NCBI GenBank assembly: GCA_028820845.1
Contig: JAPPII010000061.1
Coordinates: forward strand, 65,889 to 129,888
Length of the DNA: 64,000 nucleotides
Direction of reading: 5' to 3'
Source of the DNA: Candidatus Poribacteria bacterium
Lineage (GTDB): Bacteria; Poribacteria; WGA-4E; WGA-3G
Part shown: one piece after another, positions 1 to 64,000 of the stretch
How the letters are laid out: every line of letters begins with the position of its first letter
How positions within the stretch are numbered: the stretch's first letter is position 1
Translations under genes and position numbers: made by a program
The notes under the pieces: generated by a model
The model's input: only the letters and a program-made list of their open reading frames with translations
What the model was told of the DNA's origin: nothing
The model's database searches: none

Positions 1-1199
1 CCACTATCTGTATCAGAAACGATCTTAACGAACCCGTCTGTCTCACGGAGTCCCAACGCCTTCCCATTTGCTGCGTAAGGGAACCTGCCTATCTTCACCT
101 CATAACCTTCAGTCGTTGCCTCTTCTTCTGTCATACCTGCATGTCCGATTTCAGGTAAGGTGAAAACACACCACGGGATCACCTGATAATCCATTTCGGT
201 GTTGGCACCGAGACAGTTTTCTGCAGCAACTTTTCCCTCTGCCGATGCGACGTGTGCCAACAGATACCGACTGGCAACATCTCCAACTGAGTAGATACTC
301 GGAACATTCGTCCGCATCTGCGTGTCAACAACAATTTTTCCGCTATCTGTGCGGACACCAACCTTTTCTAAACCTATCCCGTCTGTGTTATAACGTCTTC
401 CGATGGAAACCAGCATTTTTTCTGCGGTGAGTTCTTCACCCGATTCAAGCACTGCTGTGACATGTTCATCTGACTTTTTTACTTTCGTCAGTTTTGCACC
501 GGTATGGATAGTGATACCCTTTCGTTTCATGAATAGTTGGACGTGTCGGATAACTTGCGTATCTTCTGTCGCTAAAATTGTCGGTAGGAGTTCTAATATA
601 GTCACACGGCAACCAAATGCATTAAAGATAGAGGCGAATTCGCATCCCGAAACCCCGCCGCCAACGATGAGTAGGCTTTCAGGAAGTTCTGTGAGGTTGA
701 GGATACCTGTTGTTGTCAGGACTTGGTCCTCGTCAATTTCAAAAACGGGTGGTTCCGCAGGTTCTGAACCTGTAGCGATAATGACATTTTTCGCGTGTAA
801 CTCTTCAATTGTGCCGTCAGGTTTGTTAACGACTATCGTATTTTTATTCGTAAGTGCTGCTGTTCCTTTAAGGATGTTAACCTTGTTCGCTTTCAATAGT
901 TTGGCGATACCGCCTTCGAGCTGCTGGACGACCGAGGTCTTGTGGGTCAACACTTGGGTGTAGTCAATTGTTGCCTCGCCGTTGACTTGTACGCCAAAAG
1001 CAGGGGCTTCTTGAATCTGTGTCGCGAGGTTAGCGACAGCGAAAAGGGTTTTCGTTGGGATGCACCCACGGTTCAGGCAGGTTCCACCCCATTCTCCTTT
1101 TTCTATAAGGCAGACGTTCCCACCGAGTTGTGCAGCTTTGATGGCTGCAACATACCCACCTGGTCCCCCACCGATAATTCCGACATCATACGTGGACAT
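1..1199 (-). CDS. lpdA: dihydrolipoyl dehydrogenase (E3), N-terminal ~400 codons; the gene runs off the left edge
   Basis: Hand translation of the reverse strand from the ATG at 1199 gives MSTYDVGIIGGGPGGYVAAIKAAQLGGNVCLIEKGEWGGTCLNRGCIPTKT. This shows the FAD GxGxxG fold and the redox-active CLNxGC disulfide. There is no stop before position 1, so the ORF is missing from the track. Confidence 0.85.
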   Translation of the reverse strand, partial: MSTYDVGIIGGGPGGYVAAIKAAQLGGNVCLIEKGEWGGTCLNRGCIPTKTLFAVANLATQIQEAPAFGVQVNGEATIDYTQVLTHKTSVVQQLEGGIAKLLKANKVNILKGTAALTNKNTIVVNKPDGTIEELHAKNVIIATGSEPAEPPVFEIDEDQVLTTTGILNLTELPESLLIVGGGVSGCEFASIFNAFGCRVTILELLPTILATEDTQVIRHVQLFMKRKGITIHTGAKLTKVKKSDEHVTAVLESGEELTAEKMLVSIGRRYNTDGIGLEKVGVRTDSGKIVVDTQMRTNVPSIYSVGDVASRYLLAHVASAEGKVAAENCLGANTEMDYQVIPWCVFTLPEIGHAGMTEEEATTEGYEVKIGRFPYAANGKALGLRETDGFVKIVSDTDS

Positions 1200-1289
1200 A
1201 GCTACTCCTATCTTGCAAAATCACCTTAATTTTATCACGAAGATTGAGGGTTGTCAAGTGGATGTGAGTTTGGTATCTATAGACGGAAT

Positions 1290-1318
1290 TTGACAAAAAA
1301 AGCAAAGCATGCTACAGT
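1290..1318 (+). promoter_or_regulatory. sigma70-like promoter for ggt (TTGACA-17-TACAGT)
   Basis: TTGACA at 1290-1295, a 17 nt spacer and TACAGT at 1313-1318, about 30 nt upstream of the ggt RBS (AGGAGG). Confidence 0.4.
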
Positions 1319-1347
1319 GGTGACAATCCAAAGGTAGGAGGAAGTGG

Positions 1348-2958
1348 ATGTTTGACGGGTATCGTCCGAACCAATTCGGACCTGGACGTTCGGCTGTTAT
1401 TTGCCAACACGGGGCTGTTGCAACGAGTCAACCACTTGCGGCGCAAGGTGGATTGCAAATTCTGCGCGACGGTGGCAACGCTTTTGATGCAGCGGTCGCC
1501 ACGGCTGCAATACTCAACGTCGTTGAACCGATGTCAACCGGTATCGGCGGGGATGCCTTTATGCTGGTTTACCAGCCTCAAGATGGCGTAATCCGAGGCT
1601 TAAACGCGAGTGGGAGGGCACCTTACGCTGCGGAATCCGAATTCTTTACCAAACAGGGGTTAGTTAGTATTCCTGCCTTCGGGAGTATGTACGCCGTTAC
1701 AGTCCCTGGTACAATTGATGGGTGGGCAACACTCTTAGAGGAATGTGGAACGATGTCGTTAGCAGAAGTGCTTCAACCTGCTATTGACTACGCTGAGAAA
1801 GGTTTCCCAGTGAGCCCTCAGATTTCGCTTGCGTGGCAAGAAAGTGCTGCAATGTTGGCACAGCATCCAGATACAGCGCAGACCTATCTTACTAACGGAA
1901 AAGCACCAGCACCGGGCGAGATATTTCGACAACCCAACCTCGCGCGGAGTTTTCGACGCATTGCAGAAGGCGGTCGGGACGCATTCTATAAAGGTGAGAT
2001 TGCCGAAAAAATTGTAAAGTTCTCTGATGAAAATGGAGGTTTATTGACTTTACAGGATTTTGCCGAACACAGATCTGATTGGGTGGAGCCAATTTCTACC
2101 GATTATCGCGGCTATGATATCTATGAGATTCCACCGAATGGACAGGGCATTGCTGCGCTACTCGCACTTAATATCGTTGAAGGGTTTGACCTCGGAACGA
2201 TGGGACATAATAGCCCTGAACATCTACACTATGCCATTGAAGCGATGAAATTAGGATTCGCGGATCTCTACAAATATGTAACAGATCCAACATTTGTAGA
2301 TGTTCCCGTAGACGGACTACTGTCTGACGCTTATACGCGGTGCCAACGCGCTCGCATTTCACCAGAACGGGCAAATATGGCACCGAATCCAGGGCTTCCT
2401 TCAATGGGCAGTGATACTGTATATCTCTGTGCAGTTGACAGTGAACGAAACGTTGTCTCCTTTATTAATAGTATTTTTGCTGGGTTCGGTTCACACTTAG
2501 TTGCCGGTGATACAGGTATTGTGTTGCAAAATCGAGGGGCAGGTTTCTCCCTTGACGCGGACCATGCTAACTGTATTGCTCCGCATAAACGGACGCTGCA
2601 CACAATTATTCCCGGGATGATTGCTCGAAATGGGGCACCTCTGGTTACGTTCGGAGTCATGGGTGGACAGATGCAAACACAAGGTCATTTACAGTTTGTG
2701 TGTAATCTCGTAGATTTCAATATGGACGTTCAGAATGCGTTGGACGCGCCTCGGTTTCGAGTGATGGATGATTCGCGGGTTATACTGGAAACGGGTATTC
2801 CGATGAATACACAGGCAGCGTTGGCGCAAAAAGGGCATCATATCATACCTGGCAGCACTTTCTTTGGTGGCGGACAAGCCATTTTTGTCAATCCGGCCTT
2901 TGATACGCTCATTGCGGGTTCGGATCCGAGGCGTGATGGTTGTGCGGTCGGTTATTGA
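1348..2958 (+). CDS. ggt: gamma-glutamyltranspeptidase
   Basis: 536 aa ORF. It shows GGT family hallmarks (AVATSQPLAAQ.G..IL..GGNA.DAAVA, GIGGD.FMLVY), the autoprocessing Thr context GSDTVYLCAVD, and MGGQMQ near the C-terminus. Confidence 0.85.
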   Translation: MFDGYRPNQFGPGRSAVICQHGAVATSQPLAAQGGLQILRDGGNAFDAAVATAAILNVVEPMSTGIGGDAFMLVYQPQDGVIRGLNASGRAPYAAESEFFTKQGLVSIPAFGSMYAVTVPGTIDGWATLLEECGTMSLAEVLQPAIDYAEKGFPVSPQISLAWQESAAMLAQHPDTAQTYLTNGKAPAPGEIFRQPNLARSFRRIAEGGRDAFYKGEIAEKIVKFSDENGGLLTLQDFAEHRSDWVEPISTDYRGYDIYEIPPNGQGIAALLALNIVEGFDLGTMGHNSPEHLHYAIEAMKLGFADLYKYVTDPTFVDVPVDGLLSDAYTRCQRARISPERANMAPNPGLPSMGSDTVYLCAVDSERNVVSFINSIFAGFGSHLVAGDTGIVLQNRGAGFSLDADHANCIAPHKRTLHTIIPGMIARNGAPLVTFGVMGGQMQTQGHLQFVCNLVDFNMDVQNALDAPRFRVMDDSRVILETGIPMNTQAALAQKGHHIIPGSTFFGGGQAIFVNPAFDTLIAGSDPRRDGCAVGY

Positions 2959-2975
2959 GGCATCAGGGAATTTTC

Positions 2976-3004
2976 TTGACTTTTGGGGCGAATTAAAGTA
3001 TAAT
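2976..3004 (+). promoter_or_regulatory. near-perfect sigma70 promoter (TTGACT-17-TATAAT) ahead of gltB
   Basis: TTGACT at 2976-2981, a 17 nt spacer and TATAAT at 2999-3004. This implies a ~345 nt 5' leader before the ATG at 3355. Confidence 0.55.
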
Positions 3005-3354
3005 ATTAACGGTAGTAGATGACTTTGGCAGAATAACTGAAGACCGAATCACATAAGCCCGCCAAGCCGGTTGTGAATCACTCATGTGATTCCAATGGCT
3101 CTCTCTTGCCCTGGGGCGCGCTATCTCCGGCAGGATACGAGTAGCCAGCGTCCGTAAAACCGTAAAGAGATTCTATCCAATCTTTAAAACGGAGTCCGTT
3201 TTCCGGTTGTTTGTACCCTTAATAAAAAAGGGCAGGGCTGAGGCATGTGAACCGCACCCTAAAAATTAAAATACAAGATAGCGGCGGTAGCAAATTCGCT
3301 TTACGATATCAATGCAAGAGAACATAGAAGAACGTATGGAGAATCAGTTGACAG

Positions 3355-6300
3355 ATGTATAGAGATTTAAATGAAAAGGATGCCTGTGGTGTCGGTTTTG
3401 TCGCGAACCGTTTTGGGAATCGGAGCCACGAGATTATTGAGATGGCGACGCAAGCGGTTACGAACTTGACACACCGGGGCGCGGTGGCGGCTGATGCAAA
3501 GACAGGTGATGGCGCGGGTATCTTAACACAAATTCCGGAGAAATTATTTCAAAAACAGTTGGCGAAACTCGGAGTTCGCTTGGACGCGATAACTGACCTG
3601 GGTGTGGGAATGATTTTCCTACCAAGGCGCGATCAGGACGCGCAGCGACAAAGCCGAGCACTCGTTGAAAAGACGTTGCAACAGTATGGTATGCCATTTC
3701 TCGGATGGCGTTCGGTCCCGGTTAATACGGCTGCGCTTGGCGATAAAGCATTAGAAACACTGCCGGAAATTCAGCAGGTATTGGTAGGGCGACCAGAGCA
3801 ACTCTCTGACGACGATTTTGAGCGGTCGTTGTATTTGATATGTAAAGAACTGGAACACCGTGTTGCAGCGGCTTCGCTGGATGACGAATTCCATATCGCC
3901 TCTTTTTCACATCGGACGATCGTCTACAAAGGATTGCTGGTAGCACCCCAGTTGGTGCCGTTTTATCTTGACCTAAAAGATTCGGATTTCCAAGCAGCAC
4001 TTGCTGTTTTCCATCAGCGCTATAGCACGAATACCTCTTCCACCTGGATGCTTGCCCAACCCTTCCACATGCTTGCACACAATGGTGAAATTAACACCTT
4101 GATGGGGAATCGGAATTGGATGCGGGCGCGTGAAGCCGACTTACAATCCCCCCTCTGGAATGAACATATCCAAAAACTCGTTCCGATTATTAACAAACAA
4201 GGGAGCGATTCAATGAGCTTGGATAACGTGTTAGAGTTGTTGACACACTCTGACCGTAGTATCTTGCACGCCATGATGTGCTTGATCCCAGAAGCTTATG
4301 AGCAGATTCCGGATATGCCGGATGTGTTGAAAACCTGCTACGAGTATCTTTCTTGTGTTAGTGAACCGTGGGACGGACCGGCGGCTGTCGCCTTTACGGA
4401 TGGTGTTGTTGTCGGCGCGAGTCTTGATAGAAATGGACTACGTCCCGCACGCTACAAAGTCACAGAGGATGGCACGGTCGTCATGGGGTCCGAAGTTGGC
4501 ATCATTGAACTTGATGAAAGTCGGATCATTGAAAAAGGTCGTTTGGGCCCCGGACAGATGATCGCTGTAGATACATCAGAAGGCAAATTGTTGAAAGATT
4601 CGGAGATTAAGCACAGTATTGCCAATCAGAAACCTTATGCTGAATGGGTTCAGAAAGGCACTGTAACCCTTCCTACCGATAAAATCAGTTCATCTGCTAC
4701 GGCGGAGACCGTTCCTGATCAGCTTCCTATATATCAGAAAGCCTTCGGATATATGACAGAGGATATAGAGCGATTTATCAAACCGATGATAACGGAAGCG
4801 AAAGAGGCAGTCGGTTCAATGGGTGATGATACGCCACCTGCTGTGATTTCTCGGCATCCGCGTTCGCTCTATAGTTACTTCAAACAACGTTTTGCGCAAG
4901 TTACAAATCCACCTATTGACTCAATCCGAGAGCGTTTGGTAATGTCGCTGACAACACACTTGGGGCGACATCATAGTTTGCTCACGGAAACGCCAGCGCA
5001 CGCTCGGCTCATTCGGCTACCCTCGCCAATTTTGACAAATACGGGCTTACACGCACTGCGGGAACTTGATATACCCGATTTTCAAGTGGAAACACTTTCT
5101 GTCTGTTTCCCGGTGGCTGCAGGTAAACAGGGCTTGGAAGATGCACTGGAAACGTTATGTCAACGCGCCTCTAAGGCAGTCGATGCTGGAAAAACGCTCC
5201 TTGTGTTGAGTGACAAAGATGTTAATTCTGACTTCGCACCAATTCCTATGGCACTTGCTGTTGGTGCTGTGCATCATCATCTGATCCGTGAAGGAAAGCG
5301 GATGCGAGCGAGTCTCATCGCTGAAACTGGAGATGCAAGAGAAGAGCATCATTTTGCTGTGCTTCTTGGTTATGGCGCAGCGGCGGTTAACCCCTACCTC
5401 GCGATTTCAACGATTGCCCAACTTGCCGCGGACGGTGAATTTGAAGAACTGACGGCAGAGAAAGCGATTGAGACCTATAAGGAAACTGTCGAAAAAGGTA
5501 TCCTGAAAATTATGGCGAAGATGGGTATTTCGGCGGTATCAAGTTACAGGGGAGCGCAAATTTTTGAAGCGCTCGGTATTAATGCGACGGTTATTAATAA
5601 GTGTTTTACAGGTACTACTTCTCGCTTAAGTGGCATCGGTTTTGCAGAAATCGCCGCTGAAACGCTTCACTTCCACACAAAAGCGTTTTTAGAAATTGAT
5701 GACGATGTTTCACTGGAAGAAGCAGGTTACTTCCGATTTCGGCGAAACGGGGAATTTCATGCGTTCAACCCGACGATGTTTAAAGCACTTCACAAGTTTG
5801 TTAAGGGTGGTGAGTCGGAAGATTATGATAAATATGCTGCTGCTGTTGAAAGTGGAGAGCCCTCCAGTTTACGGGATCTGCTTGCGTTCGGACCGAGTAC
5901 GCCTATTCCAATTGAGGAAGTGGAACCCGCAGAGGATATTGTTCGACGTTTCACAACCGGTAGTATGTCTTTTGGCGCATTAAGTCGTGAGACGCATGAA
6001 ACCTTAGCAATTGCTATGAATCGTCTTGGTGCGAAATCGGGAAGCGGAGAAGGCGGCGAGAATAGTACCCGCTTCAAACGTCAACCCAATGGGGACCTCG
6101 CCTCCAGCGCGATTAAGCAGGTAGCATCAGGACGTTTCGGTGTAACGCCAACATATCTCGCCTCGGCGCGGGAATTGGAAATCAAGATGGCACAAGGATC
6201 GAAACCGGGAGAGGGTGGGCAAATTCCAGGGCACAAGGTGACCGCTGAAATTGCCGCACTTCGACACTCTATCCCCGGGGTGCCACTGATTTCACCACCA

Positions 6301-7851
6301 CCACATCACGACATCTATTCTATTGAGGATTTGGCGCAGCTCATCTACGATCTGAAGCAGGCAAATCCACAGGCAAAGGTTGCTGTAAAGTTGGTATCTG
6401 AATTTCTCGTTGGAACTATTGCATCCGGGGTTGCAAAGGGCTATGCTGATGTGATCCAGGTAAGTGGACATGAAGGCGGAACAGGGGCGTCACCACTTAG
6501 TTCCATTAAAAACGCAGGAACACCTTGGGAACTCGGGCTCGCGGAGACCCAGCGTGCCCTCGTACAAAATGAATTACGAGATCGTGTGGTATTACGGGCA
6601 GATGGCGGAATGCGCTCTGGGCGCGATATTGTTATGGCTGCGATGTTAGGAGCGGAAGAATACGGTTTCGGGACGATAGCGATGGTCGCAACGGGATGTG
6701 TCATGGCGCGCCAGTGTCATTTAAATACATGTCCGGTTGGCGTAGCCACTCAGGATCCCGCGCTCCGTGCGAAATATCCCGGGACACCAGAGATGGTTGT
6801 CAATTTCATGCTTGGTGTAGCGAACGAAGTCCGAGCGATCCTCGCGAATCTTGGGCACCGATCCTTAAACGATGTTATTGGGCGACCAGAATTGCTCCAA
6901 CCAATTGATTTGGTGGAGTATCCGAAGGCAGCGATGCTGAATTTGGACGAAATTCTGATGCCTGCTGATCCGACGGGAACCCAGCCACGCTATCATCTAC
7001 AGGAGCGGAATGATCGCGAAGATAAGCCTCTTGATAATCAGATTCTGGAAGATGCAGCGAAAGCAATTACACAGAAAACATCAATTCAACTTTCTTATCC
7101 TATCCAAAATACGAATCGAACAGTAGGGGCGCGATTATCTGGCGAGATTGCGAAACACTATGGCGATGCCGGTCTGCCTGATAGAACAATTCAGTGTAAT
7201 TTTGAAGGCAGTGCTGGTCAGAGCTTCGGCGCCTTCTGTATCAGCGGTGTGCAGTTCGTATTAACCGGAGAAGCCAATGACTATGTAGGTAAAGGTATTG
7301 CAGGTGGTGAGCTTATTATTAAACCTGCTCCGACTGTGTCGTTCCAAACTTATGAGAATACGATTATCGGCAATACCGTATTGTATGGTGCCACAGGCGG
7401 CGCACTTTACGCAGCTGGGAGAGCTGGTGAACGGTTCTGCGTCCGAAATAGTGGTGCAACCGCTGTCGTTGAAGGGGTTGGAGACCACGGTTGTGAATAC
7501 ATGACCGCAGGGGTGGTTGTGATTCTTGGCGAAACTGGTAGAAACTTTGGGGCCGGAATGACAGGCGGCACTGCCTATGTCCTTGACGAAGAACAACAGT
7601 TTGAGAAGAAGTATAATTCGGATTGGGTGAAACTGGAGAAAGTGACCAATGAAACGGATATTAAGAATCTGCTGGCACTCATACAAAATCACGCCGCGTA
7701 CACTGGGAGCCAATATGCTGAGAATATTCTGACGAATTGGGAGACTTTCCTTCCACACTTCTGGAAGGTTGTGACCCCGCCGCCACCGCCACCACCAGCT
7801 CCTGTCCAACTTAAAAGGAGAGCTGCAACGCGGAGAACGCGGAAACGGTAA
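3355..7851 (+). CDS. gltB: glutamate synthase large chain, ferredoxin-type architecture (no small subunit gene follows)
   Basis: 1498 aa ORF. It has the N-terminal Ntn amidotransferase Cys (DACGVGFVA), a central FMN/3Fe-4S domain (SGEGGE..., KMAQGSKPGEGGQIPG, ISPPPHHDIYSIEDL) and a C-terminal GXGXG beta-helix. The tail ends in PPPPPPPAP plus an Arg/Lys-rich stretch. Confidence 0.9.
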   Translation: MYRDLNEKDACGVGFVANRFGNRSHEIIEMATQAVTNLTHRGAVAADAKTGDGAGILTQIPEKLFQKQLAKLGVRLDAITDLGVGMIFLPRRDQDAQRQSRALVEKTLQQYGMPFLGWRSVPVNTAALGDKALETLPEIQQVLVGRPEQLSDDDFERSLYLICKELEHRVAAASLDDEFHIASFSHRTIVYKGLLVAPQLVPFYLDLKDSDFQAALAVFHQRYSTNTSSTWMLAQPFHMLAHNGEINTLMGNRNWMRAREADLQSPLWNEHIQKLVPIINKQGSDSMSLDNVLELLTHSDRSILHAMMCLIPEAYEQIPDMPDVLKTCYEYLSCVSEPWDGPAAVAFTDGVVVGASLDRNGLRPARYKVTEDGTVVMGSEVGIIELDESRIIEKGRLGPGQMIAVDTSEGKLLKDSEIKHSIANQKPYAEWVQKGTVTLPTDKISSSATAETVPDQLPIYQKAFGYMTEDIERFIKPMITEAKEAVGSMGDDTPPAVISRHPRSLYSYFKQRFAQVTNPPIDSIRERLVMSLTTHLGRHHSLLTETPAHARLIRLPSPILTNTGLHALRELDIPDFQVETLSVCFPVAAGKQGLEDALETLCQRASKAVDAGKTLLVLSDKDVNSDFAPIPMALAVGAVHHHLIREGKRMRASLIAETGDAREEHHFAVLLGYGAAAVNPYLAISTIAQLAADGEFEELTAEKAIETYKETVEKGILKIMAKMGISAVSSYRGAQIFEALGINATVINKCFTGTTSRLSGIGFAEIAAETLHFHTKAFLEIDDDVSLEEAGYFRFRRNGEFHAFNPTMFKALHKFVKGGESEDYDKYAAAVESGEPSSLRDLLAFGPSTPIPIEEVEPAEDIVRRFTTGSMSFGALSRETHETLAIAMNRLGAKSGSGEGGENSTRFKRQPNGDLASSAIKQVASGRFGVTPTYLASARELEIKMAQGSKPGEGGQIPGHKVTAEIAALRHSIPGVPLISPPPHHDIYSIEDLAQLIYDLKQANPQAKVAVKLVSEFLVGTIASGVAKGYADVIQVSGHEGGTGASPLSSIKNAGTPWELGLAETQRALVQNELRDRVVLRADGGMRSGRDIVMAAMLGAEEYGFGTIAMVATGCVMARQCHLNTCPVGVATQDPALRAKYPGTPEMVVNFMLGVANEVRAILANLGHRSLNDVIGRPELLQPIDLVEYPKAAMLNLDEILMPADPTGTQPRYHLQERNDREDKPLDNQILEDAAKAITQKTSIQLSYPIQNTNRTVGARLSGEIAKHYGDAGLPDRTIQCNFEGSAGQSFGAFCISGVQFVLTGEANDYVGKGIAGGELIIKPAPTVSFQTYENTIIGNTVLYGATGGALYAAGRAGERFCVRNSGATAVVEGVGDHGCEYMTAGVVVILGETGRNFGAGMTGGTAYVLDEEQQFEKKYNSDWVKLEKVTNETDIKNLLALIQNHAAYTGSQYAENILTNWETFLPHFWKVVTPPPPPPPAPVQLKRRAATRRTRKR

Positions 7852-7940
7852 AGGATATATTCAAGGGTGGGTTTAGAAGAAAGTCTTGCTTGAGGCGAGT
7901 TTCCAGTTCTGTCGATAATAGTGTTATTTTGCAAAAGAAA

Positions 7941-7970
7941 AAGGCAGCGAATGCTGCCTTTTTCTTTTTT
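7941..7970. terminator. bidirectional rho-independent terminator between gltB and exbD
   Basis: Stem AAGGCAGC / GCTGCCTT with loop GAAT. It is flanked by an A-run on the left and a T-run on the right, and sits between convergent genes. Confidence 0.6.
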
Positions 7971-7987
7971 TAACTGCGTTGTATCCT

Positions 7988-8410
7988 TCAGTCTTCTTCC
8001 GATACCGCAAAAGCGATTTCGAGCCCCTCCGTTTTACTGGAGCGTTGTTTCGCTCGTTCTACCACGTCAATGACGACACCGTGTTTTGCACGTTTGTCCG
8101 CCTTGATAATCAAAGTGCTAATCTGGTTTTCATGTGCGGCAATGAAAAGTTCCATATCTTCCAGAGTTAACATTTCCTGATCATCAATCGATATGCGTCC
8201 GTCAGTACTAATGAAAAGGTTGTACTTCTTGCGTGTGAATTCGTGCTTCGTAGCGGAATCGGGTAAGGTGACGGTGAAAGGCGGAGGAACCCGCATAACA
8301 GCAGACACCATGAAAAAGATCAGGAGCAAGAATACACAATCAATCATAGGTGCCATCGGGATGTCATCATCATCGCCCGTTTTTTTCCGTCGACTCATGT
8401 TCAAAGCCAT
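7988..8410 (-). CDS. exbD: ExbD/TolR biopolymer transport protein
   Basis: 140 aa ORF. N-terminal PMAPMIDCVFLLLIFFMVS transmembrane anchor followed by a periplasmic domain typical of ExbD/TolR. Confidence 0.8.
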   Translation of the reverse strand: MALNMSRRKKTGDDDDIPMAPMIDCVFLLLIFFMVSAVMRVPPPFTVTLPDSATKHEFTRKKYNLFISTDGRISIDDQEMLTLEDMELFIAAHENQISTLIIKADKRAKHGVVIDVVERAKQRSSKTEGLEIAFAVSEED

Positions 8411-8462
8411 CTGAATTCTCCTTCTATAGAGGGTGGCATGCTATGTACGTCGCACGGAGCGT

Positions 8463-8912
8463 TCACTCCCTTGCGACGATAGCGAACCCGATTTTGTCTA
8501 TACCTGCCTGTTTCGCTATATCCATCACCTGAACGATCTGTTCATGAAGGACTTCTCGCTCGGATTGGATAATCAGCATGCTTGTCGCTTCCTCTGGTGC
8601 GTTGATGAACTGGTTAAACATTTCATCAATTTGGACGACAGTGTCGTTCAGCACCATAGTGCCTCTATCTTCACCGGGTTCCGGATTCGCGATTCGGACA
8701 GTCAGCCCTTTCGGTTTATCAGGTGAAGGTTTCCCTGGTGGGGGCAACTGCACCCGAAGCCCTGGAATGGGTGAGAAAGTTGTTGACACCATGAAGAAGA
8801 TCAGGAGCAGGAATACGCAATCAATCATAGGTGCCATACTGAGTGTTGGCGGCTTACGTTCTCTGATTTTCGTCGCAAGCAAACTCAATTTGGCTTCACC
8901 ATTTTGTTGCAT
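8463..8912 (-). CDS. exbD: ExbD/TolR biopolymer transport protein (paralog)
   Basis: 149 aa ORF. It carries the same SMAPMIDCVFLLLIFFMVS anchor as the neighbouring gene. Confidence 0.8.
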   Translation of the reverse strand: MQQNGEAKLSLLATKIRERKPPTLSMAPMIDCVFLLLIFFMVSTTFSPIPGLRVQLPPPGKPSPDKPKGLTVRIANPEPGEDRGTMVLNDTVVQIDEMFNQFINAPEEATSMLIIQSEREVLHEQIVQVMDIAKQAGIDKIGFAIVARE

Positions 8913-9025
8913 TTCAAAGTCTCCTTTCTCGTTGATGAGATTAGGGTTAAGGTATGCTGACCTTGTGTTCCCTACAAAGTCTGTAAGGAGAGGGCGGAAT
9001 GTAGTCTATCCGCCCGTTCCAAGAC

Positions 9026-10015
9026 TTAGGCTTCGCCTTCACCAACAATCAGCTGGTTCACAATCTCGGTGGAAACCTGAGAGATTTCGACCATGTGTCT
9101 GTTAACCCAGCTATCAAAGAGTTGGAAGAAAATCAGGCAAGGAATAGCAACTGTCAAGCCAGCAGCAGTTGTAAGGAGCGCCTGTGAGATACCACCTGCG
9201 AGCTGCTGTGGGTCACCCGTCCCTTCAAGTGCGATTGTAGTAAAGGCACTAATCATACCTGTAACAGTTCCCAGCAAGCCGAAGAGCGGAGAAACGACTG
9301 CGACGGTACCGAGGACCGGCAGGTTTCTTTCGAGTTCAGGAATTTCAAGGAGACTTGCTTCTTCGATTGCTTCCTGAATTTCCTCTTTAGTAATATCACG
9401 TTCTTCAATTTGCGCTTGACTGTATCGAAGCAGTCCAGCTTTAAGGACGTTAGCGAGGGGCCCGCCAGCTTCTTCACAAATCGAGACGGCTTCCATAATG
9501 TTCTCTTTCCGGAGGGAATCAGCGATACTGGCGATAAACTGTTCAGTTCCAATTCGGGAACGACTCCGGACAAAAGTGAAGAGCCTTTCGATAATGAAGG
9601 TTAGTGCGGTGATAGAACAGAGTGCCAGTGGCCAAAAGACGAATCCGAACTTCTGGAAGAAAGTTACGATATTGTCTTTTTTCGTCATCTTGAGGGGGAC
9701 GAAGTGGTCACCGCCATTAACAACTGTAACAGGTTTACCAAGCCGGTCGCCGTATCCTTCTCTATAAATACTGATGAGGTAGCGGCCTGCTGGAATACCA
9801 GAACGTTCATAATCGCCGTTGGCATCGGTCATTGCCTCAAATTCTTCTCCACTTTGGGCAACAATTTTAACCTCAACACCGTCAATCGGATTTTGTGCAG
9901 TCGTCGTATCAACAATCTGACCACGAACAGTTCCGCCGCTGTCTTGTGCGAGAACCGTACCAGCCGACATGCCGATACAAGCGATTAACATTAACACTAA
10001 ACTAAAACGAGTCAT
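9026..10015 (-). CDS. exbB: MotA/TolQ/ExbB proton-channel protein with an N-terminal periplasmic carboxypeptidase-regulatory-like domain
   Basis: 329 aa ORF with a signal peptide. A GTVRGQIVD...DGVEVKIV...TDANGDYERSGIPAGRYLISIYREGY beta-sandwich is followed by three TM segments and the ExbB motif LGLLGTVTGMISAF...AGGISQALLTTAAGL. Confidence 0.8.
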   Translation of the reverse strand: MTRFSLVLMLIACIGMSAGTVLAQDSGGTVRGQIVDTTTAQNPIDGVEVKIVAQSGEEFEAMTDANGDYERSGIPAGRYLISIYREGYGDRLGKPVTVVNGGDHFVPLKMTKKDNIVTFFQKFGFVFWPLALCSITALTFIIERLFTFVRSRSRIGTEQFIASIADSLRKENIMEAVSICEEAGGPLANVLKAGLLRYSQAQIEERDITKEEIQEAIEEASLLEIPELERNLPVLGTVAVVSPLFGLLGTVTGMISAFTTIALEGTGDPQQLAGGISQALLTTAAGLTVAIPCLIFFQLFDSWVNRHMVEISQVSTEIVNQLIVGEGEA

Positions 10016-10313
10016 TCGTTCTAATCCTCCTTAGGGTAACTTGCCGAATACGGCGGCAAGTCTCTACAAGTCATTTAATAAAGTAAGGTATTGTGTGGAT
10101 AAGGCGTAAACCTTTGTCCAACTACTCGGTTTTGTTTGTACTTGATCATTTCAGAAATTACACAGTTTCAGGTCGCGGCATCGTTGTGTTAAAACGCGCC
10201 TACCGTTCACAGCACCGTTCTCATAAAGAACACCTGAATGCTTAAGAAGTTACGCGCTTAATTCAAGTGTTAGAGAAGATAATATCCCAAATGGTATAGT
10301 GAGACGGGAGAAA

Positions 10314-10344
10314 TCGCTGGACACGATTTCCGCGTGTCCAGCGA
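10314..10344 (-). terminator. 11 bp hairpin between the OMP gene and exbB (attenuator or partial terminator)
   Basis: TCGCTGGACAC / GTGTCCAGCGA with a 9 nt loop, about 13 nt past the OMP stop on the minus strand. It is followed by only a weak U-tract. Confidence 0.35.
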
Positions 10345-10356
10345 TCCAGCTGTCGT

Positions 10357-13300
10357 TTAGAAACCCATCATTGCTCGCACGAAGGTTGTGTTACTCGTCG
10401 TGTGATCAAGCAAGATAGTCGTCCGTCGGTAACCAGCAAGGATAACAATGTTAAACCCAAGCCACTCACCACGGTTAATTGCTTGGACTTCAAATATCCG
10501 TGTTCGCAGGTCTGGACGGAAAAGCACTGGTACATCTTCGTCTTCCGGGAAGTTAGTCAAGTAATTCTTGAAGTTGTTATCCCGGTTAGTGAACTTCCGA
10601 TATTGGAAACCACCAAGGATGTTCATCCGTTGTGTGAACTGATAGTCGAGTCGTACACCGAGAACATCCTCACGACTTCTACGGTTGAAGCGCAAGTATT
10701 CGATCGGCTCGTCATCAGTAGGAACAAACAGACGAGGGTTAAGTGCGTCGCCAATTTCCTCTGCGCCGCGGTCAAACGCGCGATCCCAGATATATTTCAC
10801 CATTGGCGTAAGGGTTAAATCTTCACCGATCCTGTCAATGAAAGGTAGATCTCCGAGCGGAATTTCATACCGTGCCTTGAGAATCGTCTGCTGGTTGCGA
10901 ATATCCCGTTCTGGGTAACGACGCTTCTTCCAGTTTTCAGCATCGTAGATTAAGCCCGGATCCTCGGGGTCAAGTGCATTAATCCCGTGATCTGGATAGA
11001 AGGGGAATTCCCGCCTTTCACCACTCGCTCGCACCTGCTCAACAGGCACCATGAAGTCAACGCGTTGATCAGCGGTAAGTGGATCGTCATCGTCGCCGGA
11101 ACCTTCGACATCCAAGAAGAGTGCATCTGCCTCATCCTGCTCAAACTGTTTTTGCAGCACAACGAGGAACTTTGCTTCTAATGTCAGGTTAGGAACAGCA
11201 GTGTAGAGGAACTGAAGCGTTGTGGTGTTCACACGAGCGTTGTAGAAGTCAAGCTCGTCGGAAATCTGGACAGGTTCCAATTCGCCGACACGGAGGGTAA
11301 TCGTGTAATCCGGGATATCGTCGCGAACTCGCACGAATCGGTTTTGGAAAAGGACGGTTCCAAAATCTGGAATGTCCCGTTGATAGGTAACATGTAGATA
11401 CCTGGAATCGTTCTGCCGGCGGCTTGAGACTTGACTCTCATTGAGCCATCCGACTTTGAGTGAAAGGTTATCAAGGAGGTCATATTCAGCGAAGACATGG
11501 TATCCTTCTCTGTCTATTCCGTACTCATATTGTGGTTCAAAGTCATCCTCAAGTGAGTCGATAGTCCCGTTGTTGTTGAGGTCAACGAGGTCAGTAAACA
11601 CTGGCGGGTCAGCATCAAAGATGAGGAAATCTTCTTGGAAGTCAAGGACTCCGTTCTGGTCTCTGTCATCAGCGCGTGGCAGGACTCCGTCGAAGTCGAT
11701 ATCATCGGGCCAGTCGTCATCATCATCGTCATCCTCAATGAGGGCGTAATTGACTTCATCCCACGGGTCTCTTTCAGCTTGGGACTCAGGTGTTCTTTCC
11801 AGGGTGTAGGGTTGATCCCTATCGGTATTGGCACCGAAATTGAGGTAGGTTGTGGTGTACCCCGGATCAATATGATAGTAGACACCTTCAAGGTACAACT
11901 TTCCGAAGCGAGACCTGAGATGGATGAACCATGCGGATTCTCTACCCATTTCGCCGTCTCCGCCTTCATCAGTTCCGTCTCCGCCTAACCTGGCTTCAAA
12001 TCGTTCACCTTCGGTTTCGGAATAGGTAGGTATCCCGTTTCGATCTAAAGGTAAGCCTGTTGCTGGATCAATAGAGATACCCGTTTCTTCCTCACCATCT
12101 TCGCCGAGGATAGTGGGTTTAAGTCTACTAAATCCAATCTGCTCTTTGGGGATTGTCGGATACTGTTTATATTTCCCATTAATGGAGTAGTGAGCACGAA
12201 GGAAGACGTTACCGATGGTTCCTTCAAGATCGAGTCCATAGAGGACTGCTGCACGTGCTGCACCATAGCGGTAGCTGACTTTACGCGGTCTGCCTTCACC
12301 TGTCCAAGCATCTGGATTATCGTAAAGGTTTGCCCGGTTACTGGTATAATCGGAAGATTGCCCGTAGTTACCGGGGGCTTGAATAACATCACGGTATGGC
12401 ATTTCAATATGACCGTCTTCGGTTTTAATCCACTCTTCAGCAAACGGATCCGCCCCTTCAGCCGCTCTGTTTGCCTCACTGAAGCCGATGACGGCGATAT
12501 TGTAGTCACCTGCTACCACCATGTCAAAAACAACGGACTGAACGGTGCGAGCTTCAATACCGTGGTCTGCAAAGACCAAGTCATATCTCATCTTATTAAA
12601 GCCGTCAACAATCGCCCAGTCCCCAGACGAACGCACGTCAGAGGGAAGTCCACCCACATCAATTGGCGTGACATCGCTGGAAAAAACTTCAATTGTTTCC
12701 GTTTGTGCGGGTTGTGCTTTCGGATTGACACCTTCTTCAATTTCTTCGGGTGTTAAATCTTCCAATTCTTGTGTAACCACAGTAATTGTCATGCCTTTGA
12801 AAGCTGCACCGACACCACCCTGTAGGTTTTCACTGTGTAAGTTTTCATCGTATCCGGAGAATTGTGTAACGGAGCCATGATTGTCTTCAGGCGAATCGTC
12901 GCGGAAGACGACAGAAATAGTTTCCGGAGGCGTATTTGCGACGGTACCCATCATTGGGTTTTCAACGCGCTCTGGATGTTCTTTATGAAGATTGACATAA
13001 GTAAACCCAACGCGGAAAATATCGCCCAAAAGACCTTGTGCCCGGAAACCCATGAGGCGTGCATTTTCAATGTGCCGCACTCCAGCGTCTTCATTTAAAC
13101 CGTTCCGACGTCCGAGAGTCGGTGCGAGGTTTGCCGCTGCATCTGTCAATTGGACAGGGTTGGAGATACGAGAGTTAATAAGTGTAAAGAGATGGCGCTC
13201 CTGTGCAAAGGAGATATCCCAACGAAGTCCATCAAACTCGGTTTTATAGAGGATATAACGGTTTGGAAATAACGTAGAGGGCTTGAAACGCATGCTATCA

Positions 13301-13677
13301 CCGATGGCAAACTCGGTATATCTGCCCCGGAAACTGTCTTCAGTTAAAACAGTTCTATCTAACTGTGCCGAGAATCTCTCACTATCAAGCTGACCCGTCC
13401 AACCAACAAACAATTCACCGTTTTGGTCGAACTCTTTCTGCTCACGATAGTTGTAGACCTCGTTACCTTCAAGCAGCTCTTTACCAAACAGGTCATAGAA
13501 GAACTGGGGTTCTTCTTCCAACTGGAACCGCGCTGAAAATTTAGAACTCCCCTCAATCGTTGGTAATAGGGGTTCTTGTGGACCAAGGCTCTGTGCACCA
13601 CAACCGTAAAGCACAAAAGCACTCAGGATACAGGTCGCTACAAGTAAAACATCAATTGATTGTTTTAGCCTGTTCAT
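10357..13677 (-). CDS. very large outer-membrane lipoprotein/beta-barrel of unknown family with an acidic Ca-binding-like insert
   Basis: 1106 aa ORF with a lipobox-like signal (LSAFVLYGC) and a C-terminal aromatic residue (...VRAMMGF). The sequence shows long alternating beta-strand-like patterning. It carries a poly-Asp run plus DxDxDG/DxNxNG-like loops (DDDDDDDWPDDIDFDG, DDRDQNGVLD, DLNNNGTID). I saw no recognisable TonB-box or plug. Confidence 0.55.
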   Translation of the reverse strand: MNRLKQSIDVLLVATCILSAFVLYGCGAQSLGPQEPLLPTIEGSSKFSARFQLEEEPQFFYDLFGKELLEGNEVYNYREQKEFDQNGELFVGWTGQLDSERFSAQLDRTVLTEDSFRGRYTEFAIGDSMRFKPSTLFPNRYILYKTEFDGLRWDISFAQERHLFTLINSRISNPVQLTDAAANLAPTLGRRNGLNEDAGVRHIENARLMGFRAQGLLGDIFRVGFTYVNLHKEHPERVENPMMGTVANTPPETISVVFRDDSPEDNHGSVTQFSGYDENLHSENLQGGVGAAFKGMTITVVTQELEDLTPEEIEEGVNPKAQPAQTETIEVFSSDVTPIDVGGLPSDVRSSGDWAIVDGFNKMRYDLVFADHGIEARTVQSVVFDMVVAGDYNIAVIGFSEANRAAEGADPFAEEWIKTEDGHIEMPYRDVIQAPGNYGQSSDYTSNRANLYDNPDAWTGEGRPRKVSYRYGAARAAVLYGLDLEGTIGNVFLRAHYSINGKYKQYPTIPKEQIGFSRLKPTILGEDGEEETGISIDPATGLPLDRNGIPTYSETEGERFEARLGGDGTDEGGDGEMGRESAWFIHLRSRFGKLYLEGVYYHIDPGYTTTYLNFGANTDRDQPYTLERTPESQAERDPWDEVNYALIEDDDDDDDWPDDIDFDGVLPRADDRDQNGVLDFQEDFLIFDADPPVFTDLVDLNNNGTIDSLEDDFEPQYEYGIDREGYHVFAEYDLLDNLSLKVGWLNESQVSSRRQNDSRYLHVTYQRDIPDFGTVLFQNRFVRVRDDIPDYTITLRVGELEPVQISDELDFYNARVNTTTLQFLYTAVPNLTLEAKFLVVLQKQFEQDEADALFLDVEGSGDDDDPLTADQRVDFMVPVEQVRASGERREFPFYPDHGINALDPEDPGLIYDAENWKKRRYPERDIRNQQTILKARYEIPLGDLPFIDRIGEDLTLTPMVKYIWDRAFDRGAEEIGDALNPRLFVPTDDEPIEYLRFNRRSREDVLGVRLDYQFTQRMNILGGFQYRKFTNRDNNFKNYLTNFPEDEDVPVLFRPDLRTRIFEVQAINRGEWLGFNIVILAGYRRTTILLDHTTSNTTFVRAMMGF

Positions 13678-14504
13678 TACTTTGTTTTTCCTCCTTGGAA
13701 ATAGTGAATCGGAAGTTTGGGCAACAAAACAGTGATATAAGCATTGCTTGCTTTTTCGCTGTATCTACCCCGGTCTCCGAACAAAAAACCTTAAAAATGG
13801 ATGAAAACTGCTTTACTTGTAAACGAAAAGGTTAAAATATCGTTAGTAAAACTAACAGCATTTCAATTCAGGGTTCTCGGTTACTGCTGTACGGTCGCCT
13901 CAAAATTCTGGATCCCGCGCCAAGCGTATAGAAAGCAAGTCTCCTTCACAACAAATTAAGGGTTAGTCTTGCGGAAGTTAAACACGCGGTGAAACGCCAC
14001 AAAACTGTTCTTGGTTTTTAAAGTAGCACTGATTTGAATTTCTGTCAAGTTTTTAACAGGAAAAATATATTCATTAGGGTGATTTTTGCATATCATACCG
14101 AAAATGTAATATATTTTCAAGTTTTAAATATATCAATGCTGTTTACATTCGTCTTTTAATCCGTTCTAAGGCAGGCAATCAATATCGAGAAAGCGTTCTG
14201 AAAAATTGTACCAGCAAAGCCAATCAAAATACACGAATCGTGAGCCTTGAAGAGTTTCAAATGCTGCTGTTGTCTGAGACAGCAGCGAATCAATAGTGAA
14301 ATCGTTTTGTCTTAAGGTACGGATTAAGAGTATCGAAAACCCAAGCATAACTTCATAAAAATTTTGCCTATGCTGTGGGCTTAACAAATCACTGTGTGTT
14401 AGACATACTATATATTATACCATATTTTGAGAAAAAATGATATTTTTTTTTCAAAATTCTGAAACTGAAACCACAAATGTTGCGTAACACCTCATTTAAA
14501 TCTC

Positions 14505-15911
14505 TCAACTTACAGCGGTTTTACTGAAATATTCAAGAAGTAAAACAGTTGTGATCCCAAGAACCGTTCCGCCGATTCCAGCAATAACAAGAATGAATCT
14601 GAGTTGTGGACTGACAGGAATCTTCCTCGGCACAGCACGATCGATGATTTCGATGTCTCCTACCTGATTGCGAGAAGATGTTAACTTGGATTCGGCATAT
14701 AATATCTCAGCTTCAAGTGAACGTTTGGCAATTTCTTCAGCAAGGGCGTTAGTCTTCTGAATTTTGGCTCCCATTTGCGTTAGAATAATCTGGTTTTCCG
14801 GGATTTTTTCCAGTAATTGCGCTAGTTCAGTTTCTAATGTATCGAGTTCTTGCTTGAGGCGTTTCGCTGCATTTTCATAACGCGAGAGGCTTGGGATGAA
14901 CGTTATCAACTGGTTCTTTATATAAGTATAATGTGCAGAGGGACCGGAGGTAACGGTAGTGGTCTTAGGTGAGATTTGTGTGTTTTTCTGCTGAATATCA
15001 GCGATTTGTGCGTCAAGCCCTTTCAATTCCGAGGGGGTCTTTCCTACTTTTTCTTTGTCAGCGACACGCTGTGATTCGAGGTTAAAAAGTTTCTCTTGCT
15101 GAAAGAGCCAGATAGGGTCATAGGTGGTGGTTTCGGAGAGTTGTGCTTGTTCGGGTAGGAGGCTTAATTGTTCCTGCAGATACGCGATATGGATACGCGT
15201 TGCATAGGCTTGTTGCTGATTTGTTTCAATATTTTCGCGAACATTGGCGTAACGTTCCAGCAAATTGGTAAACGTTGGGACCCATGTCTCTGAACTACCA
15301 TTTTGTCGAACGAATTGTAGAAGGGTATCTAAGTCCTTTTTTATTTGAGTTTGAATTTCTCCTTGTTTTTCTTCAAGAAATTCCATGCGTTTTCTAAGTT
15401 TCGTTTCTTCATCTCCACGCCGCAAGGTTTTCATGTCTTGCGCGAGTTGATTGACAAGAAGTGCTGCATTGCGCTCTCCCCCTTCTGCTTCAGTCAAAGC
15501 GATCGAAAGATGGATATAATCAGAATCTGGGTTTAGTTGTGCCTTCAGCATTCGTTTGAGTTTGCCGATCGGTGGGAGGAGAGCGACTGCGTCCGCGTTC
15601 CCGTTTTCTTCAAGATTCTCGATTGCTGTTTTCAGCATTGATTCTGTGGAGAAGCGGGCACTGATTGTTTCCATTTCCCGGCGGTCAATACCACCAGAGA
15701 GGACGCTTTGAAAGAGATTTGCTGAAGGAAGAGAAGGCGTTGCACTGGGTTGGACAAGCAACATTAGAGTGGAGGCAGCATACGTTTTAGGCAAACGGAG
15801 TGAAATAACTAAGGCAGTTCCTAATACCAGCAGAATACTTAGGCAGAATGTAAAGGTGTGTTTTCGGATGAGTTGAAAATAGTCACGTAGGTGTGCCTCC
15901 TGTTGCGACAT
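14505..15911 (-). CDS. Wzz/GumC-like polysaccharide chain-length determinant protein (no kinase domain)
   Basis: 468 aa ORF. It has an N-terminal TM plus a PKTYAASTLMLLVQP motif, a long coiled-coil periplasmic region and a C-terminal TM. Confidence 0.65.
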   Translation of the reverse strand: MSQQEAHLRDYFQLIRKHTFTFCLSILLVLGTALVISLRLPKTYAASTLMLLVQPSATPSLPSANLFQSVLSGGIDRREMETISARFSTESMLKTAIENLEENGNADAVALLPPIGKLKRMLKAQLNPDSDYIHLSIALTEAEGGERNAALLVNQLAQDMKTLRRGDEETKLRKRMEFLEEKQGEIQTQIKKDLDTLLQFVRQNGSSETWVPTFTNLLERYANVRENIETNQQQAYATRIHIAYLQEQLSLLPEQAQLSETTTYDPIWLFQQEKLFNLESQRVADKEKVGKTPSELKGLDAQIADIQQKNTQISPKTTTVTSGPSAHYTYIKNQLITFIPSLSRYENAAKRLKQELDTLETELAQLLEKIPENQIILTQMGAKIQKTNALAEEIAKRSLEAEILYAESKLTSSRNQVGDIEIIDRAVPRKIPVSPQLRFILVIAGIGGTVLGITTVLLLEYFSKTAVS

Positions 15912-15970
15912 GGATATACAGAATTTCTGCCCCGCGTATGGACTAGAAATTACCCCTCCTTCTCTTCCAT

Positions 15971-16531
15971 CTATAGGTTATTAGCAACGCGAATTTCTGC
16001 GTCATTAAAGGCTTCGTCGTGCCATTCGGTTATCCGCCATTCCTCATTTCTTTTTTCAAAAATGAAAAGATTGTCACCTTCAGCGAACCATCCGGTGAAT
16101 CCACCTTCAAGCGACTGACCGTCTGCAACGAATCCTTGAATTCTATAGTGATTCCGCACTTCTGCTCGATTGCCATCTTCATTCATGGAAATTTCTGGCG
16201 GAGCGGAGAGTTCTATCTCAATATCCTGAAACTGCTCGAAAACGCGAGTCGCGGCATCACGTTCTTGGCGGATGTCGTCAAATTCCAGATCATCTGTCTT
16301 GTCCCCGTCTGTCCCCATGTCGGAAACGTAAAGGAAACCATCTTCCCAAAAGGTGTTGATGTAAGCATTAACATCTTCGGTTTCATAACCTTCACGCCAC
16401 CGTTCTAAGACTTTATTAATTTGAAGGAGTTCTTCAGGTGGAACCTGACCGACTTTTTCGGCATCCCCACACCCCATAAAACCTATGAGTAAAATGAGTA
16501 TACCTCCGATTTTTATCAAACTCCTGAACAT
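15971..16531 (-). CDS. lipoprotein with NTF2/SnoaL-like (DUF4440-type) fold
   Basis: The track ORF 15971..16669 overlaps the upstream gene. The internal start MFRSLIKIGGILILLIGFMGCGD (ATG at 16531) gives a clean lipobox. The rest of the protein resembles small NTF2-like domains. Confidence 0.5.
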   Translation of the reverse strand: MFRSLIKIGGILILLIGFMGCGDAEKVGQVPPEELLQINKVLERWREGYETEDVNAYINTFWEDGFLYVSDMGTDGDKTDDLEFDDIRQERDAATRVFEQFQDIEIELSAPPEISMNEDGNRAEVRNHYRIQGFVADGQSLEGGFTGWFAEGDNLFIFEKRNEEWRITEWHDEAFNDAEIRVANNL

Positions 16532-16553
16532 AATGGATGTTCTCCCTTTAAAT

Positions 16554-17126
16554 TTAAAAAGTTTTAACAATACCAAAATAAAGATGTGAAGGGGTGGCAC
16601 CGATTTCAATCCCCAATTTTTCCATGTCTTTTGCATCTTGCTGGATGGATTCGACCAAGGTGGTAGCATTATAGAAGTTTGAACTCACATAAGAGTCGAT
16701 GAGGCTATAGACCCAGATACCAATCCCGGTATACATAAAAAATGTTCTGAGTTTGTAGCGTTGATTTGCGTAGTCGTATCTTTCTAATACCCCGGCTTCG
16801 TCATGGGGATTTAAACTGGCATACGTTGCGTAGTCATTGTAACGATTATTAAAAGATCTCTGTGCCAGCAAGGCACCGATAGCAGAACCGCCTACTCCGA
16901 GAACAGTCAAGCTACCTCGGAAGTAGCTGCGGCTATAAAATTGTCCCCACCCTGGGAAAACGGCGGAACGAACCATCGCACCGATTGGCGAAACAAGTTC
17001 GACCTCTTCCTCGGTGTCAACTGTTTTCTGCTCCGAGTCCGTACTATTTTCAGCCTCCTGTGCAAAACTGGCATGAAGGGTAAAAAATAGTAGTAAAATA
17101 ATTAGAAAAACTCGCAAAAATCGCAT
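16554..17126 (-). CDS. membrane protein with a PGWGQ motif (DUF5683-like)
   Basis: 190 aa ORF with a signal peptide, the motif SAVFPGWGQFYS, and two further hydrophobic segments. Confidence 0.45.
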   Translation of the reverse strand: MRFLRVFLIILLLFFTLHASFAQEAENSTDSEQKTVDTEEEVELVSPIGAMVRSAVFPGWGQFYSRSYFRGSLTVLGVGGSAIGALLAQRSFNNRYNDYATYASLNPHDEAGVLERYDYANQRYKLRTFFMYTGIGIWVYSLIDSYVSSNFYNATTLVESIQQDAKDMEKLGIEIGATPSHLYFGIVKTF

Positions 17127-17198
17127 CTAATGTGTAGGTGTCTGGACTTCACGCTTCCAAGAGGTTGCGCGAAGTCCATCTTAACTTCCATGAATATC

Positions 17199-18866
17199 TT
17201 ACCGTCGGCGTTTCGTCCGTTCTGTTGTACGGCTCCGACTGCTACTACTGCTACTGCTCCGTTTATCATCGTCATCATTACTACTTGAACTACTGCGTGA
17301 TACGCTGGAGCTTGAGGTCGTTGGACGCGTCCGCGTCTTTGTGGCAGTAGAACGGCTGACACTTGTACGTGATCTTGACGAACTTGCTGATGTACGTGAT
17401 CTTGACGAACTTGCTGAGCGGCTGACGCTTGTTCTCTCACGTGATGTGCTTGTTGTTCTTGAACGGCTAACGCTTGTGTTTGCGCGTGAGGTGTTAGAAC
17501 TTGAAGTCGTGCTCCTATACCTTGAGGCGGAGCCGCTGCTTGTACTTGAAGAGTACGAGCGGCTTGACGATGTAGTAGCCGGGCGTCTATAAAGCGGTGT
17601 TGTCCGCCGCGTCTCTATAGACCTGCTGTAGCGATTCACGCTCCGTGTTGTGTCATCAGGATAACGCCGCTGTTTACTGACCGTGTTTTCTGGAGCATAA
17701 ACACTCTGTCTTACGCTACTTTGGCGGAGCGTTGAGGCAGAGGCAAGGGCGCGCTGTTTCTGCGCAATAATTGTCCGACGCGCAACCCGCTCTGTTGTTG
17801 CCGGCGTCTGTTTCCGGTGGTTTTCGAGTGTCGTGCGAACACTTCTCCGAACTACTGAACGGTCTGCCTGTCGACTGTTTGCCGACAATCGGCTCCGACT
17901 GTATTGCCGACGCGTTGACTCATGCTGCGTGCTCCACTTATTCAACCGAGTCCGTCGCTGATAAACTTTCGGTGTGCCACGGTAGTACGAGTGGTAAGAG
18001 CCATAATACGGGGAGTAGTAGCGATAATACGAACTCGGATAATAGCCACGGTAGCGTCCGAGGTATCCCCCATAATACGAACGAATGGAGAGATAGTGAT
18101 GATCGTAGATCGGATAACTCCATCGGAGGTAGTAGTCGTAGTCTGTCGCGTAATAGACTGGACCATCGTAAAAGTAGAGATAAGTATAACGGTGCCATGG
18201 GCGCCAACGATATGTCGGCGTGTATCGTTGAATTACTCTAACTTTCGGCTGCCTGCGATAGCTGGATACTTCAATATGCTCTACGTCAATCTGTTCGCCC
18301 CCTTCAGCAACGATGTGTAGTTCCATCCATCCATCTTTGACATGACCCACAGCCGGAATTTTGATGCGTTCGGATCGGTTTTTCGCTCGAAGAACGAAAG
18401 TGTCGCCGTAACGCGTCTCACTGGCGTTTTCATCATAGTAGCCGCGTCGTGTTGCCTCTCGCTTGGTGTTGCGAATCCAAGCACGTCCAGCGATGGGCTC
18501 TTCATAGTCCTCAATCTCTAAACGATGCGGTTCTCCGCGATATCGCACCAGAACCTCAATATACTGTGTTCCGCTTGGAATTTCAAAGAGGTATACCGCA
18601 CTTGCAATCGCGAATTCGTAATCATCAGTGTTCTGCGCAGAATTTGCCCATGCGGTGAGTCTTATGCCATCTTCAAAGCGCGGACTCGCAGTAATCGTCG
18701 CGCTGCCTCGTTCTATCCACTCATCGACCTCATTTGCTACGCGGTGCTCACGACTGAGCCGATCTGCATAGTAATCGTAATCCGCAGCAATGGGGCTTAG
18801 CAACCCAACAAATAGAAAACAACTGATCACGCATAATGCGCTAAAAACGGAAATCCGGGTCTTCAT
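17199..18866 (-). CDS. secreted protein with a Tyr/Arg-rich then Ser/Arg/Thr-rich low-complexity C-terminal half
   Basis: Start taken at MKTRISVFSALCVISCFLF (ATG at 18866, GGAGG 7 nt upstream). A globular region of ~230 aa is followed by YYGGYLGRYRGYYPSSYYRYYSPYYGSYHSYYRG, then ~200 aa of SRSRTS-type repeats ending in DDDDKRSSSSSSSRSRTTERTKRRR. Confidence 0.6.
   Translation of the reverse strand: MKTRISVFSALCVISCFLFVGLLSPIAADYDYYADRLSREHRVANEVDEWIERGSATITASPRFEDGIRLTAWANSAQNTDDYEFAIASAVYLFEIPSGTQYIEVLVRYRGEPHRLEIEDYEEPIAGRAWIRNTKREATRRGYYDENASETRYGDTFVLRAKNRSERIKIPAVGHVKDGWMELHIVAEGGEQIDVEHIEVSSYRRQPKVRVIQRYTPTYRWRPWHRYTYLYFYDGPVYYATDYDYYLRWSYPIYDHHYLSIRSYYGGYLGRYRGYYPSSYYRYYSPYYGSYHSYYRGTPKVYQRRTRLNKWSTQHESTRRQYSRSRLSANSRQADRSVVRRSVRTTLENHRKQTPATTERVARRTIIAQKQRALASASTLRQSSVRQSVYAPENTVSKQRRYPDDTTRSVNRYSRSIETRRTTPLYRRPATTSSSRSYSSSTSSGSASRYRSTTSSSNTSRANTSVSRSRTTSTSRERTSVSRSASSSRSRTSASSSRSRTSVSRSTATKTRTRPTTSSSSVSRSSSSSNDDDDKRSSSSSSSRSRTTERTKRRR
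17365..17418. repeat. 27 nt perfect tandem duplication inside the SR-rich coding region
   Basis: GTACGTGATCTTGACGAACTTGCTGA(T/G) occurs twice in tandem. This corresponds to the repeated SxSSRSRTS peptide units. Confidence 0.7.
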
Positions 18867-19324
18867 GAGAATCCTCCTATCTTGACCCTCCCACACCTAA
18901 AGGAGTAGGATTCTTCCTTCAACGCAGTATGCCCGCCTGCCATACCCACCGAAGTGTCTGACGTAATTTTGGGTCTTACTTCTGCTCCAGAAGCGTTTAG
19001 CCTCTCGGTATGCCCTACCGCGAGGGTTTCTTTTCTTTTCGTCATGATTTTTTCTATCTCGGTTCTCTGATGAAGATAGCTCTTGGGCGACTCAGGTTTA
19101 CCGCAACTTGTCCCTCTGGGGATCCGCCAATTCTCACTATCGGTGTTTAACGCTACACATACGGTGCCAGTTGATTGCCATCGCAATGTGGACTTCGGTT
19201 CGGCTTACAGTGTAGGGACACTTGTCTCAAATCACCTTTTAGATACTCCCGCACGAAACACGCAGGACTGACCCAAAGCTAAAGCATTAGGATTTTTAAG
19301 TATTATCTTCAAAGTGTTGCAAAA

Positions 19325-19353
19325 ATGATACAATTTCCTTCAAGAATTGTCAA
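19325..19353 (-). promoter_or_regulatory. sigma70-like promoter (TTGACA-17-TATCAT) for the SR-protein operon
   Basis: On the reverse strand, TTGACA lies at 19353-19348, followed by a 17 nt spacer and TATCAT at 19330-19325. This implies a ~450 nt leader to the ATG at 18866. Confidence 0.45.
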
Positions 19354-19372
19354 GGATTAATTCGTTCCACTT

Positions 19373-20107
19373 TCAATCTTTAGGAATCAGTTTAATTCCT
19401 CTTTTTTTGGCATGTTCCCGGGCGAGCGGCGTAATGATCGCGCCGTTTGGATAAACTAACTCGCGCACATTCGCATCCAGATTTGAAATAGTCGATGCAC
19501 TAATCAAAGACTTTTCCGAAGTGGCAGGTGAACTGTCTGTTTTCTCCGTGACGAATTCGGCAATTTGCATCATCGGGACCAATTGAACGCCAAGTTCGGA
19601 CAAAAGGTTTACATATTCAGCTTCGATAGCACCGATTTTTGTAGAAGTCTCACCTTGATTAAGTGCGTCGGAGGCGGCTATAACCTTCTTTCCTTTAGAG
19701 AGTGCTTCAAAAACGAGATAACTACACGGTGTATCCACCAATCTTAACGCAAGTTTCGCGACCATTGGATGCGAAAAGACAGGGAGGACGATTTGCTGAT
19801 AGGTCGCCACAAAAGCTGATATATCGCTGAGCGCATTTTCCTCCAAAGTGTTATCTTCACCAAACGCAGCATGAATCGATTCAAGATTTATGACTTTAGT
19901 TGCGAGTTCGGACAGAATTATTGTAATTTTCCACCCATTCTGCTGGCATATCTGAAGCTGCTTGAGGGGCTCATCCAATTCAAATTGTGTAGCACCAAAG
20001 ATAGCGAGTAGTTGTTTTTCGTGTACAGCCTGCGTCGTAGTAGTTGTCTGCTCTTGTAGTACCTTCTCTACGACTTTCCTAATCTGGTCAATCAGTTCAT
20101 GATTCAT
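19373..20107 (-). CDS. flavoprotein-like (Rossmann) protein with an N-terminal amphipathic helix; BMC-associated by context
   Basis: 244 aa ORF. The N-terminus MNHELIDQIRKVVEKVLQE is followed by a poly-Thr linker. The core resembles the flavoprotein fold (VLPVFSHPMVAKLALRLVDTP...KKVIAASDA). The C-terminal motif is AIITPLAREHAKKRGIKL. Confidence 0.4.
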   Translation of the reverse strand: MNHELIDQIRKVVEKVLQEQTTTTTQAVHEKQLLAIFGATQFELDEPLKQLQICQQNGWKITIILSELATKVINLESIHAAFGEDNTLEENALSDISAFVATYQQIVLPVFSHPMVAKLALRLVDTPCSYLVFEALSKGKKVIAASDALNQGETSTKIGAIEAEYVNLLSELGVQLVPMMQIAEFVTEKTDSSPATSEKSLISASTISNLDANVRELVYPNGAIITPLAREHAKKRGIKLIPKD

Positions 20108-20139
20108 GTTAGTTCAAAACTATAGGAAATCTGCGAATT

Positions 20140-20853
20140 TTATCCTGCATCGCTCACGATTTCGACAGGTTCGCCGCCTTTCAGACCAGCGGCGTTGGAG
20201 TCATCGGTATCCAAGTGCATTTGGAGCGCATATCCCTCAGAGATCTTCGGACGAACGTTTTCAAGTGTTAAAGCGCGCTCACCGGGAAAGCGTACTTTCA
20301 GAAGATCATTCTCGTGGATACCAAGAGCCTCAGCCTCTTTAGGCGTCATGTGAATGTGTCGTGTTGCGCAGATCGCGCCTTCTTCCAAATAGACGCTTCC
20401 TGCCGGACCGATGAGCGTAATCGGTTCGGCACCAGCAAGGTCGCCGGAGTCTCGAATAGGTGGGTTTAATCCGAGTCGAATTGCTTCCGTTTGTGCAACT
20501 TCGACTTGAGAGTAGTCCCGTACGGGACCGAGAATGCGAACGGCTTCGATAGCCCGCATCCGTTTTCCAACGATAGTTACTGTTTCATTTGCCGCGAATG
20601 CTCCAGGCTGATAGAGCGGGGCGTAGACAGTGAGTTGATGTCCAGCACCATAGAGGATTTCGAGGTGCTCCTGTGTTACATGGGCATGTCTTGCGGAGAC
20701 CCCGACTGGAATCTGCTGCTGCTGTGCAACGGCATCGCATGCGCGATTCCCCGCATCACAGGTTCGCAAAGCACAACCGCTACACGCCTGATCTGTCGTC
20801 AGTCTATTGACGACACGGCGGGTAATCAACTCAATAAGGGCTTGGTCTGGCAT
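20140..20853 (-). CDS. pduL: phosphate propanoyl/acyl-transferase PduL (BMC-type phosphotransacylase)
   Basis: 237 aa ORF with two PduL repeats (VSARHAHVTQEHLEILYG...; ICATRHIHMTPKEAEALGI...). An N-terminal amphipathic helix ALIELITRRVVNRL is followed by a 4-Cys linker, ACSGCALRTCDAGNRAC. Confidence 0.8.
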   Translation of the reverse strand: MPDQALIELITRRVVNRLTTDQACSGCALRTCDAGNRACDAVAQQQQIPVGVSARHAHVTQEHLEILYGAGHQLTVYAPLYQPGAFAANETVTIVGKRMRAIEAVRILGPVRDYSQVEVAQTEAIRLGLNPPIRDSGDLAGAEPITLIGPAGSVYLEEGAICATRHIHMTPKEAEALGIHENDLLKVRFPGERALTLENVRPKISEGYALQMHLDTDDSNAAGLKGGEPVEIVSDAG

Positions 20854-20898
20854 TTGTGATTCGCCTTTTTGGTTAGGAAATCCCGATTAACAAATAGT

Positions 20899-21174
20899 TT
20901 ACGCTTTGCTTAAGATGGTTTCAACGTCAGCGTGCGGACGTGGAATCACGTGAACAGAGACAACTTCACCTACACGTGCAGCGGCTTCGGCACCAGCATC
21001 CGTTGCAGCTTTTACTGCGCCGACATCACCACGAACCATGACGGTTACGTAACCCCCTCCAACTTGTTCATAGCCGACAAGTTGGACATTTGCTGCTTTC
21101 ACCATCGCATCGGCGGCTTCGATAGTACCAACCAAGCCTCTCGTTTCAATTAAACCCAACGCATCTCCGGTCAT
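20899..21174 (-). CDS. BMC-H shell protein (PduA/EutM/CcmK-type hexamer)
   Basis: The internal ATG at 21174 gives [81 protein letters not shown], a near-consensus PF00936 sequence. The 30-codon N-terminal extension in the track ORF looks spurious. Confidence 0.9.
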
Positions 21175-21320
21175 ATTAATTCTAATAGCCTCCCATTGAA
21201 AACTTAGCAATGAACGTGTGAGTAGCTGTAAGATATTCTGTGTGTGCAATACGGAAGAGCCCACATGAAAACGGAGGAAACTGAGCAGTAATGCATAAGT
21301 ACCTCACTCTATATAATATA

Positions 21321-22208
21321 TCACATTTTTTGAAGTTTTTCAACAAAAAAACTGAAAATACGTCTGTTTGCCTCATGGATCTCTTTTTCTACCTTAGCAA
21401 CTTCGCCGAGTTTCTGGTAGATTAAGGCACGCCAATAGTGGGCTTGTATGAGGGCGTTAGGATCACCTTGCCACGTTTGGATTGTTTCAGTAAGAAGTTC
21501 TAAGGCGTGTGTATAGTCGGCAATTGCTGATGTATGTGCCCGTGAGTGTTCGCGAATTAGCCCACGGCTCATGTAAGCGCGAGCAAACCGTGGCTCCAAA
21601 GCGATGGCTCGGTCCAGGTCTGCCAATGCAAGTTTTAAACGGTCTTTATCACCTTGGGTGAAAAGTTGAAAGTGGGTATTACCGCGGGAGTAGTACGTTA
21701 CTGCACTGGGCTGCCGCTTAATCACAGTATCATAATCGGCGAGCGCATTTTGAACATCGCCATGTTCAAGATGGGTTTGTGCGCGTTTCCCCATGACACG
21801 TGGACTCCACCTTTTTTTTAGAGAGGCGGTATAGTCTGCGATAGCACGCTGCGCGTCATCCAAGGCACGATACGCATCGCCGCGACTTGCATAAGCGTCT
21901 GCTTGGTATCGTTTGAGTTCTAAAGTTCGGGTGTAATCCGCTATTGCTGTTTTATAGTCTCCAGCGCGGTAATAGGCAAGACCACGTTTCACATAGGCTT
22001 CCGCATACCGTGGCTCAATTTCAACTGCTTGTGTGAATGCCGCTATAGCCTGCGGAATTTTCCATGTTCTGAGCGATAGGGTCCCTTTTTGGACGTATTC
22101 CTGTGCTTGTGGATTTTCCCCTTTTATTGCGTCCCATGTTACAAAACGAGAGGCAAGAAGGATAGTGAGAATCAGCACGGGAGTCATAATATAAATGAGT
22201 GGTCGCAT
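21321..22208 (-). CDS. TPR-repeat protein with an N-terminal membrane anchor
   Basis: 295 aa ORF with at least 6 degenerate 34-residue repeats (A..Y..RG.AY...GDY..AIADYT.ALEL.P). Confidence 0.75.
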   Translation of the reverse strand: MRPLIYIMTPVLILTILLASRFVTWDAIKGENPQAQEYVQKGTLSLRTWKIPQAIAAFTQAVEIEPRYAEAYVKRGLAYYRAGDYKTAIADYTRTLELKRYQADAYASRGDAYRALDDAQRAIADYTASLKKRWSPRVMGKRAQTHLEHGDVQNALADYDTVIKRQPSAVTYYSRGNTHFQLFTQGDKDRLKLALADLDRAIALEPRFARAYMSRGLIREHSRAHTSAIADYTHALELLTETIQTWQGDPNALIQAHYWRALIYQKLGEVAKVEKEIHEANRRIFSFFVEKLQKM

Positions 22209-22249
22209 GACGGGTGTCTTTCCTGCGGCGGTATACTGGTGCTACCGTT

Positions 22250-23233
22250 TCACTTCCCAGTATCGTTATAAAGATGGTGGATGTTCACGCCTAATTTCAA
22301 GGCGTGTACAGACGGATAGGTCTCTGCCAAGTCAATCTCAATATATGTCGGAACTCCCGGTGGCCCGCTGTAACCCGTTGAAAAGGTGAGTTGGCTTTCT
22401 CCGAAGGTTGCTATGCCATCTCTGACGTTTTTTCTTGGGAAATAACTGATGGGTGTGTGTCCAACGACAAGAAGGTTTCCCTGAACAGTTTTAAGAAATT
22501 TTTCAATGTGCCTTAAAGTATATCCACCACTATATGCGATTTCTGGACGGTGCCAGAGGAGTTCTTCCAAAGTTTTAGGGTTTGGAGCAACGAGGTCGGT
22601 GAGACTTGTGACAAGACGTGCCGGTCCAGCATGAATACCAACGAAGCCATTTTTTCCAATAACAACTGTTGGCAAACTCATAAGGAATTCGTAGTGTGCA
22701 TCGGTCATTCTTTCGATGAAGTTGAACTGTTCATAATAAGCACCCGACGGACTGGCGTATAATGCCCGGATCACTTCAGGTCGGTTTTCTACGGTCATCC
22801 CCATCTTTTTCAGCATTGCGTAGGTGTCTGCTGCGGCGAACTCATGATTTCCTCGAACATAGATAAGCTTGTTACCATTATCGCCGAGTTGCCTTCGGAG
22901 TTCGGTTATCCGGTCAACAATACGTATATCGCCATAAGGAGGGTGCCTCGGTTCATCTGGCTTATAGTCGACCGCATCTCCAAGTATTAGTCCGTAAACG
23001 TCTTCACCTGCTTGAATCCGCTCGATGAGGTTTGTGAGTCGTAACCACTGGTTAAAATCGTCCCAATGTGCGTGCAGATCAGAAACAATATAGACAGTGC
23101 CGTGATCAGGTAGAACAACGATGTGTCCATCGCGTGTCAATTGATTAGGGTATTCTGCAAGCCGTTTGGGTTGTGCTATTGCTATTGAAGCGAGCGAAAA
23201 ACAGAGGATGGTGTAAACTATAGGGGCGTTCAT
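22250..23233 (-). CDS. secreted calcineurin-like metallophosphoesterase
   Basis: 327 aa ORF with a signal peptide and the motifs SDLHAH, GDAVDY, GNHE and VGHTP. Confidence 0.75.
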   Translation of the reverse strand: MNAPIVYTILCFSLASIAIAQPKRLAEYPNQLTRDGHIVVLPDHGTVYIVSDLHAHWDDFNQWLRLTNLIERIQAGEDVYGLILGDAVDYKPDEPRHPPYGDIRIVDRITELRRQLGDNGNKLIYVRGNHEFAAADTYAMLKKMGMTVENRPEVIRALYASPSGAYYEQFNFIERMTDAHYEFLMSLPTVVIGKNGFVGIHAGPARLVTSLTDLVAPNPKTLEELLWHRPEIAYSGGYTLRHIEKFLKTVQGNLLVVGHTPISYFPRKNVRDGIATFGESQLTFSTGYSGPPGVPTYIEIDLAETYPSVHALKLGVNIHHLYNDTGK

Positions 23234-23239
23234 CGATCC

Positions 23240-24148
23240 TTAAACCTTAAAGAATGCGTCCACAGTATCTTCCTGTTGCGCGAGTTTATTGAGGTGACGC
23301 CGTCTGCGGCTCCAACAGACAAGATAGCCGAGGAGCGCGAGACCGCCGAGTCCACCCCATAAGATGTATGAGTTGGAAAAAAGAGATGCCCATCGGTAAC
23401 GCTCCATCAACGATTCGCGCCAACGGACATCGTAGGTGGCGAGATTCCATCCAACTACGTCTTCAAAAGCAGTGTTGAAATTACGACCAGCATGAAGCTT
23501 CGCAATAATGTCAAACAATGCCTCTCTACCTTTGACTTCAACTAACCAACGGACAGCGTCTTGGCTTTCGGCGTAAGCCAAATCGGCACCCATTTGCGAA
23601 CGCGGGAAACTTCGCTCCAATTCCTGAAGTGGCAGTATAGATTTCGAGAATATGTGTTTGAGTAGTGTTCCGTGGCGACTCGGCACCCATTCATCAGCAA
23701 AATAGATGGCAATACCCTCCACGAACCACAAGGGGATCTCTTTAACGGCTTTGCGTGTACACTGTCCAAAGAGGACGTGTGCGATTTCGTGGCGAAGGAC
23801 TTGCACTAACTGTAGTTTGGCAAGAGCTATATGTTTTGGGTTTTGGATAACAATCCGGCGACTCAGCGGAAAGGCACACCCGACCGCCCAATCCTGAATG
23901 GGTGCGTGAACAGAAGCCTGAAATGCTTTCTGTGTATCACAGACCCAGATGTCAATTATTCCTGGCGACATACGACTGGTGAGCTGCGGCATTTCAGCGT
24001 AAAACTCTTCTGCAATCTGAAGAATTGACACTGGATCCGCTGTCCCTTCTCGATAGTAGACTCGAAAATGTGGGCTCTCTACTGATTCCCAAGTGGCTGA
24101 TGCTGAAAGTATCGGCAGTAGTAATAGGAAAAGAATAAGGTTTTTCAT
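23240..24148 (-). CDS. MA-clan zinc peptidase-like protein with a C-terminal TM anchor
   Basis: 302 aa ORF with a signal peptide, an HExxH motif (LRHEIAHVLF), a downstream WFVEG motif, and a C-terminal hydrophobic segment followed by RRRRH. Confidence 0.55.
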   Translation of the reverse strand: MKNLILFLLLLPILSASATWESVESPHFRVYYREGTADPVSILQIAEEFYAEMPQLTSRMSPGIIDIWVCDTQKAFQASVHAPIQDWAVGCAFPLSRRIVIQNPKHIALAKLQLVQVLRHEIAHVLFGQCTRKAVKEIPLWFVEGIAIYFADEWVPSRHGTLLKHIFSKSILPLQELERSFPRSQMGADLAYAESQDAVRWLVEVKGREALFDIIAKLHAGRNFNTAFEDVVGWNLATYDVRWRESLMERYRWASLFSNSYILWGGLGGLALLGYLVCWSRRRRHLNKLAQQEDTVDAFFKV

Positions 24149-24195
24149 ATTTAGTCACCCGTCCCTCCCAACACGCGTGAGGTTCACCACGAAAC

Positions 24196-25158
24196 CTACG
24201 GATAAAGATGAGCGACTGCGCTGCCGTAACCGTTGTAAATCATTGTTGGGAGCCTTTCTCCGGTTCCAATCATTCTCTCACTGGCTTGTGACCACCGCGG
24301 ATGCGGCACGTTCGGATTGACGTTCGCCTCAAAGTCGTACTCCCGCGGTGCAAGCGTATTCCAAAAAGTGCGTGGCTTCTTGTTTGTCAATTCAATGCTA
24401 ACAATAGATTTAATACTTTTGAACCCATACTTCCAAGGTACGATGAGCCGGATAGGTGCCCCGTGCTGTGGCGGTAGGATGTGTCCGTAAATGCCGACAG
24501 TGAGTATTGTCAAGTCATTCATCGCTTCAGCCAATGTGAGTCCTTCATAATAGGGCCACGGATAGCGCAAATTGCGTTGTTGCGGTGCTACCTCTGAATC
24601 CATGAATGTGAGCATTCGCACATATTTGGCATCCGCTGTTGGCTGAACTTTTTCAAGGAGTGCTTTCATCGGGAAGCCGATCCAAGGGACCACCATTGCC
24701 CATGCTTCAACGCACCGAAAACGATAGATTCTCTCTTCCAACGGCATCTGTTTGATTAAATCATCAATATCCAAGGTCATCGGTTTTTCGACGAGTCCTG
24801 ATATTTCGATTTCCCAAGGCCGTGTTTTGAATTTCTTCACTTCTTTCCAAACACCGCTCTTGGAGGTGGTGAACTCATAATAGTTGTTATAGGTAGCAGC
24901 AACAACTTCGTCGGTCATCTGTCTATCTACTGTAAAGTTCGGATTATTTTCAGCATTAAGTTTCTGTGCACGATACGGCTCTAACTGTTTTTCGACCCCT
25001 TTGTTCTGTGCACAGGCGTTTGAACTCGAAAAGAGTAACGCACCCGCGCCCGCTAATCCCAAATCTTTAATGAACTTCCGACGATTGATATAATCTGATT
25101 CAGATGTTGCCTGATTTTCAGGAATTTCCCATTCCTTTGGAATTTTAATATACGGCAT
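24196..25158 (-). CDS. msrP: protein-methionine-sulfoxide reductase catalytic subunit MsrP (YedY-type molybdoenzyme)
   Basis: The ATG at 25158 (GGAGG upstream) gives MPYIKIP... with the Tat-type signal RRKFIKDLGLAGAGALL. It also has YNNYYEFTTSK and the conserved Mo-oxidoreductase core. No msrQ is adjacent. Confidence 0.85.
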   Translation of the reverse strand: MPYIKIPKEWEIPENQATSESDYINRRKFIKDLGLAGAGALLFSSSNACAQNKGVEKQLEPYRAQKLNAENNPNFTVDRQMTDEVVAATYNNYYEFTTSKSGVWKEVKKFKTRPWEIEISGLVEKPMTLDIDDLIKQMPLEERIYRFRCVEAWAMVVPWIGFPMKALLEKVQPTADAKYVRMLTFMDSEVAPQQRNLRYPWPYYEGLTLAEAMNDLTILTVGIYGHILPPQHGAPIRLIVPWKYGFKSIKSIVSIELTNKKPRTFWNTLAPREYDFEANVNPNVPHPRWSQASERMIGTGERLPTMIYNGYGSAVAHLYP

Positions 25159-25467
25159 GAGATTGCCTCCGTCTTGATTTAAACTACACCAGCTTGATTC
25201 CGATCTCTGTTTCTCTTTTCTGATAGAAAGTGGCATTTGAGAATATCACAAACTCAGCGCAGATACTTATGGTATAGTATATCTTATTTTTCTCTGCGAT
25301 GCAACTTGAATTTGGGCATTTATTGGATATTCGAGCGCCGCGCCGTAGAGATTCCACATAATGTGACGGTCCTCTAAAAAACGATGCTCATCCTGGCAAA
25401 GTTGACCAACTTAATATCTCATGAGAAAAGAATGAAATTGAGGTCCATTCGGCTGCCTGATTTTTTT

Positions 25468-25497
25468 TTGCAACTTTTTGAGATTTTGGTGTATAAT
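25468..25497 (+). promoter_or_regulatory. sigma70-like promoter (TTGCAA-18-TATAAT) at the head of the metal-efflux island
   Basis: TTGCAA at 25468-25473 and TATAAT at 25492-25497, preceded by a T-rich UP-like tract. Confidence 0.45.
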
Positions 25498-25555
25498 ACC
25501 CTAAAGCGTTTATTTGGTTCCCACTTTCTGATGAAATAGCGGAGTTGATTGAGCA

Positions 25556-25996
25556 ATGTTGCAGAGACATCGACAAGTTCTCATTCTACTTGTAGGACTA
25601 TTGTATGTTTATTCGGTATGCCCGCTTCTATGCTCGGCTTTTGAACAGAAGTTCTGTCACGATGGATCTCAAAAGGTCCTGCCCGGAACTGTAGAAGTCC
25701 AATCAAGCTGCTGCCGGAGTACCAAGACAGGCGCAGCGGATGGAGCCGAAATACCGTCGGAAAGCGGTAAATTGTGTTGCTCGACCAATTTAGAACTTGT
25801 GATTCCAGATGACAGGCACAACACGTCCGAATTCCGTGAATTGATCGGACGGTCGCTCGTCTCAATCCTTCCTATCTCAGCGACTTTACCTATCACACCG
25901 TCGGAGTCACTCCAAACGCTCCGCATACCTTTAATTTCCACGTTTTTCCCCGACCACTCTCTATCCCGTAGAGGTCCTCCATCTATCCTGTCTTAG
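25556..25996 (+). CDS. hypothetical Cys-rich membrane-anchored or secreted protein
   Basis: 146 aa ORF with an N-terminal hydrophobic segment containing CPLLC, then SSCCRS and KLCCST pairs. I recognised no family. Its coding status is supported only by the promoter and its position. Confidence 0.3.
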   Translation: MLQRHRQVLILLVGLLYVYSVCPLLCSAFEQKFCHDGSQKVLPGTVEVQSSCCRSTKTGAADGAEIPSESGKLCCSTNLELVIPDDRHNTSEFRELIGRSLVSILPISATLPITPSESLQTLRIPLISTFFPDHSLSRRGPPSILS

Positions 25997-26183
25997 GTGA
26001 GTTTCCAAAAAATTCCTGAAGCATTCACCTATCCTTTATTACTATTACCAATACTTTTACATATCGTTTTCCCGCGTTCTCTTTGAGTGAAAATTTGTGC
26101 CGGGAACTGCTAATAGATCTGTAGTGAGAAGTCTTGTGTCTTGCTGCGCTACAATATTTTATGGATGGTATAAATTACAAATT

Positions 26184-27233
26184 ATGAAAATGCGTTTGTT
26201 TTTCTGCGTGATGTTGTTCAGTTGGGTTTTTGTCTCTTTCGGATTCGCACAAGAGAGTTGCCCAGCTTGAAGCAATCCCGTCTTACCGCCAAGCGGTATG
26301 ATGAGTGAAGTCAGTTTGGCTTCAAAAGAGATAGAGCAATTTCAAGTAAATGTCAATATGTTGGTTTCGCCTGATGCACGAGGTGGGCATCGAGCGTCAA
26401 CAGGGCTGTCTGCAGCAGGAGAGATAATAGATGCTCCTTTGCATAGACACCGTGTGGCGTTGAGTACTTACCGGATTGATGTTGGGTTACAATACTTGCT
26501 TAACGATCAATGGATGTTGCAGGCAAATGTTCCGTATGCGGTCAAAGACCAAAGAGCAAGCATTGAGTGGATTGATCCGGTGACTACCGAAGATAAGCAA
26601 GCCATTTTGCGGAGTAGAGACATCCATCATCGGAATGAAACCTATACCGGGCTTGCGGATTCAGATTTGTTCTTAGGCTATAAGTTTCGTGGGCTTTTTA
26701 AAGCAGGTGATATATTGTTTGCCCGGTTAGGCACGACAATTCCAACCGGTAGAACAGAAGAAAATCCATGGAAACTTGGGGATGCCGGCATCGAACACCT
26801 CCATATCCAATTCGGCACTGGTACCTTTAACCCAATTGTTAATTTGCGATACAGTTTACCTCTCTATCGGGGTATGATGATCACTGCTTCGACACGTGGC
26901 ACGTTTCCGTTCTATGAAAATAGCAAGACGTATCGAGGTCCAGTGGAGTTAAGCTATACAGCCGGTTTTATGTATCGTCTCTTTGATTGGCTTTCATTTA
27001 ATGGAAACTATCTCGGATTTTATCAATCCGCTGCCATTTGGGATGGGGAGCGTGATATTAATACCGGACTGCGTTATAGCATGGCAGCACTTGGTATGTC
27101 CTTGGCAACATTAGATGGCATTGTTGTGTCTGCCAACGTTATGTTTCCACTGACGCAAGAGACTCTTTATGATGAAGGTGATGCGATTGAATTTGGCAAT
27201 TTGGTTTCTTTGACCACAACCTACTCATTTTAA
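26184..27233 (+). CDS. outer-membrane beta-barrel protein; the signal peptide is joined to the barrel through an in-frame TGA (candidate selenocysteine codon, or a disrupted gene)
   Basis: ATG at 26184 encodes MKMRLFFCVMLFSWVFVSFGFAQESCPA, followed by TGA at 26268-26270. The same frame then continues SNPVLPPSG into the track ORF 26298..27233. That ORF has no signal peptide of its own and ends in the OMP-type ...TTTYSF. Confidence 0.5.
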
Positions 27234-27334
27234 TTTTCAACGGAAAACAATGCAGCCTTCTGTTTGTCAGTACACTCTTCTAATCCCGTCAGAAGTCTGA
27301 CAACCACTGAGGCAGCGCAAAAAAGGAGTAACGT

Positions 27335-27967
27335 ATGAAAACGAAGTTGACGCGGCGAATCATCGCATCTTTCTTGGCAGTTCTAACTGTGCTGCTGTTC
27401 TCGATCTTTTCGCTTAATGCGGAGGAAGCGCACAAAGAACATGAGGCTCATCAGCATGGTAATCACATGGCTGCTGATGACGACAAAGTACGTTGTGTAG
27501 TTGATGGCATGATGATGAAGCCTTCGGCAATGGTTAAAGTTGAACAGGACGGAAAAGTCTACTATTTCTGCAACGACATGCAGGCAGAGATGTTTAAGGC
27601 GGATCCAGATAAGTTCCTCCAAACGATTTCAGTAGGAAATTTGACTTTCGATCTCAACGTGTTAACTACGGATGCTTATAAAGGAATGATGTCTCACATG
27701 GGAATGGGAGGCATGATAAAAGCCGATGAGATTAAGGGAAAAACACACTATTTCAGTGTGTACCCGATACAAGGTCACGGAGAGGCTACGTTAGGCGATG
27801 TGAAGCTCGCCCTTCAGGTTACCAATGCCGAAGGGGAGACGAAGATGACATTGCTGAAATATGGTAAAATGACTCGCACCTACGAAGGGTTTATCGCTAT
27901 GCCAACGGGTGATGAACACAAGGTTCGCATTCGGGTGACGAGTCCTGCTGTTAAAATTTCACTTTAG
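27335..27967 (+). CDS. periplasmic YHS-domain metal-binding protein with a Met/His-rich Ig-like C-terminal domain
   Basis: 210 aa ORF with a signal peptide and a His-rich stretch (HKEHEAHQHGNH). It has the YHS/TRASH signature (KVYYFCNDMQAEMFKADPDKF) and MMSHMGMGGM. Confidence 0.7.
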   Translation: MKTKLTRRIIASFLAVLTVLLFSIFSLNAEEAHKEHEAHQHGNHMAADDDKVRCVVDGMMMKPSAMVKVEQDGKVYYFCNDMQAEMFKADPDKFLQTISVGNLTFDLNVLTTDAYKGMMSHMGMGGMIKADEIKGKTHYFSVYPIQGHGEATLGDVKLALQVTNAEGETKMTLLKYGKMTRTYEGFIAMPTGDEHKVRIRVTSPAVKISL

Positions 27968-27970
27968 TGA

Positions 27971-28051
27971 CTTTCAGTCTTCGGCTTTCAGCCTTCAGTA
28001 AAAGGGTTTCTGTTAAAGTTACACTCTCTGCTGATTGCTGTTAGCTGAGGA
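27971..28051. repeat. heptanucleotide tandem repeats in the YHS-tolC spacer
   Basis: One block is CTTTCAG TCTTCGG CTTTCAG CCTTCAG (27971-27998). A second block is CTGATTG CTGTTAG CTGAGGA (28031-28051). Confidence 0.6.
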
Positions 28052-28068
28052 CTATTAACAAGGAGACG

Positions 28069-29427
28069 ATGATGCGTAAAGTTAGTGTGCTTTACCAAGT
28101 CGCAGTCGTCATTATTGGAAGTGTGCTGATGTTTGGTATTCTGGTACAAATGGAGGCATACGGAATGACGCAGACAGTGCCAACGCCGGAGCAAACTGAT
28201 GGGACGACGCTGTTTGCTGAGACGCTTGAACTGCCAAGTTTAATTCGGGCTGCTGTTGAGCGAAGTCCAAAAGTTAAAGCTGCAAAAGCGCGGTGGCAGG
28301 CGACAATTGAGCAATACCTGCAAGTAACAGCATTGCCTGATCCGATGTTCATGTATGGTTACTTTTTGCGAAGCGTGGAGACGCGCGTGGGGCCTCAGCG
28401 TCATCGGGTTAGTTTTTCACAGACATTTCCGTACCCTGGTACGCTTGATACGGCAGGGGAGGTCATCAAGAAGGCAATTGAGATTGAGCGAGTCAAGCAC
28501 GAACAGGTGATACGTGATCTTATTGTTGAATTGAAACTGGGTTACCACGAGTTGGCATATCTCCAACGGGCAGTCGAGTTGACGCGACAGAATCACGAAC
28601 TGGTAGCCTCTATTCTCACGATTGCCACCACTCGTTATGCCGAAGGCAAGGCTGTGCTCAATGATGTCCTGAATGCACAGAGCCAACTCGCGCAATTGGA
28701 ATATGATCTTATCCTGCTGGAGGAGTTACAACGCGTTGAACATGCAAACATCACAGGAATTCTATCGATTCCTTCAGCAACGGCACTGGGTCCGACAATG
28801 CCTGTTCCGTACGAACCGCTTGATGTAGGATTGGTTGATATAGAGAAACAAGCATTGTCAAAACGGCAGGAATTACGGATTGCCGGATTAAGCATTGAGA
28901 AAGCTAGCGAGGGGATTGCACTTGCAGAACTTCAAACCAAACCCATGCTTAAGCTTGATTTAATGACAATAGAAACGGGTAAAGCCTTGATGCAGGACAC
29001 CCTTGGTAGTGGTAAAAATCCGTTCACCATCGGTTTTGGTATAACAATTCCGTGGTCGGATCTAAAGAATAGTAGCAAGGTTCGAGAAGCTCAGCAAAAT
29101 CATGAGGTCGTTAAGGCGAACAAGCATTCCCTTGAGGATACAACGCGGGTTGCCCTCCGAAAGATTTATTTTCGACTTGAGAACGCGCGACGGCTCGTTG
29201 AACTCTATGAGACCACGCTTATCCCACAAGCAGGTACTGCTATTGAAGTTGCTGAGACATGGCACCAAGAAGGTCCCAAAAGCATTACTGGGTTTCTTGA
29301 GACGCAGAGCGTCTGGTTGAATTTTAATCTCGCTCGCCTGCGTGCGATTGCGGACTATCAGCAGAACCTCGCTCGGTTAGAGCAGCTCGTCGGGGGAAGG
29401 ATTGATGATTCACAGACTACGCAGTAG
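28069..29427 (+). CDS. TolC-family outer-membrane efflux protein (CusC-like)
   Basis: 452 aa ORF with a signal peptide and two OEP repeats with coiled-coil segments (LTLEELI.AA...SP...AA......A, DYQQNLARLEQLVG). Confidence 0.8.
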   Translation: MMRKVSVLYQVAVVIIGSVLMFGILVQMEAYGMTQTVPTPEQTDGTTLFAETLELPSLIRAAVERSPKVKAAKARWQATIEQYLQVTALPDPMFMYGYFLRSVETRVGPQRHRVSFSQTFPYPGTLDTAGEVIKKAIEIERVKHEQVIRDLIVELKLGYHELAYLQRAVELTRQNHELVASILTIATTRYAEGKAVLNDVLNAQSQLAQLEYDLILLEELQRVEHANITGILSIPSATALGPTMPVPYEPLDVGLVDIEKQALSKRQELRIAGLSIEKASEGIALAELQTKPMLKLDLMTIETGKALMQDTLGSGKNPFTIGFGITIPWSDLKNSSKVREAQQNHEVVKANKHSLEDTTRVALRKIYFRLENARRLVELYETTLIPQAGTAIEVAETWHQEGPKSITGFLETQSVWLNFNLARLRAIADYQQNLARLEQLVGGRIDDSQTTQ

Positions 29428-31105
29428 AGACAGACTGCAATATCTATTTGCTCGAATGGTTGTGTTGTTCAGACACGTTCAACGTAACGCCATTTTCAGC
29501 ACACTGTATCGCTACTTTTTTCACTATCGGGAATGTTCTGTTCCCTTATTCATCAGCCTTATGATGTTCACTATTCTGGTAGGTGGATGTGCGAATCATC
29601 AACTGGAAACGTACCAAGAATTGCGTGACACTGCGTTAACGCAACCAGTATATTACTATACGGAGATAGAAGAGAAGATTGCTGATGCTGAGAACGAACC
29701 GATTGTGGAACCGGACCCGTTTCTCAGCGAAATTGAAGCAGAGGTGTTGAAATATCAGAAAGAGTGGCAAGCGCGATTAGAAAGTGAGACACCGATGCCA
29801 AATCTGTTTTACGATGTTTCAACAGACCCTGTGAAAGCTTATCGTCAATTGGCAGCGTCTCCTGAAGCAGCGCAGGCGCGGCTTGCTGAGCCGATTACGT
29901 TGGAACTCCTTGTGGCATTCGGGTACGAGTGGAACCCAGGGTTGAAATCTATCCGAGAAAAAATTCGGGCGATACTGAAAAGATATCCGCAGGCTGCTTA
30001 CTTAGAGAACGTGTTACGCCAGTATAACGCCTTCACAAAACAACTGGATACGAAAGTTGGACCGAAACAGCATAAAGAGATGATGGCAATGAAATTTCCG
30101 TTCCCGGGGACCTTAGCATTAAAAGGACAGATTATTACTGAGGATGTACTAATTGCGGAAAAAGAGTTTGAAATCGCTCTGCGTGATCTGGTGACCGAAA
30201 TCAGGTTAGCTTACTACGATTATCTTTTTGTTACTGAGGCGATCCGTATTAACGAAGAAAATCAAAAATTGCTGGAGCAGATGATTGCTATTGCTCAGAC
30301 AAAGTTTCGCGTAGGACGGGGCAAATATTCAAACGTTATTATGGCGCAGGTAGAGTTATCGAAATTGGCGAATACAATTATTACGCTCGAACAACAGCGG
30401 GAGACTGTTATTGCGCGTCTTAATACGTTGTTGAACGTTTCTGCGGATTTGCCGTTAGGAGTTCCAGTGCTAATTGAAGAGAGTAGCGTTATACCTACTT
30501 TGGCTGAGTTGTATCCGTTATCAGTTGAGAAACGTCAGGAAATCCAAAAACAGAAGTTGACAATCAGTAAGATGGGTTTGGTGGTGGAAATGGCGAAGCA
30601 AATGACATATCCTGACCCGACTCTCGGTCCGAGTTACTTTGAAAGCCGGAGTATGGGAGACTTAAAACACAAAGAAAAAATGCCGATGACATTTTCCACG
30701 AGACGTACATTGAATCCAGCAAATACGGCATGGTTCGCACATCGAGGTTCGTATATCCATGAAATGGATGTCAAGATTGAAGCGATGACGCATCAGGTTG
30801 AGAAACTCGAAAGCGATCTTCGCTTTGTTGTGAAAAAACATCATTTCGCTATGGAAACAGCAAATCGGAGTATTCGGCTCTATCGACAGACGCTGCTGCC
30901 GCAGGCACGGCAGGCGTTGGATGCCTCGAACACGGCTTACCAAGCGGCACAAATTGACTTTTTGAGTTTTCTTGACGCGCAACGTACTTTATTAAATTTG
31001 AGGATTGAAGAACAGCGAGCATTGCGCGATTATCGCCAACATCTCGCCCAGTTAGAACAGGCAGTTGGGATAATATTACCAAAGCATCCATTGACTCGAG
31101 AATAG
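29402..31105 (+). CDS. second TolC-family outer-membrane efflux protein (lipoprotein type); start uncertain
   Basis: 567 aa ORF with a lipobox ILVGGC about 60 codons in. It has OEP repeats and a C-terminal DYRQHLAQLEQAVG. The track start overlaps the upstream gene by 26 nt, and the true start may be an internal Met. Confidence 0.7.
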   Translation: MMIHRLRSRDRLQYLFARMVVLFRHVQRNAIFSTLYRYFFHYRECSVPLFISLMMFTILVGGCANHQLETYQELRDTALTQPVYYYTEIEEKIADAENEPIVEPDPFLSEIEAEVLKYQKEWQARLESETPMPNLFYDVSTDPVKAYRQLAASPEAAQARLAEPITLELLVAFGYEWNPGLKSIREKIRAILKRYPQAAYLENVLRQYNAFTKQLDTKVGPKQHKEMMAMKFPFPGTLALKGQIITEDVLIAEKEFEIALRDLVTEIRLAYYDYLFVTEAIRINEENQKLLEQMIAIAQTKFRVGRGKYSNVIMAQVELSKLANTIITLEQQRETVIARLNTLLNVSADLPLGVPVLIEESSVIPTLAELYPLSVEKRQEIQKQKLTISKMGLVVEMAKQMTYPDPTLGPSYFESRSMGDLKHKEKMPMTFSTRRTLNPANTAWFAHRGSYIHEMDVKIEAMTHQVEKLESDLRFVVKKHHFAMETANRSIRLYRQTLLPQARQALDASNTAYQAAQIDFLSFLDAQRTLLNLRIEEQRALRDYRQHLAQLEQAVGIILPKHPLTRE

Positions 31106-31210
31106 TCTTTTCTTGTATAGAATCTTAGCGTGTATTCGTTGCTAATTTCTTTTGAGAGACGCGCGTCTAATCCGTAAAGCAAAACACGGACAATACAAGG
31201 AGTTCACAAA

Positions 31211-33106
31211 ATGTATAAAAATTTCTACCTTGCAACCGCACTGATAATTACCGTGCTTTTTATATTCGGCTGTAATCAGCAAGAGAACGCTGAAATGGCG
31301 CATCGTGTTAGTGAAGAACATGACTCAGTATCGAAGGACCTATCGGGTATGGATGAACACGCTGACCATGCGTCAATGGTAGCATCCTCAGATGAAGCAA
31401 AAGCGATTCGGTTCTGGACTTGTGTTATGCACCCCACGGTCAAAATGCCAGAACCCGGTAGTTGTCCGGTTTGTAAGATGGATCTGATTCCTATCTACGA
31501 AGGTTCAGGGTTAGAACTCACTGAACAACAGAAGGCGTTAATTCCGGTGCGCACCGAGCCGGTCGTTTTCCGAGAGGTATCGCGTGAAATCCGAACCGTT
31601 GGTGTTTTGGATTATAACGAGACGCGTATGGCTTATGCTTCAACACGAATCTCCGGATGGATTGAGGACTTGCACATTGACTTTACCGGTATCAAGGTGC
31701 GTGAGGGGGACGAACTTTTGTCTATCTACAGCCCGGAATTAGTCACAGCACAAGAAGAATATCTGACAGCACTTAAAAGTATTGAGGAACTTCAGAATAC
31801 AGAATACGTGCAACTTCGCAAATCAGTTGAACAAACACTTGTCGCTGCGAAGTCCAAACTTGAATTGTACGGATTAACCTTAAACCAGATTGAGGATATT
31901 CGTAACCGTGGGGAAGTCAGTACAACTTTACCACTGTTCGCTCCGATGGCTGGTACCGTAGTTCACATGAACGTGAGCCAAGGTCAACATGTAAACAGAG
32001 GTATGAATCTTTACCGTATTGCGGATCTCAGTAGTTTATGGATTATGGCGGATGTTTACGAATATGAACTGCCGTGGATTTACATGGGGCAAGCGGTTGA
32101 AATTACGACACAGTCAATGCCTGGGCAAACATTTTCTGGCAAAGTTACTTACATTTATCCATTCTTTGACACACAAACACGGACCCAGAAAGTTCAAATA
32201 GAGGTGCCTAATCCGACTGGACGACTCCGTCCAGGGATGTATGTAACGCTTCAGATAAAACCGACACTTGCAGAAATCTATACCCATGGCGCGATCTCTC
32301 AAGCACCGTATGCCTGCCCGATGCATCCATGGATTACTTCTGAACATCCCACTGAATGTGAAATATGTGGTATGGATCTGGAGCTGACACATTCCGATAT
32401 CATGGGGTCTGAAGTAGAGGGAAAGTGGGTCTGCCCGATGCATCCTGAGGTACAATCTGAGGAATTCAGTGAATGCTCTATCTGCGGTATGGATCTCGTT
32501 GAAAGAGCGGAGGTATCTGCACCGGCAGAAACTCCAGCAACTGTTTGGACGTGTCCGATGCATCCTGAAGTGCAGTCTGAAGAATTCGGAGAATGTCCTA
32601 TCTGTGGCATGGATCTCGTTGAAAAACAGCCGACGGCGACAGGAACTGACACCCATTTCCATACACATCAACCAACCGTCCATTCAGATCTGCCACCACT
32701 GATTTTCAAATATGTATGTCCTGACCATCCCGATGAGTATGCGACTGTACCGGGGCTATGTTCGCGTGATGGAAAGCCACTTCTTATGACCGGTGAAGTC
32801 TTAACTGTTCCTAAGAGTGCGGTCATTAACACGGGTTTACGGAAGATAGTCTTCGTGGATCGTGGCAAATCGGGTTATGAACAGATTGAAGTTGAGGTGG
32901 GCCCTGAAGCTTGGGGAACATCGGATGGTTCGCAAACCAAACGCCGATACTATCCCATCGTTAGTGAGCTTACCCCTGGCGATATGGTTGTTACGCATGG
33001 CAATTTCCTGATAGACTCACAGACGCAATTGACGGGTTCTGCATCAGGTGCTTATGGTGGCGCGCTCGGCGGTGAAGAATCAAAACCGCCTGTCCATCAA
33101 CATTAA
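31211..33106 (+). CDS. cusB: RND efflux periplasmic adaptor (CusB-like) with five heavy-metal-binding Zn-ribbon-like modules
   Basis: 631 aa ORF with an HlyD/MFP core (barrel-sandwich, hairpin, beta-barrel). It also carries WTCVMHPTVKMPEPGSCPVCKMDL, YACPMHPWITSEHPTECEICGMDL, WVCPMHPEVQSEEFSECSICGMDL, WTCPMHPEVQSEEFGECPICGMDL and a degenerate YVCPDHPDEYATVPGLCSRDGKPL. Confidence 0.8.
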   Translation: MYKNFYLATALIITVLFIFGCNQQENAEMAHRVSEEHDSVSKDLSGMDEHADHASMVASSDEAKAIRFWTCVMHPTVKMPEPGSCPVCKMDLIPIYEGSGLELTEQQKALIPVRTEPVVFREVSREIRTVGVLDYNETRMAYASTRISGWIEDLHIDFTGIKVREGDELLSIYSPELVTAQEEYLTALKSIEELQNTEYVQLRKSVEQTLVAAKSKLELYGLTLNQIEDIRNRGEVSTTLPLFAPMAGTVVHMNVSQGQHVNRGMNLYRIADLSSLWIMADVYEYELPWIYMGQAVEITTQSMPGQTFSGKVTYIYPFFDTQTRTQKVQIEVPNPTGRLRPGMYVTLQIKPTLAEIYTHGAISQAPYACPMHPWITSEHPTECEICGMDLELTHSDIMGSEVEGKWVCPMHPEVQSEEFSECSICGMDLVERAEVSAPAETPATVWTCPMHPEVQSEEFGECPICGMDLVEKQPTATGTDTHFHTHQPTVHSDLPPLIFKYVCPDHPDEYATVPGLCSRDGKPLLMTGEVLTVPKSAVINTGLRKIVFVDRGKSGYEQIEVEVGPEAWGTSDGSQTKRRYYPIVSELTPGDMVVTHGNFLIDSQTQLTGSASGAYGGALGGEESKPPVHQH

Positions 33107-33115
33107 AGAGACATT

Positions 33116-33250
33116 TTAGTGTTCTGTCACATCTAAACTGAGAGGCAGTTTGTAGTAGGGAAACCATTCATTGCCCGTTCCTGACGTGCGATAAATCGCA
33201 CTACTACGAACCGGGGTTTCCCCATTATTTGAAGGTTGACAGACTATTAG
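33116..33250 (-). mobile_element. MITE-like structured repeat, copy 1 (inverted relative to copy 2 at 60666..60796)
   Basis: About 88% identical by eye to the reverse complement of 60666-60796. It has imperfect terminal inverted repeats (TAGTGTTCTGTCA.../...TGACAGACTAnTA) and nested internal hairpins. Confidence 0.55.
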
Positions 33251-33325
33251 TGTTCTGTCCACTCTAAAATGAGGGTAAGAATTATTTAGAACACGCTTAG
33301 ATTGCCCACTGCGTCGTGGTTTTTT

Positions 33326-33349
33326 GTAGGAGCGAGCTGTGCTCGCGAC
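33326..33349 (+). repeat. GTAG-headed REP-like hairpin
   Basis: GTAGG-AGCGAGC-TGT-GCTCGCG-AC. Confidence 0.45.
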
Positions 33350-33398
33350 TGCTATACTTCAACTTTGACCTGACAAAGCATTAGGTTCAAAACATGCT

Positions 33399-33422
33399 GT
33401 AGGAGGGGTTTGTAACCCCGAC
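33399..33422 (+). repeat. GTAG-headed REP-like hairpin
   Basis: GTAGGA-GGGGTT-TGT-AACCCC-GAC. Confidence 0.45.
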
Positions 33423-33504
33423 AGAGTGTCTCATTAAAATTATAACATTCACTATAAGAGACAATGCGATTGGCAGAGCACGCTTATAAGAAGTGGGTGG
33501 CAAT

Positions 33505-36500
33505 ATGATTAACCGAGTTATTGAAATCTGCATGAAAAATCGCCTCTTGGTATTGGTTATCTTTGTCTTTGTCACCATGGCGGGTTGGTGGGCATTGAAC
33601 CGCACACCAATTGATGCTATGCCGGACATCGGTGAAAACCAAGTTATTGTCTTTGCAGATTGGCCCGGAAGAAGCCCAAGGGATATCGAGGATCAAGTTA
33701 TCTATCCGTTGAGTATTACCATGCTTGGGATTCCCGATGTCAAAGATGTTCGCTCGACTTCAATGTTTAGCTTTGGTTATATCAATATAATCTTTAAAGA
33801 TGATGTCGATTTTTATTGGGCTCGCACACGGGTATTGGAGCGAATGAATCTCGCCCAAAAAGACATGCCGGAGGGGGTTGTACCGGTCCTCGGTCCCGAT
33901 GCAACGGGGGTCGGACAGGTGTTTTGGTACACTGTTGAGAACGGATATTATTGCCCTAAGCATCCGACAGAACGCTATGCCGATCCGGGCACCTGTCCAG
34001 AAGATGGGGAGGAACTTATCGCCTCCAATTTAGAACTTCATGAACTTCGGACGCTCCAAGACTGGACGGTTCGTTACTATCTCGCCTCTGCTGATGGCGT
34101 TTCCGAGATCGCTTCGGTTGGTGGATACGTCAAACAGTATCAGATCGACATCGATCCAAACACTTTGTTAGCGTATGATGTGCCGCTGTCGGCGGTTTAC
34201 AACGCCGTCCGAGGGAGCAACCTTGATGTTGGTGCTAAGGTTATTGAGGAAGGCGGGATGGAATTCCTGATTCGGGGCTTGGGTTTTATCAAAAGCATTG
34301 AGGACATAGAAAACATCGTTGTTAAGGAACACAATGGCGTTCCGATCTACGTCAAAAACCTTGGGACAGTTAGCGAAGGTCCCGATTTTAGGCGTGGTGC
34401 TTTAGACAAAGCGGGCATTCCAGCGACCGGTGGTGTCGTACTCATGCGATACGGTGATAATCCACTGCGTGTTATTGAGAACGTCAAGGCGAAAATAGCA
34501 GAACTCACACCTGGACTTCCACCGGGGGTCCGAATTGTTCCGTTCTATGACCGGAGTGATCTCATTCACCGTGCAACGGACACGCTGAAGGAAACGCTGA
34601 CAGAGGAAATCATCGTTGCGGCAATTGTTATCCTGCTATTCTTGGGACAAGTTTCAAGTAGCCTGATAATAGCACTTGTCTTGCCGATGGGAGTTCTGCT
34701 TTCGTTTGTGGGCATGCGAATTATTGGTCTACCATCAAATATCATGTCGATGGGTGGTATTGCCATCGCGATTGGTGTCATGGTGGATGCCGGTATTGTG
34801 ATGACGGAAAATATCGCGAGACTTTTGCGGGAACCGCATCCTGGTGAAAGCAAGCTGCAAGTTGCAACCCGTGCTGCCAAGGAGGTGGGGCCCCCTATCT
34901 TCTTTGCAATGCTTATTGTTATTGTTGCGTTCATACCTGTTTTCTCTCTTACGGGTCAGGCGGGTAAGCTTTTCAAGCCGCTTGCCTATACAAAAACATT
35001 TGCGATGCTCGGTGCAGCCCTCTTGGCGATTAGTTTTGTACCCGTTTTAGCGTCGTTTCTAATCACAGATCCGACGCGGACCCGGACAGGGACGGTTTCC
35101 AAGCGAGTGTCACAACTTCTGGCGTTGCTCGGTTGGCCTCTGAGAAAGTTAGCGGATGGGATTACTTGGTTGCTCAGAACCATCTATCGTCCGGTTATCC
35201 AGTTGGCTGTAAAAAATATTTGGACAAAACTCGCGGTTGTTGTTTTGGCAGTGTTGATTTTTATCGCGAGTATACCACTAACGCCTTTCTATAAGAATAT
35301 TGGGCAAGAATTCATGCCGCCACTTAACGAAGGGGCACTGCTATTTATGCCGGTGCTGCTCCCGGGTGCCTCGATTACGCAAGCCAAAGATGTGATGACA
35401 AAACAGGATTTGATTATGAATCGATTCCCGGAGGTTTCACTCGTCGTTGGAAAGTTAGGGCGCGCGACAACAGCAACCGATCCCGCTCCAATTGGCATGT
35501 TTGAAACCATTGTCAATATAGTTGATCCAGCAGAATGGCCCCGGCGTGCTGTTAAACATAGCGCGACGACGGGGCTTGTGGATCACCTCGTTCAACGCTT
35601 AAAACGTGGCGGTCTTATGAGTGAGGAACACGCCGGTCATATTAACGCTGATTTTTCGGATAACATTGCTAAAGCCGCCATAAAGCGATTTGATACCTTG
35701 GCGACAACGTACCACAACTCTTATCTGTCAATTGACGAGCGCGAAAAACTTTATCGGGTCTGGTTGTTACGGATCCTTTTGGAAGAGCTTCTCTCTGAAG
35801 AACGGATGGCGGGAATGGGGTTGGAACAGGTCAAGATTGGCGAATCTGAGACTGAAGTGAAACTGCATCAGATCGCCGAGGAAATTGAGCCGACCCTCGA
35901 GCATAAGACTTACTTCCGTACAAAAAACCGCAACGAACTTATCACCGAGCTGACAGAGGCGACCCGAATGCCGGGCGTTTCACCTATTATGACGCAGCCC
36001 ATCCGCAATCGCGTGGATATGCTCGCAACGGGTATACAAACCCCAATCGGAATCAAAGTGTTTGGTAAGGACCTCGCGAAGATTGAAGAGATTGCCGTAC
36101 GGATTGAGCAGGAGCTCCTTAAACTTGAAGGGGCGCAGGGTCCCTATGCCGAACGCATTGGAAATAAGCCGCACCTTGAATTTCACATCAACAGAGAGGC
36201 GGCGGCGCGCTACGGCATCCAAATCCGAACAGTCCAGCAAATCATCATGACAGCAATCGGTGGTATGAATTTAACCTATACCGTTGAGGGGCGGGAGCGG
36301 TTTCCGATTCGTATCCGCTACATGAGGGAGCTACGGGATAATGTTGAAGCACTCAAACGTGTTCTCGTGCCAGCACCGAAAGGGCTTCATATTCCGCTTG
36401 AGCAACTTGTAACGATTGAAAGACGACCGGGACCAGCGAAGATTGCAAGCGAAAATACACTACTCTTTTCTCGCGTCTTTTGTGATGTAGATGTTGACAC

Positions 36501-37173
36501 CATTGGGCTGGTTGACTTCGTGGCGTTAGCGCAAAAGACGCTTGATGAAAAGATTAAACCGACTTTACCGCAAGGCTACTTCTACGCTTTTAGTGGTCAG
36601 TATGAAGCTGAACTGGAAGCTCGCAGTCGGTTGGCAATTGTCGTCCCGGTGTGTATTGCTGTCATCTTCATATTGCTATACCTCCAGTTCAAGTCGCCTT
36701 CTGCGATGTTTTCAATCTTCCTTGCGATTCCTTTCGCATTTATCGGTGGCATGTGGATGCAGTGGTTGATGCAATACATACCAGAGGCACTCGGCGGTGG
36801 TTATGCCATTAAATACAGTACGGCAGTTTGGGTGGGGTATATAGCCTTATTTGGCATAGCTGTAGAAGATGGCATAGTTTTAATTGAATACCTACTGGAA
36901 CGCGTCCGAGGCGGTGAACCGATTGACGAAGCCGTGATTAATGCTGGCTTATTGCGCGTCCGTCCGATCGTCATGACCACAGCAACGACAATTTTGGCGT
37001 TATTACCAATCATGTTAGCAGAAATTAGCACGACTACCGGGGCGGAATTGATGAAGCCCATTGCAGTGCCTACTTTTGGCGGTATGGTTTCTGCAACAGT
37101 GGCTAACCTTATCTTAGCCCCTGTTTTATTTTCTCTTTTCTATCCGCTTGAGCACTGGGTTCGCCAACGATAG
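33505..37173 (+). CDS. cusA: CusA/CzcA-family heavy-metal RND efflux pump, enlarged (about 1220 aa)
   Basis: The ATG at 33505 gives MINRVIEICMKNRLLVLV.... It has 12-TM RND architecture with two large periplasmic loops. Extra segments are YYCPKHPTERYADPGTCPEDGEELI and a helical segment of ~150 aa in the second loop. The GTG at 33493 in the track is less likely to be the start. Confidence 0.85.
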   Translation: MINRVIEICMKNRLLVLVIFVFVTMAGWWALNRTPIDAMPDIGENQVIVFADWPGRSPRDIEDQVIYPLSITMLGIPDVKDVRSTSMFSFGYINIIFKDDVDFYWARTRVLERMNLAQKDMPEGVVPVLGPDATGVGQVFWYTVENGYYCPKHPTERYADPGTCPEDGEELIASNLELHELRTLQDWTVRYYLASADGVSEIASVGGYVKQYQIDIDPNTLLAYDVPLSAVYNAVRGSNLDVGAKVIEEGGMEFLIRGLGFIKSIEDIENIVVKEHNGVPIYVKNLGTVSEGPDFRRGALDKAGIPATGGVVLMRYGDNPLRVIENVKAKIAELTPGLPPGVRIVPFYDRSDLIHRATDTLKETLTEEIIVAAIVILLFLGQVSSSLIIALVLPMGVLLSFVGMRIIGLPSNIMSMGGIAIAIGVMVDAGIVMTENIARLLREPHPGESKLQVATRAAKEVGPPIFFAMLIVIVAFIPVFSLTGQAGKLFKPLAYTKTFAMLGAALLAISFVPVLASFLITDPTRTRTGTVSKRVSQLLALLGWPLRKLADGITWLLRTIYRPVIQLAVKNIWTKLAVVVLAVLIFIASIPLTPFYKNIGQEFMPPLNEGALLFMPVLLPGASITQAKDVMTKQDLIMNRFPEVSLVVGKLGRATTATDPAPIGMFETIVNIVDPAEWPRRAVKHSATTGLVDHLVQRLKRGGLMSEEHAGHINADFSDNIAKAAIKRFDTLATTYHNSYLSIDEREKLYRVWLLRILLEELLSEERMAGMGLEQVKIGESETEVKLHQIAEEIEPTLEHKTYFRTKNRNELITELTEATRMPGVSPIMTQPIRNRVDMLATGIQTPIGIKVFGKDLAKIEEIAVRIEQELLKLEGAQGPYAERIGNKPHLEFHINREAAARYGIQIRTVQQIIMTAIGGMNLTYTVEGRERFPIRIRYMRELRDNVEALKRVLVPAPKGLHIPLEQLVTIERRPGPAKIASENTLLFSRVFCDVDVDTIGLVDFVALAQKTLDEKIKPTLPQGYFYAFSGQYEAELEARSRLAIVVPVCIAVIFILLYLQFKSPSAMFSIFLAIPFAFIGGMWMQWLMQYIPEALGGGYAIKYSTAVWVGYIALFGIAVEDGIVLIEYLLERVRGGEPIDEAVINAGLLRVRPIVMTTATTILALLPIMLAEISTTTGAELMKPIAVPTFGGMVSATVANLILAPVLFSLFYPLEHWVRQR

Positions 37174-37200
37174 AGAAGATTTTGATACATTGGAGAAATC

Positions 37201-37815
37201 ATGAAACTTCTAATAACATTCAGCATCTGTTTACTCCTTGCTCTTATAGAGTTGCCAACTGTTGATGCTGCACTTGAACTTGAAAAGTACTTGCATGTCG
37301 CAAAAGGCGGTGTCGTAAGCGTTGGTCGCGGATTAACGATCACTGATAACGAATTGGAGATAGCGCGCACTGACGAATTCACTATCGGATTTCAATTAAC
37401 GCCTGCACTTCGGTTCTCTGTTCCGTTTAGTAGTTATGTTGTCGATACTCGCGGCGGAAACGCTGATATCTTACCGTTTGGCATGTTGAGTGTGGAGACC
37501 GTTGGGGTGATGCTGACACTGAGTGGGCGTGGGAAATGGGCACCCTTTATTGGGTTCGGAACGAATTTCTACGCATTTACTGAAAAGTTCGCTGCGCCCG
37601 CTAACATCCAAAATACTTTTGGGGCGGAGGTGTCTATTGGAGTTAACAGAAGACTTATTGATAGCATCTTTGGAGTCGCTCAGTTATATGGATCGTTTAG
37701 TTATCAATTCAGTTATTTAAGACCTAGGGTGAGTGTGCCTACCAGACCTGACATTGAAGTGTTATCGTTAGGTCGTCATAGTATCAGCTTCCGGTTAGAG
37801 GTCTTGGGGTTGTAG
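37201..37815 (+). CDS. small secreted, beta-rich protein (possible 8-stranded outer-membrane barrel)
   Basis: 204 aa ORF with a signal peptide (…PTVDA) and an alternating hydrophobic pattern. I recognised no family. Confidence 0.4.
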   Translation: MKLLITFSICLLLALIELPTVDAALELEKYLHVAKGGVVSVGRGLTITDNELEIARTDEFTIGFQLTPALRFSVPFSSYVVDTRGGNADILPFGMLSVETVGVMLTLSGRGKWAPFIGFGTNFYAFTEKFAAPANIQNTFGAEVSIGVNRRLIDSIFGVAQLYGSFSYQFSYLRPRVSVPTRPDIEVLSLGRHSISFRLEVLGL

Positions 37816-37962
37816 GTGGTTAAATAGAAATCTAACAAAAACCCTTGTAAAAATAGACATTTCTGGTAGACTTACAGAGATAGAAAAAAAAGATTTGTAT
37901 CAAACTAATACCATTTCTAAAAGTTTATCTCGCATTAACCGAACCCACTCACACCACACCCG

Positions 37963-37989
37963 GTAGGTGCGGTTTCTAACCGCACCGAG
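37963..37989 (+). repeat. GTAG-headed REP-like hairpin
   Basis: GTAG-GTGCGGTT-TCT-AACCGCAC-CGAG. Confidence 0.45.
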
Positions 37990-38100
37990 CATCGCTGAAA
38001 AATAGTCAACCTTTTAAGAGGAATTATCAATTAGAATTGGTATAACTGACGACGCATAGCAATCAGATTTTTGTAACAATCGCCGATAAGGAGCCTGTAA

Positions 38101-39078
38101 ATGTGTTTTCAAATCAACCGCCAATTCCGTGCGAATATGTTGTTAGCATTTGTCGTTTTCATAGTAAGCGTGCCATGGATTGGTAACGCCGATGAAGCGG
38201 AGTTATCGGATCCAAAACTAATGGCTATCTTTCCGGAAGCGGAAAAATTCGTTCTGAGAAATGCTACACTTACAGCGGACCAGATTGCTGTAATCGAAAA
38301 AGAACTTGGTGCTAAACTTCTGGCGGAAGATCAGAAACAGGTTTTCTATATTCCGATCAGTGCTGAAAAGAGACCTATGGGCTTGGTATTGTTTGCGAAT
38401 GCTGACGGACCAGGCGGTGTTATTAAAGGTGCTGTCGGACTGGATATGACGGGAAAAGTGGTGAAAGTAGAAATCTACGAGCATCAGGAATCCAACGCGA
38501 TTGCGAGTCCAGAATCTCTCGGACAATTCATCGGTATGGGTATAGACGACACTTTCAAGGTTGGGGTGGACGTTGAGACTATTAACGGGCATGAGGATGC
38601 TGCAAACGCAGTCGCTTTGCTGCCTAAAAAGACCTTGGTGATGAGTTATGCTCTCTTTTCAAAAAAGAAATCGGAACCGGAGGTAGAGCGGACACCAGAA
38701 CCTGATACGCCAGCGCAAGATATGCCTGAAGTCGAAGACCTTAAAGCACTCATGATGTTGATGATAGATGACTATTTCGTGGTCGTTGACTACTTCGATG
38801 AAAAGGAGAGCAAGACGAAAGCGATTGCAGCAGCGAAACGGCTCGCCAGATATGCAAAGAGCATTTCAAACTTTGAACCACCGAAAAATGCAGATCAGAC
38901 GGAAGAGTATGTCTACCTGCAGGACAAGTTTAGCGAAACGCTCCTTAAATTTGCTGAAGCACTTGAGAGGGAAGGTATTTCTGACGAAACGCGAAAGCAG
39001 TGGGATGCTGTTGTTGAATTAATCAATCAGGCGCACCTTCGGTTTAGCGAGGAGGAGATTGACTTGGATACGTATTAG
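38101..39078 (+). CDS. periplasmic protein with an FMN_bind-like (NosR/RnfG-type) domain and a helical C-terminal domain
   Basis: 325 aa ORF. The stretch IFPEAEKFV...VFYIPISAE..PMGLVLFANADGPGGVIKGAVGLDMTGKVVKVEIYEHQES resembles the FMN_bind fold. No clear flavinylation Thr motif is present. Confidence 0.4.
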   Translation: MCFQINRQFRANMLLAFVVFIVSVPWIGNADEAELSDPKLMAIFPEAEKFVLRNATLTADQIAVIEKELGAKLLAEDQKQVFYIPISAEKRPMGLVLFANADGPGGVIKGAVGLDMTGKVVKVEIYEHQESNAIASPESLGQFIGMGIDDTFKVGVDVETINGHEDAANAVALLPKKTLVMSYALFSKKKSEPEVERTPEPDTPAQDMPEVEDLKALMMLMIDDYFVVVDYFDEKESKTKAIAAAKRLARYAKSISNFEPPKNADQTEEYVYLQDKFSETLLKFAEALEREGISDETRKQWDAVVELINQAHLRFSEEEIDLDTY

Positions 39079-39122
39079 TTTAAGTCGCTACCTATTTTAT
39101 TAAATTTTAATTTGGAGATCGT

Positions 39123-40520
39123 ATGAAAAGACAGTGGATATGTTGCTTGTGTGTAATTAGTATGTTAGTAGGCGCACTGCAGGCGGCAGCGCAGATTCGT
39201 CCACCCCGGCGCAGACACAGGATAATGGTTGATCCAAGTGCCAAGGAAAAAAAGGATGTACTCAAGGCAGATATAGGTGCGAGTCTTAAAGATATTGCGC
39301 AACGGACAACACAGCACGCCCAAAACCCGAAAGTAGATATTGTATTCGTTGTTGATGGTAGCAAACGGATGGCGGGACATCTCTTTGATCTTGAAAAGAA
39401 GATTGTCGATATGCTTGCTGTTATAGAGGCAAAGACGATCGACTATAGATTCGCGCTGGTGAGTTTCCACTCAGTGCAAGGTGAACCGCGTGTGGCACTG
39501 CAGCCGTGGACGTTTGACTATCTCAGCGTTACCAACGTACTCCAGGACATGCAGGTTGAATCCGGAAATAACGTTCAATCTGGATATGGACTCGATGCAG
39601 TCGTGAAGGGTCTGAACGAGTTGGAATTCCGTGATGGGGTTACAACCCAATTTGTCGTGGTTACTAACTCTCGCATGCGGACTTCATGGACAGACGCAAA
39701 AGCGAAAAACAGGATTGGAGAACAGATTATCAAGTTGTCCCGTCGAAACGACGTTCAACTCAATTTCATCGGCATTAGCGAACGGGTCCAAGCAGAACTC
39801 ACAGATGAGACGAACGGAAAATGGTATCCGATTGACTCGAACCAGCGTCGGATGGATGGGCAACGGATCCAGAGTGGCGAGACAATTGCGGATAAAGCCA
39901 TACTTCGCGTGGATGGGATATTCAAGCGCATTGCGGAGAATCTTGTTGAGAGTCGTCCAGGAACCGTGGATGTTGTGTTCATTTTCGATTATAGTCTAAG
40001 TATGGAAACCAAGACGGATGCTGCCTGTGACGGTTTGGATCAGATGGTCTCTGTGTTTAAGTCGGCAGGATTGGATTATCGGTTTGGGATGATCCGGTTT
40101 TGGGCGGCAGTCGGTGGCGGCGAAAGTACTATTGTTGTGACCAAGCCGCCGTTGGATTCCGAAGAGGTAAGATCGCTTTTTCGCCTCCCAAAAACTGGGG
40201 ATGAGCATCTCTTGGATGCGGTCATTGAAGGGGTACCGAAACTTCAGACAGAACCGGGACGAGACCTCATCCTTATCATTGTCACAGACGAACCAACGAG
40301 CAAACGCACCGAAAAAGGATATAGCGTCGGGCAAGCGATTTCAGTGTGTCGCGGTGCCCGGGCAAAGGTTTATGTGATTGGCGGTGTCACTTCCATGCAA
40401 AGTAGTTCCATGACGGATAGTTTCCAACGTCAGGTCGCTCAGATAACCAAAGGTGAACACTATGTTATGCCGGGGGCCCTGGTGTGGCGAGGCACCGGTG
40501 GTGCTGACGAGACGCGGTAG
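39123..40520 (+). CDS. secreted protein with two von Willebrand factor A domains
   Basis: 465 aa ORF with a signal peptide and two MIDAS-like starts, DIVFVVDGSKRM and VDVVFIFDYSLSM. Confidence 0.7.
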   Translation: MKRQWICCLCVISMLVGALQAAAQIRPPRRRHRIMVDPSAKEKKDVLKADIGASLKDIAQRTTQHAQNPKVDIVFVVDGSKRMAGHLFDLEKKIVDMLAVIEAKTIDYRFALVSFHSVQGEPRVALQPWTFDYLSVTNVLQDMQVESGNNVQSGYGLDAVVKGLNELEFRDGVTTQFVVVTNSRMRTSWTDAKAKNRIGEQIIKLSRRNDVQLNFIGISERVQAELTDETNGKWYPIDSNQRRMDGQRIQSGETIADKAILRVDGIFKRIAENLVESRPGTVDVVFIFDYSLSMETKTDAACDGLDQMVSVFKSAGLDYRFGMIRFWAAVGGGESTIVVTKPPLDSEEVRSLFRLPKTGDEHLLDAVIEGVPKLQTEPGRDLILIIVTDEPTSKRTEKGYSVGQAISVCRGARAKVYVIGGVTSMQSSSMTDSFQRQVAQITKGEHYVMPGALVWRGTGGADETR

Positions 40521-40546
40521 CTGCATTTCGGGGGTGTCTATCACTC

Positions 40547-41557
40547 TCACTCCAGAGCCAATTCATCTGCGGTTTTCGCGTGAATAGCGATAAGGACAAA
40601 ACTGGTTGACTGCAAATTAGCAACCGGTTTTGTTAGTTCTATAGGTGTATTGCTGATGAAGCTGCCGTCTTCCTGCCGGATACTTGTCAAGTAGTTGATA
40701 GAGACACGACGGGTGTTAAGTGGGTCGTTTCCGGCGGCGAGTGCCATAACCGCGATGGCGGTAATTTCGGGATCGCTGGGACTGTTTTTATATCTGCCGA
40801 ATCCGCCGTCATTGTTCTGTAGCTGCTTTAGCCACGCGATTTGGGCATCGATGTCGTAAACGGGTTCTAAACCTTGTATCACCCAAGATGTGACGAAAAT
40901 ATCCGACTGCGTGCCGCGTTGTAGTGCCCAACCGCTGTCATAGTTGATACTTTCTGCAAGCCAATCTGCCCCTTTGGAGACAGGGGCAAAGTTCTGTTTG
41001 AAACCGAGCCGCCTGAAACCTGCTAAAACAGCGGCGGTATAAAGCACATTGTCAGCACTACGTTCTTTTTTCCCCCAAGCACCCGTTGGATTTTGTGCTT
41101 TTTTTAGCCATTGAAGCCCTTTAAAACGGATTTCTGGATCGGTTTCTGCTGTTGCTAAAGCCACGAGCGCAAAAACGGTATGGGCAGTGTTGTTGTTCCA
41201 ACTCCCGTTGTCCCACTGGGTGTTCCTGAGGTACATAACGCCAGTTCTGATTACCTGAGATCCTGTCCCCCATCCGGCATCGATTAACCCCCAAATCGCG
41301 AACGCTGTGTTCTCAACATTGCTCTCTCCGCCGGGGACCAGGGGCCAACCACCATCTCGGTTCTGATGTTGCACAATGTAGGTTTTCGCACTTTCGATGG
41401 TTTTATAGAGAGGCGGCTCCTCCGATGCCTCATAGGAAGGGAGACCTTTGACAGGAGATGCTTCGCTATCGGCAAAAGCAGCCACTTTAAGCCCGATTCC
41501 GAAATACAGCAGCATATAGCAATATATCAATATGTGCATACCTCTATGATTCTTCAT
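40547..41557 (-). CDS. secreted prenyltransferase/squalene-oxidase-repeat (alpha/alpha-toroid) protein
   Basis: 336 aa ORF with a signal peptide and repeated Q.xDGGW-type motifs (HQNRDGGWPL, WDNGSWNN, QNPTGAWG, NYDSGWAL, QNNDGGFG, RQEDGSF). Confidence 0.65.
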   Translation of the reverse strand: MKNHRGMHILIYCYMLLYFGIGLKVAAFADSEASPVKGLPSYEASEEPPLYKTIESAKTYIVQHQNRDGGWPLVPGGESNVENTAFAIWGLIDAGWGTGSQVIRTGVMYLRNTQWDNGSWNNNTAHTVFALVALATAETDPEIRFKGLQWLKKAQNPTGAWGKKERSADNVLYTAAVLAGFRRLGFKQNFAPVSKGADWLAESINYDSGWALQRGTQSDIFVTSWVIQGLEPVYDIDAQIAWLKQLQNNDGGFGRYKNSPSDPEITAIAVMALAAGNDPLNTRRVSINYLTSIRQEDGSFISNTPIELTKPVANLQSTSFVLIAIHAKTADELALE

Positions 41558-41613
41558 TTTTCGTCCTACCTATGATTTTGGTTAGCGGTCAAGCGTAGCG
41601 AACGCCCTATTTG

Positions 41614-42738
41614 CTACAATTGTGGCTCAATCACAACCTTGTAAACACCTTCTTGTCCAAGCATGTCAATGCCTTTTTCCAATTGGTATAACGGCAGATG
41701 ATGCGTTATCAGTTCATCCAACGGGGCGCGTGTTATCTGAAGGAAATCCAACGCTGTCTGAAACTGGATTTGTGGATATGCCCACACACCGCAGACATCC
41801 AGGTCCTTATTACAAATTTGATGCGGACGGACTTGGGTATCCCCAGAATCTGTATAGTGTCCAACTTCGATAACCTTCCCGCCGCGTCGCACGACATCTA
41901 ATGCTTCAGAGAAAACCATCGGCAATCCAGCGCACTCAATCGCGATATCCACACCGACACCACTTGTGAGGTCTTGTATCTGTTCAATCCGTTCTTCAGG
42001 TGTAGTGTTCCCAACGTTGATAACAACGTCTGCCCCCATCTGTTTCGCCATTTCTAACCGACTATCGACGAGATCAGTGGCAATGATGGTACCAGCACCG
42101 CTATCACGCAGTACTGCGACAACCAGCAGACCGATTGGGCCGCATCCGAGAACCGCAACCCGATTTCCGATGCTGTATCCGTCGCCGACTTGTGGCACTC
42201 CAGGCGCACAAGCGCGTTCAACGGCGCGCGTTGCTACGGCTACCGGTTCTGTCAACACCTGAATTGCATCAGGGATACTTTCCGGCATCTTATAGACCCA
42301 AGAATTTCCGTGAATGTAGGTATACTCAGAAAATTCGCCGTTCAGATAGGGCGGGGTTTCGCTGTTGCTAAATCCATAGATCGTCCGCCCGGAACACAGC
42401 GTTGGACGACCTGGAACGTGTAGGCAGTAGTAGCATCTACCGCAGTTTTTTGATCCCGGCACAACGGTTACGCGATCGCCTGCTTTGATCGGACCACCTA
42501 TCACGTTCATAGCCTGATTTGCATCTTTACCAATCTCTGCCACCGTCCCGACAACCTCATGTCCTGGGATGACCGGAAATTTCAGGGCAGTGTGCCCGAG
42601 ATACATGTGTTTATCACTTCCACAGATGCCGACTCTATCGACCTGTAACAGAAGTGCATCCTCTGCAGGTGTCGGTTTCTCAAATTCGCGGATTTCTATC
42701 TGACCGGGTTGGAGCATCACTGCCGCTTGAACTTGCAT
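41614..42738 (-). CDS. zinc-dependent medium-chain alcohol/polyol dehydrogenase
   Basis: 374 aa ORF with GICGSDKHMYLGH, the GHEVVGTV zinc site, a structural Cys cluster (CGRCYYC) and the Rossmann motif VLGCGPIGL. Confidence 0.8.
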   Translation of the reverse strand: MQVQAAVMLQPGQIEIREFEKPTPAEDALLLQVDRVGICGSDKHMYLGHTALKFPVIPGHEVVGTVAEIGKDANQAMNVIGGPIKAGDRVTVVPGSKNCGRCYYCLHVPGRPTLCSGRTIYGFSNSETPPYLNGEFSEYTYIHGNSWVYKMPESIPDAIQVLTEPVAVATRAVERACAPGVPQVGDGYSIGNRVAVLGCGPIGLLVVAVLRDSGAGTIIATDLVDSRLEMAKQMGADVVINVGNTTPEERIEQIQDLTSGVGVDIAIECAGLPMVFSEALDVVRRGGKVIEVGHYTDSGDTQVRPHQICNKDLDVCGVWAYPQIQFQTALDFLQITRAPLDELITHHLPLYQLEKGIDMLGQEGVYKVVIEPQL

Positions 42739-42790
42739 AGTTAGATTTCCTCATTTTCTTGAATATAAGATTGTTTTGCTGTTCTTTCTG

Positions 42791-43948
42791 CTATTGTGCC
42801 CAGAGAGGGATTAGTATTTTTGTGAGTTCTGCAAGGCTTTCCAAATTGTGTGCTGGGAGAAAATAGTCTACATAGGGCAACGCCGTGCGGATGCCCCGAC
42901 AGATCGGTTGATAGCCGTCACTACCGAGCAACGGATTGAGCCAAATCAACCGATAGGCATGCCGATGCAACATCTCCATTGAGTGACGCAGCACTTCCAC
43001 ATCGCCTCGGTCCCAACCGTCGCTAATGAGGATGACCACTGAACGATATGCCGAGAGGGAGGGCGCGAACTGTCGGTAGAATTCCAGCAAACTTTCACCG
43101 ATTTTTGTGCCGCCCGACCAATCTGGCACGACATTTGCCACTTCATTTAAGCCCTCCGCTAACCCTTTCCGCCGAAGGAGTCCCGTAATGTCTGTCAGAT
43201 GTGTGCTGAAAACTGCGACCTCCACTTCCTTTAACTCTTTCTGCATGCCGTATATAAATTGAATAAGAAATTTAGCGTAGCAGTCCATAGAGCCGCTGAC
43301 ATCGCAGAGGAGCAGGATCTTTGTCTTCTTAATTTTTTGTTGTTTCCGAATTAATTCGAGCGGTTCGCCGCCGTGTGCGAGACTCTTTCGCCAACCCCGC
43401 CGGAAGTCTATAATTTTGCCCTTTTTGCCGACGACCTTTCGGCGGCTCAGTCTTGTCGCCAAGATTGCGGCTAATTTCGCGACGATCTCCCGTGCTTTCT
43501 CCATATCCTCTGTTGTGAACTCGCTAAAGTCCTTTCGGCTCAGGACCTCTTCCACACTATAAGCCGTTGAGTCGTCTTCTTCGCCTTCCGCGTCATCTTC
43601 TGTTTCGGCGTCCAGCCACTGTTCGAGTATGTCCTGTTCATCGCTTATATCGGAAAGGTCTTGGAGACTTGACGGTTCAGATGTTTCGCTTTCTGTGTCA
43701 ACGGCTTCAAATTCTGTGCGCGGGTATCGCCAAAACAGACTGAAAGCGAGATCGAATATTTCACGGTCGGTGTCTTGAGAGATGAGATTTGTCCGCGCTG
43801 TGTGATAAAACGCGTCCCGATCACCGATGTCTATCAATTGGACGCTCTGGCACCAACTGAGTTGATTGGTTGTCGTTACGTTGACTCCCATCTGTCGGAG
43901 CAGGGAGCAGAAGTCTGTGATTTGTTGGAGTAGAGTTTGTTCAGTCAT
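42791..43948 (-). CDS. CoxE-like VWA-domain protein
   Basis: 385 aa ORF with an acidic linker, then KILLLCDVSGSM (MIDAS) and ...ILISDGWDRGD. This is the typical PF05762 layout. No MoxR/CoxD ATPase is adjacent. Confidence 0.7.
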   Translation of the reverse strand: MTEQTLLQQITDFCSLLRQMGVNVTTTNQLSWCQSVQLIDIGDRDAFYHTARTNLISQDTDREIFDLAFSLFWRYPRTEFEAVDTESETSEPSSLQDLSDISDEQDILEQWLDAETEDDAEGEEDDSTAYSVEEVLSRKDFSEFTTEDMEKAREIVAKLAAILATRLSRRKVVGKKGKIIDFRRGWRKSLAHGGEPLELIRKQQKIKKTKILLLCDVSGSMDCYAKFLIQFIYGMQKELKEVEVAVFSTHLTDITGLLRRKGLAEGLNEVANVVPDWSGGTKIGESLLEFYRQFAPSLSAYRSVVILISDGWDRGDVEVLRHSMEMLHRHAYRLIWLNPLLGSDGYQPICRGIRTALPYVDYFLPAHNLESLAELTKILIPLWAQ

Positions 43949-44883
43949 TTTTTTCTTTTTTTAAGCAAGCAATGAAGGCATTCAATTCTTCCGAAAGGCT
44001 ATCAAATACTGCGCGGACCCGCTTAGCATTTTCTACCGTTTCCTTGAAGCTCAATTCAAAGTGGTAAAGATGCTCAAACCGATAGCGAAATTTTAAAAAC
44101 GGCACTAAGTTTATAACGCTTTGCTGGGAAATCAGAGACGGACGTAATGGTCTCGCTTCTGCCATTTGTGCTAATAGGTCTTTATGTGGACCTCGCCCCC
44201 TCATGACATCCATATCGATTTGTCGAGCAATACGTCGGAAAATGTTTTCCAACCGCGCGTAGAAACGGAAAAGGTATAAGTCAAGCGTGGCTTTGCAAGC
44301 GTCCTGATATTCAGCAGGGGCTGTTTGCATTTTTTGAAAATTTTGTGTGATTTTCTCGACAATCTGTTCTATATCTTCAAGATTTTCAGCGATACGCAGA
44401 CCTAACTTCCGCTTATATGCTTCGGAGTCCAACTCACTTTTTACTCCAAAGTCAAGTTGTTGGTGAGAATTTGTTTGCCTATCTTGAATAGGAAGAGCTT
44501 GTTTCTCAATCTGCTCTCGAAAACGTCCTTTAGCACTATCTAAAGTTAATAACATCAATTTTGAATTCAGGGCTAAAATTTCTGGTTTCCCATACCGCGC
44601 TGAGATACGTATCACCCGAAAGTCCCCAGACAACCATATCGATATCCGACCACTTTGAGAACCAATCTCGCTCGGCAAGCGACCCGAACACAGCAATTTG
44701 TGTTGCCCCGAAGTCTTTATAGAGCATCGCTGCGACCCGATGTGCTGTTTGCCATGCGCGTTGCAGCAACGCCTCATCTACCTCCCGATTTTGAAGGTGC
44801 TGATCGAGCCGTTGGCGGTATTCCGCTAATTCTTCGGGCGATAAATCTTTTGTTGTGCGATGGGGGGCTGTGGGTTGATGCAT
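43941..44883 (-). pseudogene. single-chain MNT-HEPN (HI0073/HI0074-type) gene split by a 1 nt frameshift
   Basis: ORF 44536..44883 carries the Pol-beta NTase motif (VFGSLAERDWFSKWSDIDMVVWG) and stops at ...KIDVINFR*. ORF 43941..44777 continues in another frame with ..LDSAKGRFREQ.. through to the HEPN-like FRYRFEHLY. Together the two ORFs are collinear with the intact paralog at 47363..48319. Confidence 0.55.
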
Positions 44884-45064
44884 GTCCTAATCTCCTTGAA
44901 GAATAGGATAGCACGAAATGGTTTGGCGTGCAATAAAAAAGAGACAGAAGAACCCTGGAACTTATTGTCTCAATTAATTGGGGTTCTGAGTTTTCTGAAT
45001 CAGGATTTTGGGATTGGCAGGATTAGAGAAGCACAGACTAATGCTTTTAATTTATTTTTTTAAC

Positions 45065-45093
45065 TTGACATAGATTAGCAAAAAAAGTATAAT
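45065..45093 (+). promoter_or_regulatory. perfect sigma70 consensus promoter (TTGACA-17-TATAAT)
   Basis: TTGACA at 45065-45070, a 17 nt spacer and TATAAT at 45088-45093. It points into a spacer with no annotated plus-strand gene. Confidence 0.6.
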
Positions 45094-45120
45094 ATATCAT
45101 AATACTTTCCAAAGAGGTAA

Positions 45121-45225
45121 ATGTTGTATCAATCTCCAAAACACTGTCGCGGAAACCGACACAAATGTTTTCAGCAGATACATAAGTTTCTGACTGACTA
45201 TCAACCACTGATTGCTGATTGCTGA
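45121..45225 (+). CDS. candidate 34-codon small ORF (MLYQSPKHCRGNRHKCFQQIHKFLTDYQPLIADC)
   Basis: The ATG lies about 28 nt after the -10 element, with AAAGAGG just upstream. The ORF is below the track's size cut-off, and the transcript could equally be a non-coding RNA. Confidence 0.25.
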   Translation: MLYQSPKHCRGNRHKCFQQIHKFLTDYQPLIADC

Positions 45226-45240
45226 CCGCTGACCACTAAC
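45190..45240. repeat. heptanucleotide tandem repeat (about 7 units, CTGAYYG-like)
   Basis: ..CTGACTG ACTATCA ACCACTG ATTGCTG ATTGCTG ACCGCTG ACCACTA.. has period 7 and is related to the repeats at 28031-28051. Confidence 0.55.
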
Positions 45241-45345
45241 TCAAAAATGTTACACTTTTCGCCAAATTATTTTTTTTCTAACAGAAAATTAAACATCAAC
45301 AAACCCTTACGGGGACTGGGTTCTCTAACGTTCCACGCTGGACAC

Positions 45346-45371
45346 AAAATGTTACACTGGTGTAACATTTT
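45346..45371. terminator. 12 bp-arm perfect palindrome, likely a bidirectional terminator or operator
   Basis: AAAATGTTACAC-TG-GTGTAACATTTT lies about 75 nt past the stop of the convergent 643 aa membrane-protein gene. An additional half-site AAAAATGTTACAC is at 45243-45255. Confidence 0.45.
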
Positions 45372-45444
45372 TAAGGCGAATTGCTCAAAAATATACCGTT
45401 AAGTTAAAACCATATTCACGTATATTTCACGAAGAAAATAAAAA

Positions 45445-55836: not shown

Positions 55837-58284
55837 ATGGCTATTGAACACGCGGGTCCTTATGATGCATCGGCGATTCTGCCAGATGAAGCCCGCGCCA
55901 TTGAAATTTACGAGATTCAACTCGGTCGGGTACAAGCCGGCCAAGTCGAAGAGACTCTCTTTACCGAATTTAGACTTCGGCACGGGGTTTACGGACAACG
56001 CGATGACCGGTCACAGATGATCCGTGTTAAAATCCCTTTCGGTGGACTCACAGCGGTACAACTCGAAATGTTAGCGGATGTTGCCGAAGAATTCTCTGAC
56101 AATATCATCCATATTACCACCCGTCAAGATGTGCAATATCACTATGTGGACATCAACAACACGCCAGAACTGATGCGTCGTCTCGCGAGTGTTGATATTA
56201 CCACAAAAGAAGCGTGTGGTAATGTCGTGCGAAACGTCACAGCATGCCCGCTCAGTGGGGTCTGCCAAGATGAGACGTTTGATGTAACGCCTTACTCTAA
56301 GGCGTTATCGGCATTCCTTTTGGGTCACCCGGACGCTCAAGATTTCGGACGTAAGTTCAAAATCGCGTTTTCTGGATGTGAAGAACACGCTTGCGGCTTG
56401 GCGAATATGCACGACATCGGTGCGGTTGCTGCTGTTAAAGAGGTGGATGGTGAAGTCAAACGCGGCTTTAGGCTCTACGTCGGCGGTGGGCTCGGCGCAG
56501 TACCACATCAAGCGAAAATCTTTGATGATTTCGTTTCGGCAGAGGAACTCCTCCCGATTTCACAGTCAATTTGCAGGGTCTTCACCCGTTTAGGTGAACG
56601 CAGAAATCGAAATAAGGCACGACTGAAGTTCGTCATTGCCAAGTATGGTATCGAAGAATTCAAAAGACAGGTGCTTGAAGATCGGGCTACCCTACGCCAC
56701 GATCCAGCGTGGACAGCGTATCTGGACAACCTTGACGCTTACAAGGAAAGTCCGCTCAAGGCACCAACGCAACTCAACGGCACCACGAAACCGGATGGGT
56801 TTGAAGAGTGGTATCAATCTAATGTGCAGCTACAGAGTCAACCCGGGTACGCTTTTGTGACGATTACGCTGCCGCTTGGGGATATTACCGCAGATCAGAC
56901 GCGGGCTTTAGCAGACATTTCCCGGAGATACGTTAAAGACACTATCCGCGCCACAGTTGAGCAAAACATTGTTCTTCGCTGGATAACGATGACGGATTTG
57001 CCAGCACTCTATCGCGAACTGAGAGAAATCGGTCTCGGCGACCCCGGAGCAGAATCCATGGTTGATATTACTGCTTGTCCGGGTACTGACTCCTGCAAAC
57101 TCGGCGTCTCTTCTTCACGGGGGCTCGCAGCGCACCTGCGAAGCCATTTCATTGAAGCCGGTGTACAGAATGAAATCAAAGACTTTCGGATTAAGATTAG
57201 TGGGTGCCCCAATTCCTGTGGGCAGCATCACATCGCGAATATTGGCTTCTTCGGTTCATCTCGTCGGATGGGTGAACATATCGCTCCCTTCTATCAGGTA
57301 CTGCTCGGTGGACACATGATTGAGAACGCCAGTTCCTATGGACTTGCCACTGGAAAAATCCATGGCAGATATATCCCAGCGTTTATTGAGGAGTTAACCG
57401 GTAAGTACACGGAAGAGCGAAATGAGGAAGAATCCTTTACCGATTACGTCGCACGGCTCGGTAAGGCGGAAATCAAGCAGATCTTGTCCAAGTACGATAA
57501 GATTCCTACTTATGAGGAAGCACCGGAATTCTATGTAGACACTGGCGATACGAAGGATTACCAGCTCAAAACTGGGGTCGGTGAGTGTGCAGGAGAGGTC
57601 GTCGCACTTGTCTCCATGAAGTTAGAAGAAGCAGATCGGCTTATCTATGAATCTGGCTTGAGTTTGGAGAAGGGCGAATATCAGGATTCCGCAGGGATGG
57701 CTTTTGATGCAATGATAAGAGCCGCAGACGGACTCTTGACGACGGTAGGTTTACAGTATATTGACAATGCCACTACCGTCAACGAATTCCGCACGCACTT
57801 CTTTGAATCGGGTAACTTCTTCCCAGGCTACGGCGCGCATATCTTCAAGGCAACGGAAGAGGATAGCTCTACGTTTGATCACGAATTAGCACACCGTCGC
57901 GTTGAAGAATCCACCCTCTTCGTTGAAGAATCGCATAACGTCTATAATCGCATGCGCATCAAGCAGGAGGAAGAGGAGGCGAGTCGAAAGAAAGCGCGGC
58001 GTTCGCGGCGCACAGCACGGAAACCAAGGGTTGTCAGAAAGGCGAAACCCGTTGAGGAGATCGTTGATAGTCTCGATCTCAAGGGAGTCGCTTGCCCGTT
58101 CAACTATGTCCAAGCAAAAATCCGTTTGGAGACGATGGATCTCGGTCAGCTCCTCGAGATTACCATTGATGATGGTGAACCGATTGAGAATGTGCCAGTG
58201 AGTCTCACCAACGATGGGCATGAGGTCGTTGACACCAAGAAGGTTGGAAAGCACTATCGGCTTACGATTCGGAAGGGTGAGTAA
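55837..58284 (+). CDS. sir: ferredoxin-type sulfite/nitrite reductase hemoprotein fused to a helical domain, a basic linker and a C-terminal TusA/SirA-like domain
   Basis: 815 aa ORF with two NIR_SIR repeats and siroheme/4Fe-4S ligands CPGTDSC...CPNSCGQH. The linker is RKKARRSRRTARKPRVVRKAKP, and the C-terminus is LDLKGVACPFNYVQAKIRLE... Confidence 0.8.
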   Translation: MAIEHAGPYDASAILPDEARAIEIYEIQLGRVQAGQVEETLFTEFRLRHGVYGQRDDRSQMIRVKIPFGGLTAVQLEMLADVAEEFSDNIIHITTRQDVQYHYVDINNTPELMRRLASVDITTKEACGNVVRNVTACPLSGVCQDETFDVTPYSKALSAFLLGHPDAQDFGRKFKIAFSGCEEHACGLANMHDIGAVAAVKEVDGEVKRGFRLYVGGGLGAVPHQAKIFDDFVSAEELLPISQSICRVFTRLGERRNRNKARLKFVIAKYGIEEFKRQVLEDRATLRHDPAWTAYLDNLDAYKESPLKAPTQLNGTTKPDGFEEWYQSNVQLQSQPGYAFVTITLPLGDITADQTRALADISRRYVKDTIRATVEQNIVLRWITMTDLPALYRELREIGLGDPGAESMVDITACPGTDSCKLGVSSSRGLAAHLRSHFIEAGVQNEIKDFRIKISGCPNSCGQHHIANIGFFGSSRRMGEHIAPFYQVLLGGHMIENASSYGLATGKIHGRYIPAFIEELTGKYTEERNEEESFTDYVARLGKAEIKQILSKYDKIPTYEEAPEFYVDTGDTKDYQLKTGVGECAGEVVALVSMKLEEADRLIYESGLSLEKGEYQDSAGMAFDAMIRAADGLLTTVGLQYIDNATTVNEFRTHFFESGNFFPGYGAHIFKATEEDSSTFDHELAHRRVEESTLFVEESHNVYNRMRIKQEEEEASRKKARRSRRTARKPRVVRKAKPVEEIVDSLDLKGVACPFNYVQAKIRLETMDLGQLLEITIDDGEPIENVPVSLTNDGHEVVDTKKVGKHYRLTIRKGE

Positions 58285-58305
58285 AGTGCGATGTATTTTT
58301 TCTTT

Positions 58306-58336
58306 TATAGGGGCAGGCTTAAAATCTGCCCCTATA
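58306..58336 (+). terminator. 11 bp hairpin after sir
   Basis: TATAGGGGCAG / CTGCCCCTATA with a 9 nt loop. The trailing U-tract is poor. Confidence 0.35.
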
Positions 58337-58420
58337 AGTTGTTACTGCCTCGAAAAAGATAAGTAGACGCATCGCGATAATCAAGCCAACAGAAACAAGT
58401 TTATCTAACAGAGTGAATGT

Positions 58421-58912
58421 GTGCAGACCGTTCTTCGCAACTGGAAAATCTATCTTGATACATGTTGCTTAAATCGTCTTTTTGATGATCAGACACAAGT
58501 GAGAATTCGCCAAGAAACTGAAGCTGTTAAGATAATTCTCGCCCGATTCTTTACGACGCAGTGGAAATGGGTTATTAGCACGGTGCTGGTGAATGAAGTC
58601 CGTAAAACGCCTAATAAAACATTACGTGCTGAAATGGAAATCTTGTTGGATCTTGCAGACCAAAATATCACGGTTGGGGCAATAGAAACAGCGAGGGCAG
58701 CACATCTTGAATCGTTGGGATTTAAGTGGTTAGATGCTTTGCATATCGCTTGTGCTGAAAGTGGCGAGGCGGATATTCTTCTAACAACAGATGATCGGAT
58801 GCTTAGAAGGGCGAAACGCTCTTATTTACAACTTCGGGTCCGTGTTGAAAACCCTTATGTGTGGTTCCAGGAGGTCAGTGAACATGAACATACAAGTTTT
58901 GTTAGAGGATGA
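58421..58912 (+). CDS. PIN-domain protein (VapC-like ribonuclease)
   Basis: 163 aa ORF with a GTG start. The acidic residues sit in PIN-type positions (YLDTCCLN, QETEA, LDALHIA, LLTTDD). Confidence 0.65.
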   Translation: MQTVLRNWKIYLDTCCLNRLFDDQTQVRIRQETEAVKIILARFFTTQWKWVISTVLVNEVRKTPNKTLRAEMEILLDLADQNITVGAIETARAAHLESLGFKWLDALHIACAESGEADILLTTDDRMLRRAKRSYLQLRVRVENPYVWFQEVSEHEHTSFVRG

Positions 58913-59090
58913 GATGGAAGAACTTCGTCGTCGGAATCCGGATGTTCATGCCCTTTTAGAAAAAATATTTCAGCACAAGGACGGAAAAGGTGATTATTCT
59001 GTCGAACGGCATAAATGGATGGAAACGCTTGATAAGGAAACATTTCTGAACGAAGTCCGTCAACTTGCAAAGGACAAGAAAACGAAGTGA
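58884..59090 (+). CDS. small hypothetical protein overlapping the 3' end of the PIN gene (possible cognate partner)
   Basis: The ATG at 58884 has GGAGG 8 nt upstream. The product is 68 aa, charged and helical (MNIQVLLEDEMEELRRRNPDV...). Confidence 0.4.
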   Translation: MNIQVLLEDEMEELRRRNPDVHALLEKIFQHKDGKGDYSVERHKWMETLDKETFLNEVRQLAKDKKTK

Positions 59091-59248
59091 AAGGTATTAT
59101 ATCAGGACTAAGTTTCACACAAAAGCGATTGCCGCACGCGCCCAAAACGGGCAAGCAGGCATTCGCTGGAACTAAAATATCGCGGCAAAGTCCGCGCCCA
59201 CAAAAAAGCCCTTCGGGGCGTTATGTTTATAGGGAATTTTTTAACAGA

Positions 59249-59827
59249 ATGGATCTACAACAGATTAATGTCAAGGTTTTTACAACCGAAGAGAGCGAAA
59301 TTAACTACACGAACTTCATCAAGGTCTTTAACCGCTGGATGGAGGAGGCTGATTCGGACGATTACCTGAACTACGCCGATTATTCACACGTTGATGCGGG
59401 ACCAGGTGTGCTGTTGATTTTGAAACAAGCCAACTACAGTATCGACAATGCTTACCATCAGCATGGATTTCTCTACAATCGGAAACACGCAATCGAAGGG
59501 GATAACGCTGAAAAGATTCGTCAGGCACTCGCAGAGGTGCTCTCTAAATGTGAGGCGCTTGAAGCAGCGGCGGAGCTGGAAGATGCCGTGCATTTCAACG
59601 GCGCAGACCTGCTGTTTATGATAAATAACCGCCATGTTGCGCCGAATACATCGGAAATCGCAGCTGCTATTCAAACAGAACTCACACCTGTCCTTGAGCA
59701 GATGTATGGTGGCGACGACTTTACGGTGGAACGTACCTCCGAAGATCCACGCGAACGGTTTGCCTTACGCATCTCCGCAAATTCGGATAAACCGATTTCA
59801 GAACTCCTCGCCAATCTGGGGGACTAA
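59249..59827 (+). CDS. hypothetical protein
   Basis: The internal ATG at 59249 (MDLQQINVKVFTTEE...) gives 192 aa. The N-terminal extension in the track ORF is Pro/Lys-rich and looks non-coding. Confidence 0.45.
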   Translation: MDLQQINVKVFTTEESEINYTNFIKVFNRWMEEADSDDYLNYADYSHVDAGPGVLLILKQANYSIDNAYHQHGFLYNRKHAIEGDNAEKIRQALAEVLSKCEALEAAAELEDAVHFNGADLLFMINNRHVAPNTSEIAAAIQTELTPVLEQMYGGDDFTVERTSEDPRERFALRISANSDKPISELLANLGD

Positions 59828-59832
59828 GAGAT

Positions 59833-60639
59833 ATGTTTAATTTCAGCAACGAACAGATTGAACGCTACAGCCGACATATCATCCTCAAAGAGGTCGGCGG
59901 GATGGGGCAGACGCGGCTCCTCGAATCGAAAGTGCTGCTCATTGGTGCGGGTGGGCTCGGTTCTCCTGTTGGGGTCTATCTTGCTGCTGCCGGTGTCGGC
60001 ACGCTCGGCATCATTGATGATGATGTCGTTGACCTCAGCAACTTGCAACGCCAGATTTTACACGGTACCAGTGACATCGGTGTTCCGAAGACGAAATCCG
60101 CAGAAGCCACTATCACGGAGATGAATCCCGATGTTAAGGTGATACCCTACAACGAGCGCATTACCTCAGAAAACGCCTTCCGAATTCTGGAGCAATACGA
60201 TCTGATTGTGGATGGATGCGACAACCTCCCGACGCGCTACCTCCTCAACGATGCCTCCGTTATGTTAGGTAAACCGATTGTGCACGGAAGTATCTTCCAG
60301 TTTGAAGGACAGGTCACCGTTCTATATCCGGGTAAGGGACCGTGTTATCGATGCCTCTATCCCGAACCGCCGCCACCGGGGATGGTACCGAGCTGTCAGG
60401 AAGCCGGTGTCTTTGGTGTGTTGCCGGGCATTATCGGCACGATCCAAGCCGTTGAAGCGATTAAAGTTCTCTTGGACATCGGCGAACCCTTAATCGGAAG
60501 CCTTCTGCTTTTCAACGCGCTCACGATGGATTTCAAACGGTTGAAACTCCGTCAAGATGACGGTTGTCCGATGTGCGGTGAAAATCCCACAATCCACGAG
60601 TTAATTGATTATGAGGAATTCTGTCAAGTGCGATGGTAG
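59833..60639 (+). CDS. moeB: ThiF/MoeB/HesA-family adenylyltransferase (E1-like), no rhodanese domain
   Basis: 268 aa ORF with RYSRHIIL, GAGGLGSP, DDDVVDLSNLQRQ, and the Zn-binding CxxC pairs (CYRC, CPMC). Confidence 0.85.
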   Translation: MFNFSNEQIERYSRHIILKEVGGMGQTRLLESKVLLIGAGGLGSPVGVYLAAAGVGTLGIIDDDVVDLSNLQRQILHGTSDIGVPKTKSAEATITEMNPDVKVIPYNERITSENAFRILEQYDLIVDGCDNLPTRYLLNDASVMLGKPIVHGSIFQFEGQVTVLYPGKGPCYRCLYPEPPPPGMVPSCQEAGVFGVLPGIIGTIQAVEAIKVLLDIGEPLIGSLLLFNALTMDFKRLKLRQDDGCPMCGENPTIHELIDYEEFCQVRW

Positions 60640-60665
60640 GTGCTGGGCAACTCGAAAAATCGCAG

Positions 60666-60796
60666 CTAGTGTTCTGTCAACTTTCAAATGATGGGAAACC
60701 CCAGTTCGTAGTAGTGCGATTTATCGCACGTCAGAAACGGGCAATGAATTGCCCTACTACGAACGACCTGTCAGTTTAGATGTGACAGACTACTAG
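60666..60796 (+). mobile_element. MITE-like structured repeat, copy 2
   Basis: CTAGTGTTCTGTCA...TGACAGACTACTAG with internal hairpins GTGCGAT/ATCGCAC and GGGCAA/TTGCCC, enclosed by TTCGTAGTAG/CTACTACGAA. Confidence 0.55.
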
Positions 60797-60813
60797 TGGC
60801 TGGGGACAGGGCA

Positions 60814-61221
60814 ATGGATTTCAATTTTCTACTGCGTGGCATTTTCACTGCTTTAGTGGGTGTGGTTTGCTATTATCTCATAGAGGTGTACAGAGAGCTT
60901 AAGGTTATTAGAAAACGTTTAGGAGAGATTGAGAAGCATCTTGAACGCACTCATGCGGCAGAAACTGAATTGGTGGGCTCGTCCTTTTCTGATGGCACAA
61001 AGTTTGATATACACCTCAAAGATTTCGGTGCTTCAAAAATCCATATCGTTAAAGAGGTTCGCGCCATTACCGGACTTGGACTGCGAGAAACAAAGGAACT
61101 GGTTGAATCTGCTCCAGTCATTATTCGAAAGAGAGTAAAACGCGAAAACGCTGAAAACGCGAAGAAGCGATTAGAGACCCTTGGTGCTGTTGTGGAAATT
61201 GCCCCAACACAACTTGTATAG
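60814..61221 (+). CDS. membrane-anchored protein carrying a ribosomal L7/L12 C-terminal domain
   Basis: The ATG at 60814 gives MDFNFLLRGIFTALVGVVCYYLIEVY (a TM segment) followed by a coiled segment. Then comes KIHIVKEVRAITGLGLRETKELVESAPVIIRKRVKRENAENAKKRLETLGAVVEI, which matches the L7/L12 CTD consensus (K..VIK.VR..TGLGLKEAK.LVE.AP..........A...K..LE..GA.VE). Confidence 0.65.
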   Translation: MDFNFLLRGIFTALVGVVCYYLIEVYRELKVIRKRLGEIEKHLERTHAAETELVGSSFSDGTKFDIHLKDFGASKIHIVKEVRAITGLGLRETKELVESAPVIIRKRVKRENAENAKKRLETLGAVVEIAPTQLV

Positions 61222-61273
61222 ACGGAAGTATCCAGAGTAGGAATGAGATTCTTTTGCTAAAGAAGATACCGAT

Positions 61274-63417
61274 TCATTTCCGAATCAACATCCGCCGAGT
61301 CGCTGCAAATTCACCTGCTGTCAGAGTATAAAAATAGAGACCACTTACTACAGGTTCACCGAGTGCATTTTTACCGTCCCAATATGCGGCACTACTACGG
61401 CTCACATAACTCCCCGCATTCCGATGTCCCAAATCTAAATGTCTAACGACCTGTCCATCCACAGTATGGATGGTAATCACAACATCCGCAGGCTTCCCAA
61501 GGTGATAAGGTATCCATGTCTCTGGATTGAACGGATTCGGGTAGTTTTCCAGAAGCAGCGTTTTTGTAGGAACCGCAGCACCGAATAACAAGTTAAGTAC
61601 CGCAATACCTCTATCTACAACCGTATTAGATAGAATAGCATAAGCCTTCTGCCAGGCTGCGCTGTTCAAAATGGATCGTTGCGTGTTTAGCAGTGCTAGA
61701 GCTCCGTTGACTGGTGGCATATCTTGTGTAATCAGGAGAATATCGTCGATATCAACGATACCATCCCTATTGACACCGGATTCGGATTCGGATTACCGGT
61801 AATCTTTTCGCCGTATCTGGATGCGACAATCACCAGATCGACTATATTCACAAATCCATCGTTATTGACGTCTGAGTAGTTGTTGTCAACTTCAATAACG
61901 GATGGCTCGCGATGCAATAACCGCGCATTTGCAAAAATAAAATGATCACATCCATCACCATCACCGGCATCCGTTACATTAATAGTGAGCGTTTGCGCAT
62001 TCTCAGGGATATCGAATGATATGTGAGTGTTTCTTGCTTGATTACCTCTCCATACACCGGAATTATAAATCTCCACATCGTCTGCAAGGCATATAAGTTC
62101 AACAGAAGCAATACTTCCACATGGGTTTGGCATGTCGAAGTAAGCGTCAAATTTCGTATAGTTCTGATCGCCGAGATCGTAAACGATACGGCTTACAGCA
62201 TGTGAATAGAAAAAGTAGTCCCATTCATCGTAAAATTGTATGGATCTCTCAGGATCCATGAAACTGTTGGGTCGCCTGGGAACCAGACCATCAGGTGTTT
62301 TCTCCCACACCAATTTTTCTCTCCACCCCGCCCACTCTGTTGGGTTATTTACTGGGACAAGGGCATCTGGATTATCGTAATTGAGCGTCAAATACGTTTT
62401 TGTGCTGTTTGTATTGATTGTTTTTGTTTCGGCTGTTTCCGTTGCATTGAGAGTCCAACTTTTTCCTGATATATTTCCGTTTTGGTCAACAACACGGATA
62501 TAGATGTTATTAACTGGAGCTATTGTTGCCCCGGTTGGCATATCAAATTCAACAGTTGTGTTTTGTGTATTGTTAAAACTTTGGCAACTTATTAGACTTA
62601 TTGCTTCACGAGGAACAGAAAGTAAAAATTGAACTTGATGGATGCCATTCGTATCCCTAACATTGAACCGAAGCGTCCAGTTTTTTTCATTGGCTGGATA
62701 AGTCGGTGGCGTTAGCATTTGAATTGTAGCCAATGCGTTTGCAGTATTACCGGCATTTCCATCCCAATTGAAAAATGGATTTACACTCAACATTGACGCT
62801 GCACACACTGATAACTTTTCTCGTGCAGCACCGTAGGACATAATATAGGATTCATCACGGAAATCATGTTCTAAGTTTAAGGCGTGCCCAAGCTCATGTG
62901 CTATCAGATCCACACCATGATTACCTTGGACACAATCTCCAGTTGCCGGAATCATCACGGGACCGCCATCAAACCGTGCTATACCACAATTCCCTTGTAT
63001 CCGTTCTGTGCTGATATCTGCAATAACGATATAGATATCTTTACCCATATCGAACTGGGTCCCAACTTCTTCAGTAATTTTATTCAGAGCGTCTGTATGA
63101 TAATATGGGTCATCAAATTTTCCAGTGGCAGGATGTACGACCAATTTTCCGTTGGTATCAGTTTCGAGGTTGAAAGTTTTTCTGCCGTGTCCATGTGCTT
63201 CCATCTGCTCAGCGTAGAAGCGTTGCACTGCTTTTATTTGCGTGTTCAGTATGATGGGTATATTCCATTGAAATGGGCGGTCATGTGGCACGAAGTATAC
63301 GACTTTCACCATGCGTTCCGCTGCTGCGTGAACATCTACAACGGTAACGGTAAACTTGGAGAGTGAGAGTAGTAAAATAAAAATTAAGCTGCTATAACGA
63401 AATGGTGTGATCATCAA
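61274..63417 (-). pseudogene. secreted metzincin-like protease - NPCBM-like - dockerin - FlgD/T9SS-type sorting-domain protein, split by a 1 nt frameshift in the dockerin
   Basis: ORF 61732..63417 has a signal peptide, HELGHALNLEHD, an NPCBM-like module and dockerin repeat 1 (DVNNDGFVNIVDL). After NPNPNP the frame breaks. The next frame reads VNRDGIVDIDDILL (dockerin repeat 2) straight into ORF 61274..61720, which ends in a LENYPNPFNPETW...FlgD-like sorting domain. Confidence 0.6.
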
Positions 63418-63577
63418 AATTTTGGGCTGGAGCCCTTGCCCTTAAAAGCGTGTTCTAATGCGCGTCTAGCATTTGCAAAGCCTATAGAAAACTGTTTTGT
63501 TCTATGCAGGAAACGTTTAGCGACGCTATGCGCAAGTCCCGACTTTAGGCCGGAGTAGTTGACTGTGTTCTTATTAT

Positions 63578-64000
63578 TTATCGACTGAGACTAAGGAGTA
63601 AGTATTTCGGTTTAGTGAGTTCATCTGTGGCCTCGCTTCGTTCGGTGACTTCTTGAATCTCAGCTGTGTATTTTAGATTTAGTGTTATGTTGTCCGCAGT
63701 TTCAAGGACTTCGTCTGCAATATCTCCAGTATACGTTTTTTCTACAGTTTTTATTTCAAATCTATTGGTTCTAAGGGAGGCGGCAATTAAAGTGCCGGTG
63801 ATAATAAGCCTTGAAGGTGCTTCTTCTTGAAATTTTTCAAGAATTTCAATTACCGCTTCCATTTGAGAGTTGGATAAGTAGGCTGTTCCACCGCGCTCTG
63901 GATTTGGTGATCTCCATGTGAATTTGGTATCTATTACGGATTCACTAAGTGATTTGAGGAAATTGGTGTAGTCCTTAGTTACTCTTAATTTAAGTTGTCC
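63578..64000 (-). CDS. hypothetical protein, C-terminal part; the reading frame stays open to the right edge
   Basis: The track ORF starts at Met 63862. The same frame has no stop up to position 64000 (…GQLKLRVTKDYTNFLKSLSESVIDTKFTWRSPNPERGGTAYLSNSQ-M…), so the gene probably starts outside the window. Confidence 0.4.
   Translation of the reverse strand, partial: GQLKLRVTKDYTNFLKSLSESVIDTKFTWRSPNPERGGTAYLSNSQMEAVIEILEKFQEEAPSRLIITGTLIAASLRTNRFEIKTVEKTYTGDIADEVLETADNITLNLKYTAEIQEVTERSEATDELTKPKYLLLSLSR

Follow-up and report, generated by a model that had tools for sequence, protein, structure and literature searches.

A giant outer-membrane barrel family linked to an ExbB/ExbD-type motor in Poribacteria and other phyla, possibly a surface-polymer conduit

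The window analysed here is a 64-kb stretch of DNA from a sponge symbiont, a Candidatus Poribacteria bacterium. Open reading frame calls place four minus-strand genes where the original prediction had them, encoding a giant outer-membrane β-barrel lipoprotein, one ExbB and two ExbD proteins (Table 1). The clean bidirectional terminator proposed after exbD2 was also recovered, between this gene and the convergent gltB on the plus strand. It is a GGCAGC-GAAT-GCTGCC stem-loop with A- and T-runs on either side, with a strong predicted fold on both strands (−23.6/−23.7 kcal/mol, z-scores of −5.8 and −7.0).

Table 1. Features of the barrel and motor locus, in window coordinates.
Feature	Position	Strand	Details
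Bidirectional intrinsic terminator	~7936-7970	both	Between gltB (+) and exbD2 (-)
exbD2	7988-8410	minus	140 aa ORF; ExbD/TolR-family protein, Pfam ExbD
exbD1	8463-8912	minus	149 aa ORF; ExbD/TolR-family paralogue, Pfam ExbD
exbB	9026-10015	minus	329 aa ORF; signal peptide, CarboxypepD_reg (nt 9707-9931), MotA_ExbB channel domain (nt 9083-9460)
Barrel-exbB spacer	10016-10356	minus	Three conserved elements
Stem-loop	10040-10060	minus	Just 5' of exbB Shine-Dalgarno sequence; conserved in spacer
Conserved block GCGCGTAACTTCTTAAGCATTCAGGTGTT	10229-10257	minus	In spacer
Terminator-like hairpin	10313-10345	minus	Directly 3' of barrel stop codon; 13-bp stem; fold z-score -5.05
Barrel gene	10357-13677	minus	1106 aa ORF; giant outer-membrane β-barrel lipoprotein
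Barrel, three EF-hand-like Ca-loop motifs	residues ~655-722, nt 11512-11715	minus	
Barrel insert domain	residues ~236-472	minus	
Barrel N-terminal segment	residues 27-66, nt 13480-13599	minus	Periplasmic; N-terminal conservation
Promoter-like element of barrel gene, TTGACA-17 nt-TACTTT	14020-14048	minus	Conserved in L001, L002, L006
PCP-like (Wzz/GNVR) inner-membrane protein	14505-15911	minus	468 aa; no kinase domain
SnoaL-like lipoprotein	15971-16531	minus	SnoaL_4 6e-5; conserved in type-B loci
DUF5683 small envelope protein	16554-17126	minus	DUF5683 5.7e-11
Tyr/Arg/Ser-rich secreted or anchored protein	17199-18896	minus	565 aa; no Pfam match

The barrel gene is transcribed separately from exbB-exbD-exbD, and the earlier description of the four genes as a single operon has to be abandoned. 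The gap between the barrel gene and exbB is 342 nt, and the hairpin that follows the barrel stop codon is kept with compensatory changes in an alignment of the closer loci L001–L003, while L004 has a canonical terminator at this position. In published metatranscriptomes, too, exbB-exbD-exbD forms a polycistron of its own, and read coverage is zero on either side of it (PMC5087111). The barrel gene has a conserved promoter-like element of its own, which probably acts as its promoter and precedes a conserved leader some 335 nt long. The Wzz-like gene, reported as lying immediately upstream, ends 827 nt away, and is therefore not immediately adjacent.

The barrel protein has the predicted lipobox (L-Y-G-C26) at the end of its signal peptide, and its C-terminus (...VRAMMGF) ends on the predicted Phe. 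Profile and sequence searches returned no match for it in Pfam, NCBIfam, PADLOC or PDB sequences, and no Plug or TonB_dep_Rec domain. An AF2 model of moderate confidence (pLDDT 67, pTM 0.68) shows about 26–30 long strands, with no plug and no N-terminal globular domain. Foldseek matches to this model are generic and limited to outer-membrane barrels, the best being SlpA with TM-scores of 0.23–0.26. Having neither a plug nor a relative in Pfam, NCBIfam or the PDB, the protein is therefore not a TonB-dependent receptor, which agrees with the earlier reading by eye that a plug signature is lacking. It belongs to a family of large, uncharacterised proteins (850–1100 aa, 288 representatives at 50% identity) with full-length homology across at least five phyla, found in Poribacteria, Ignavibacteria, KSB1, Marinimicrobia and Latescibacterota. 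The signature of this family is a set of three EF-hand-like calcium-binding loops, and some members show weak matches to the Pfam domain SlpA_C.

Alignments show that the motor proteins retain their catalytic residues. In ExbB (MotA_ExbB, 3.5e-32 in Pfam), whose best PDB match is Serratia ExbB (7ajq), the GTV motif of TM2 and the TT motif of TM3 are kept, and a Gln occupies the position aligned to E176. Both ExbD proteins, about 33–36% identical to each other, have the transmembrane Asp. ExbD1 (Pfam ExbD, 1.1e-22), aligned to the ExbD structures 7ajq and 6tyi, also has a Pro-rich linker after the transmembrane helix, and in ExbD2 (2.5e-23) the segment PMIDCVF lines up with the D25 region in the ExbD proteins of E. 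coli and Serratia. All fall far under the NCBIfam equivalog cut-offs for ExbB, TolQ, ExbD and TolR, with TolQ and TolR as the top-scoring models. The earlier description had not included a periplasmic CarboxypepD_reg domain in ExbB (residues 29–103, 7.5e-13), which follows the signal peptide. In the sample surveyed this fusion is strictly tied to the barrel subtype of the window, being present in 13/13 type-B ExbB proteins versus 0/14 of type A.

The original prediction depended on the synteny being conserved in related genomes. The barrel-motor link could be judged in 7 poribacterial genome loci at species level and is present in 6 of them (barrel-exbB-exbD-exbD is kept in L001–L006), as well as in at least seven barrel lineages of less than 60% identity from several phyla; the finding therefore withstands comparison. 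Across the family, the usual neighbours of the barrel are a giant TPR protein and ExbB-ExbD, and the order barrel-TPR-ExbB-ExbD is seen in Ignavibacteriales, KSB1 and Marinimicrobia. In 27 loci the sequence continues downstream for at least 6 kb past the barrel gene; 16 of these encode both ExbB and ExbD, and 22 encode TPR, ExbB or DUF4159; after clustering at 60% identity, ExbB is present in 9 of the 21 informative clusters. No motor is found near the barrel of the related genome L007, or in the clusters of L013, L015 and L038. Sister poribacterial loci have the arrangement DUF5683 – SnoaL lipoprotein – OPX – PCP (with or without kinase) – barrel – TPR – ExbB (CarboxypepD_reg) – ExbD – ExbD, with OPX (Wza-like) and PCP (Wzc-like) genes directly upstream of the barrel. 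By this comparison the window locus appears to be a reduced version of the system, from which OPX and TPR are missing. In the other phyla, the barrel gene is most often preceded directly by one for a secreted F5/8-type-C (discoidin) protein with a T9SS type-B C-terminal domain (45/62 loci), often accompanied by an SprF-like anchor; the discoidin and SprF genes are absent from the loci of the window's own lineage that were compared.

No Pro-rich ORF, SxxxH-type TonB/TolA anchor or TonB Pfam match was found in the 64-kb window. The proposed label of a TonB-less locus is accurate in this local sense only, as relatives have other candidate partners, and a TonB-annotated gene is expressed in the poribacterial SAG 3G, for which TonB-dependent B12 uptake was proposed (PMC5087111). 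In relatives the motor genes adjoin that of the giant TPR protein, and in several clusters ExbD is followed by a DUF4159 protein whose TonB/TolA-like anchor is an [S/A]xxxH transmembrane helix. Gene order thus suggests that relatives couple the motor to the TPR protein, and some of them to the DUF4159 protein. A full-length TPR homologue of roughly 1570 aa is kept elsewhere in the genome in the window's clade, and the annotation "TolA-binding protein" occurs among more distant TPR homologues.

Upstream of the barrel gene, the PCP-like protein matches GNVR above the Pfam cut-off (1.5e-8) and Wzz under it (1.6e-4). Every type-B locus has this gene upstream of the barrel gene, and the orthologues in L019 and L052 have a ParA-like kinase domain. 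The SnoaL-like lipoprotein likely starts at M47 of its ORF, with the lipobox F-M-G-C. DUF5683 is the sole accessory gene common to the window and the clusters of other phyla (L009, L013, L091, L097, L109 and others). The Tyr/Arg/Ser-rich protein is 50–82% identical in L001, L002, L004 and L006, and its membership in the system is uncertain because it is conserved in close poribacterial loci only. The window has no OPX gene, and a scan of window ORFs together with inspection of the loci revealed no glycosyltransferase, Wzx or Wzy gene.

I propose, with a probability of roughly 0.5, that the locus represents a reduced form of a conserved envelope system that has so far gone undescribed, in which a dedicated Ton-like motor would act on a giant barrel that serves as the conduit for a surface polymer, probably a polysaccharide. 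A specialised, proton-driven ExbB5-ExbD1/ExbD2 motor in the inner membrane would perform mechanical work on the lipid-anchored, plug-free barrel, which would most likely be the gated outer-membrane conduit of the pathway. Its co-workers would be the neighbouring PCP-like protein, the SnoaL-like lipoprotein and the DUF5683 protein, probably joined by the periplasmic TPR protein encoded elsewhere. The force may be passed by family-specific partners rather than by a locally encoded TonB, the candidates being the TPR and PCP-like proteins, ExbB through its CarboxypepD_reg domain and the barrel through its conserved N-terminal tail. That the motor serves one large outer-membrane component, possibly in export or surface remodelling, had been suggested from the gene arrangement. 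The link itself is conserved, and the export reading gains weight because OPX and PCP directly precede the barrel in sister lineages. OPX/PCP pathways ending in a separate β-barrel porin are an established paradigm (PMC9603273, PMC12819527). The separate transcripts and the loci without an adjoining motor count against the linkage, and the lack of an OPX gene in the window and of glycosyltransferase, Wzx and Wzy genes among the ORFs and loci examined counts against export. So does the C-terminal hydrophobic helix of the sister-lineage OPX, because of which it might form a pore of its own.

The discoidin neighbour fits uptake as well as export, and the barrel could instead be a giant gated pore that imports large substrates, for example glycans, opened by the motor via family-specific transducers and SusC/SusD-like in function, if built from different parts. 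Every known Ton-type motor acting on an outer-membrane barrel drives import, and the sugar-binding discoidin protein, the DUF4159 protein after ExbD and the glycoside-hydrolase-like genes flanking L009 and L014 are consistent with this. I nevertheless regard uptake as doubtful, since discoidin and SprF are absent from the window's lineage, the PCP-like protein and the sister-lineage OPX are export hallmarks, and the cluster comes with neither a periplasmic binding protein nor an inner-membrane importer. It is less probable still that this is an ordinary Ton motor, with tonB elsewhere, serving classical receptors such as those for vitamin B12, next to a functionally unrelated barrel. The conserved barrel-(TPR)-ExbB-ExbD order, the restriction of the ExbB fusion to one barrel subtype in the sample, the low equivalog scores and the absence of any TonB-dependent receptor from the window all argue against such a coincidence, although the separate transcripts, the motorless L007 barrel and the B12 proposal for SAG 3G and the "BMC-A region" would agree with it.

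Two further readings appear very unlikely. In one, a Tol-Pal-like or SlpA-like assembly would organise the link between outer membrane and inner layer without transport, as suggested by the fold matches to the 30-strand barrel of Deinococcus SlpA, an outer-membrane tether, by the SlpA_C matches of some relatives, by the TolA-binding annotations and by the TolQ and TolR models. The TM-scores are low, however, no SLH, OmpA-like, Pal or TolB gene is found in the cluster, and the OPX/PCP and discoidin neighbours point to the handling of a surface polymer or ligand. In the other, which I consider the most remote, the motor would move or expose a surface protein via an outer-membrane platform. The Myxococcus Agl-Glt machinery combines one TolQ-like and two TolR-like proteins with TPR proteins and outer-membrane barrels, a composition resembled here, and relatives encode adhesin-like T9SS cargo and an SprF-like protein beside the barrel. 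Yet no Glt homologue was detected, these adhesin and SprF genes are missing from the window's lineage, and Poribacteria are embedded in sponge tissue, with no motility reported in the poribacterial literature surveyed.

The locus resembles the Ton system in having a 5:2-type ExbB/ExbD proton motor, complete with the transmembrane Asp and the Thr motifs of TM2 and TM3, and in the genetic link of this motor to a single outer-membrane β-barrel; some relatives add a TonB/TolA-like anchor. It differs in that the barrel is a plug-free lipoprotein of more strands (22 in Ton receptors), no TonB C-terminal-domain protein is encoded, ExbB has a CarboxypepD_reg domain, ExbD is duplicated and the equivalog cut-offs are not reached. 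Deinococcus SlpA (7zgx, 8ae1), the top structural match, is of comparable barrel size, but the window barrel has no SLH domain, coiled-coil stalk or sequence-level relationship to it. With the synthase-dependent exporters AlgK/AlgE, BcsC, PgaA and PelB, most relatives share a very large periplasmic TPR protein and an outer-membrane barrel; here the locus has no TPR gene, its much larger barrel is unrelated to theirs, and the cluster contains a motor and no synthase gene.

The PCP-like gene upstream of the barrel recalls the Myxococcus WzaX/S/B-WzcX/S/B-WzpX/S/B systems (PMC9603273, PMC9601211, PMC12819527), as do the consecutive OPX, PCP (with kinase) and barrel genes of sister lineages, where the barrel takes the place of the last outer-membrane component. 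Wzp porins have 18 strands, however, and the window barrel is 2–3 times larger, with no detectable homology (no DUF6029 or PgaA-type match); its cluster also includes the motor and giant TPR protein, and in the window lacks OPX. I know of no report of a proton-driven motor or giant TPR protein in Wzp systems. The vWA-type, motor-driven force transducers encoded beside TPR-tolQ-tolR-tolR (Williams-Jones et al., 2025; PMC12204202) resemble the TPR – TolQ-like – TolR-like order of relatives, after which comes a protein anchored like TonB, with an α/β C-terminal domain unlike that of TonB and a conserved transmembrane His. In the relatives this domain is DUF4159 rather than vWA, and the giant barrel family is part of the cluster, while the window's clade has no transducer gene in the locus.

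The locus corresponds to the poribacterial "BMC-A genomic region" (Jahn et al., 2016; PMC5087111), described as containing ExbD*, ExbD, "BTP" (ExbB with a carboxypeptidase-regulatory domain), an exopolysaccharide-like gene, PduL and a BMC shell gene. In that study the motor was highly transcribed, in situ localisation placed ExbD* at the membrane, and the motor was assigned to TonB-dependent B12 import, with the 1106-aa protein entered as hypothetical only. The barrel family is unstudied, and neither it nor its cross-phylum link to the motor was noted there; the recurrence of this pairing in several phyla points to an undescribed energised envelope machine, probably one that handles surface polymers.

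The four minus-strand open reading frames of the original prediction, encoding the barrel, an ExbB and two ExbD paralogues, were all recovered at the positions given for them. The lipobox claimed for the barrel is present, with a signal peptide ending in L-Y-G-C26 that is invariant among 14 relatives, and the protein does end in Phe (...VRAMMGF). It has no match in Pfam, NCBIfam (E<=0.1), PADLOC or PDB sequences, the last searched with both a single sequence and a profile. Specifically, Pfam gives no match to the Plug domain (PF07715), and the 22-strand TonB_dep_Rec domain was not detected by Pfam or NCBIfam profiles (E<=0.1). An AF2 model, built from a 66-sequence alignment (pLDDT 67, pTM 0.68), consists of long antiparallel strands, ~26-30 in all, starting at residue ~58 and running to 1105; residues 27-56 are disordered, and no N-terminal globular plug is seen, in line with what had been judged by eye. 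Among the 50 PDB entries listed by Foldseek for this model, all are outer-membrane barrels. The best is the 30-strand barrel of Deinococcus SlpA (E 5e-10 to 1e-8, at TM-scores of only 0.23-0.26), followed by generic porins, TonB-dependent transporter (TBDT) barrels, ushers and LptD. The protein can thus be classed as a giant outer-membrane barrel and is almost certainly something other than a TonB-dependent receptor, an identity rejected for want of both a plug and a TBDT domain. An insert domain (residues 236-472), modelled alone with AF2 (pLDDT 76), showed no significant fold match in the PDB.

An exhaustive profile search retrieved 288 family representatives (50%-identity clusters) at E<=1e-3, the majority of them 850-1050 aa long with signal peptides. 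In the alignments, homology is full-length, with the common motifs YDxFG, FxGxRWD, TYVNxH, DDSPxD and VA[GN]DY, and three consecutive loops fit the EF-hand pattern D-x-[DN]-x-[DN]-G-x-[ILV]-x3-[DE]. The window barrel is homologous over its full length, and carries all of these motifs and the three loops (DIDFDGVLPRAD, DRDQNGVLDFQE and DLNNNGTIDSLE). Named members come from Ignavibacteria (including MAGs), KSB1, Marinimicrobia, Latescibacterota and 'Bacteroidetes' MAGs, all of them annotated 'hypothetical'; Pfam assigned no family to ten diverse members, save for one weak SlpA_C match.

The motor assignments were confirmed by Pfam, with a MotA_ExbB domain at 111 bits (gathering cut-off 22.9) and two ExbD domains at 81 and 83 bits (cut-off 25.4). 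Both ExbD paralogues keep the transmembrane Asp, their PMIDCVF aligning to the D25 region, and ExbB keeps the proton-pathway motifs GTV in TM2 (GLLGTVTGM) and TT in TM3 (LLTTAAGL). It has a Gln (in GISQALL) where E. coli ExbB has the conserved E176 (TolQ E173), the neighbouring Thr being kept. A feature absent from the original prediction is that ExbB possesses a signal peptide and a periplasmic CarboxypepD_reg domain (residues 29-103). Scores against the NCBIfam equivalogs are low (TolQ 105 vs a cut-off of 221, ExbB 74 vs 206, TolR 48 and 50 vs 127, ExbD 37 vs 153); judged by these profiles, the motor proteins are a divergent subfamily that does not reach the canonical ExbB, ExbD, TolQ or TolR thresholds. 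A Tol-Pal identity was rejected, as no TolA, TolB or Pal domains occur among the window ORFs, as was a Zorya-like or other defence motor, PADLOC giving no match.

Positions of the barrel, the motor and associated features in the window and in relative loci from other genomes and metagenomes (L handles)
Locus	Feature	Position	Strand	Remarks
Window	Glutamate synthase large subunit	3355-7851		tail at 7780-7851
Window	GGCAGC/GCTGCC hairpin	~7936-7970		flanked by A-/T-runs
Window	exbD2	7988-8410	-	140 aa; Pfam ExbD
Window	exbD1	8463-8912	-	149 aa; Pfam ExbD
Window	exbB	9026-10015	-	329 aa; Pfam MotA_ExbB
Window	Post-barrel hairpin	10313-10345		13 bp; directly 3' of barrel stop codon
Window	Barrel ORF	10357-13677	-	1106 aa
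Window	Region upstream of barrel	13678-14504		827 nt
Window	TTGACA-17-TACTTT element	14020-14048		conserved
Window	PCP-like gene	14505-15911	-	Wzz/GNVR protein
Window	565-aa protein	17199-18896	-	no family match
Window	Stretch with 244-aa protein	19373-21264		beside PduL/BMC shell genes
Window	PduL	20140-20853
Window	BMC shell gene	20899-21264
Window	TPR protein	21321-22208		295 aa; after BMC shell gene
Window	Heavy-metal RND efflux set	28069-37173
Window	HepT-like protein	43941-44777
Window	DUF6785/DUF6784 membrane protein	45445-47376		between the HepT-like genes
Window	HepT-like protein	47363-48319
L007	Barrel locus with synteny break	7627-16146
L008	OPX	6839-8023		between SnoaL-like lipoprotein and PCP
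L019	OPX	6099-7346		same place
L052	OPX	1610-3007		same place
L095	OPX	12388-13971	-	same place
L102	OPX	6555-7739		same place
L112	OPX	823-2025		same place
L009	DUF4159 pair after ExbD	15540-16805, 16840-18294
L011	DUF4159 genes	15396-16688, 16725-17972, 18112-18663		third match cut by contig end
L014	DUF4159 pair after ExbD	10575-11855, 11867-13138
L028, L038, L085, L091	DUF4159 pair after ExbD
L013	Tandem barrel paralogues	2157-11018
L015	Tandem barrel paralogues	7173-15594
L136	1577-aa TPR homologue locus	7825-14734		5.3-Mb poribacterial contig

The best-supported reading of the locus is that of a dedicated Ton-like motor working on this giant plug-less barrel. A first scan of a genome collection, using the low-complexity pattern EDDDDDD, gave at least 8 loci. 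In six species-level genome loci (L001-L006) the order barrel-exbB-exbD-exbD is kept, at 66-93% barrel identity. The synteny check set beforehand thus came out positive, the barrel-motor order being conserved in L001-L006 and in Ignavibacteriales, KSB1 and Marinimicrobia. These three groups share a cluster, hereafter type A, which is the type of the FCB-group phyla, with the order F5/8-type-C protein carrying a CHU_C (T9SS type-B) domain, PorP/SprF-like protein, barrel, ~1040-aa TPR protein, ExbB, ExbD, two DUF4159 proteins and, in some cases, DUF5683. Loci of the Latescibacterota type carry as many as three barrels in tandem along with TPR and DUF4159, and the motor is absent from the cluster. 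Two or three tandem paralogues occur in L013, L015, L046, L124 and L129, which comprise Latescibacterota-type and other loci; TPR and DUF4159 genes come after the barrels there, and the clusters lack a motor. In the poribacterial genome of L007 the motor has been lost beside the barrel, and an N6-adenine methyltransferase-like gene comes next instead, a local synteny break; the gene before the barrel there encodes a 777-aa WD40-like protein whose C-terminal domain is T9SS-like.

For a wider survey, I designed by hand a degenerate DNA motif on the third Ca-loop, which matches 14 of the 15 known loci, once per gene, and finds only those family members that keep the loop. It retrieved at least 120 metagenome loci, which are partly redundant and were surveyed with ad-hoc HMMs built here from few seed sequences. 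Among the loci listed, 27 extend at least 6 kb downstream of the barrel; ExbB and ExbD lie on the same strand in 16 of these, and TPR, ExbB or DUF4159 is found in 22. When the barrels of the loci listed are clustered at 60% identity, the 21 informative clusters include ExbB in 9, TPR in 14, and TPR, ExbB and/or DUF4159 in 17. A rough estimate, assuming a handful of exbB genes per genome, puts chance adjacency at ~1%. I consider it probable (about 0.75) that motor and barrel are functionally linked.

Candidatus Poribacteria are sponge symbionts, and close homologues of the locus carry this annotation. The locus corresponds to the 'BMC-A genomic region' of Jahn et al. 2016 (PMC5087111), in agreement with the BMC shell and PduL genes lying just beyond the cluster, next to a 244-aa protein without family and a TPR protein. 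In that study the motor genes, named ExbD*, ExbD and 'BTP' (ExbB with a carboxypeptidase-regulatory domain), were transcribed at 2.6-4.9x the housekeeping level as a single polycistron, with no reads covering either flank; immunolocalisation placed ExbD* at the cell membrane, and a TonB-annotated gene was found expressed in the poribacterial SAG 3G (PMC5087111). The authors proposed TonB-dependent vitamin B12 import for the region, in which the 1106-aa barrel is just a 'hypothetical protein' (PMC5087111). The locus and its motor are thus already published, and were read differently.

The four genes had been predicted to form a single operon, which is ruled out by this published RNA-seq (PMC5087111) together with a conserved terminator-like hairpin after the barrel. 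This hairpin (fold z-score -5.05) lies in the 342-nt gap between barrel and exbB; it is kept with compensatory base changes in L001-L003, and in L004 a canonical GC-hairpin-plus-T-run terminator occupies its place. Two further elements of this spacer are conserved, a sequence block and a stem-loop that immediately precedes the ribosome-binding site of exbB. Conservation is also seen upstream of the barrel, where a promoter-like element of the form listed in the table occurs together with a ~335-nt leader in which several blocks are invariant. Rfam over 7800-19500 gave no family, with sub-threshold matches on the terminator only, so this region may be a regulatory leader. The bidirectional terminator downstream of the motor was borne out, its hairpin folding strongly on both strands. 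Hairpins, spacer elements, upstream element and RNA-seq together describe a conserved cluster of separate transcription units. The Wzz-like gene is likewise not immediately upstream, as had been stated, since its end is 827 nt away from the barrel.

Poribacterial clusters, hereafter type B, have barrels that are lipoproteins, and fall into two clades that differ in gene content. Clade B1 (L008, L019, L052, L093, L095, L102 and L112) has, where the contig extends far enough, the order DUF5683, SnoaL-like lipoprotein, Wza-like OPX (Poly_export + SLBB), PCP (Wzz + GNVR), barrel, ~1500-aa TPR protein, ExbB with CarboxypepD_reg, and two ExbD. These clusters begin at DUF5683, with divergently transcribed genes upstream, and the PCP in L019 and L052 has a ParA-like kinase domain. 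In the window's own clade (window, L001-L006, L035, L039, L088 and L125), the PCP-like gene, SnoaL-like lipoprotein and DUF5683 are retained, and OPX and TPR are missing from the locus. A full-length TPR homologue (33-37% identity, 98-100% coverage) is present elsewhere in 5-6 Mb poribacterial genomes, which makes the window a reduced version of a fuller cluster. On contig L136 such a homologue, unlinked to the barrel locus, comes directly after the genes for an ECF sigma factor and a zf-HC2 anti-sigma factor. Also conserved, in close poribacterial loci only, is the 565-aa protein, which has a hydrophobic segment at its N-terminus, a middle rich in Tyr (YYRYYSPYYGSYHSYYRG) and an extended tail rich in Ser, Thr and Arg. 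Further away in the window, the glutamate synthase has an unusual poly-Pro and basic tail (PPPPPPPAPVQLKRRAATRRTRKR), the RND efflux set includes two OEP-type outer-membrane factors, an AcrB/CusA-like pump and a CusB-like adaptor with four HMBD repeats, and one of the two HepT-like proteins is fused to a nucleotidyltransferase.

The absence of a transducer, as predicted, holds within the 64-kb window, where no Pro-rich ORF, SxxxH anchor or TonB Pfam match was found; nor does a Pro-rich TonB-like ORF follow ExbD in any of 18 clusters checked. In type A, the first DUF4159 protein combines a cytoplasmic tail, a transmembrane helix, a Lys/Pro-rich linker and the DUF4159 domain, and the helix contains [S/A/T]xxxH with an invariant His (e.g. 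LAISVILHFLPVV); the comparison segment of E. coli TolA is ISAVLHVILF. The second DUF4159 protein is a lipoprotein. This TonB/TolA-like N-terminus is found on the first protein in most clusters, not all: in L011 the anchor is present on each of the two full-length DUF4159 proteins, with no sign of a lipoprotein paralogue. From sequence features, the pair looks like a new TonB-like force transducer with its outer-membrane partner. A parallel is provided by the vWA-type force transducers that adjoin TPR-tolQ-tolR-tolR (Williams-Jones et al., 2025; PMC12204202). Among the loci listed, 7 have ExbD followed by two DUF4159 genes and 15 have two ExbD genes without DUF4159, the latter being the arrangement of the window; the second ExbD and DUF4159 never occur together in one cluster. 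The CarboxypepD_reg domain is found in 13/13 type-B vs 0/14 type-A ExbB proteins among these loci. For the window's motor, coupling might run through the unlinked TPR protein, the PCP-like coiled-coil protein, the CarboxypepD_reg domain of ExbB, the barrel's conserved N-terminal tail, or a TonB acting in trans. A canonical TonB box is absent near the mature N-terminus of the barrel; type-B barrels have there a near-invariant segment, GPxxPLLPx[IL]...KFSxRFQLEEEPxFFYDLFG, which could be a different kind of coupling box.

As to what is moved, export or gating of a surface polymer by barrel and motor has a little under an even chance. It is established that OPX/PCP-type pathways can have a separate beta-barrel porin (Wzp) as their last component (PMC9603273, PMC12819527), and the OPX and PCP genes of the sister lineages fit the barrel as the final conduit, at the outer membrane, of a polysaccharide or some other surface polymer. 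The window PCP-like protein passes the GNVR threshold (34.8 bits, cut-off 27.7) and falls below that of Wzz (22.4 bits, cut-off 25.5); its orthologues in L008 and L019 pass both, and that in L052 has a Wzz domain at 22.0 bits, again below 25.5. OPX is present in L008, L019, L052, L095, L102 and L112, and absent from the window, L001-L006, L018, L035 and L039. This absence counts against export, as does the lack of biosynthesis genes (glycosyltransferases, Wzx/Wzy, ABC transporter) among the window ORFs scanned. The sister-lineage OPX also ends in a hydrophobic helix (...INWNAVYSAVMVFSTLYAVFK), and this OPX may form a pore of its own, which points the same way. Pfam finds in the barrel no match to the Wzp-type 18-strand PgaA-like porin (DUF6029), and no PgaA entry is among its best 50 Foldseek matches. 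Also against export, the partner of the barrel in other phyla, a sugar-binding surface protein, fits uptake just as well. Import by the barrel is improbable.

Should the dedicated motor serve polymer export, it would mechanically gate the giant calcium-binding barrel, or pull polymer through it. Coupling would involve the CarboxypepD_reg domain on ExbB and the giant TPR protein and, in other phyla, the TonB-like DUF4159 transducer with its lipoprotein DUF4159 partner. It is doubtful, though worth considering, that this is the first ExbB/ExbD-type proton-motive-force motor wired into an OPX/PCP-type surface-polysaccharide pathway, gating or pulling polymer via new coupling parts; I know of no report of such a motor in OPX/PCP/Wzp pathways.

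A literature search on DUF4159 with ExbB, DUF5683, SprF/ExbD/TPR clusters and 5:2-motor surveys did not find the system described, and a Fibrobacter proteomics paper listing ExbB and TPR proteins turned out to concern an ordinary exbB-exbD-tonB operon. The searchable literature appears to hold no description of the barrel family, of its linkage across phyla to ExbBD, TPR and DUF4159, of the OPX/PCP context, or of the CarboxypepD_reg-ExbB fusion as marking the poribacterial subtype. There is a real chance that the locus represents a new class of trans-envelope machine. If so, Ton/Tol-like machines would have a third class, one widespread among Poribacteria and the FCB group, and a large 'hypothetical' family in Poribacteria, Ignavibacteria, KSB1, Marinimicrobia and Latescibacterota would gain a function. 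The reading of the locus itself, which is highly expressed in a dominant sponge symbiont and was earlier taken as vitamin B12 uptake, would change as well.

To my knowledge, TonB-dependent import and Tol-Pal envelope maintenance are the only established jobs of ExbBD/TolQR motors, and a motor-barrel-TPR module, with OPX/PCP or a DUF4159 transducer depending on lineage, would widen the range that they power. The known outer-membrane polysaccharide exporters (Wza, Wzp, AlgE, BcsC and PgaA) are generally regarded as passive at that membrane. The pairing of TPR and barrel in the clusters described here is reminiscent of that in AlgK/AlgE, BcsC and PgaA, and it too fits a conduit for a surface polymer. 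The Agl-Glt system of Myxococcus gliding matches in motor gene stoichiometry, with one ExbB and two ExbD; the Pfam scan gave no match suggestive of Glt proteins. On balance, I rate the locus as related to known kinds of system, namely Ton/Tol-like motors on the one hand and OPX/PCP export on the other.

Follow-up and report, generated by a model that had tools for sequence, protein, structure and literature searches.

The BMC-A operon of a Candidatus Poribacteria bacterium, a known piece of a scattered FRAG2-type microcompartment, encodes a probable PduM-related core-shell tether

Introduction

FRAG compartments, a fragmented class of bacterial microcompartments (BMCs), are common in candidate phyla. 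In the FRAG2 type, shell genes lie at several genomic sites and include a triplet of BMC-P genes (Sutter et al., 2021, Nat Commun 12:3809, Supplementary Data 2); no encapsulation peptide (EP) matches were reported for FRAG2 in that catalogue. In Poribacteria, the region named BMC-A contains two ExbD genes, a MotA/ExbB gene with a carboxypeptidase-regulatory domain, an exopolysaccharide protein, PduL and a shell marker, with the shell gene and PduL on one transcript (Kamke et al., 2014, PLoS One 9:e87353; Jahn et al., 2016, Sci Rep 6:35860; PMC3909097, PMC5087111). The third gene beside them was annotated as hypothetical in these publications, and the fold, EP and decayed FMN motifs of its product and the Cys4 linker of PduL were not described.

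Three protein groups of other BMCs are closest to the product of this third gene. PduM of the Salmonella and E. coli Pdu compartment (PF15953, TIGR04493) has a signal sequence at residues 1-23, as determined by experiment, and its loss partly separates core from shell (PMC12108088); it was described in 2025 as being without homologues outside Pdu compartments. EutQ of the Salmonella Eut BMC bridges shell and cargo, and its helices H1/H2 bind the shell (PMC12487888, Sci Adv 2025). Flavoproteins of PF02441 are catalogued as 'PvmL' of PVM and also in FRAG6/FRAG7, EUT2B/2D and GRM3; a literature search on PvmL and PF02441 in microcompartments returned nothing beyond Axen 2014.

Results

The operon and its neighbourhood

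The window (the whole stretch of 64,000 nucleotides that was analysed) belongs to Candidatus Poribacteria, the name carried by the homologues of the third protein. Exactly as initially annotated, its sequence contains three tightly spaced minus-strand open reading frames (Table 1), separated by 45 and 32 nt. GGAGG lies 14 nt ahead of the BMC-H ATG. The BMC-H protein shows 73% sequence identity to E. coli PduA and 76% to PduJ. The succession BMC-H, PduL, third gene is retained across the taxonomic order, even where the third gene is only 30-40% identical, and the three genes form a single conserved, predicted operon. Profile matches, sequence identities and a predicted fold bore out the gene identities initially proposed (a PduA/EutM-type BMC-H, PduL and a Rossmann/flavoprotein-like protein). 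Neither BMC-P, nor a second BMC-H, nor a PduP-type aldehyde dehydrogenase (AldDH) was found on the window's contig, in line with their reported absence from the window.

The window agrees gene for gene with the BMC-A region, including the two ExbD genes, the MotA/ExbB gene, the Wzz-like gene, hypotheticals and a shell gene beside pduL. TonB/ExbD genes are present in the region. Synteny of the downstream envelope genes (a secreted S/Y/R-rich protein, DUF5683 and the Wzz-like protein) is kept across the order.

Table 1. Features of the operon and neighbouring genes, in positions of the window
Feature	Position	Strand	Remark
BMC-H shell hexamer gene, PduA/PduJ/EutM type, 91 aa	20899..21174	-	PF00936 E=1e-31
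PduL phosphotransacylase gene, 237 aa	20140..20853	-	PF06130 E=3.9e-67, NF011652, 5CUO
Gene of 244-aa PduM-like / BMC-associated protein, predicted flavoprotein fold	19373..20107	-	PF02441 superfamily, eut_hyp-like
Promoter-like site TTGAAA-17-TATATT, extended TG, 5' of BMC-H gene	21315..21343	-	consensus pattern match only
PduL putative N-terminal EP helix, residues 1-22, MPDQALIELITRRVVNRLTTDQ	20788..20853	-	conserved phylum-wide
PduL Cys4 linker CxxC-x4-C-x6-C, residues 24-39	20737..20784	-	EP to catalytic domain
244-aa protein, putative EP helix, residues 1-21	20045..20107	-	model helix 3-21
244-aa protein, predicted Rossmann/HFCD-flavoprotein-like domain, residues 32-187	19547..20014	-	degenerate FMN motifs
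244-aa protein, C-terminal module of ~47 residues, residues 198-244	19376..19516	-	common to PduM and eut_hyp C-termini; weakly EutQ N-terminus
ExbD	7988-8410		window neighbour
ExbD, second gene	8463-8912		window neighbour
MotA_ExbB + CarboxypepD_reg protein	9026-10015		window neighbour
Wzz/GNVR protein	14505-15911		window neighbour

The 244-aa protein and its flavin motifs

Profile matches of the 244-aa protein were below threshold (PF02441, E=0.012, 15.7 bits against a Pfam gathering score of 22.7; TIGR02536, 2e-8; PduM, 1.5e-3). Its AF2 model (pLDDT 90.5) was matched by Foldseek to UbiX, EpiD, CoaC and MrsD at E 7e-7 to 5e-5 with a target-normalised TM of ~0.6, and the family profile matched EpiD at 5e-8. 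The protein is predicted from this model to have the HFCD/UbiX flavoprotein fold, as the initial annotation had suggested. PF02441 was matched by 75 of 85 family representatives, TIGR02536 by 83 and the PduM models by 30. Of 151 genomes of the phylum, 141 carry the gene.

An active encapsulated flavin enzyme or electron shuttle, carrying out a redox step such as NAD+ regeneration, is one reading of such a protein. It draws on the fold, on the frequent flavin-binding domains in BMC loci remarked by Axen 2014, and on the three Fe-alcohol dehydrogenases of the genome, whose lack of an EP leaves cofactor recycling otherwise unexplained. Most of the wider PF02441/eut_hyp family retains the FMN motifs FTGGxxG and TxNT, whereas the poribacterial branch is without both: the window's protein reads FGATQ at the site of FTGGxxG, and PVFSHPMVAK at that of PxLTxNTAAK. 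Of 80 members of the wider family, 47-66 carry the T/G/G and T/N/T residues of these motifs. None of 18 sequences from the poribacterial order does; in every one of them (18/18) the residues that bind phosphate are exchanged at both motifs, often for Asp or Pro. Two positions of the domain, K118 and D125, are invariant, so that some ligand binding may persist. In one genus the gene is degraded in 9/9 genomes, all of which retain BMC-H, PduL and three BMC-P genes. The third protein also evolves much faster than its neighbours, with 25-88% identity across the same loci against 52-94% for PduL and 77-94% for BMC-H. Judged from these substitutions, the poribacterial protein appears to have lost its flavin site. 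A flavin enzyme is considered unlikely, and the flavin-dependent step initially proposed was not upheld, given the replaced motifs and the genus that keeps the set with a degraded gene.

The C-terminal module and its relation to PduM and EutQ

The C-terminal module matched eut_hyp (7.5e-8), PduM (1e-3) and, weakly, residues 2-46 of EutQ (E=0.012), which bind the shell. Alignment of the 244-aa family to the PduM alignment with hhalign gave a probability of 93.5% (E=2.3e-7) over the last 67 columns only. Against the two PduM models, the single protein reached 18.4 and 18.1 bits, where the cut-offs are 50 and 179, over its C-terminal 50 residues only; against the eut_hyp model it reached 34 bits (cut-off 152.6). 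In a classic pdu operon, a 28%-identical family member takes the pduM slot, with pduL on one side and pduN on the other. On these scores the 244-aa protein ranks as a relative of the PduM family, not as a member.

Like the 244-aa protein, PduM has an N-terminal amphipathic helix, a homologous C-terminus and a gene directly 3' of pduL. The 244-aa protein differs in being longer (PduM has 163 aa) and in its complete central HFCD flavoprotein-like domain. A reduced flavoprotein fold for PduM was unsupported: the AF2 model of enterobacterial PduM (pLDDT 78) gave no flavoprotein match in Foldseek at E<=0.001. Homology to PduM is therefore demonstrated for the C-terminal ~67 residues alone, with position and N-terminal helix in addition. 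The BMC flavoproteins of PF02441 and TIGR02536 eut_hyp share the fold, the organisation in three parts (an EP helix, then a Rossmann domain and a C-terminal module) and the same association with BMC-H and PduL. In EutQ the module is N-terminal rather than C-terminal, and is joined to a cupin acetate-kinase domain instead of a flavoprotein fold.

N-terminal encapsulation peptides

The N-terminal helices initially quoted for PduL and the 244-aa protein are both present, amphipathic and conserved. The TTTTT linker reported for the latter is also present; as a conserved feature it was rejected, and residues 22-31 form a polar linker that varies among relatives. The pattern LxxxIxxEVxxxL is conserved in the N-termini of the 244-aa family (85 representatives, <50% identity). 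The helices exceed what chance would give: by hydrophobic moment, the N-terminus of the 244-aa protein stands at the 99.1st percentile of 8853 ORF N-termini of the genome, although that of PduL stands only at the 81st, and an EP HMM ranked both high. The PduL helix lies outside the solved catalytic domain and is also conserved in PDU-locus PduL.

An EP HMM was trained solely on 78 non-poribacterial family N-termini and run on 17,706 protein termini of the genome. A 475-aa AldDH encoded on another contig (C102), which begins MAQIDEKQIEEIVSQVLRTLQQD and bears an EP, ranked 1st, PduL 2nd and the 244-aa protein 11th; the E-values of 0.25-0.28 are individually not significant, and the ranks alone are informative. 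No further convincing EP candidate, N- or C-terminal, was found genome-wide with this HMM. The best additional matches were a signal-peptide protein (contig C94) and a basic tail (C110). From their sequences, the AldDH, PduL and 244-aa helices are assigned to one EP class, and PduL and the 244-aa protein are predicted to be encapsulated in the compartment.

PduL

PduL covers the entire PF06130 profile, and scored 233.9 bits against NF011652 (cut-off 209). Its catalytic domain (residues 47-232) was aligned to the solved PduL structure at E=1e-40, and the RHxH motifs at residues 55 and 165 are both present in all relatives. The motif CSGCALRTCDAGNRAC quoted in the initial annotation was found. 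The Cys4 spacing is constant in the window PduL and in 17/17 order-level relatives, and the linker is missing from 5/5 outgroup PduLs. It is lineage-specific and invariant.

Shell and core genes elsewhere in the genome

A search of the whole genome for PF00936 and PF03319, as initially proposed, recovered two BMC-H and three BMC-P genes on four contigs. The window (contig C12) holds the first BMC-H with PduL and the 244-aa gene. The second BMC-H is followed by the AldDH on C102, one BMC-P lies on C36, and two BMC-P form a tandem pair on C42. Both BMC-H genes are single-domain (91 and 93 aa), contain the PRPH motif and are 71-76% identical to PduA/PduJ; no tandem-domain PF00936 match was found in the genome. 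With 43% identity to PduP, the AldDH is the sole such match in the genome, where PduL is likewise single-copy.

Closed relatives show equal scattering, over hundreds of kb to Mb. In one closed single-contig relative (G054), BMC-H genes are at 2.27 and 4.63 Mb and BMC-P genes at 4.94 and 2.81 Mb. Three BMC-P genes are present in 12/12 relatives, with one BMC-H gene in 2/12 genomes and two in the others, and an EP-bearing AldDH occurs in every genome examined.

These features correspond to FRAG2: shell genes at several sites (four loci here, Mb apart in closed relatives) and a BMC-P triplet (here one single gene and one tandem pair). No essential difference between FRAG2/BMC-A and the window was found. 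The operon was already known: it has been published as BMC-A, one part of the scattered BMC of FRAG2 type in sponge-symbiont Poribacteria, the FRAG2 assignment being based on taxon and shell-gene inventory. The initial annotation had named, as the outcome that would speak against it, a fragment of an already classified BMC locus; comparison with the catalogued BMC types identified exactly such a fragment, since the locus is catalogued as FRAG2 and published as BMC-A. Of its two alternatives, a satellite of a main BMC locus elsewhere was the nearer, although a main locus was sought in the genome and is absent, the genes being dispersed over four loci.

The other alternative, in which one BMC-H and two cargo proteins make up a complete minimal compartment or a shell patch at the membrane without need of the other shell genes, is very improbable. 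The three genes do form a tight conserved unit, the syntenic envelope genes downstream would suit a patch, and the shell protein was highly transcribed and localised as a membrane ring with no visible polyhedra (Jahn et al., 2016). However, the rest of the shell set and the AldDH are at three other loci, and all genomes examined keep the three BMC-P and the EP-bearing AldDH, usually with a second BMC-H. PduL would be without substrate unless an acyl-CoA-forming AldDH were present, and the shared EP class of the AldDH, PduL and 244-aa helices also argues against a separate module.

Signature enzyme search

No signature enzyme was found in the genome. PduCDE, PduGH, PduS, PduB and PduU had no homologue by tblastn, and EutB and a glycyl-radical enzyme were absent from the genome search. 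Candidates that were set aside were a class II aldolase, with a weak partial match only (a 361-aa protein on C40, without EP), a single 354-aa DeoC/LacD aldolase gene (C125, without EP) and the three Fe-alcohol dehydrogenase genes, none with an EP. For BMC-A, Jahn et al. (2016) proposed an organelle of B12-dependent 1,2-propanediol utilisation. This proposal would fit the PduA/J-like shell, PduL, PduP-like AldDH, PduQ-like Fe-alcohol dehydrogenases and PduO-type adenosyltransferase of the genome, and the TonB/ExbD genes of the region could import B12, but it is hardly credible in a genome estimated to be 95.5% complete that has no PduCDE, PduGH, PduS, glycyl-radical enzyme or EutB, and PduL, AldDH and shell proteins belong to the common equipment of metabolosomes.

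Discussion

Proposed function

The operon is probably one of four dispersed pieces of a FRAG2-type aldehyde-oxidising metabolosome, in which the 244-aa protein would act as a PduM/eut_hyp-related core-shell tether and not as a flavoenzyme. In such a compartment, BMC-H would build the shell facets and the three BMC-P from two further loci would close the vertices. PduL would be recruited into the lumen by its N-terminal helix and would recycle free CoA from the acyl-CoA produced by the EP-bearing AldDH. The 244-aa protein may be a long-form PduM/eut_hyp relative whose flavin-binding residues have decayed in Poribacteria; it would tie core and shell together, anchored in the cargo by its N-terminal helix and on the shell by its C-terminal PduM/EutQ-like module. 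The membrane-ring localisation of the shell protein (Jahn et al., 2016) weighs against this picture of the compartment. We infer both the tethering role and the loss of flavin binding from motif and module comparisons. A more specific version is offered tentatively, as somewhat doubtful: the third protein may be a flavin-less descendant acting purely as a PduM/EutQ-type tether, and the invariant Cys4 knuckle of PduL a metal- or redox-dependent packaging switch, in an organelle expressed from four separate loci.

Significance

The locus adds nothing to the BMC catalogue, having been published in 2014, 2016 and 2021. What is gained concerns the third gene of the FRAG2/BMC-A operon, listed so far as hypothetical: a predicted fold, a family and a testable role of its product as a shell-core tether. 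AldDH, PduL and the putative tether would share one EP class, in a BMC type without catalogued EP matches, and the conserved Cys4 motif of PduL is brought to notice. If the more specific, somewhat doubtful version of the tether reading is true, PduM would represent the reduced last stage of a lineage that once consisted of flavoenzymes. The minimal parts list (two BMC-H, three BMC-P, AldDH, PduL and the putative tether) would make heterologous reconstruction of the compartment feasible.

Operon structure and gene identities

Three closely spaced ORFs lie on the minus strand at 19373-21174, with intergenic gaps of 45 and 32 nt. The initial annotation had read them as a minimal BMC operon of BMC-H, pduL and a gene for a 244-aa protein (the third gene), and its description of the genes was accurate. 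The BMC-H was 73% identical to PduA and 76% identical to PduJ of E. coli. PduL scored 233.9 bits on NCBIfam NF011652 (cut-off 209), and the solved PduL 5CUO was aligned with its residues 47-232 (E=1e-40). The third protein gave sub-threshold scores with PF02441 (E=0.012), TIGR02536 eut_hyp (2e-8) and PduM (1.5e-3). Promoter-like sites were found upstream of the BMC-H gene (pattern match TTGAAA-17-TATATT) and right after the third gene, and the three genes therefore appear to form a single unit.

The operon is followed by a secreted-protein gene in every order-level relative, abutting the third gene in some lineages. In the window this gene has a leader of ~450 nt and its own strong promoter-like site.

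Coordinates of the operon and neighbouring features in the window
Feature	Position	Strand	Description
ExbD	7988-8410		
ExbD	8463-8912		
MotA_ExbB+CarboxypepD_reg	9026-10015		
Wzz/GNVR	14505-15911		
Secreted-protein gene	17199-18896	-	565 aa; signal peptide; long S/R/Y-rich tail; no Pfam match
Leader of secreted-protein gene	18897-19353		
Promoter-like site of secreted-protein gene	19353-19325		TTGACA-17-TATCAT
Third protein	19373-20107	-	244 aa; sub-threshold matches only
PduL	20140-20853	-	237 aa; PF06130 E=3.9e-67, full profile covered
Cys4 linker of PduL	20737-20784	-	C-x2-C-x4-C-x6-C; PduL residues 24-39, between EP and catalytic domain
BMC-H	20899-21174	-	91 aa; PF00936 E=1e-31

Comparison with published loci

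Kamke et al. (2014) described BMC gene groups (A-D) that are conserved among Poribacteria and in which EutN domains outnumber BMC domains, and poribacterial loci with PduL or aldehyde dehydrogenase (AldDH) were classed as satellite-like by Axen et al. (2014). In the BMC-A region a single, strongly transcribed polycistron comprises the shell gene and pduL, and the neighbours are two ExbD, a MotA/ExbB protein that carries a carboxypeptidase-regulatory domain, hypothetical proteins and an exopolysaccharide protein (Jahn et al., 2016). The window has the same neighbour genes, with DUF5683 and a SnoaL-like gene between them. The initial annotation had taken the locus as either a satellite of a main locus elsewhere or a reduced module with a flavin-dependent step, a reading to be refuted if the locus was a fragment of a classified one. 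This is the case: the operon is real and conserved, but it is known, as a fragment of the FRAG2 microcompartment already catalogued for Poribacteria (Sutter et al., 2021).

Dispersal of the shell genes

The assembly (G000; 5.69 Mb, 125 contigs, estimated completeness 95.5%) contains exactly two PF00936 and three PF03319 genes, which are distributed over four contigs. Contig C102 carries the second BMC-H, followed directly by a 475-aa AldDH starting MAQIDEKQIEEIVSQVLRTLQQD, which is 43% identical to PduP and the sole such match in the genome. A single isolated BMC-P is found on contig C36 and a tandem BMC-P pair on contig C42. Twelve relatives, mostly closed single-contig genomes, have the same inventory (1-2 BMC-H and 3 BMC-P in every one), with the pieces separated by hundreds of kb to Mb; G054, for example, has its BMC-H genes at 2.27 and 4.63 Mb, and its BMC-P genes map to 4.94 and 2.81 Mb. 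As this spread recurs in mostly closed genomes, the dispersal is genuine rather than an assembly artefact, and a main BMC locus is absent.

The C102 fragment (excerpt L006, 6439-9363) adjoins a 518-aa ORF and a gene for isocitrate dehydrogenase. On C42, a tandem array of 39-nt period (G000:C42:28630-29031; excerpt L008, 5031-5432) precedes the BMC-P pair by a few kb; one of its frames encodes successive GYKPHLPLE(Y/C)(I/V)R units.

Predicted encapsulation peptides

At its N-terminus PduL has M-x-D-x-A-L-I-E-L-I-T-R-R-V-V, which is kept phylum-wide and in outgroups, including the PduL of a classic pdu operon. The N-terminal helix pattern of the third protein (L-x-x-x-I-x-x-E-V-x-x-x-L) is kept in most of 85 family representatives of pairwise identity below 50%. 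Hydrophobic moments of the third protein (0.75) and AldDH (0.76) were in the top 1% of 8853 ORF N-termini, and that of PduL (0.51) was at the 81st percentile. An HMM of the encapsulation peptide (EP), trained solely on 78 non-poribacterial family N-termini, was run on 17,706 N- and C-termini of the genome, ranking AldDH 1st, PduL 2nd and the third protein 11th; the E-values (0.25-0.28) are non-significant alone, and the ranks carry the weight. By these patterns the three proteins share a predicted EP class. No convincing further EP-bearing candidate was found by the HMM among the N- and C-termini genome-wide.

Family and fold of the third protein

Close homologues (74-89% identity) carry the name Candidatus Poribacteria. 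At E<=0.001 an exhaustive search yielded 325 representative clusters, most of them 240-290 aa long and aligned over their full length. Among the 85 aligned representatives, PF02441 was matched by 75, TIGR02536 eut_hyp by 83 and PduM models by 30; PDB matches of the family profile were EpiD, dipicolinate synthase B and CoaC. The AF2 model (pLDDT 90.5) consists of a helix (3-21), a linker, a Rossmann domain (32-187), a disordered stretch (192-197) and a small beta-alpha-beta module (200-244). Foldseek matched it to UbiX, EpiD, MrsD and CoaC (E 7e-7 to 5e-5), so 'flavoprotein-like', as the protein had been labelled, is correct at the level of fold. PF02441 flavoproteins ('PvmL') are listed among BMC components by Sutter et al., with mention for FRAG6 and FRAG7.

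In a deep-branching lineage of the phylum (L037, G002:C112:3000-9500) there is a family member whose FMN motifs are intact. A 488-aa radical SAM/SPASM gene separates it from pduL; a PfkB sugar kinase gene precedes, and BMC-H is not adjacent.

A family member of 28% identity sits between pduL and pduN in a complete pdu operon, the slot occupied by pduM in E. coli. The family was matched to a PduM alignment of 20 sequences by hhalign over the last 67 columns (93.5% probability, E=2.3e-7), and the isolated C-terminal 53 residues matched the C-termini of eut_hyp (7.5e-8) and PduM (1e-3) and EutQ residues 2-46 (0.012). However, the window protein scored far below the curated cut-offs of the PduM and eut_hyp models, and Foldseek gave no flavoprotein match for the PduM AF2 model (pLDDT 78). 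We therefore call it a relative of PduM, outside the PduM family proper. In PduM a signal sequence has been proven experimentally for residues 1-23; when PduM is lost, core and shell become partly uncoupled, and the protein has been described as lacking homologues beyond Pdu compartments (PMC12108088). In EutQ, helices H1/H2 bind the shell and H3/H4 bind cargo EPs (PMC12487888).

Flavin site and probable dispensability

Flavin motifs were compared between 80 wider family members and 18 sequences of the poribacterial order. The loop following strand 1 is F-T-G-G in the wider members (with T in 62, G in 66 and G in 47), and their second motif is P-x-L-T-x-N-T (T in 61, N in 62, T in 52), whereas none of the 18 keeps any of these residues: they have D or G at position 38, A (17 sequences) or T (1) at 39, T or A at 40, S at 112, P, S or A at 114, and M or L at 115. 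Despite this replacement K118 and D125 are invariant, and variants of IFGATQ and PVFS(H/Y)PM(A/V)AK occur in 120/120 close homologues. The gene is single-copy in 141/151 genomes of the phylum (20/22 genera), and had no match in 9/9 genomes of one genus, where it is degraded although BMC-H, PduL and three BMC-P are kept. In G020, a genome of this genus (L040, G020:C1:1852000-1860000; locus 2645-3824), a 56-aa C-terminal ORF (locus 2912-3082) among short repeat-like ORFs is all that is left between pduL, which is intact, and the secreted-protein gene that follows; two BMC-H and three BMC-P are retained. The third protein also diverges much faster than its neighbours: across the same loci identity was 25-88% for the third protein, 52-94% for PduL and 77-94% for BMC-H. 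Motif loss, gene loss in one genus and fast divergence speak for a structural and dispensable role rather than an essential flavin-dependent step.

Cys4 linker of PduL

The linker spacing is invariant in 17/17 order-level relatives and the window, and the motif is absent from 5/5 outgroup PduLs (sister classes and a PDU PduL). The spacing resembles that of a zinc knuckle, and the motif may be a metal knuckle. The BMC and BMC-flavoprotein literature covered here, gathered with other aims, does not mention it.

Compartment function

The core enzymes AldDH and PduL, with one cytosolic acetate kinase, fit a generic aldehyde-oxidising metabolosome. Diol dehydratase, reactivase, PduS, EutB and glycyl-radical enzyme were not found in the genome, estimated 95.5% complete; the 1,2-propanediol proposed as BMC-A substrate (Jahn et al., 2016) thus lacks a signature enzyme here. 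Class II aldolase and DeoC-family matches, the sole such matches and without EPs, were rejected as signature enzyme. The single acetate kinase gene of the genome has a bona fide PF02441 flavoprotein (UbiX/CoaC-like, E=8e-43) encoded ~3 kb away (G000:C125:73104-77854), a proximity that is probably coincidental.

The new details are four: the third-gene family and its fold, its decayed flavin motifs, the putative shared EP class and the PduL Cys4 linker.

What the first reader, a model, noticed from the sequence alone, without database searches (positions are those of the whole stretch)
26184..27233. An in-frame UGA links a signal peptide to an outer-membrane barrel and creates a C-P-A-U (CxxU) motif in the copper-efflux island
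- A textbook Sec signal peptide (MKMRLFFCVMLFSWVFVSFGFA/QE) starts at 26184. After ...SCPA it hits TGA at 26268-26270.
- The same frame continues without another stop (SNPVLPPSG) into the 311 aa ORF at 26298. That ORF ends in an OMP-type terminal Phe but has no export signal of its own.
- Reading the UGA as selenocysteine puts Cys-Pro-Ala-Sec a few residues after the predicted signal-peptidase site. CxxU/UxxC is the classic redox or metal-binding selenoprotein motif.
- Exactly 11 nt after the UGA there is a hairpin, CUUACCGC-CAA-GCGGUAUG, with one U.U mismatch. This is where a minimal bacterial SECIS stem-loop sits in E. coli fdhF, although the 3 nt loop here is atypical.
- The gene lies between a Cys-rich ORF and a YHS protein, upstream of cusCBA-like genes. 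A periplasm-facing Cys/Sec pair on an outer-membrane barrel would be an unusual Cu(I)/Ag(I)-handling or thiol-selenol redox device.
- The alternative is a nonsense-disrupted gene or an assembly error.
Basis: partly seen in the sequence, partly recalled or inferred. Interest (0 to 1): 0.72.

Follow-up and report, generated by a model that had tools for sequence, protein, structure and literature searches.

The report
Uncatalogued selenocysteine outer-membrane barrel family
The in-frame UGA is almost certainly a selenocysteine codon in a secreted outer-membrane channel protein, and it reveals a widespread bacterial selenoprotein family (mostly with two selenocysteines, UxxU) in metal-handling loci that gene callers truncate everywhere and that current selenoprotein catalogues do not list.

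Summary
ATG 26184, TGA 26268-26270 and the 311-aa ORF share one frame.

The TGA is not an error:
- All 66 copies in Poribacteria assemblies have TGA there, never TAA or TAG.
- A paralog clade has a second TGA exactly where this gene has Cys (UxxU).
- Of 78 readable metagenomic relatives (GC 29-73%), 53 are UxxU, 6 CxxU and 19 CxxC. Cys therefore aligns with the UGA.
- UGA is still a stop here: 9 of 40 window ORFs and 55 of 140 family genes end in TGA.

RNA evidence: a 7-bp hairpin with a GU triloop (26307-26323) follows the UGA in 34/43 Sec lineages and 0/13 Cys lineages (background 4%). All 7 pairs covary, and it is the gene's only stretch without synonymous variation.

The protein is a confidently modelled barrel (pLDDT 95) whose closest folds are 12-stranded channels (FapF, COG4313). 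No Pfam or NCBIfam model matches it, and the 2026 list of 119 selenoprotein families lacks it.

Neighbours across phyla are secreted HMA-thioredoxin fusions, MerTP, P-type ATPases, YHS and cusCBA. This points to soft-metal capture or relay by the N-terminal selenol pair; that function is inferred.

SelA, SelB and SelD are reported for a Poribacteria genome carrying both paralogs, but were not checked for this genome.

The parts
26184..27233 (+). Full selenoprotein coding sequence: 349 codons plus TAA stop. Signal peptide, Q-E-S-C-P-A-U motif, Pro-rich tether, outer-membrane barrel ending in Phe.
   Evidence: Single frame through the TGA. Same architecture in 140 reconstructed homologs. Cys homologs are continuous ORFs.
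26184..26249 (+). Sec-type signal peptide MKMRLFFCVMLFSWVFVSFGFA, with predicted SPase I cleavage GFA|QES.
   Evidence: 13/16 hydrophobic residues in the h-region. The motif sits 19-26 residues after Met1 in most members (modal 25; longer values come from over-extended start calls), usually as AXA|Q. Cleavage before Gln fits the Bacteroidetes Q-rule paper for the Cys forms (title and abstract of PMC5837995, as listed). No signal-peptide predictor was available.
26259..26270 (+). C-P-A-U motif: Cys codon TGC at 26259-26261, Sec codon TGA at 26268-26270.
   Evidence: Second position TGA in 66/66 copies. First position TGT/TGC in 58 and TGA in 8. In metagenomes UxxU 53, CxxU 6, CxxC 19.
26279..26303 (+). 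Hairpin H1. Inner helix ACCGC/GCGGU with loop CAA; outer helix CGUC/GAUG.
   Evidence: RNAalifold consensus. Codons 33-38 are nearly free of synonymous change except loop codon 36. Native arms beat cross-lineage chimeras, -15.6 vs -13.0 kcal/mol. An H1-like helix also exists in Cys forms.
26307..26323 (+). Hairpin H2, GAAGUCA-GUU-UGGCUUC: probable SECIS core (7-bp stem, GU-containing triloop), 36 nt after the UGA.
   Evidence: Present in 34/43 Sec lineage representatives, 0/13 Cys lineage representatives, 3.6-4.0% background. 7/7 pairs change on both sides and 0/500 shuffles reach the observed values. It is the only 6-codon window of the gene with zero synonymous variation.
26298..27233 (+). 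The truncated ORF that gene callers report (311 aa): the barrel domain with invariant His/Asp/Trp residues (H31, H51, H111, D121, W248; H110, H167, H169 nearly invariant).
   Evidence: AF2 pLDDT 95.4, pTM 0.89. The best PDB folds are the 12-stranded channels FapF and COG4313 Pput2725, TM 0.6-0.7. Conservation.
25556..25996 (+). Upstream small membrane-anchored Cys-rich protein (CPLLC at the end of the TM helix, two CC pairs, C-terminal RGPP).
   Evidence: Conserved on the same strand about 700 nt upstream in 55/55 Poribacteria CxxU loci. Alignment. No Pfam or NCBIfam hit.
27335..27967 (+). Secreted YHS-domain, His/Met-rich protein.
   Evidence: PF04945, 29.4 bits (just below the 30.3 cut-off). 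Follows the barrel in 36/55 Poribacteria loci.
28069..31105 (+). Two tandem outer-membrane efflux (CusC/TolC-type) genes: 28069-29427 and 29402-31105.
   Evidence: PF02321 OEP, E 4.5e-42 and 1.3e-29. Syntenic in 35/55 loci.
31211..37173 (+).
   Evidence: PF16576 and PF19335 x4 for CusB. CusB is syntenic in 33/55 loci.

Best explanation
Window 26184-27233 is one gene for a secreted selenoprotein.

How it is made: the UGA at 26268-26270 is decoded as selenocysteine by SelB/tRNA-Sec, directed by a structured mRNA segment just downstream. That segment has H1 at 26279-26303 and H2 at 26307-26323. H2, a 7-bp stem with a GU triloop, is the likely SelB-binding core.

What the product is: after Sec-dependent export and cleavage at GFA|QES, the mature protein starts Q-E-S-C-P-A-U. 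A Pro-rich tether of about 25 residues then leads into an outer-membrane barrel that carries a cluster of invariant histidines.

The family: this gene belongs to a multi-phylum family (Poribacteria, Planctomycetota and Acidobacteriota carry Sec forms; the low-GC Cys forms are probably Bacteroidota). The N-terminal pair is UxxU in most lineages, CxxU in this clade and CxxC in others.

Proposed function (inferred): the periplasm-facing selenol/thiol pair captures a soft metal ion (Cu(I), Ag(I) or Hg(II)) or exchanges it with periplasmic partners. The partners are an HMA-thioredoxin fusion in most lineages, and the Cys-rich membrane protein and YHS protein here. The pair then passes the ion to or from the His-lined barrel, possibly by inserting into the lumen as the N-terminal segments of FapF and COG4313 channels do. 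The thioredoxin partner would keep the pair reduced.

Shown: the recoded UGA with Cys/Sec alignment, the Sec-specific covarying hairpin, the barrel fold, and the gene neighbourhoods.
Inferred: actual Sec insertion, which hairpin binds SelB, the metal identity, and the direction of transfer.
For: UGA conservation:
- TGA in 66/66 Poribacteria copies. The Cys codon is replaced by TGA in 8/8 paralogs.
- Metagenomes give UxxU 53, CxxU 6, CxxC 19, and every in-frame stop at the motif is TGA.
- More UxxU forms in a hydrothermal-vent metagenome, Acidobacteriota and Planctomycetota contigs.

Cys/Sec alignment:
- Full-length Cys homologs carry CPAC-SNP, CAGC-RNP or CAAC-RNP.
- In two large searches none of the 240 listed homologs includes the N-terminus.

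UGA is still a stop:
- 9/40 window ORFs and 55/140 family genes end in TGA.

RNA element:
- H2 occurs in 34/43 Sec lineages vs 0/13 Cys lineages, against a 3.6-4% background.
- 7/7 pairs covary.
- Synonymous variation is at its minimum in codons 37-50.
- Native hairpins are more stable than chimeras, p<0.001.

Sec machinery:
- SelA, SelB and SelD are listed for Ca. Poribacteria WGA-3G (PMC5649159 Table S4). That genome holds L046 and L058.

Fold:
- AF2 pLDDT 95.4. Best matches are FapF and COG4313, whose N-terminal segments occlude or plug the lumen (PMC4493636, PMC5557850).

Metal context:
- HMA+thioredoxin fusion directly upstream in at least 20 of 56 lineages.
- MerTP above its equivalog cut-off, a RicR/CsoR-like repressor and a P1B ATPase.
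- A barrel-HMA fusion, P0149.
- YHS and cusCBA in this window.
Against: - No direct evidence of selenium incorporation.
- selA, selB, selC and selD were not examined in the genome this window comes from. None lies in the 64 kb window.
- H2 lies 36 nt after the UGA (loop about 43 nt). From memory, that is further than the 11-nt spacing of E. coli fdhF and slightly outside the 16-37 nt range of the published bacterial SECIS model.
- H1 sits at the canonical place, but its CAA loop lacks the usual G.
- 9 of 43 Sec lineages lack H2 and use a different hairpin.
- Cys forms also keep a weaker covarying hairpin, so part of the structure may have a role other than Sec insertion.
- The functional model rests on gene neighbourhood and analogy.
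- The UxxU paralog in Poribacteria sits next to an aldo/keto reductase and an ABC transporter, not metal genes.
Confidence: 0.85

Rival explanations
1. The TGA is a nonsense mutation or a sequencing/assembly error, so the gene is broken in this genome.
For: A single in-frame stop is what a pseudogene or an error looks like in one sequence. Two genuinely decayed extra copies do exist in other Poribacteria genomes (L053 and L064).
Against: - TGA is at the same codon in 66/66 independent assemblies, including complete long-read chromosomes.
- The same is seen in other phyla.
- The codon is never TAA or TAG.
- The flanking protein is under strong conservation, and the signal peptide is kept upstream.
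Confidence: 0.01
2. UGA is a real stop, giving two products: a 28-residue secreted peptide, and a barrel protein started at the downstream Met 26298 (coupled or re-initiated translation).
For: This is how every annotation pipeline calls it. In this window an ATG lies 9 codons after the stop.
Against: - The barrel would have no signal peptide and could not reach the outer membrane.
- The downstream Met is not conserved: Leu, Ile or absent, and only 63/121 Sec forms have any Met within 14 residues.
- Cys-form homologs are single continuous ORFs with the same N-terminus.
- The paralogs would need two consecutive stops.
Confidence: 0.03
3. UGA is read through, but not as selenocysteine. The downstream hairpins would stimulate near-cognate suppression (Trp, Cys or Arg), or the organisms reassign UGA.
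For: Stable hairpins downstream of stop codons can stimulate read-through. H2 lies further from the UGA than in textbook SECIS elements. Some gene callers translated these TGAs as Trp (P0194, P0196).
Against: - The UGA aligns specifically with redox/metal-binding Cys in a CxxC motif, which is the signature of Sec.
- UGA terminates 9/40 genes of this window and 55/140 genes of the family, which excludes reassignment.
- The hairpin has the GU-containing apical loop typical of bacterial SECIS and is absent from Cys forms.
- SelA, SelB and SelD are reported in a genome carrying both paralogs.
Confidence: 0.04
4. It is a true selenoprotein, but the Sec/Cys pair is a redox centre rather than a metal site. 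Examples would be a thiol-selenol oxidoreductase or peroxidase-like function recycled by the thioredoxin partner, or a regulated diselenide lock that gates the channel.
For: CxxU, UxxC and UxxU are classic redox motifs (review PMC13188914). The most conserved neighbour contains a thioredoxin domain with WCGPC. Plug-gated relatives exist (FapF).
Against: - The partner also always carries an HMA metal-binding domain.
- Other neighbours are MerTP, a P1B ATPase, a RicR/CsoR-like repressor, YHS, cusCBA and ZnuABC.
- One member is fused to an HMA domain.
- The two readings are not exclusive: metal binding and redox state are coupled for such pairs.
Confidence: 0.25

Closest known systems
Bacterial selenoproteins with CxxU/UxxC/UxxU motifs, especially the soluble UxxU metal-binding (HMA-like) selenoprotein NF041115 and the MerT/CopZ fusion selenoprotein NF045683
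   Same: Sec replaces Cys of a CxxC-type soft-metal or redox motif. Two UGAs sit 9 nt apart in many members. The genes are truncated or missed by gene callers. They are linked to Hg/Cu handling genes.
   Different: The motif here sits on an unstructured N-terminal tether of an outer-membrane beta-barrel, not in an HMA or MerT fold. No NCBIfam selenoprotein model matches the barrel. NF041115 matches only the HMA domains of neighbours or of the P0149 fusion.
Known outer-membrane selenoproteins: TonB-dependent receptor of the FCYXU motif type (NF049945) and the GSU2204 MtrB/PioB-family barrel (NF041027), as listed in PMC13188914
   Same: Exported beta-barrel proteins of the outer membrane that contain Sec.
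   Different: They are different barrel families: the 22-strand TonB-dependent receptor class and the large MtrB/PioB porin-cytochrome class (strand counts from general knowledge). This family models on 12-stranded channels, has an N-terminal motif, mostly has two Sec, and gets no hit to those models.
COG4313 / Pfam PF13557 (Phenol_MetA_deg) outer-membrane channels, structure Pput2725 (PDB 4RL8)
   Same: Similar barrel fold of similar size (TM 0.59-0.70). In Pput2725 the N-terminal segment before strand 1 occludes the lumen (PMC4493636).
   Different: 13% identity. The Pfam score is below threshold (14.9 vs 22 bits). COG4313 channels are implicated in uptake of hydrophobic molecules and have no Cys/Sec motif or His cluster. 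The gene context differs.
FapF amyloid-secretion channel (PDB 5O65, 5O67)
   Same: Best structural match (TM 0.60-0.70, E about 1e-12). FapF is a barrel gated by an N-terminal plug.
   Different: 13-15% identity and no significant sequence relationship (E 0.5). There is no coiled-coil platform, no fap operon, and a different conserved-residue pattern.
E. coli fdhF-type bacterial SECIS (from memory: hairpin 11 nt after the UGA, apical GGUC loop bound by SelB)
   Same: A stem-loop in the coding region directly 3' of the UGA, with a GU-containing apical loop. Some lineages of this family even have GGUC loops 20-23 nt after the UGA.
   Different: In this window the GU-loop hairpin starts 36 nt after the UGA, with another conserved hairpin in between. 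In UxxU members, one element must serve two UGAs 9 nt apart.

Membership tests
Bacterial selenoprotein gene (Sec-decoded UGA) | In-frame UGA conserved among orthologs, with coding conservation on both sides | tested here: met
   66/66 TGA. The signal peptide upstream and the barrel downstream are conserved.
Bacterial selenoprotein gene (Sec-decoded UGA) | Homologs with Cys aligned to the UGA | tested here: met
   CPAC, CAGC and CAAC forms. Cys/TGA swap at the first motif position between paralogs.
Bacterial selenoprotein gene (Sec-decoded UGA) | SECIS-like stem-loop immediately downstream of the UGA, specific to Sec forms | tested here: met
   H2 in 34/43 Sec vs 0/13 Cys lineages. 7/7 covarying pairs. 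Synonymous-site freeze.
Bacterial selenoprotein gene (Sec-decoded UGA) | Canonical spacing and loop of the published bacterial SECIS model (recalled from memory: UGA-to-apical-loop 16-37 nt, G in the first two loop bases) | tested here: inconclusive
   H1 has the right spacing but a CAA loop. H2 has a GUU loop but lies about 43 nt from the UGA. No bacterial SECIS predictor or Rfam model was available.
Bacterial selenoprotein gene (Sec-decoded UGA) | selA, selB, selC (tRNA-Sec) and selD in the same genome | tested here: inconclusive
   None in the 64 kb window. The literature lists SelA, SelB and SelD in Ca. Poribacteria WGA-3G, which carries both paralogs. The rest of this genome could not be searched.
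Bacterial selenoprotein gene (Sec-decoded UGA) | Selenium in the protein (75Se labelling or mass spectrometry) | not testable with these tools
   Needs an experiment.
COG4313 / PF13557 outer-membrane channel | Match to the family profile above the curated threshold | tested here: not met
   14.9 bits vs the 22-bit cut-off. A few homologs carry a precomputed PF13557 hit.
COG4313 / PF13557 outer-membrane channel | 12-stranded barrel with an inserted N-terminal segment | tested here: inconclusive
   Barrel fold match TM 0.6-0.7. The strand number is taken from the matched structures, not counted on coordinates. The N-terminal segment is low-confidence in the model.
FapF secretion channel | Sequence homology, a periplasmic coiled coil and a fap operon | tested here: not met
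   Profile vs PDB gives E 0.5. No fap genes nearby.
Catalogued outer-membrane or metal selenoprotein families (NF049945, NF041027, NF041115, NF045683, NF041384) | Match of the barrel protein to the NCBIfam model | tested here: not met
   No family at E<=0.1 for the window protein (U->C) or for seven full-length Cys-form homologs scanned. The only hits, in P0149, are to its C-terminal HMA domain.
CusCFBA copper/silver efflux system component | Homology to CusC (OEP), CusF, CusB or CusA | tested here: not met
   The barrel has no OEP or other Cus domain. It is only a neighbour of cusCBA, and only in 33-35 of 55 Poribacteria loci.

The most novel reading that the evidence does not exclude
This is a previously unrecognised, multi-phylum family of outer-membrane channel selenoproteins. 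Their mature N-terminus carries a diselenol (UxxU; CxxU here) that relays soft metals (Hg, Cu, Ag) between periplasmic HMA-thioredoxin partners and a His-lined barrel. They are made with an unusual bipartite SECIS: a spacer hairpin plus a GU-triloop hairpin about 34-37 nt downstream. That element can decode two UGAs 9 nt apart.
Probability: 0.35. Interest if true: 0.88.

Novelty: new member of a known kind. Interest (0 to 1): 0.78.

Why it matters
- Catalogue: it would add a widespread family to the list of about 119 prokaryotic selenoprotein families. Most members carry two selenocysteines, which the 2026 review describes as a small subset. It is also an outer-membrane protein, of which only two families are listed.
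- Annotation: every database entry seen for the Sec forms is truncated and labelled hypothetical, and one is labelled a restriction-enzyme subunit. The family is therefore invisible to annotation-based surveys of selenium use and of metal resistance in sponges, oceans and soils.
- Chemistry: the consistent linkage to HMA-thioredoxin, MerTP, P-type ATPases and cus genes suggests that selenium chemistry is used at the cell envelope to handle mercury, copper or silver. This is directly testable with a short peptide and a barrel that models confidently.
- Recoding: the RNA data give a natural set of about 40 divergent SECIS variants that serve one or two adjacent UGAs at an unusual distance. That is useful for SECIS models, which BSepDB reports miss about 13% of selenoproteins.

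Tried and rejected
- Rfam, at gathering threshold on the whole window and at E<=10 on 26150-26450: nothing relevant.
- ARAGORN on the window and on all fetched loci: no tRNA-Sec. This is uninformative, because only small parts of the genomes were held.
- Overall folding-energy z-scores of the 45 nt after the UGA: these did not separate Sec forms from Cys forms. I replaced them with the chimera test and the position-specific H2 test.
I used the 311-aa ORF and a natural Cys-form homolog instead. Model coordinates were not exposed, so the spatial clustering of the invariant His residues could not be checked.
- BSepDB supplements: not held.
- A second round of cluster look-ups: no organism names.
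- Literature search for MerTP plus outer-membrane partners: nothing relevant.
- Lipoprotein reading of the first Cys: considered and rejected. The -1 to -3 residues (E-S before C, and Sec in that position in most members) do not fit a lipobox.
- The idea that two alternative 5' arms spaced like the two UGAs form a 'sliding' SECIS: left as speculation, because the spacing is 8 nt, not 9.
Full report
**1. The observation**

- An ATG at 26184 opens MKMRLFFCVMLFSWVFVSFGFA-QESCPA.
- A TGA sits at 26268-26270, 28 codons after the ATG.
- The same frame runs on through SNPVLPPSG into the ORF that gene finders call at 26298-27233 (311 aa, ending ...TTYSF).
- The hairpin CUUACCGC-CAA-GCGGUAUG begins 11 nt after the TGA (26282-26300).
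- Upstream lies a Cys-rich ORF (25556-25996). Downstream lie a YHS-domain protein, two OEP (CusC-type) genes, a CusB homolog with four heavy-metal-binding repeats, and a CusA-type pump (CusA itself was not scanned).

**2. The stop codon is conserved, not accidental**

A search of 5.8 billion proteins returned 120 homologs down to about 65% identity. All are called at about 250-312 aa starting after the TGA, and none has a signal peptide.

I fetched 67 loci from reference genomes. All are Candidatus Poribacteria, and many are complete long-read chromosomes.
- Translating upstream in frame shows signal peptide-QESCPA*SNPVLPPSG in the orthologs.
- It shows QES*GA*SNPAIPRGG in a 54-59% identical paralog clade.
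- At nucleotide level the second position is TGA in 66/66 copies, never TAA or TAG.
- The first position is TGT or TGC in 58 copies and TGA in all 8 paralogs.
- Five genomes carry both paralogs.
- The 'downstream Met' is often Leu or Ile, or is missing.

An assembly error or a pseudogene is excluded. Two genuinely decayed copies (L053, L064) show what decay looks like: the signal peptide or large internal parts are lost.

**3. Cys aligns with the UGA, and the family is large**

An exhaustive HMMER scan of 1.84 billion cluster representatives found 412 relatives.
- Full-length relatives carry, right after their signal peptide, CPAC-SNP, CAGC-RNP, CAAC-RNP/GNP or CPAC-QNP.
- Others begin MPRSG... 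or MIPRSGIGEV..., meaning they are cut at the same place.
- Two have Trp where code-4 callers read TGA.
- DNA for four distant members (35-44% identity; one from a hydrothermal-vent metagenome, one high-GC) shows TGA-x-x-TGA in each.

A metagenome scan gave 80 more loci with GC from 0.29 to 0.73. They split into UxxU 53, CxxU 6, CxxC 19 and 2 unreadable, and every in-frame stop at the motif is TGA.

Labelled members come from Poribacteria, Planctomycetota and Acidobacteriota. I confirmed UxxU in the latter two.

UGA still means stop in these organisms. 55 of 140 reconstructed family genes end in TGA. In this window 9 of 40 large ORFs do, including a gamma-glutamyltranspeptidase that matches its Pfam model end to end.

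**4. The RNA**

Two hairpins follow the UGA.

- Its loop base varies freely while the stem is fixed, and L062 has a compensatory G-C to A-U change.
- Across 36 lineage representatives, the hairpins after the UGA have loop centres 15-22 nt downstream in 35 cases.
- Native 5' and 3' halves fold better than chimeras built from different lineages: -15.6 vs -13.0 kcal/mol, p<0.001.
- Cys forms also keep a weaker covarying helix that uses the same 5' arm. H1 is therefore not Sec-specific.

*H2* (GAAGUCA-GUU-UGGCUUC; 26307-26323) is the discriminating element.
- A 7-bp stem with a GU-containing triloop starts 28-40 nt after the (second) UGA in 34 of 43 Sec lineage representatives and in 0 of 13 Cys lineage representatives.
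- The background is 3.6% in other windows of the same genes and 4.0% in codon-shuffled sequence. Binomial p is about 3e-41.
- Stems differ completely between lineages: GAGGCCG/CGGUCUC, GGGGCCG/UGGUCCC, GGAACCG/CGGUUCC, GAAGUUA/UAACUUC. The encoded peptides differ too.
- On 24 distinct sequences all 7 pairs show changes on both sides (35 cells). None of 500 shuffles reaches the observed values, and slid registers collapse.
- Caveat: those 24 sequences were chosen for pairing, so the 95.7% paired figure is biased. The unbiased statistic is the one.

Among 34 distinct Poribacteria orthologs the mean minor-codon fraction is 0.24, and only 10% of degenerate codons are invariant. Codons 42-47 (H2) are the only 6-codon window with no synonymous change, and codons 37-50 form the lowest stretch of the gene.

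The nine Sec lineages without H2 have one long hairpin with its apical loop at +20 to +23 (GGUC, GGG, GGA, GCG).

I conclude that the mRNA carries a Sec-specific structured element. In this window H2 is its probable SelB-binding core, and H1 may act as a spacer. If H1 is folded, the unpaired distance from the UGA to H2 is 8+3 = 11 nt, the E. coli fdhF spacing as I recall it. I note this as a curiosity only.

**5. Sec machinery**

The window holds no sel genes or tRNA-Sec. Slaby et al. 2017 report that SelA and SelB co-occur in most sponge-symbiont bins. Their Table S4 lists SelA=2, SelB=1 and SelD=1 for Ca. Poribacteria WGA-3G, the genome of my loci L046 (CxxU) and L058 (UxxU). I could not search the genome of this window itself.

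**6. The protein**

- The motif lies 19-26 residues after Met1 in most members, behind an AXA|Q-type site. In some lineages Sec would be the first mature residue (...NTALA|UPAU).
- AF2 models the 311-aa part with pLDDT 95.4 and pTM 0.89.
- A natural full-length Cys form models with pLDDT 87.9, and its first ~50 residues are of low confidence.
- The best solved folds are the 12-stranded channels FapF and COG4313 Pput2725 (TM 0.6-0.7, 13-15% identity). There is no significant sequence relationship to any solved structure.
- In both relatives the segment before strand 1 occludes or plugs the lumen.
- Invariant residues include H31, H51, H111, D121 and W248, with H110, H167 and H169 nearly invariant. 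From the strand order they lie in the upper parts of strands 1-2 and in the two long loops. This is a topological inference, not a measurement.

**7. Context and function**

In Poribacteria CxxU loci:
- The small Cys-rich membrane protein is upstream in 55/55 loci.
- YHS, the two OEP genes and CusB follow in 33-36 of 55 loci.

Across all 56 lineages:
- The commonest neighbour is a secreted HMA+thioredoxin fusion (GMxCxxC ... WCGPC). It sits directly upstream on the same strand in at least 20 lineages, of both Sec and Cys type.
- Cys-form operons add MerTP (210.8 bits vs the 180-bit equivalog cut-off), a RicR/CsoR-like repressor and a P1B ATPase.
- One member is fused to an HMA domain.
- One locus has a YHS-thioredoxin fusion with a CopY/BlaI-type repressor.
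- Others have a tyrosinase or ZnuABC nearby.

I therefore favour a soft-metal capture and relay role for the periplasmic selenol/thiol pair, with the thioredoxin partner keeping it reduced. This step is inferred. A purely redox role, or a gating role, is the main rival.

**8. Comparison with what is known**

- No Pfam or NCBIfam (June 2026) model matches the barrel.
- The May 2026 inventory of 119 prokaryotic selenoprotein families lists only two outer-membrane families: a TonB-dependent receptor with FCYXU, and the GSU2204 MtrB/PioB barrel. It lists only a few UxxU families: Prx-like, the NF041115 HMA-like metal binder and FmdB-like. None is this family.
- The main text of the BSepDB paper does not mention outer-membrane, barrel or UxxU families.
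- I cannot exclude a description in papers outside the held library.

**9. Verdict**

The gene is best filed as a new family within a known kind (bacterial selenoproteins). It has unusual features: an outer-membrane location, mostly two Sec residues, and a distal or bipartite SECIS.

Noticed in passing
window 26298-27233 (protein P0001): NCBI names the truncated product of this very gene 'restriction endonuclease subunit S', which is a clear misannotation. All other labelled family members are 'hypothetical protein'.
   Followed up: partly
L102-L139 (Cys-form loci), about 4-45 nt after the CxxC codons: Cys forms keep an RNA helix AAUCCNGC...GCNGGAUU in which the third base of a Pro codon covaries with the third base of an Ala codon about 22 nt away. 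Native vs chimera energy is -10.7 vs -8.6 kcal/mol, p about 0.02. It could be a fossil SECIS or a hairpin with another role.
   Followed up: partly
L053:5900-6100 (OZ241845.1) and L064:5900-6350 (OY730443.1): Extra, decayed copies of the barrel gene in two Poribacteria chromosomes. One has lost the signal peptide and the H2 region. The other has an internal deletion of about 150 residues.
   Followed up: partly
window 33493-37173 (CusA homolog) and 31211-33106 (CusB homolog): CusB has four PF19335 heavy-metal-binding repeats. The unusually long CusA (1226 aa) contains an insert, YYCPKHPTERYADPGTCPEDGEEL, that looks like the same motif.
   Followed up: no
window 28069-29427 and 29402-31105: Two tandem CusC/TolC-type outer-membrane factor genes that overlap by 26 nt. 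The second is called from a TTG and has a long N-terminal extension.
   Followed up: no
window 55837-58284: A sulfite/nitrite reductase (NIR_SIR domains) fused to a C-terminal TusA sulfurtransferase domain. A ThiF/MoeB-type gene follows at 59833-60639.
   Followed up: no
L037, L020 and other Poribacteria CxxU loci, 2-3 kb downstream of the barrel: About a third of Poribacteria loci lack YHS and cus downstream. Instead they have an FMN_bind-like 330-aa protein and a 510-aa protein with a diheme GEGP-type N-terminus. The window has an RnfG/FMN_bind-like gene after CusA (38101-39078).
   Followed up: partly
L153:832-4971 (Acidobacteriota) and L154:1187-5807 (Planctomycetota): The UxxU barrels sit next to a tyrosinase (a copper enzyme) plus HMA-thioredoxin plus CrcB in one phylum. 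In the other they sit next to a ZnuABC-type metal importer.
   Followed up: partly
L055-L061, L067 (Poribacteria UxxU paralog loci): The UxxU paralog has no metal genes nearby. It is flanked by an aldo/keto reductase upstream and an ABC transporter (substrate-binding protein and permease) downstream. The two paralogs may therefore serve different processes.
   Followed up: partly
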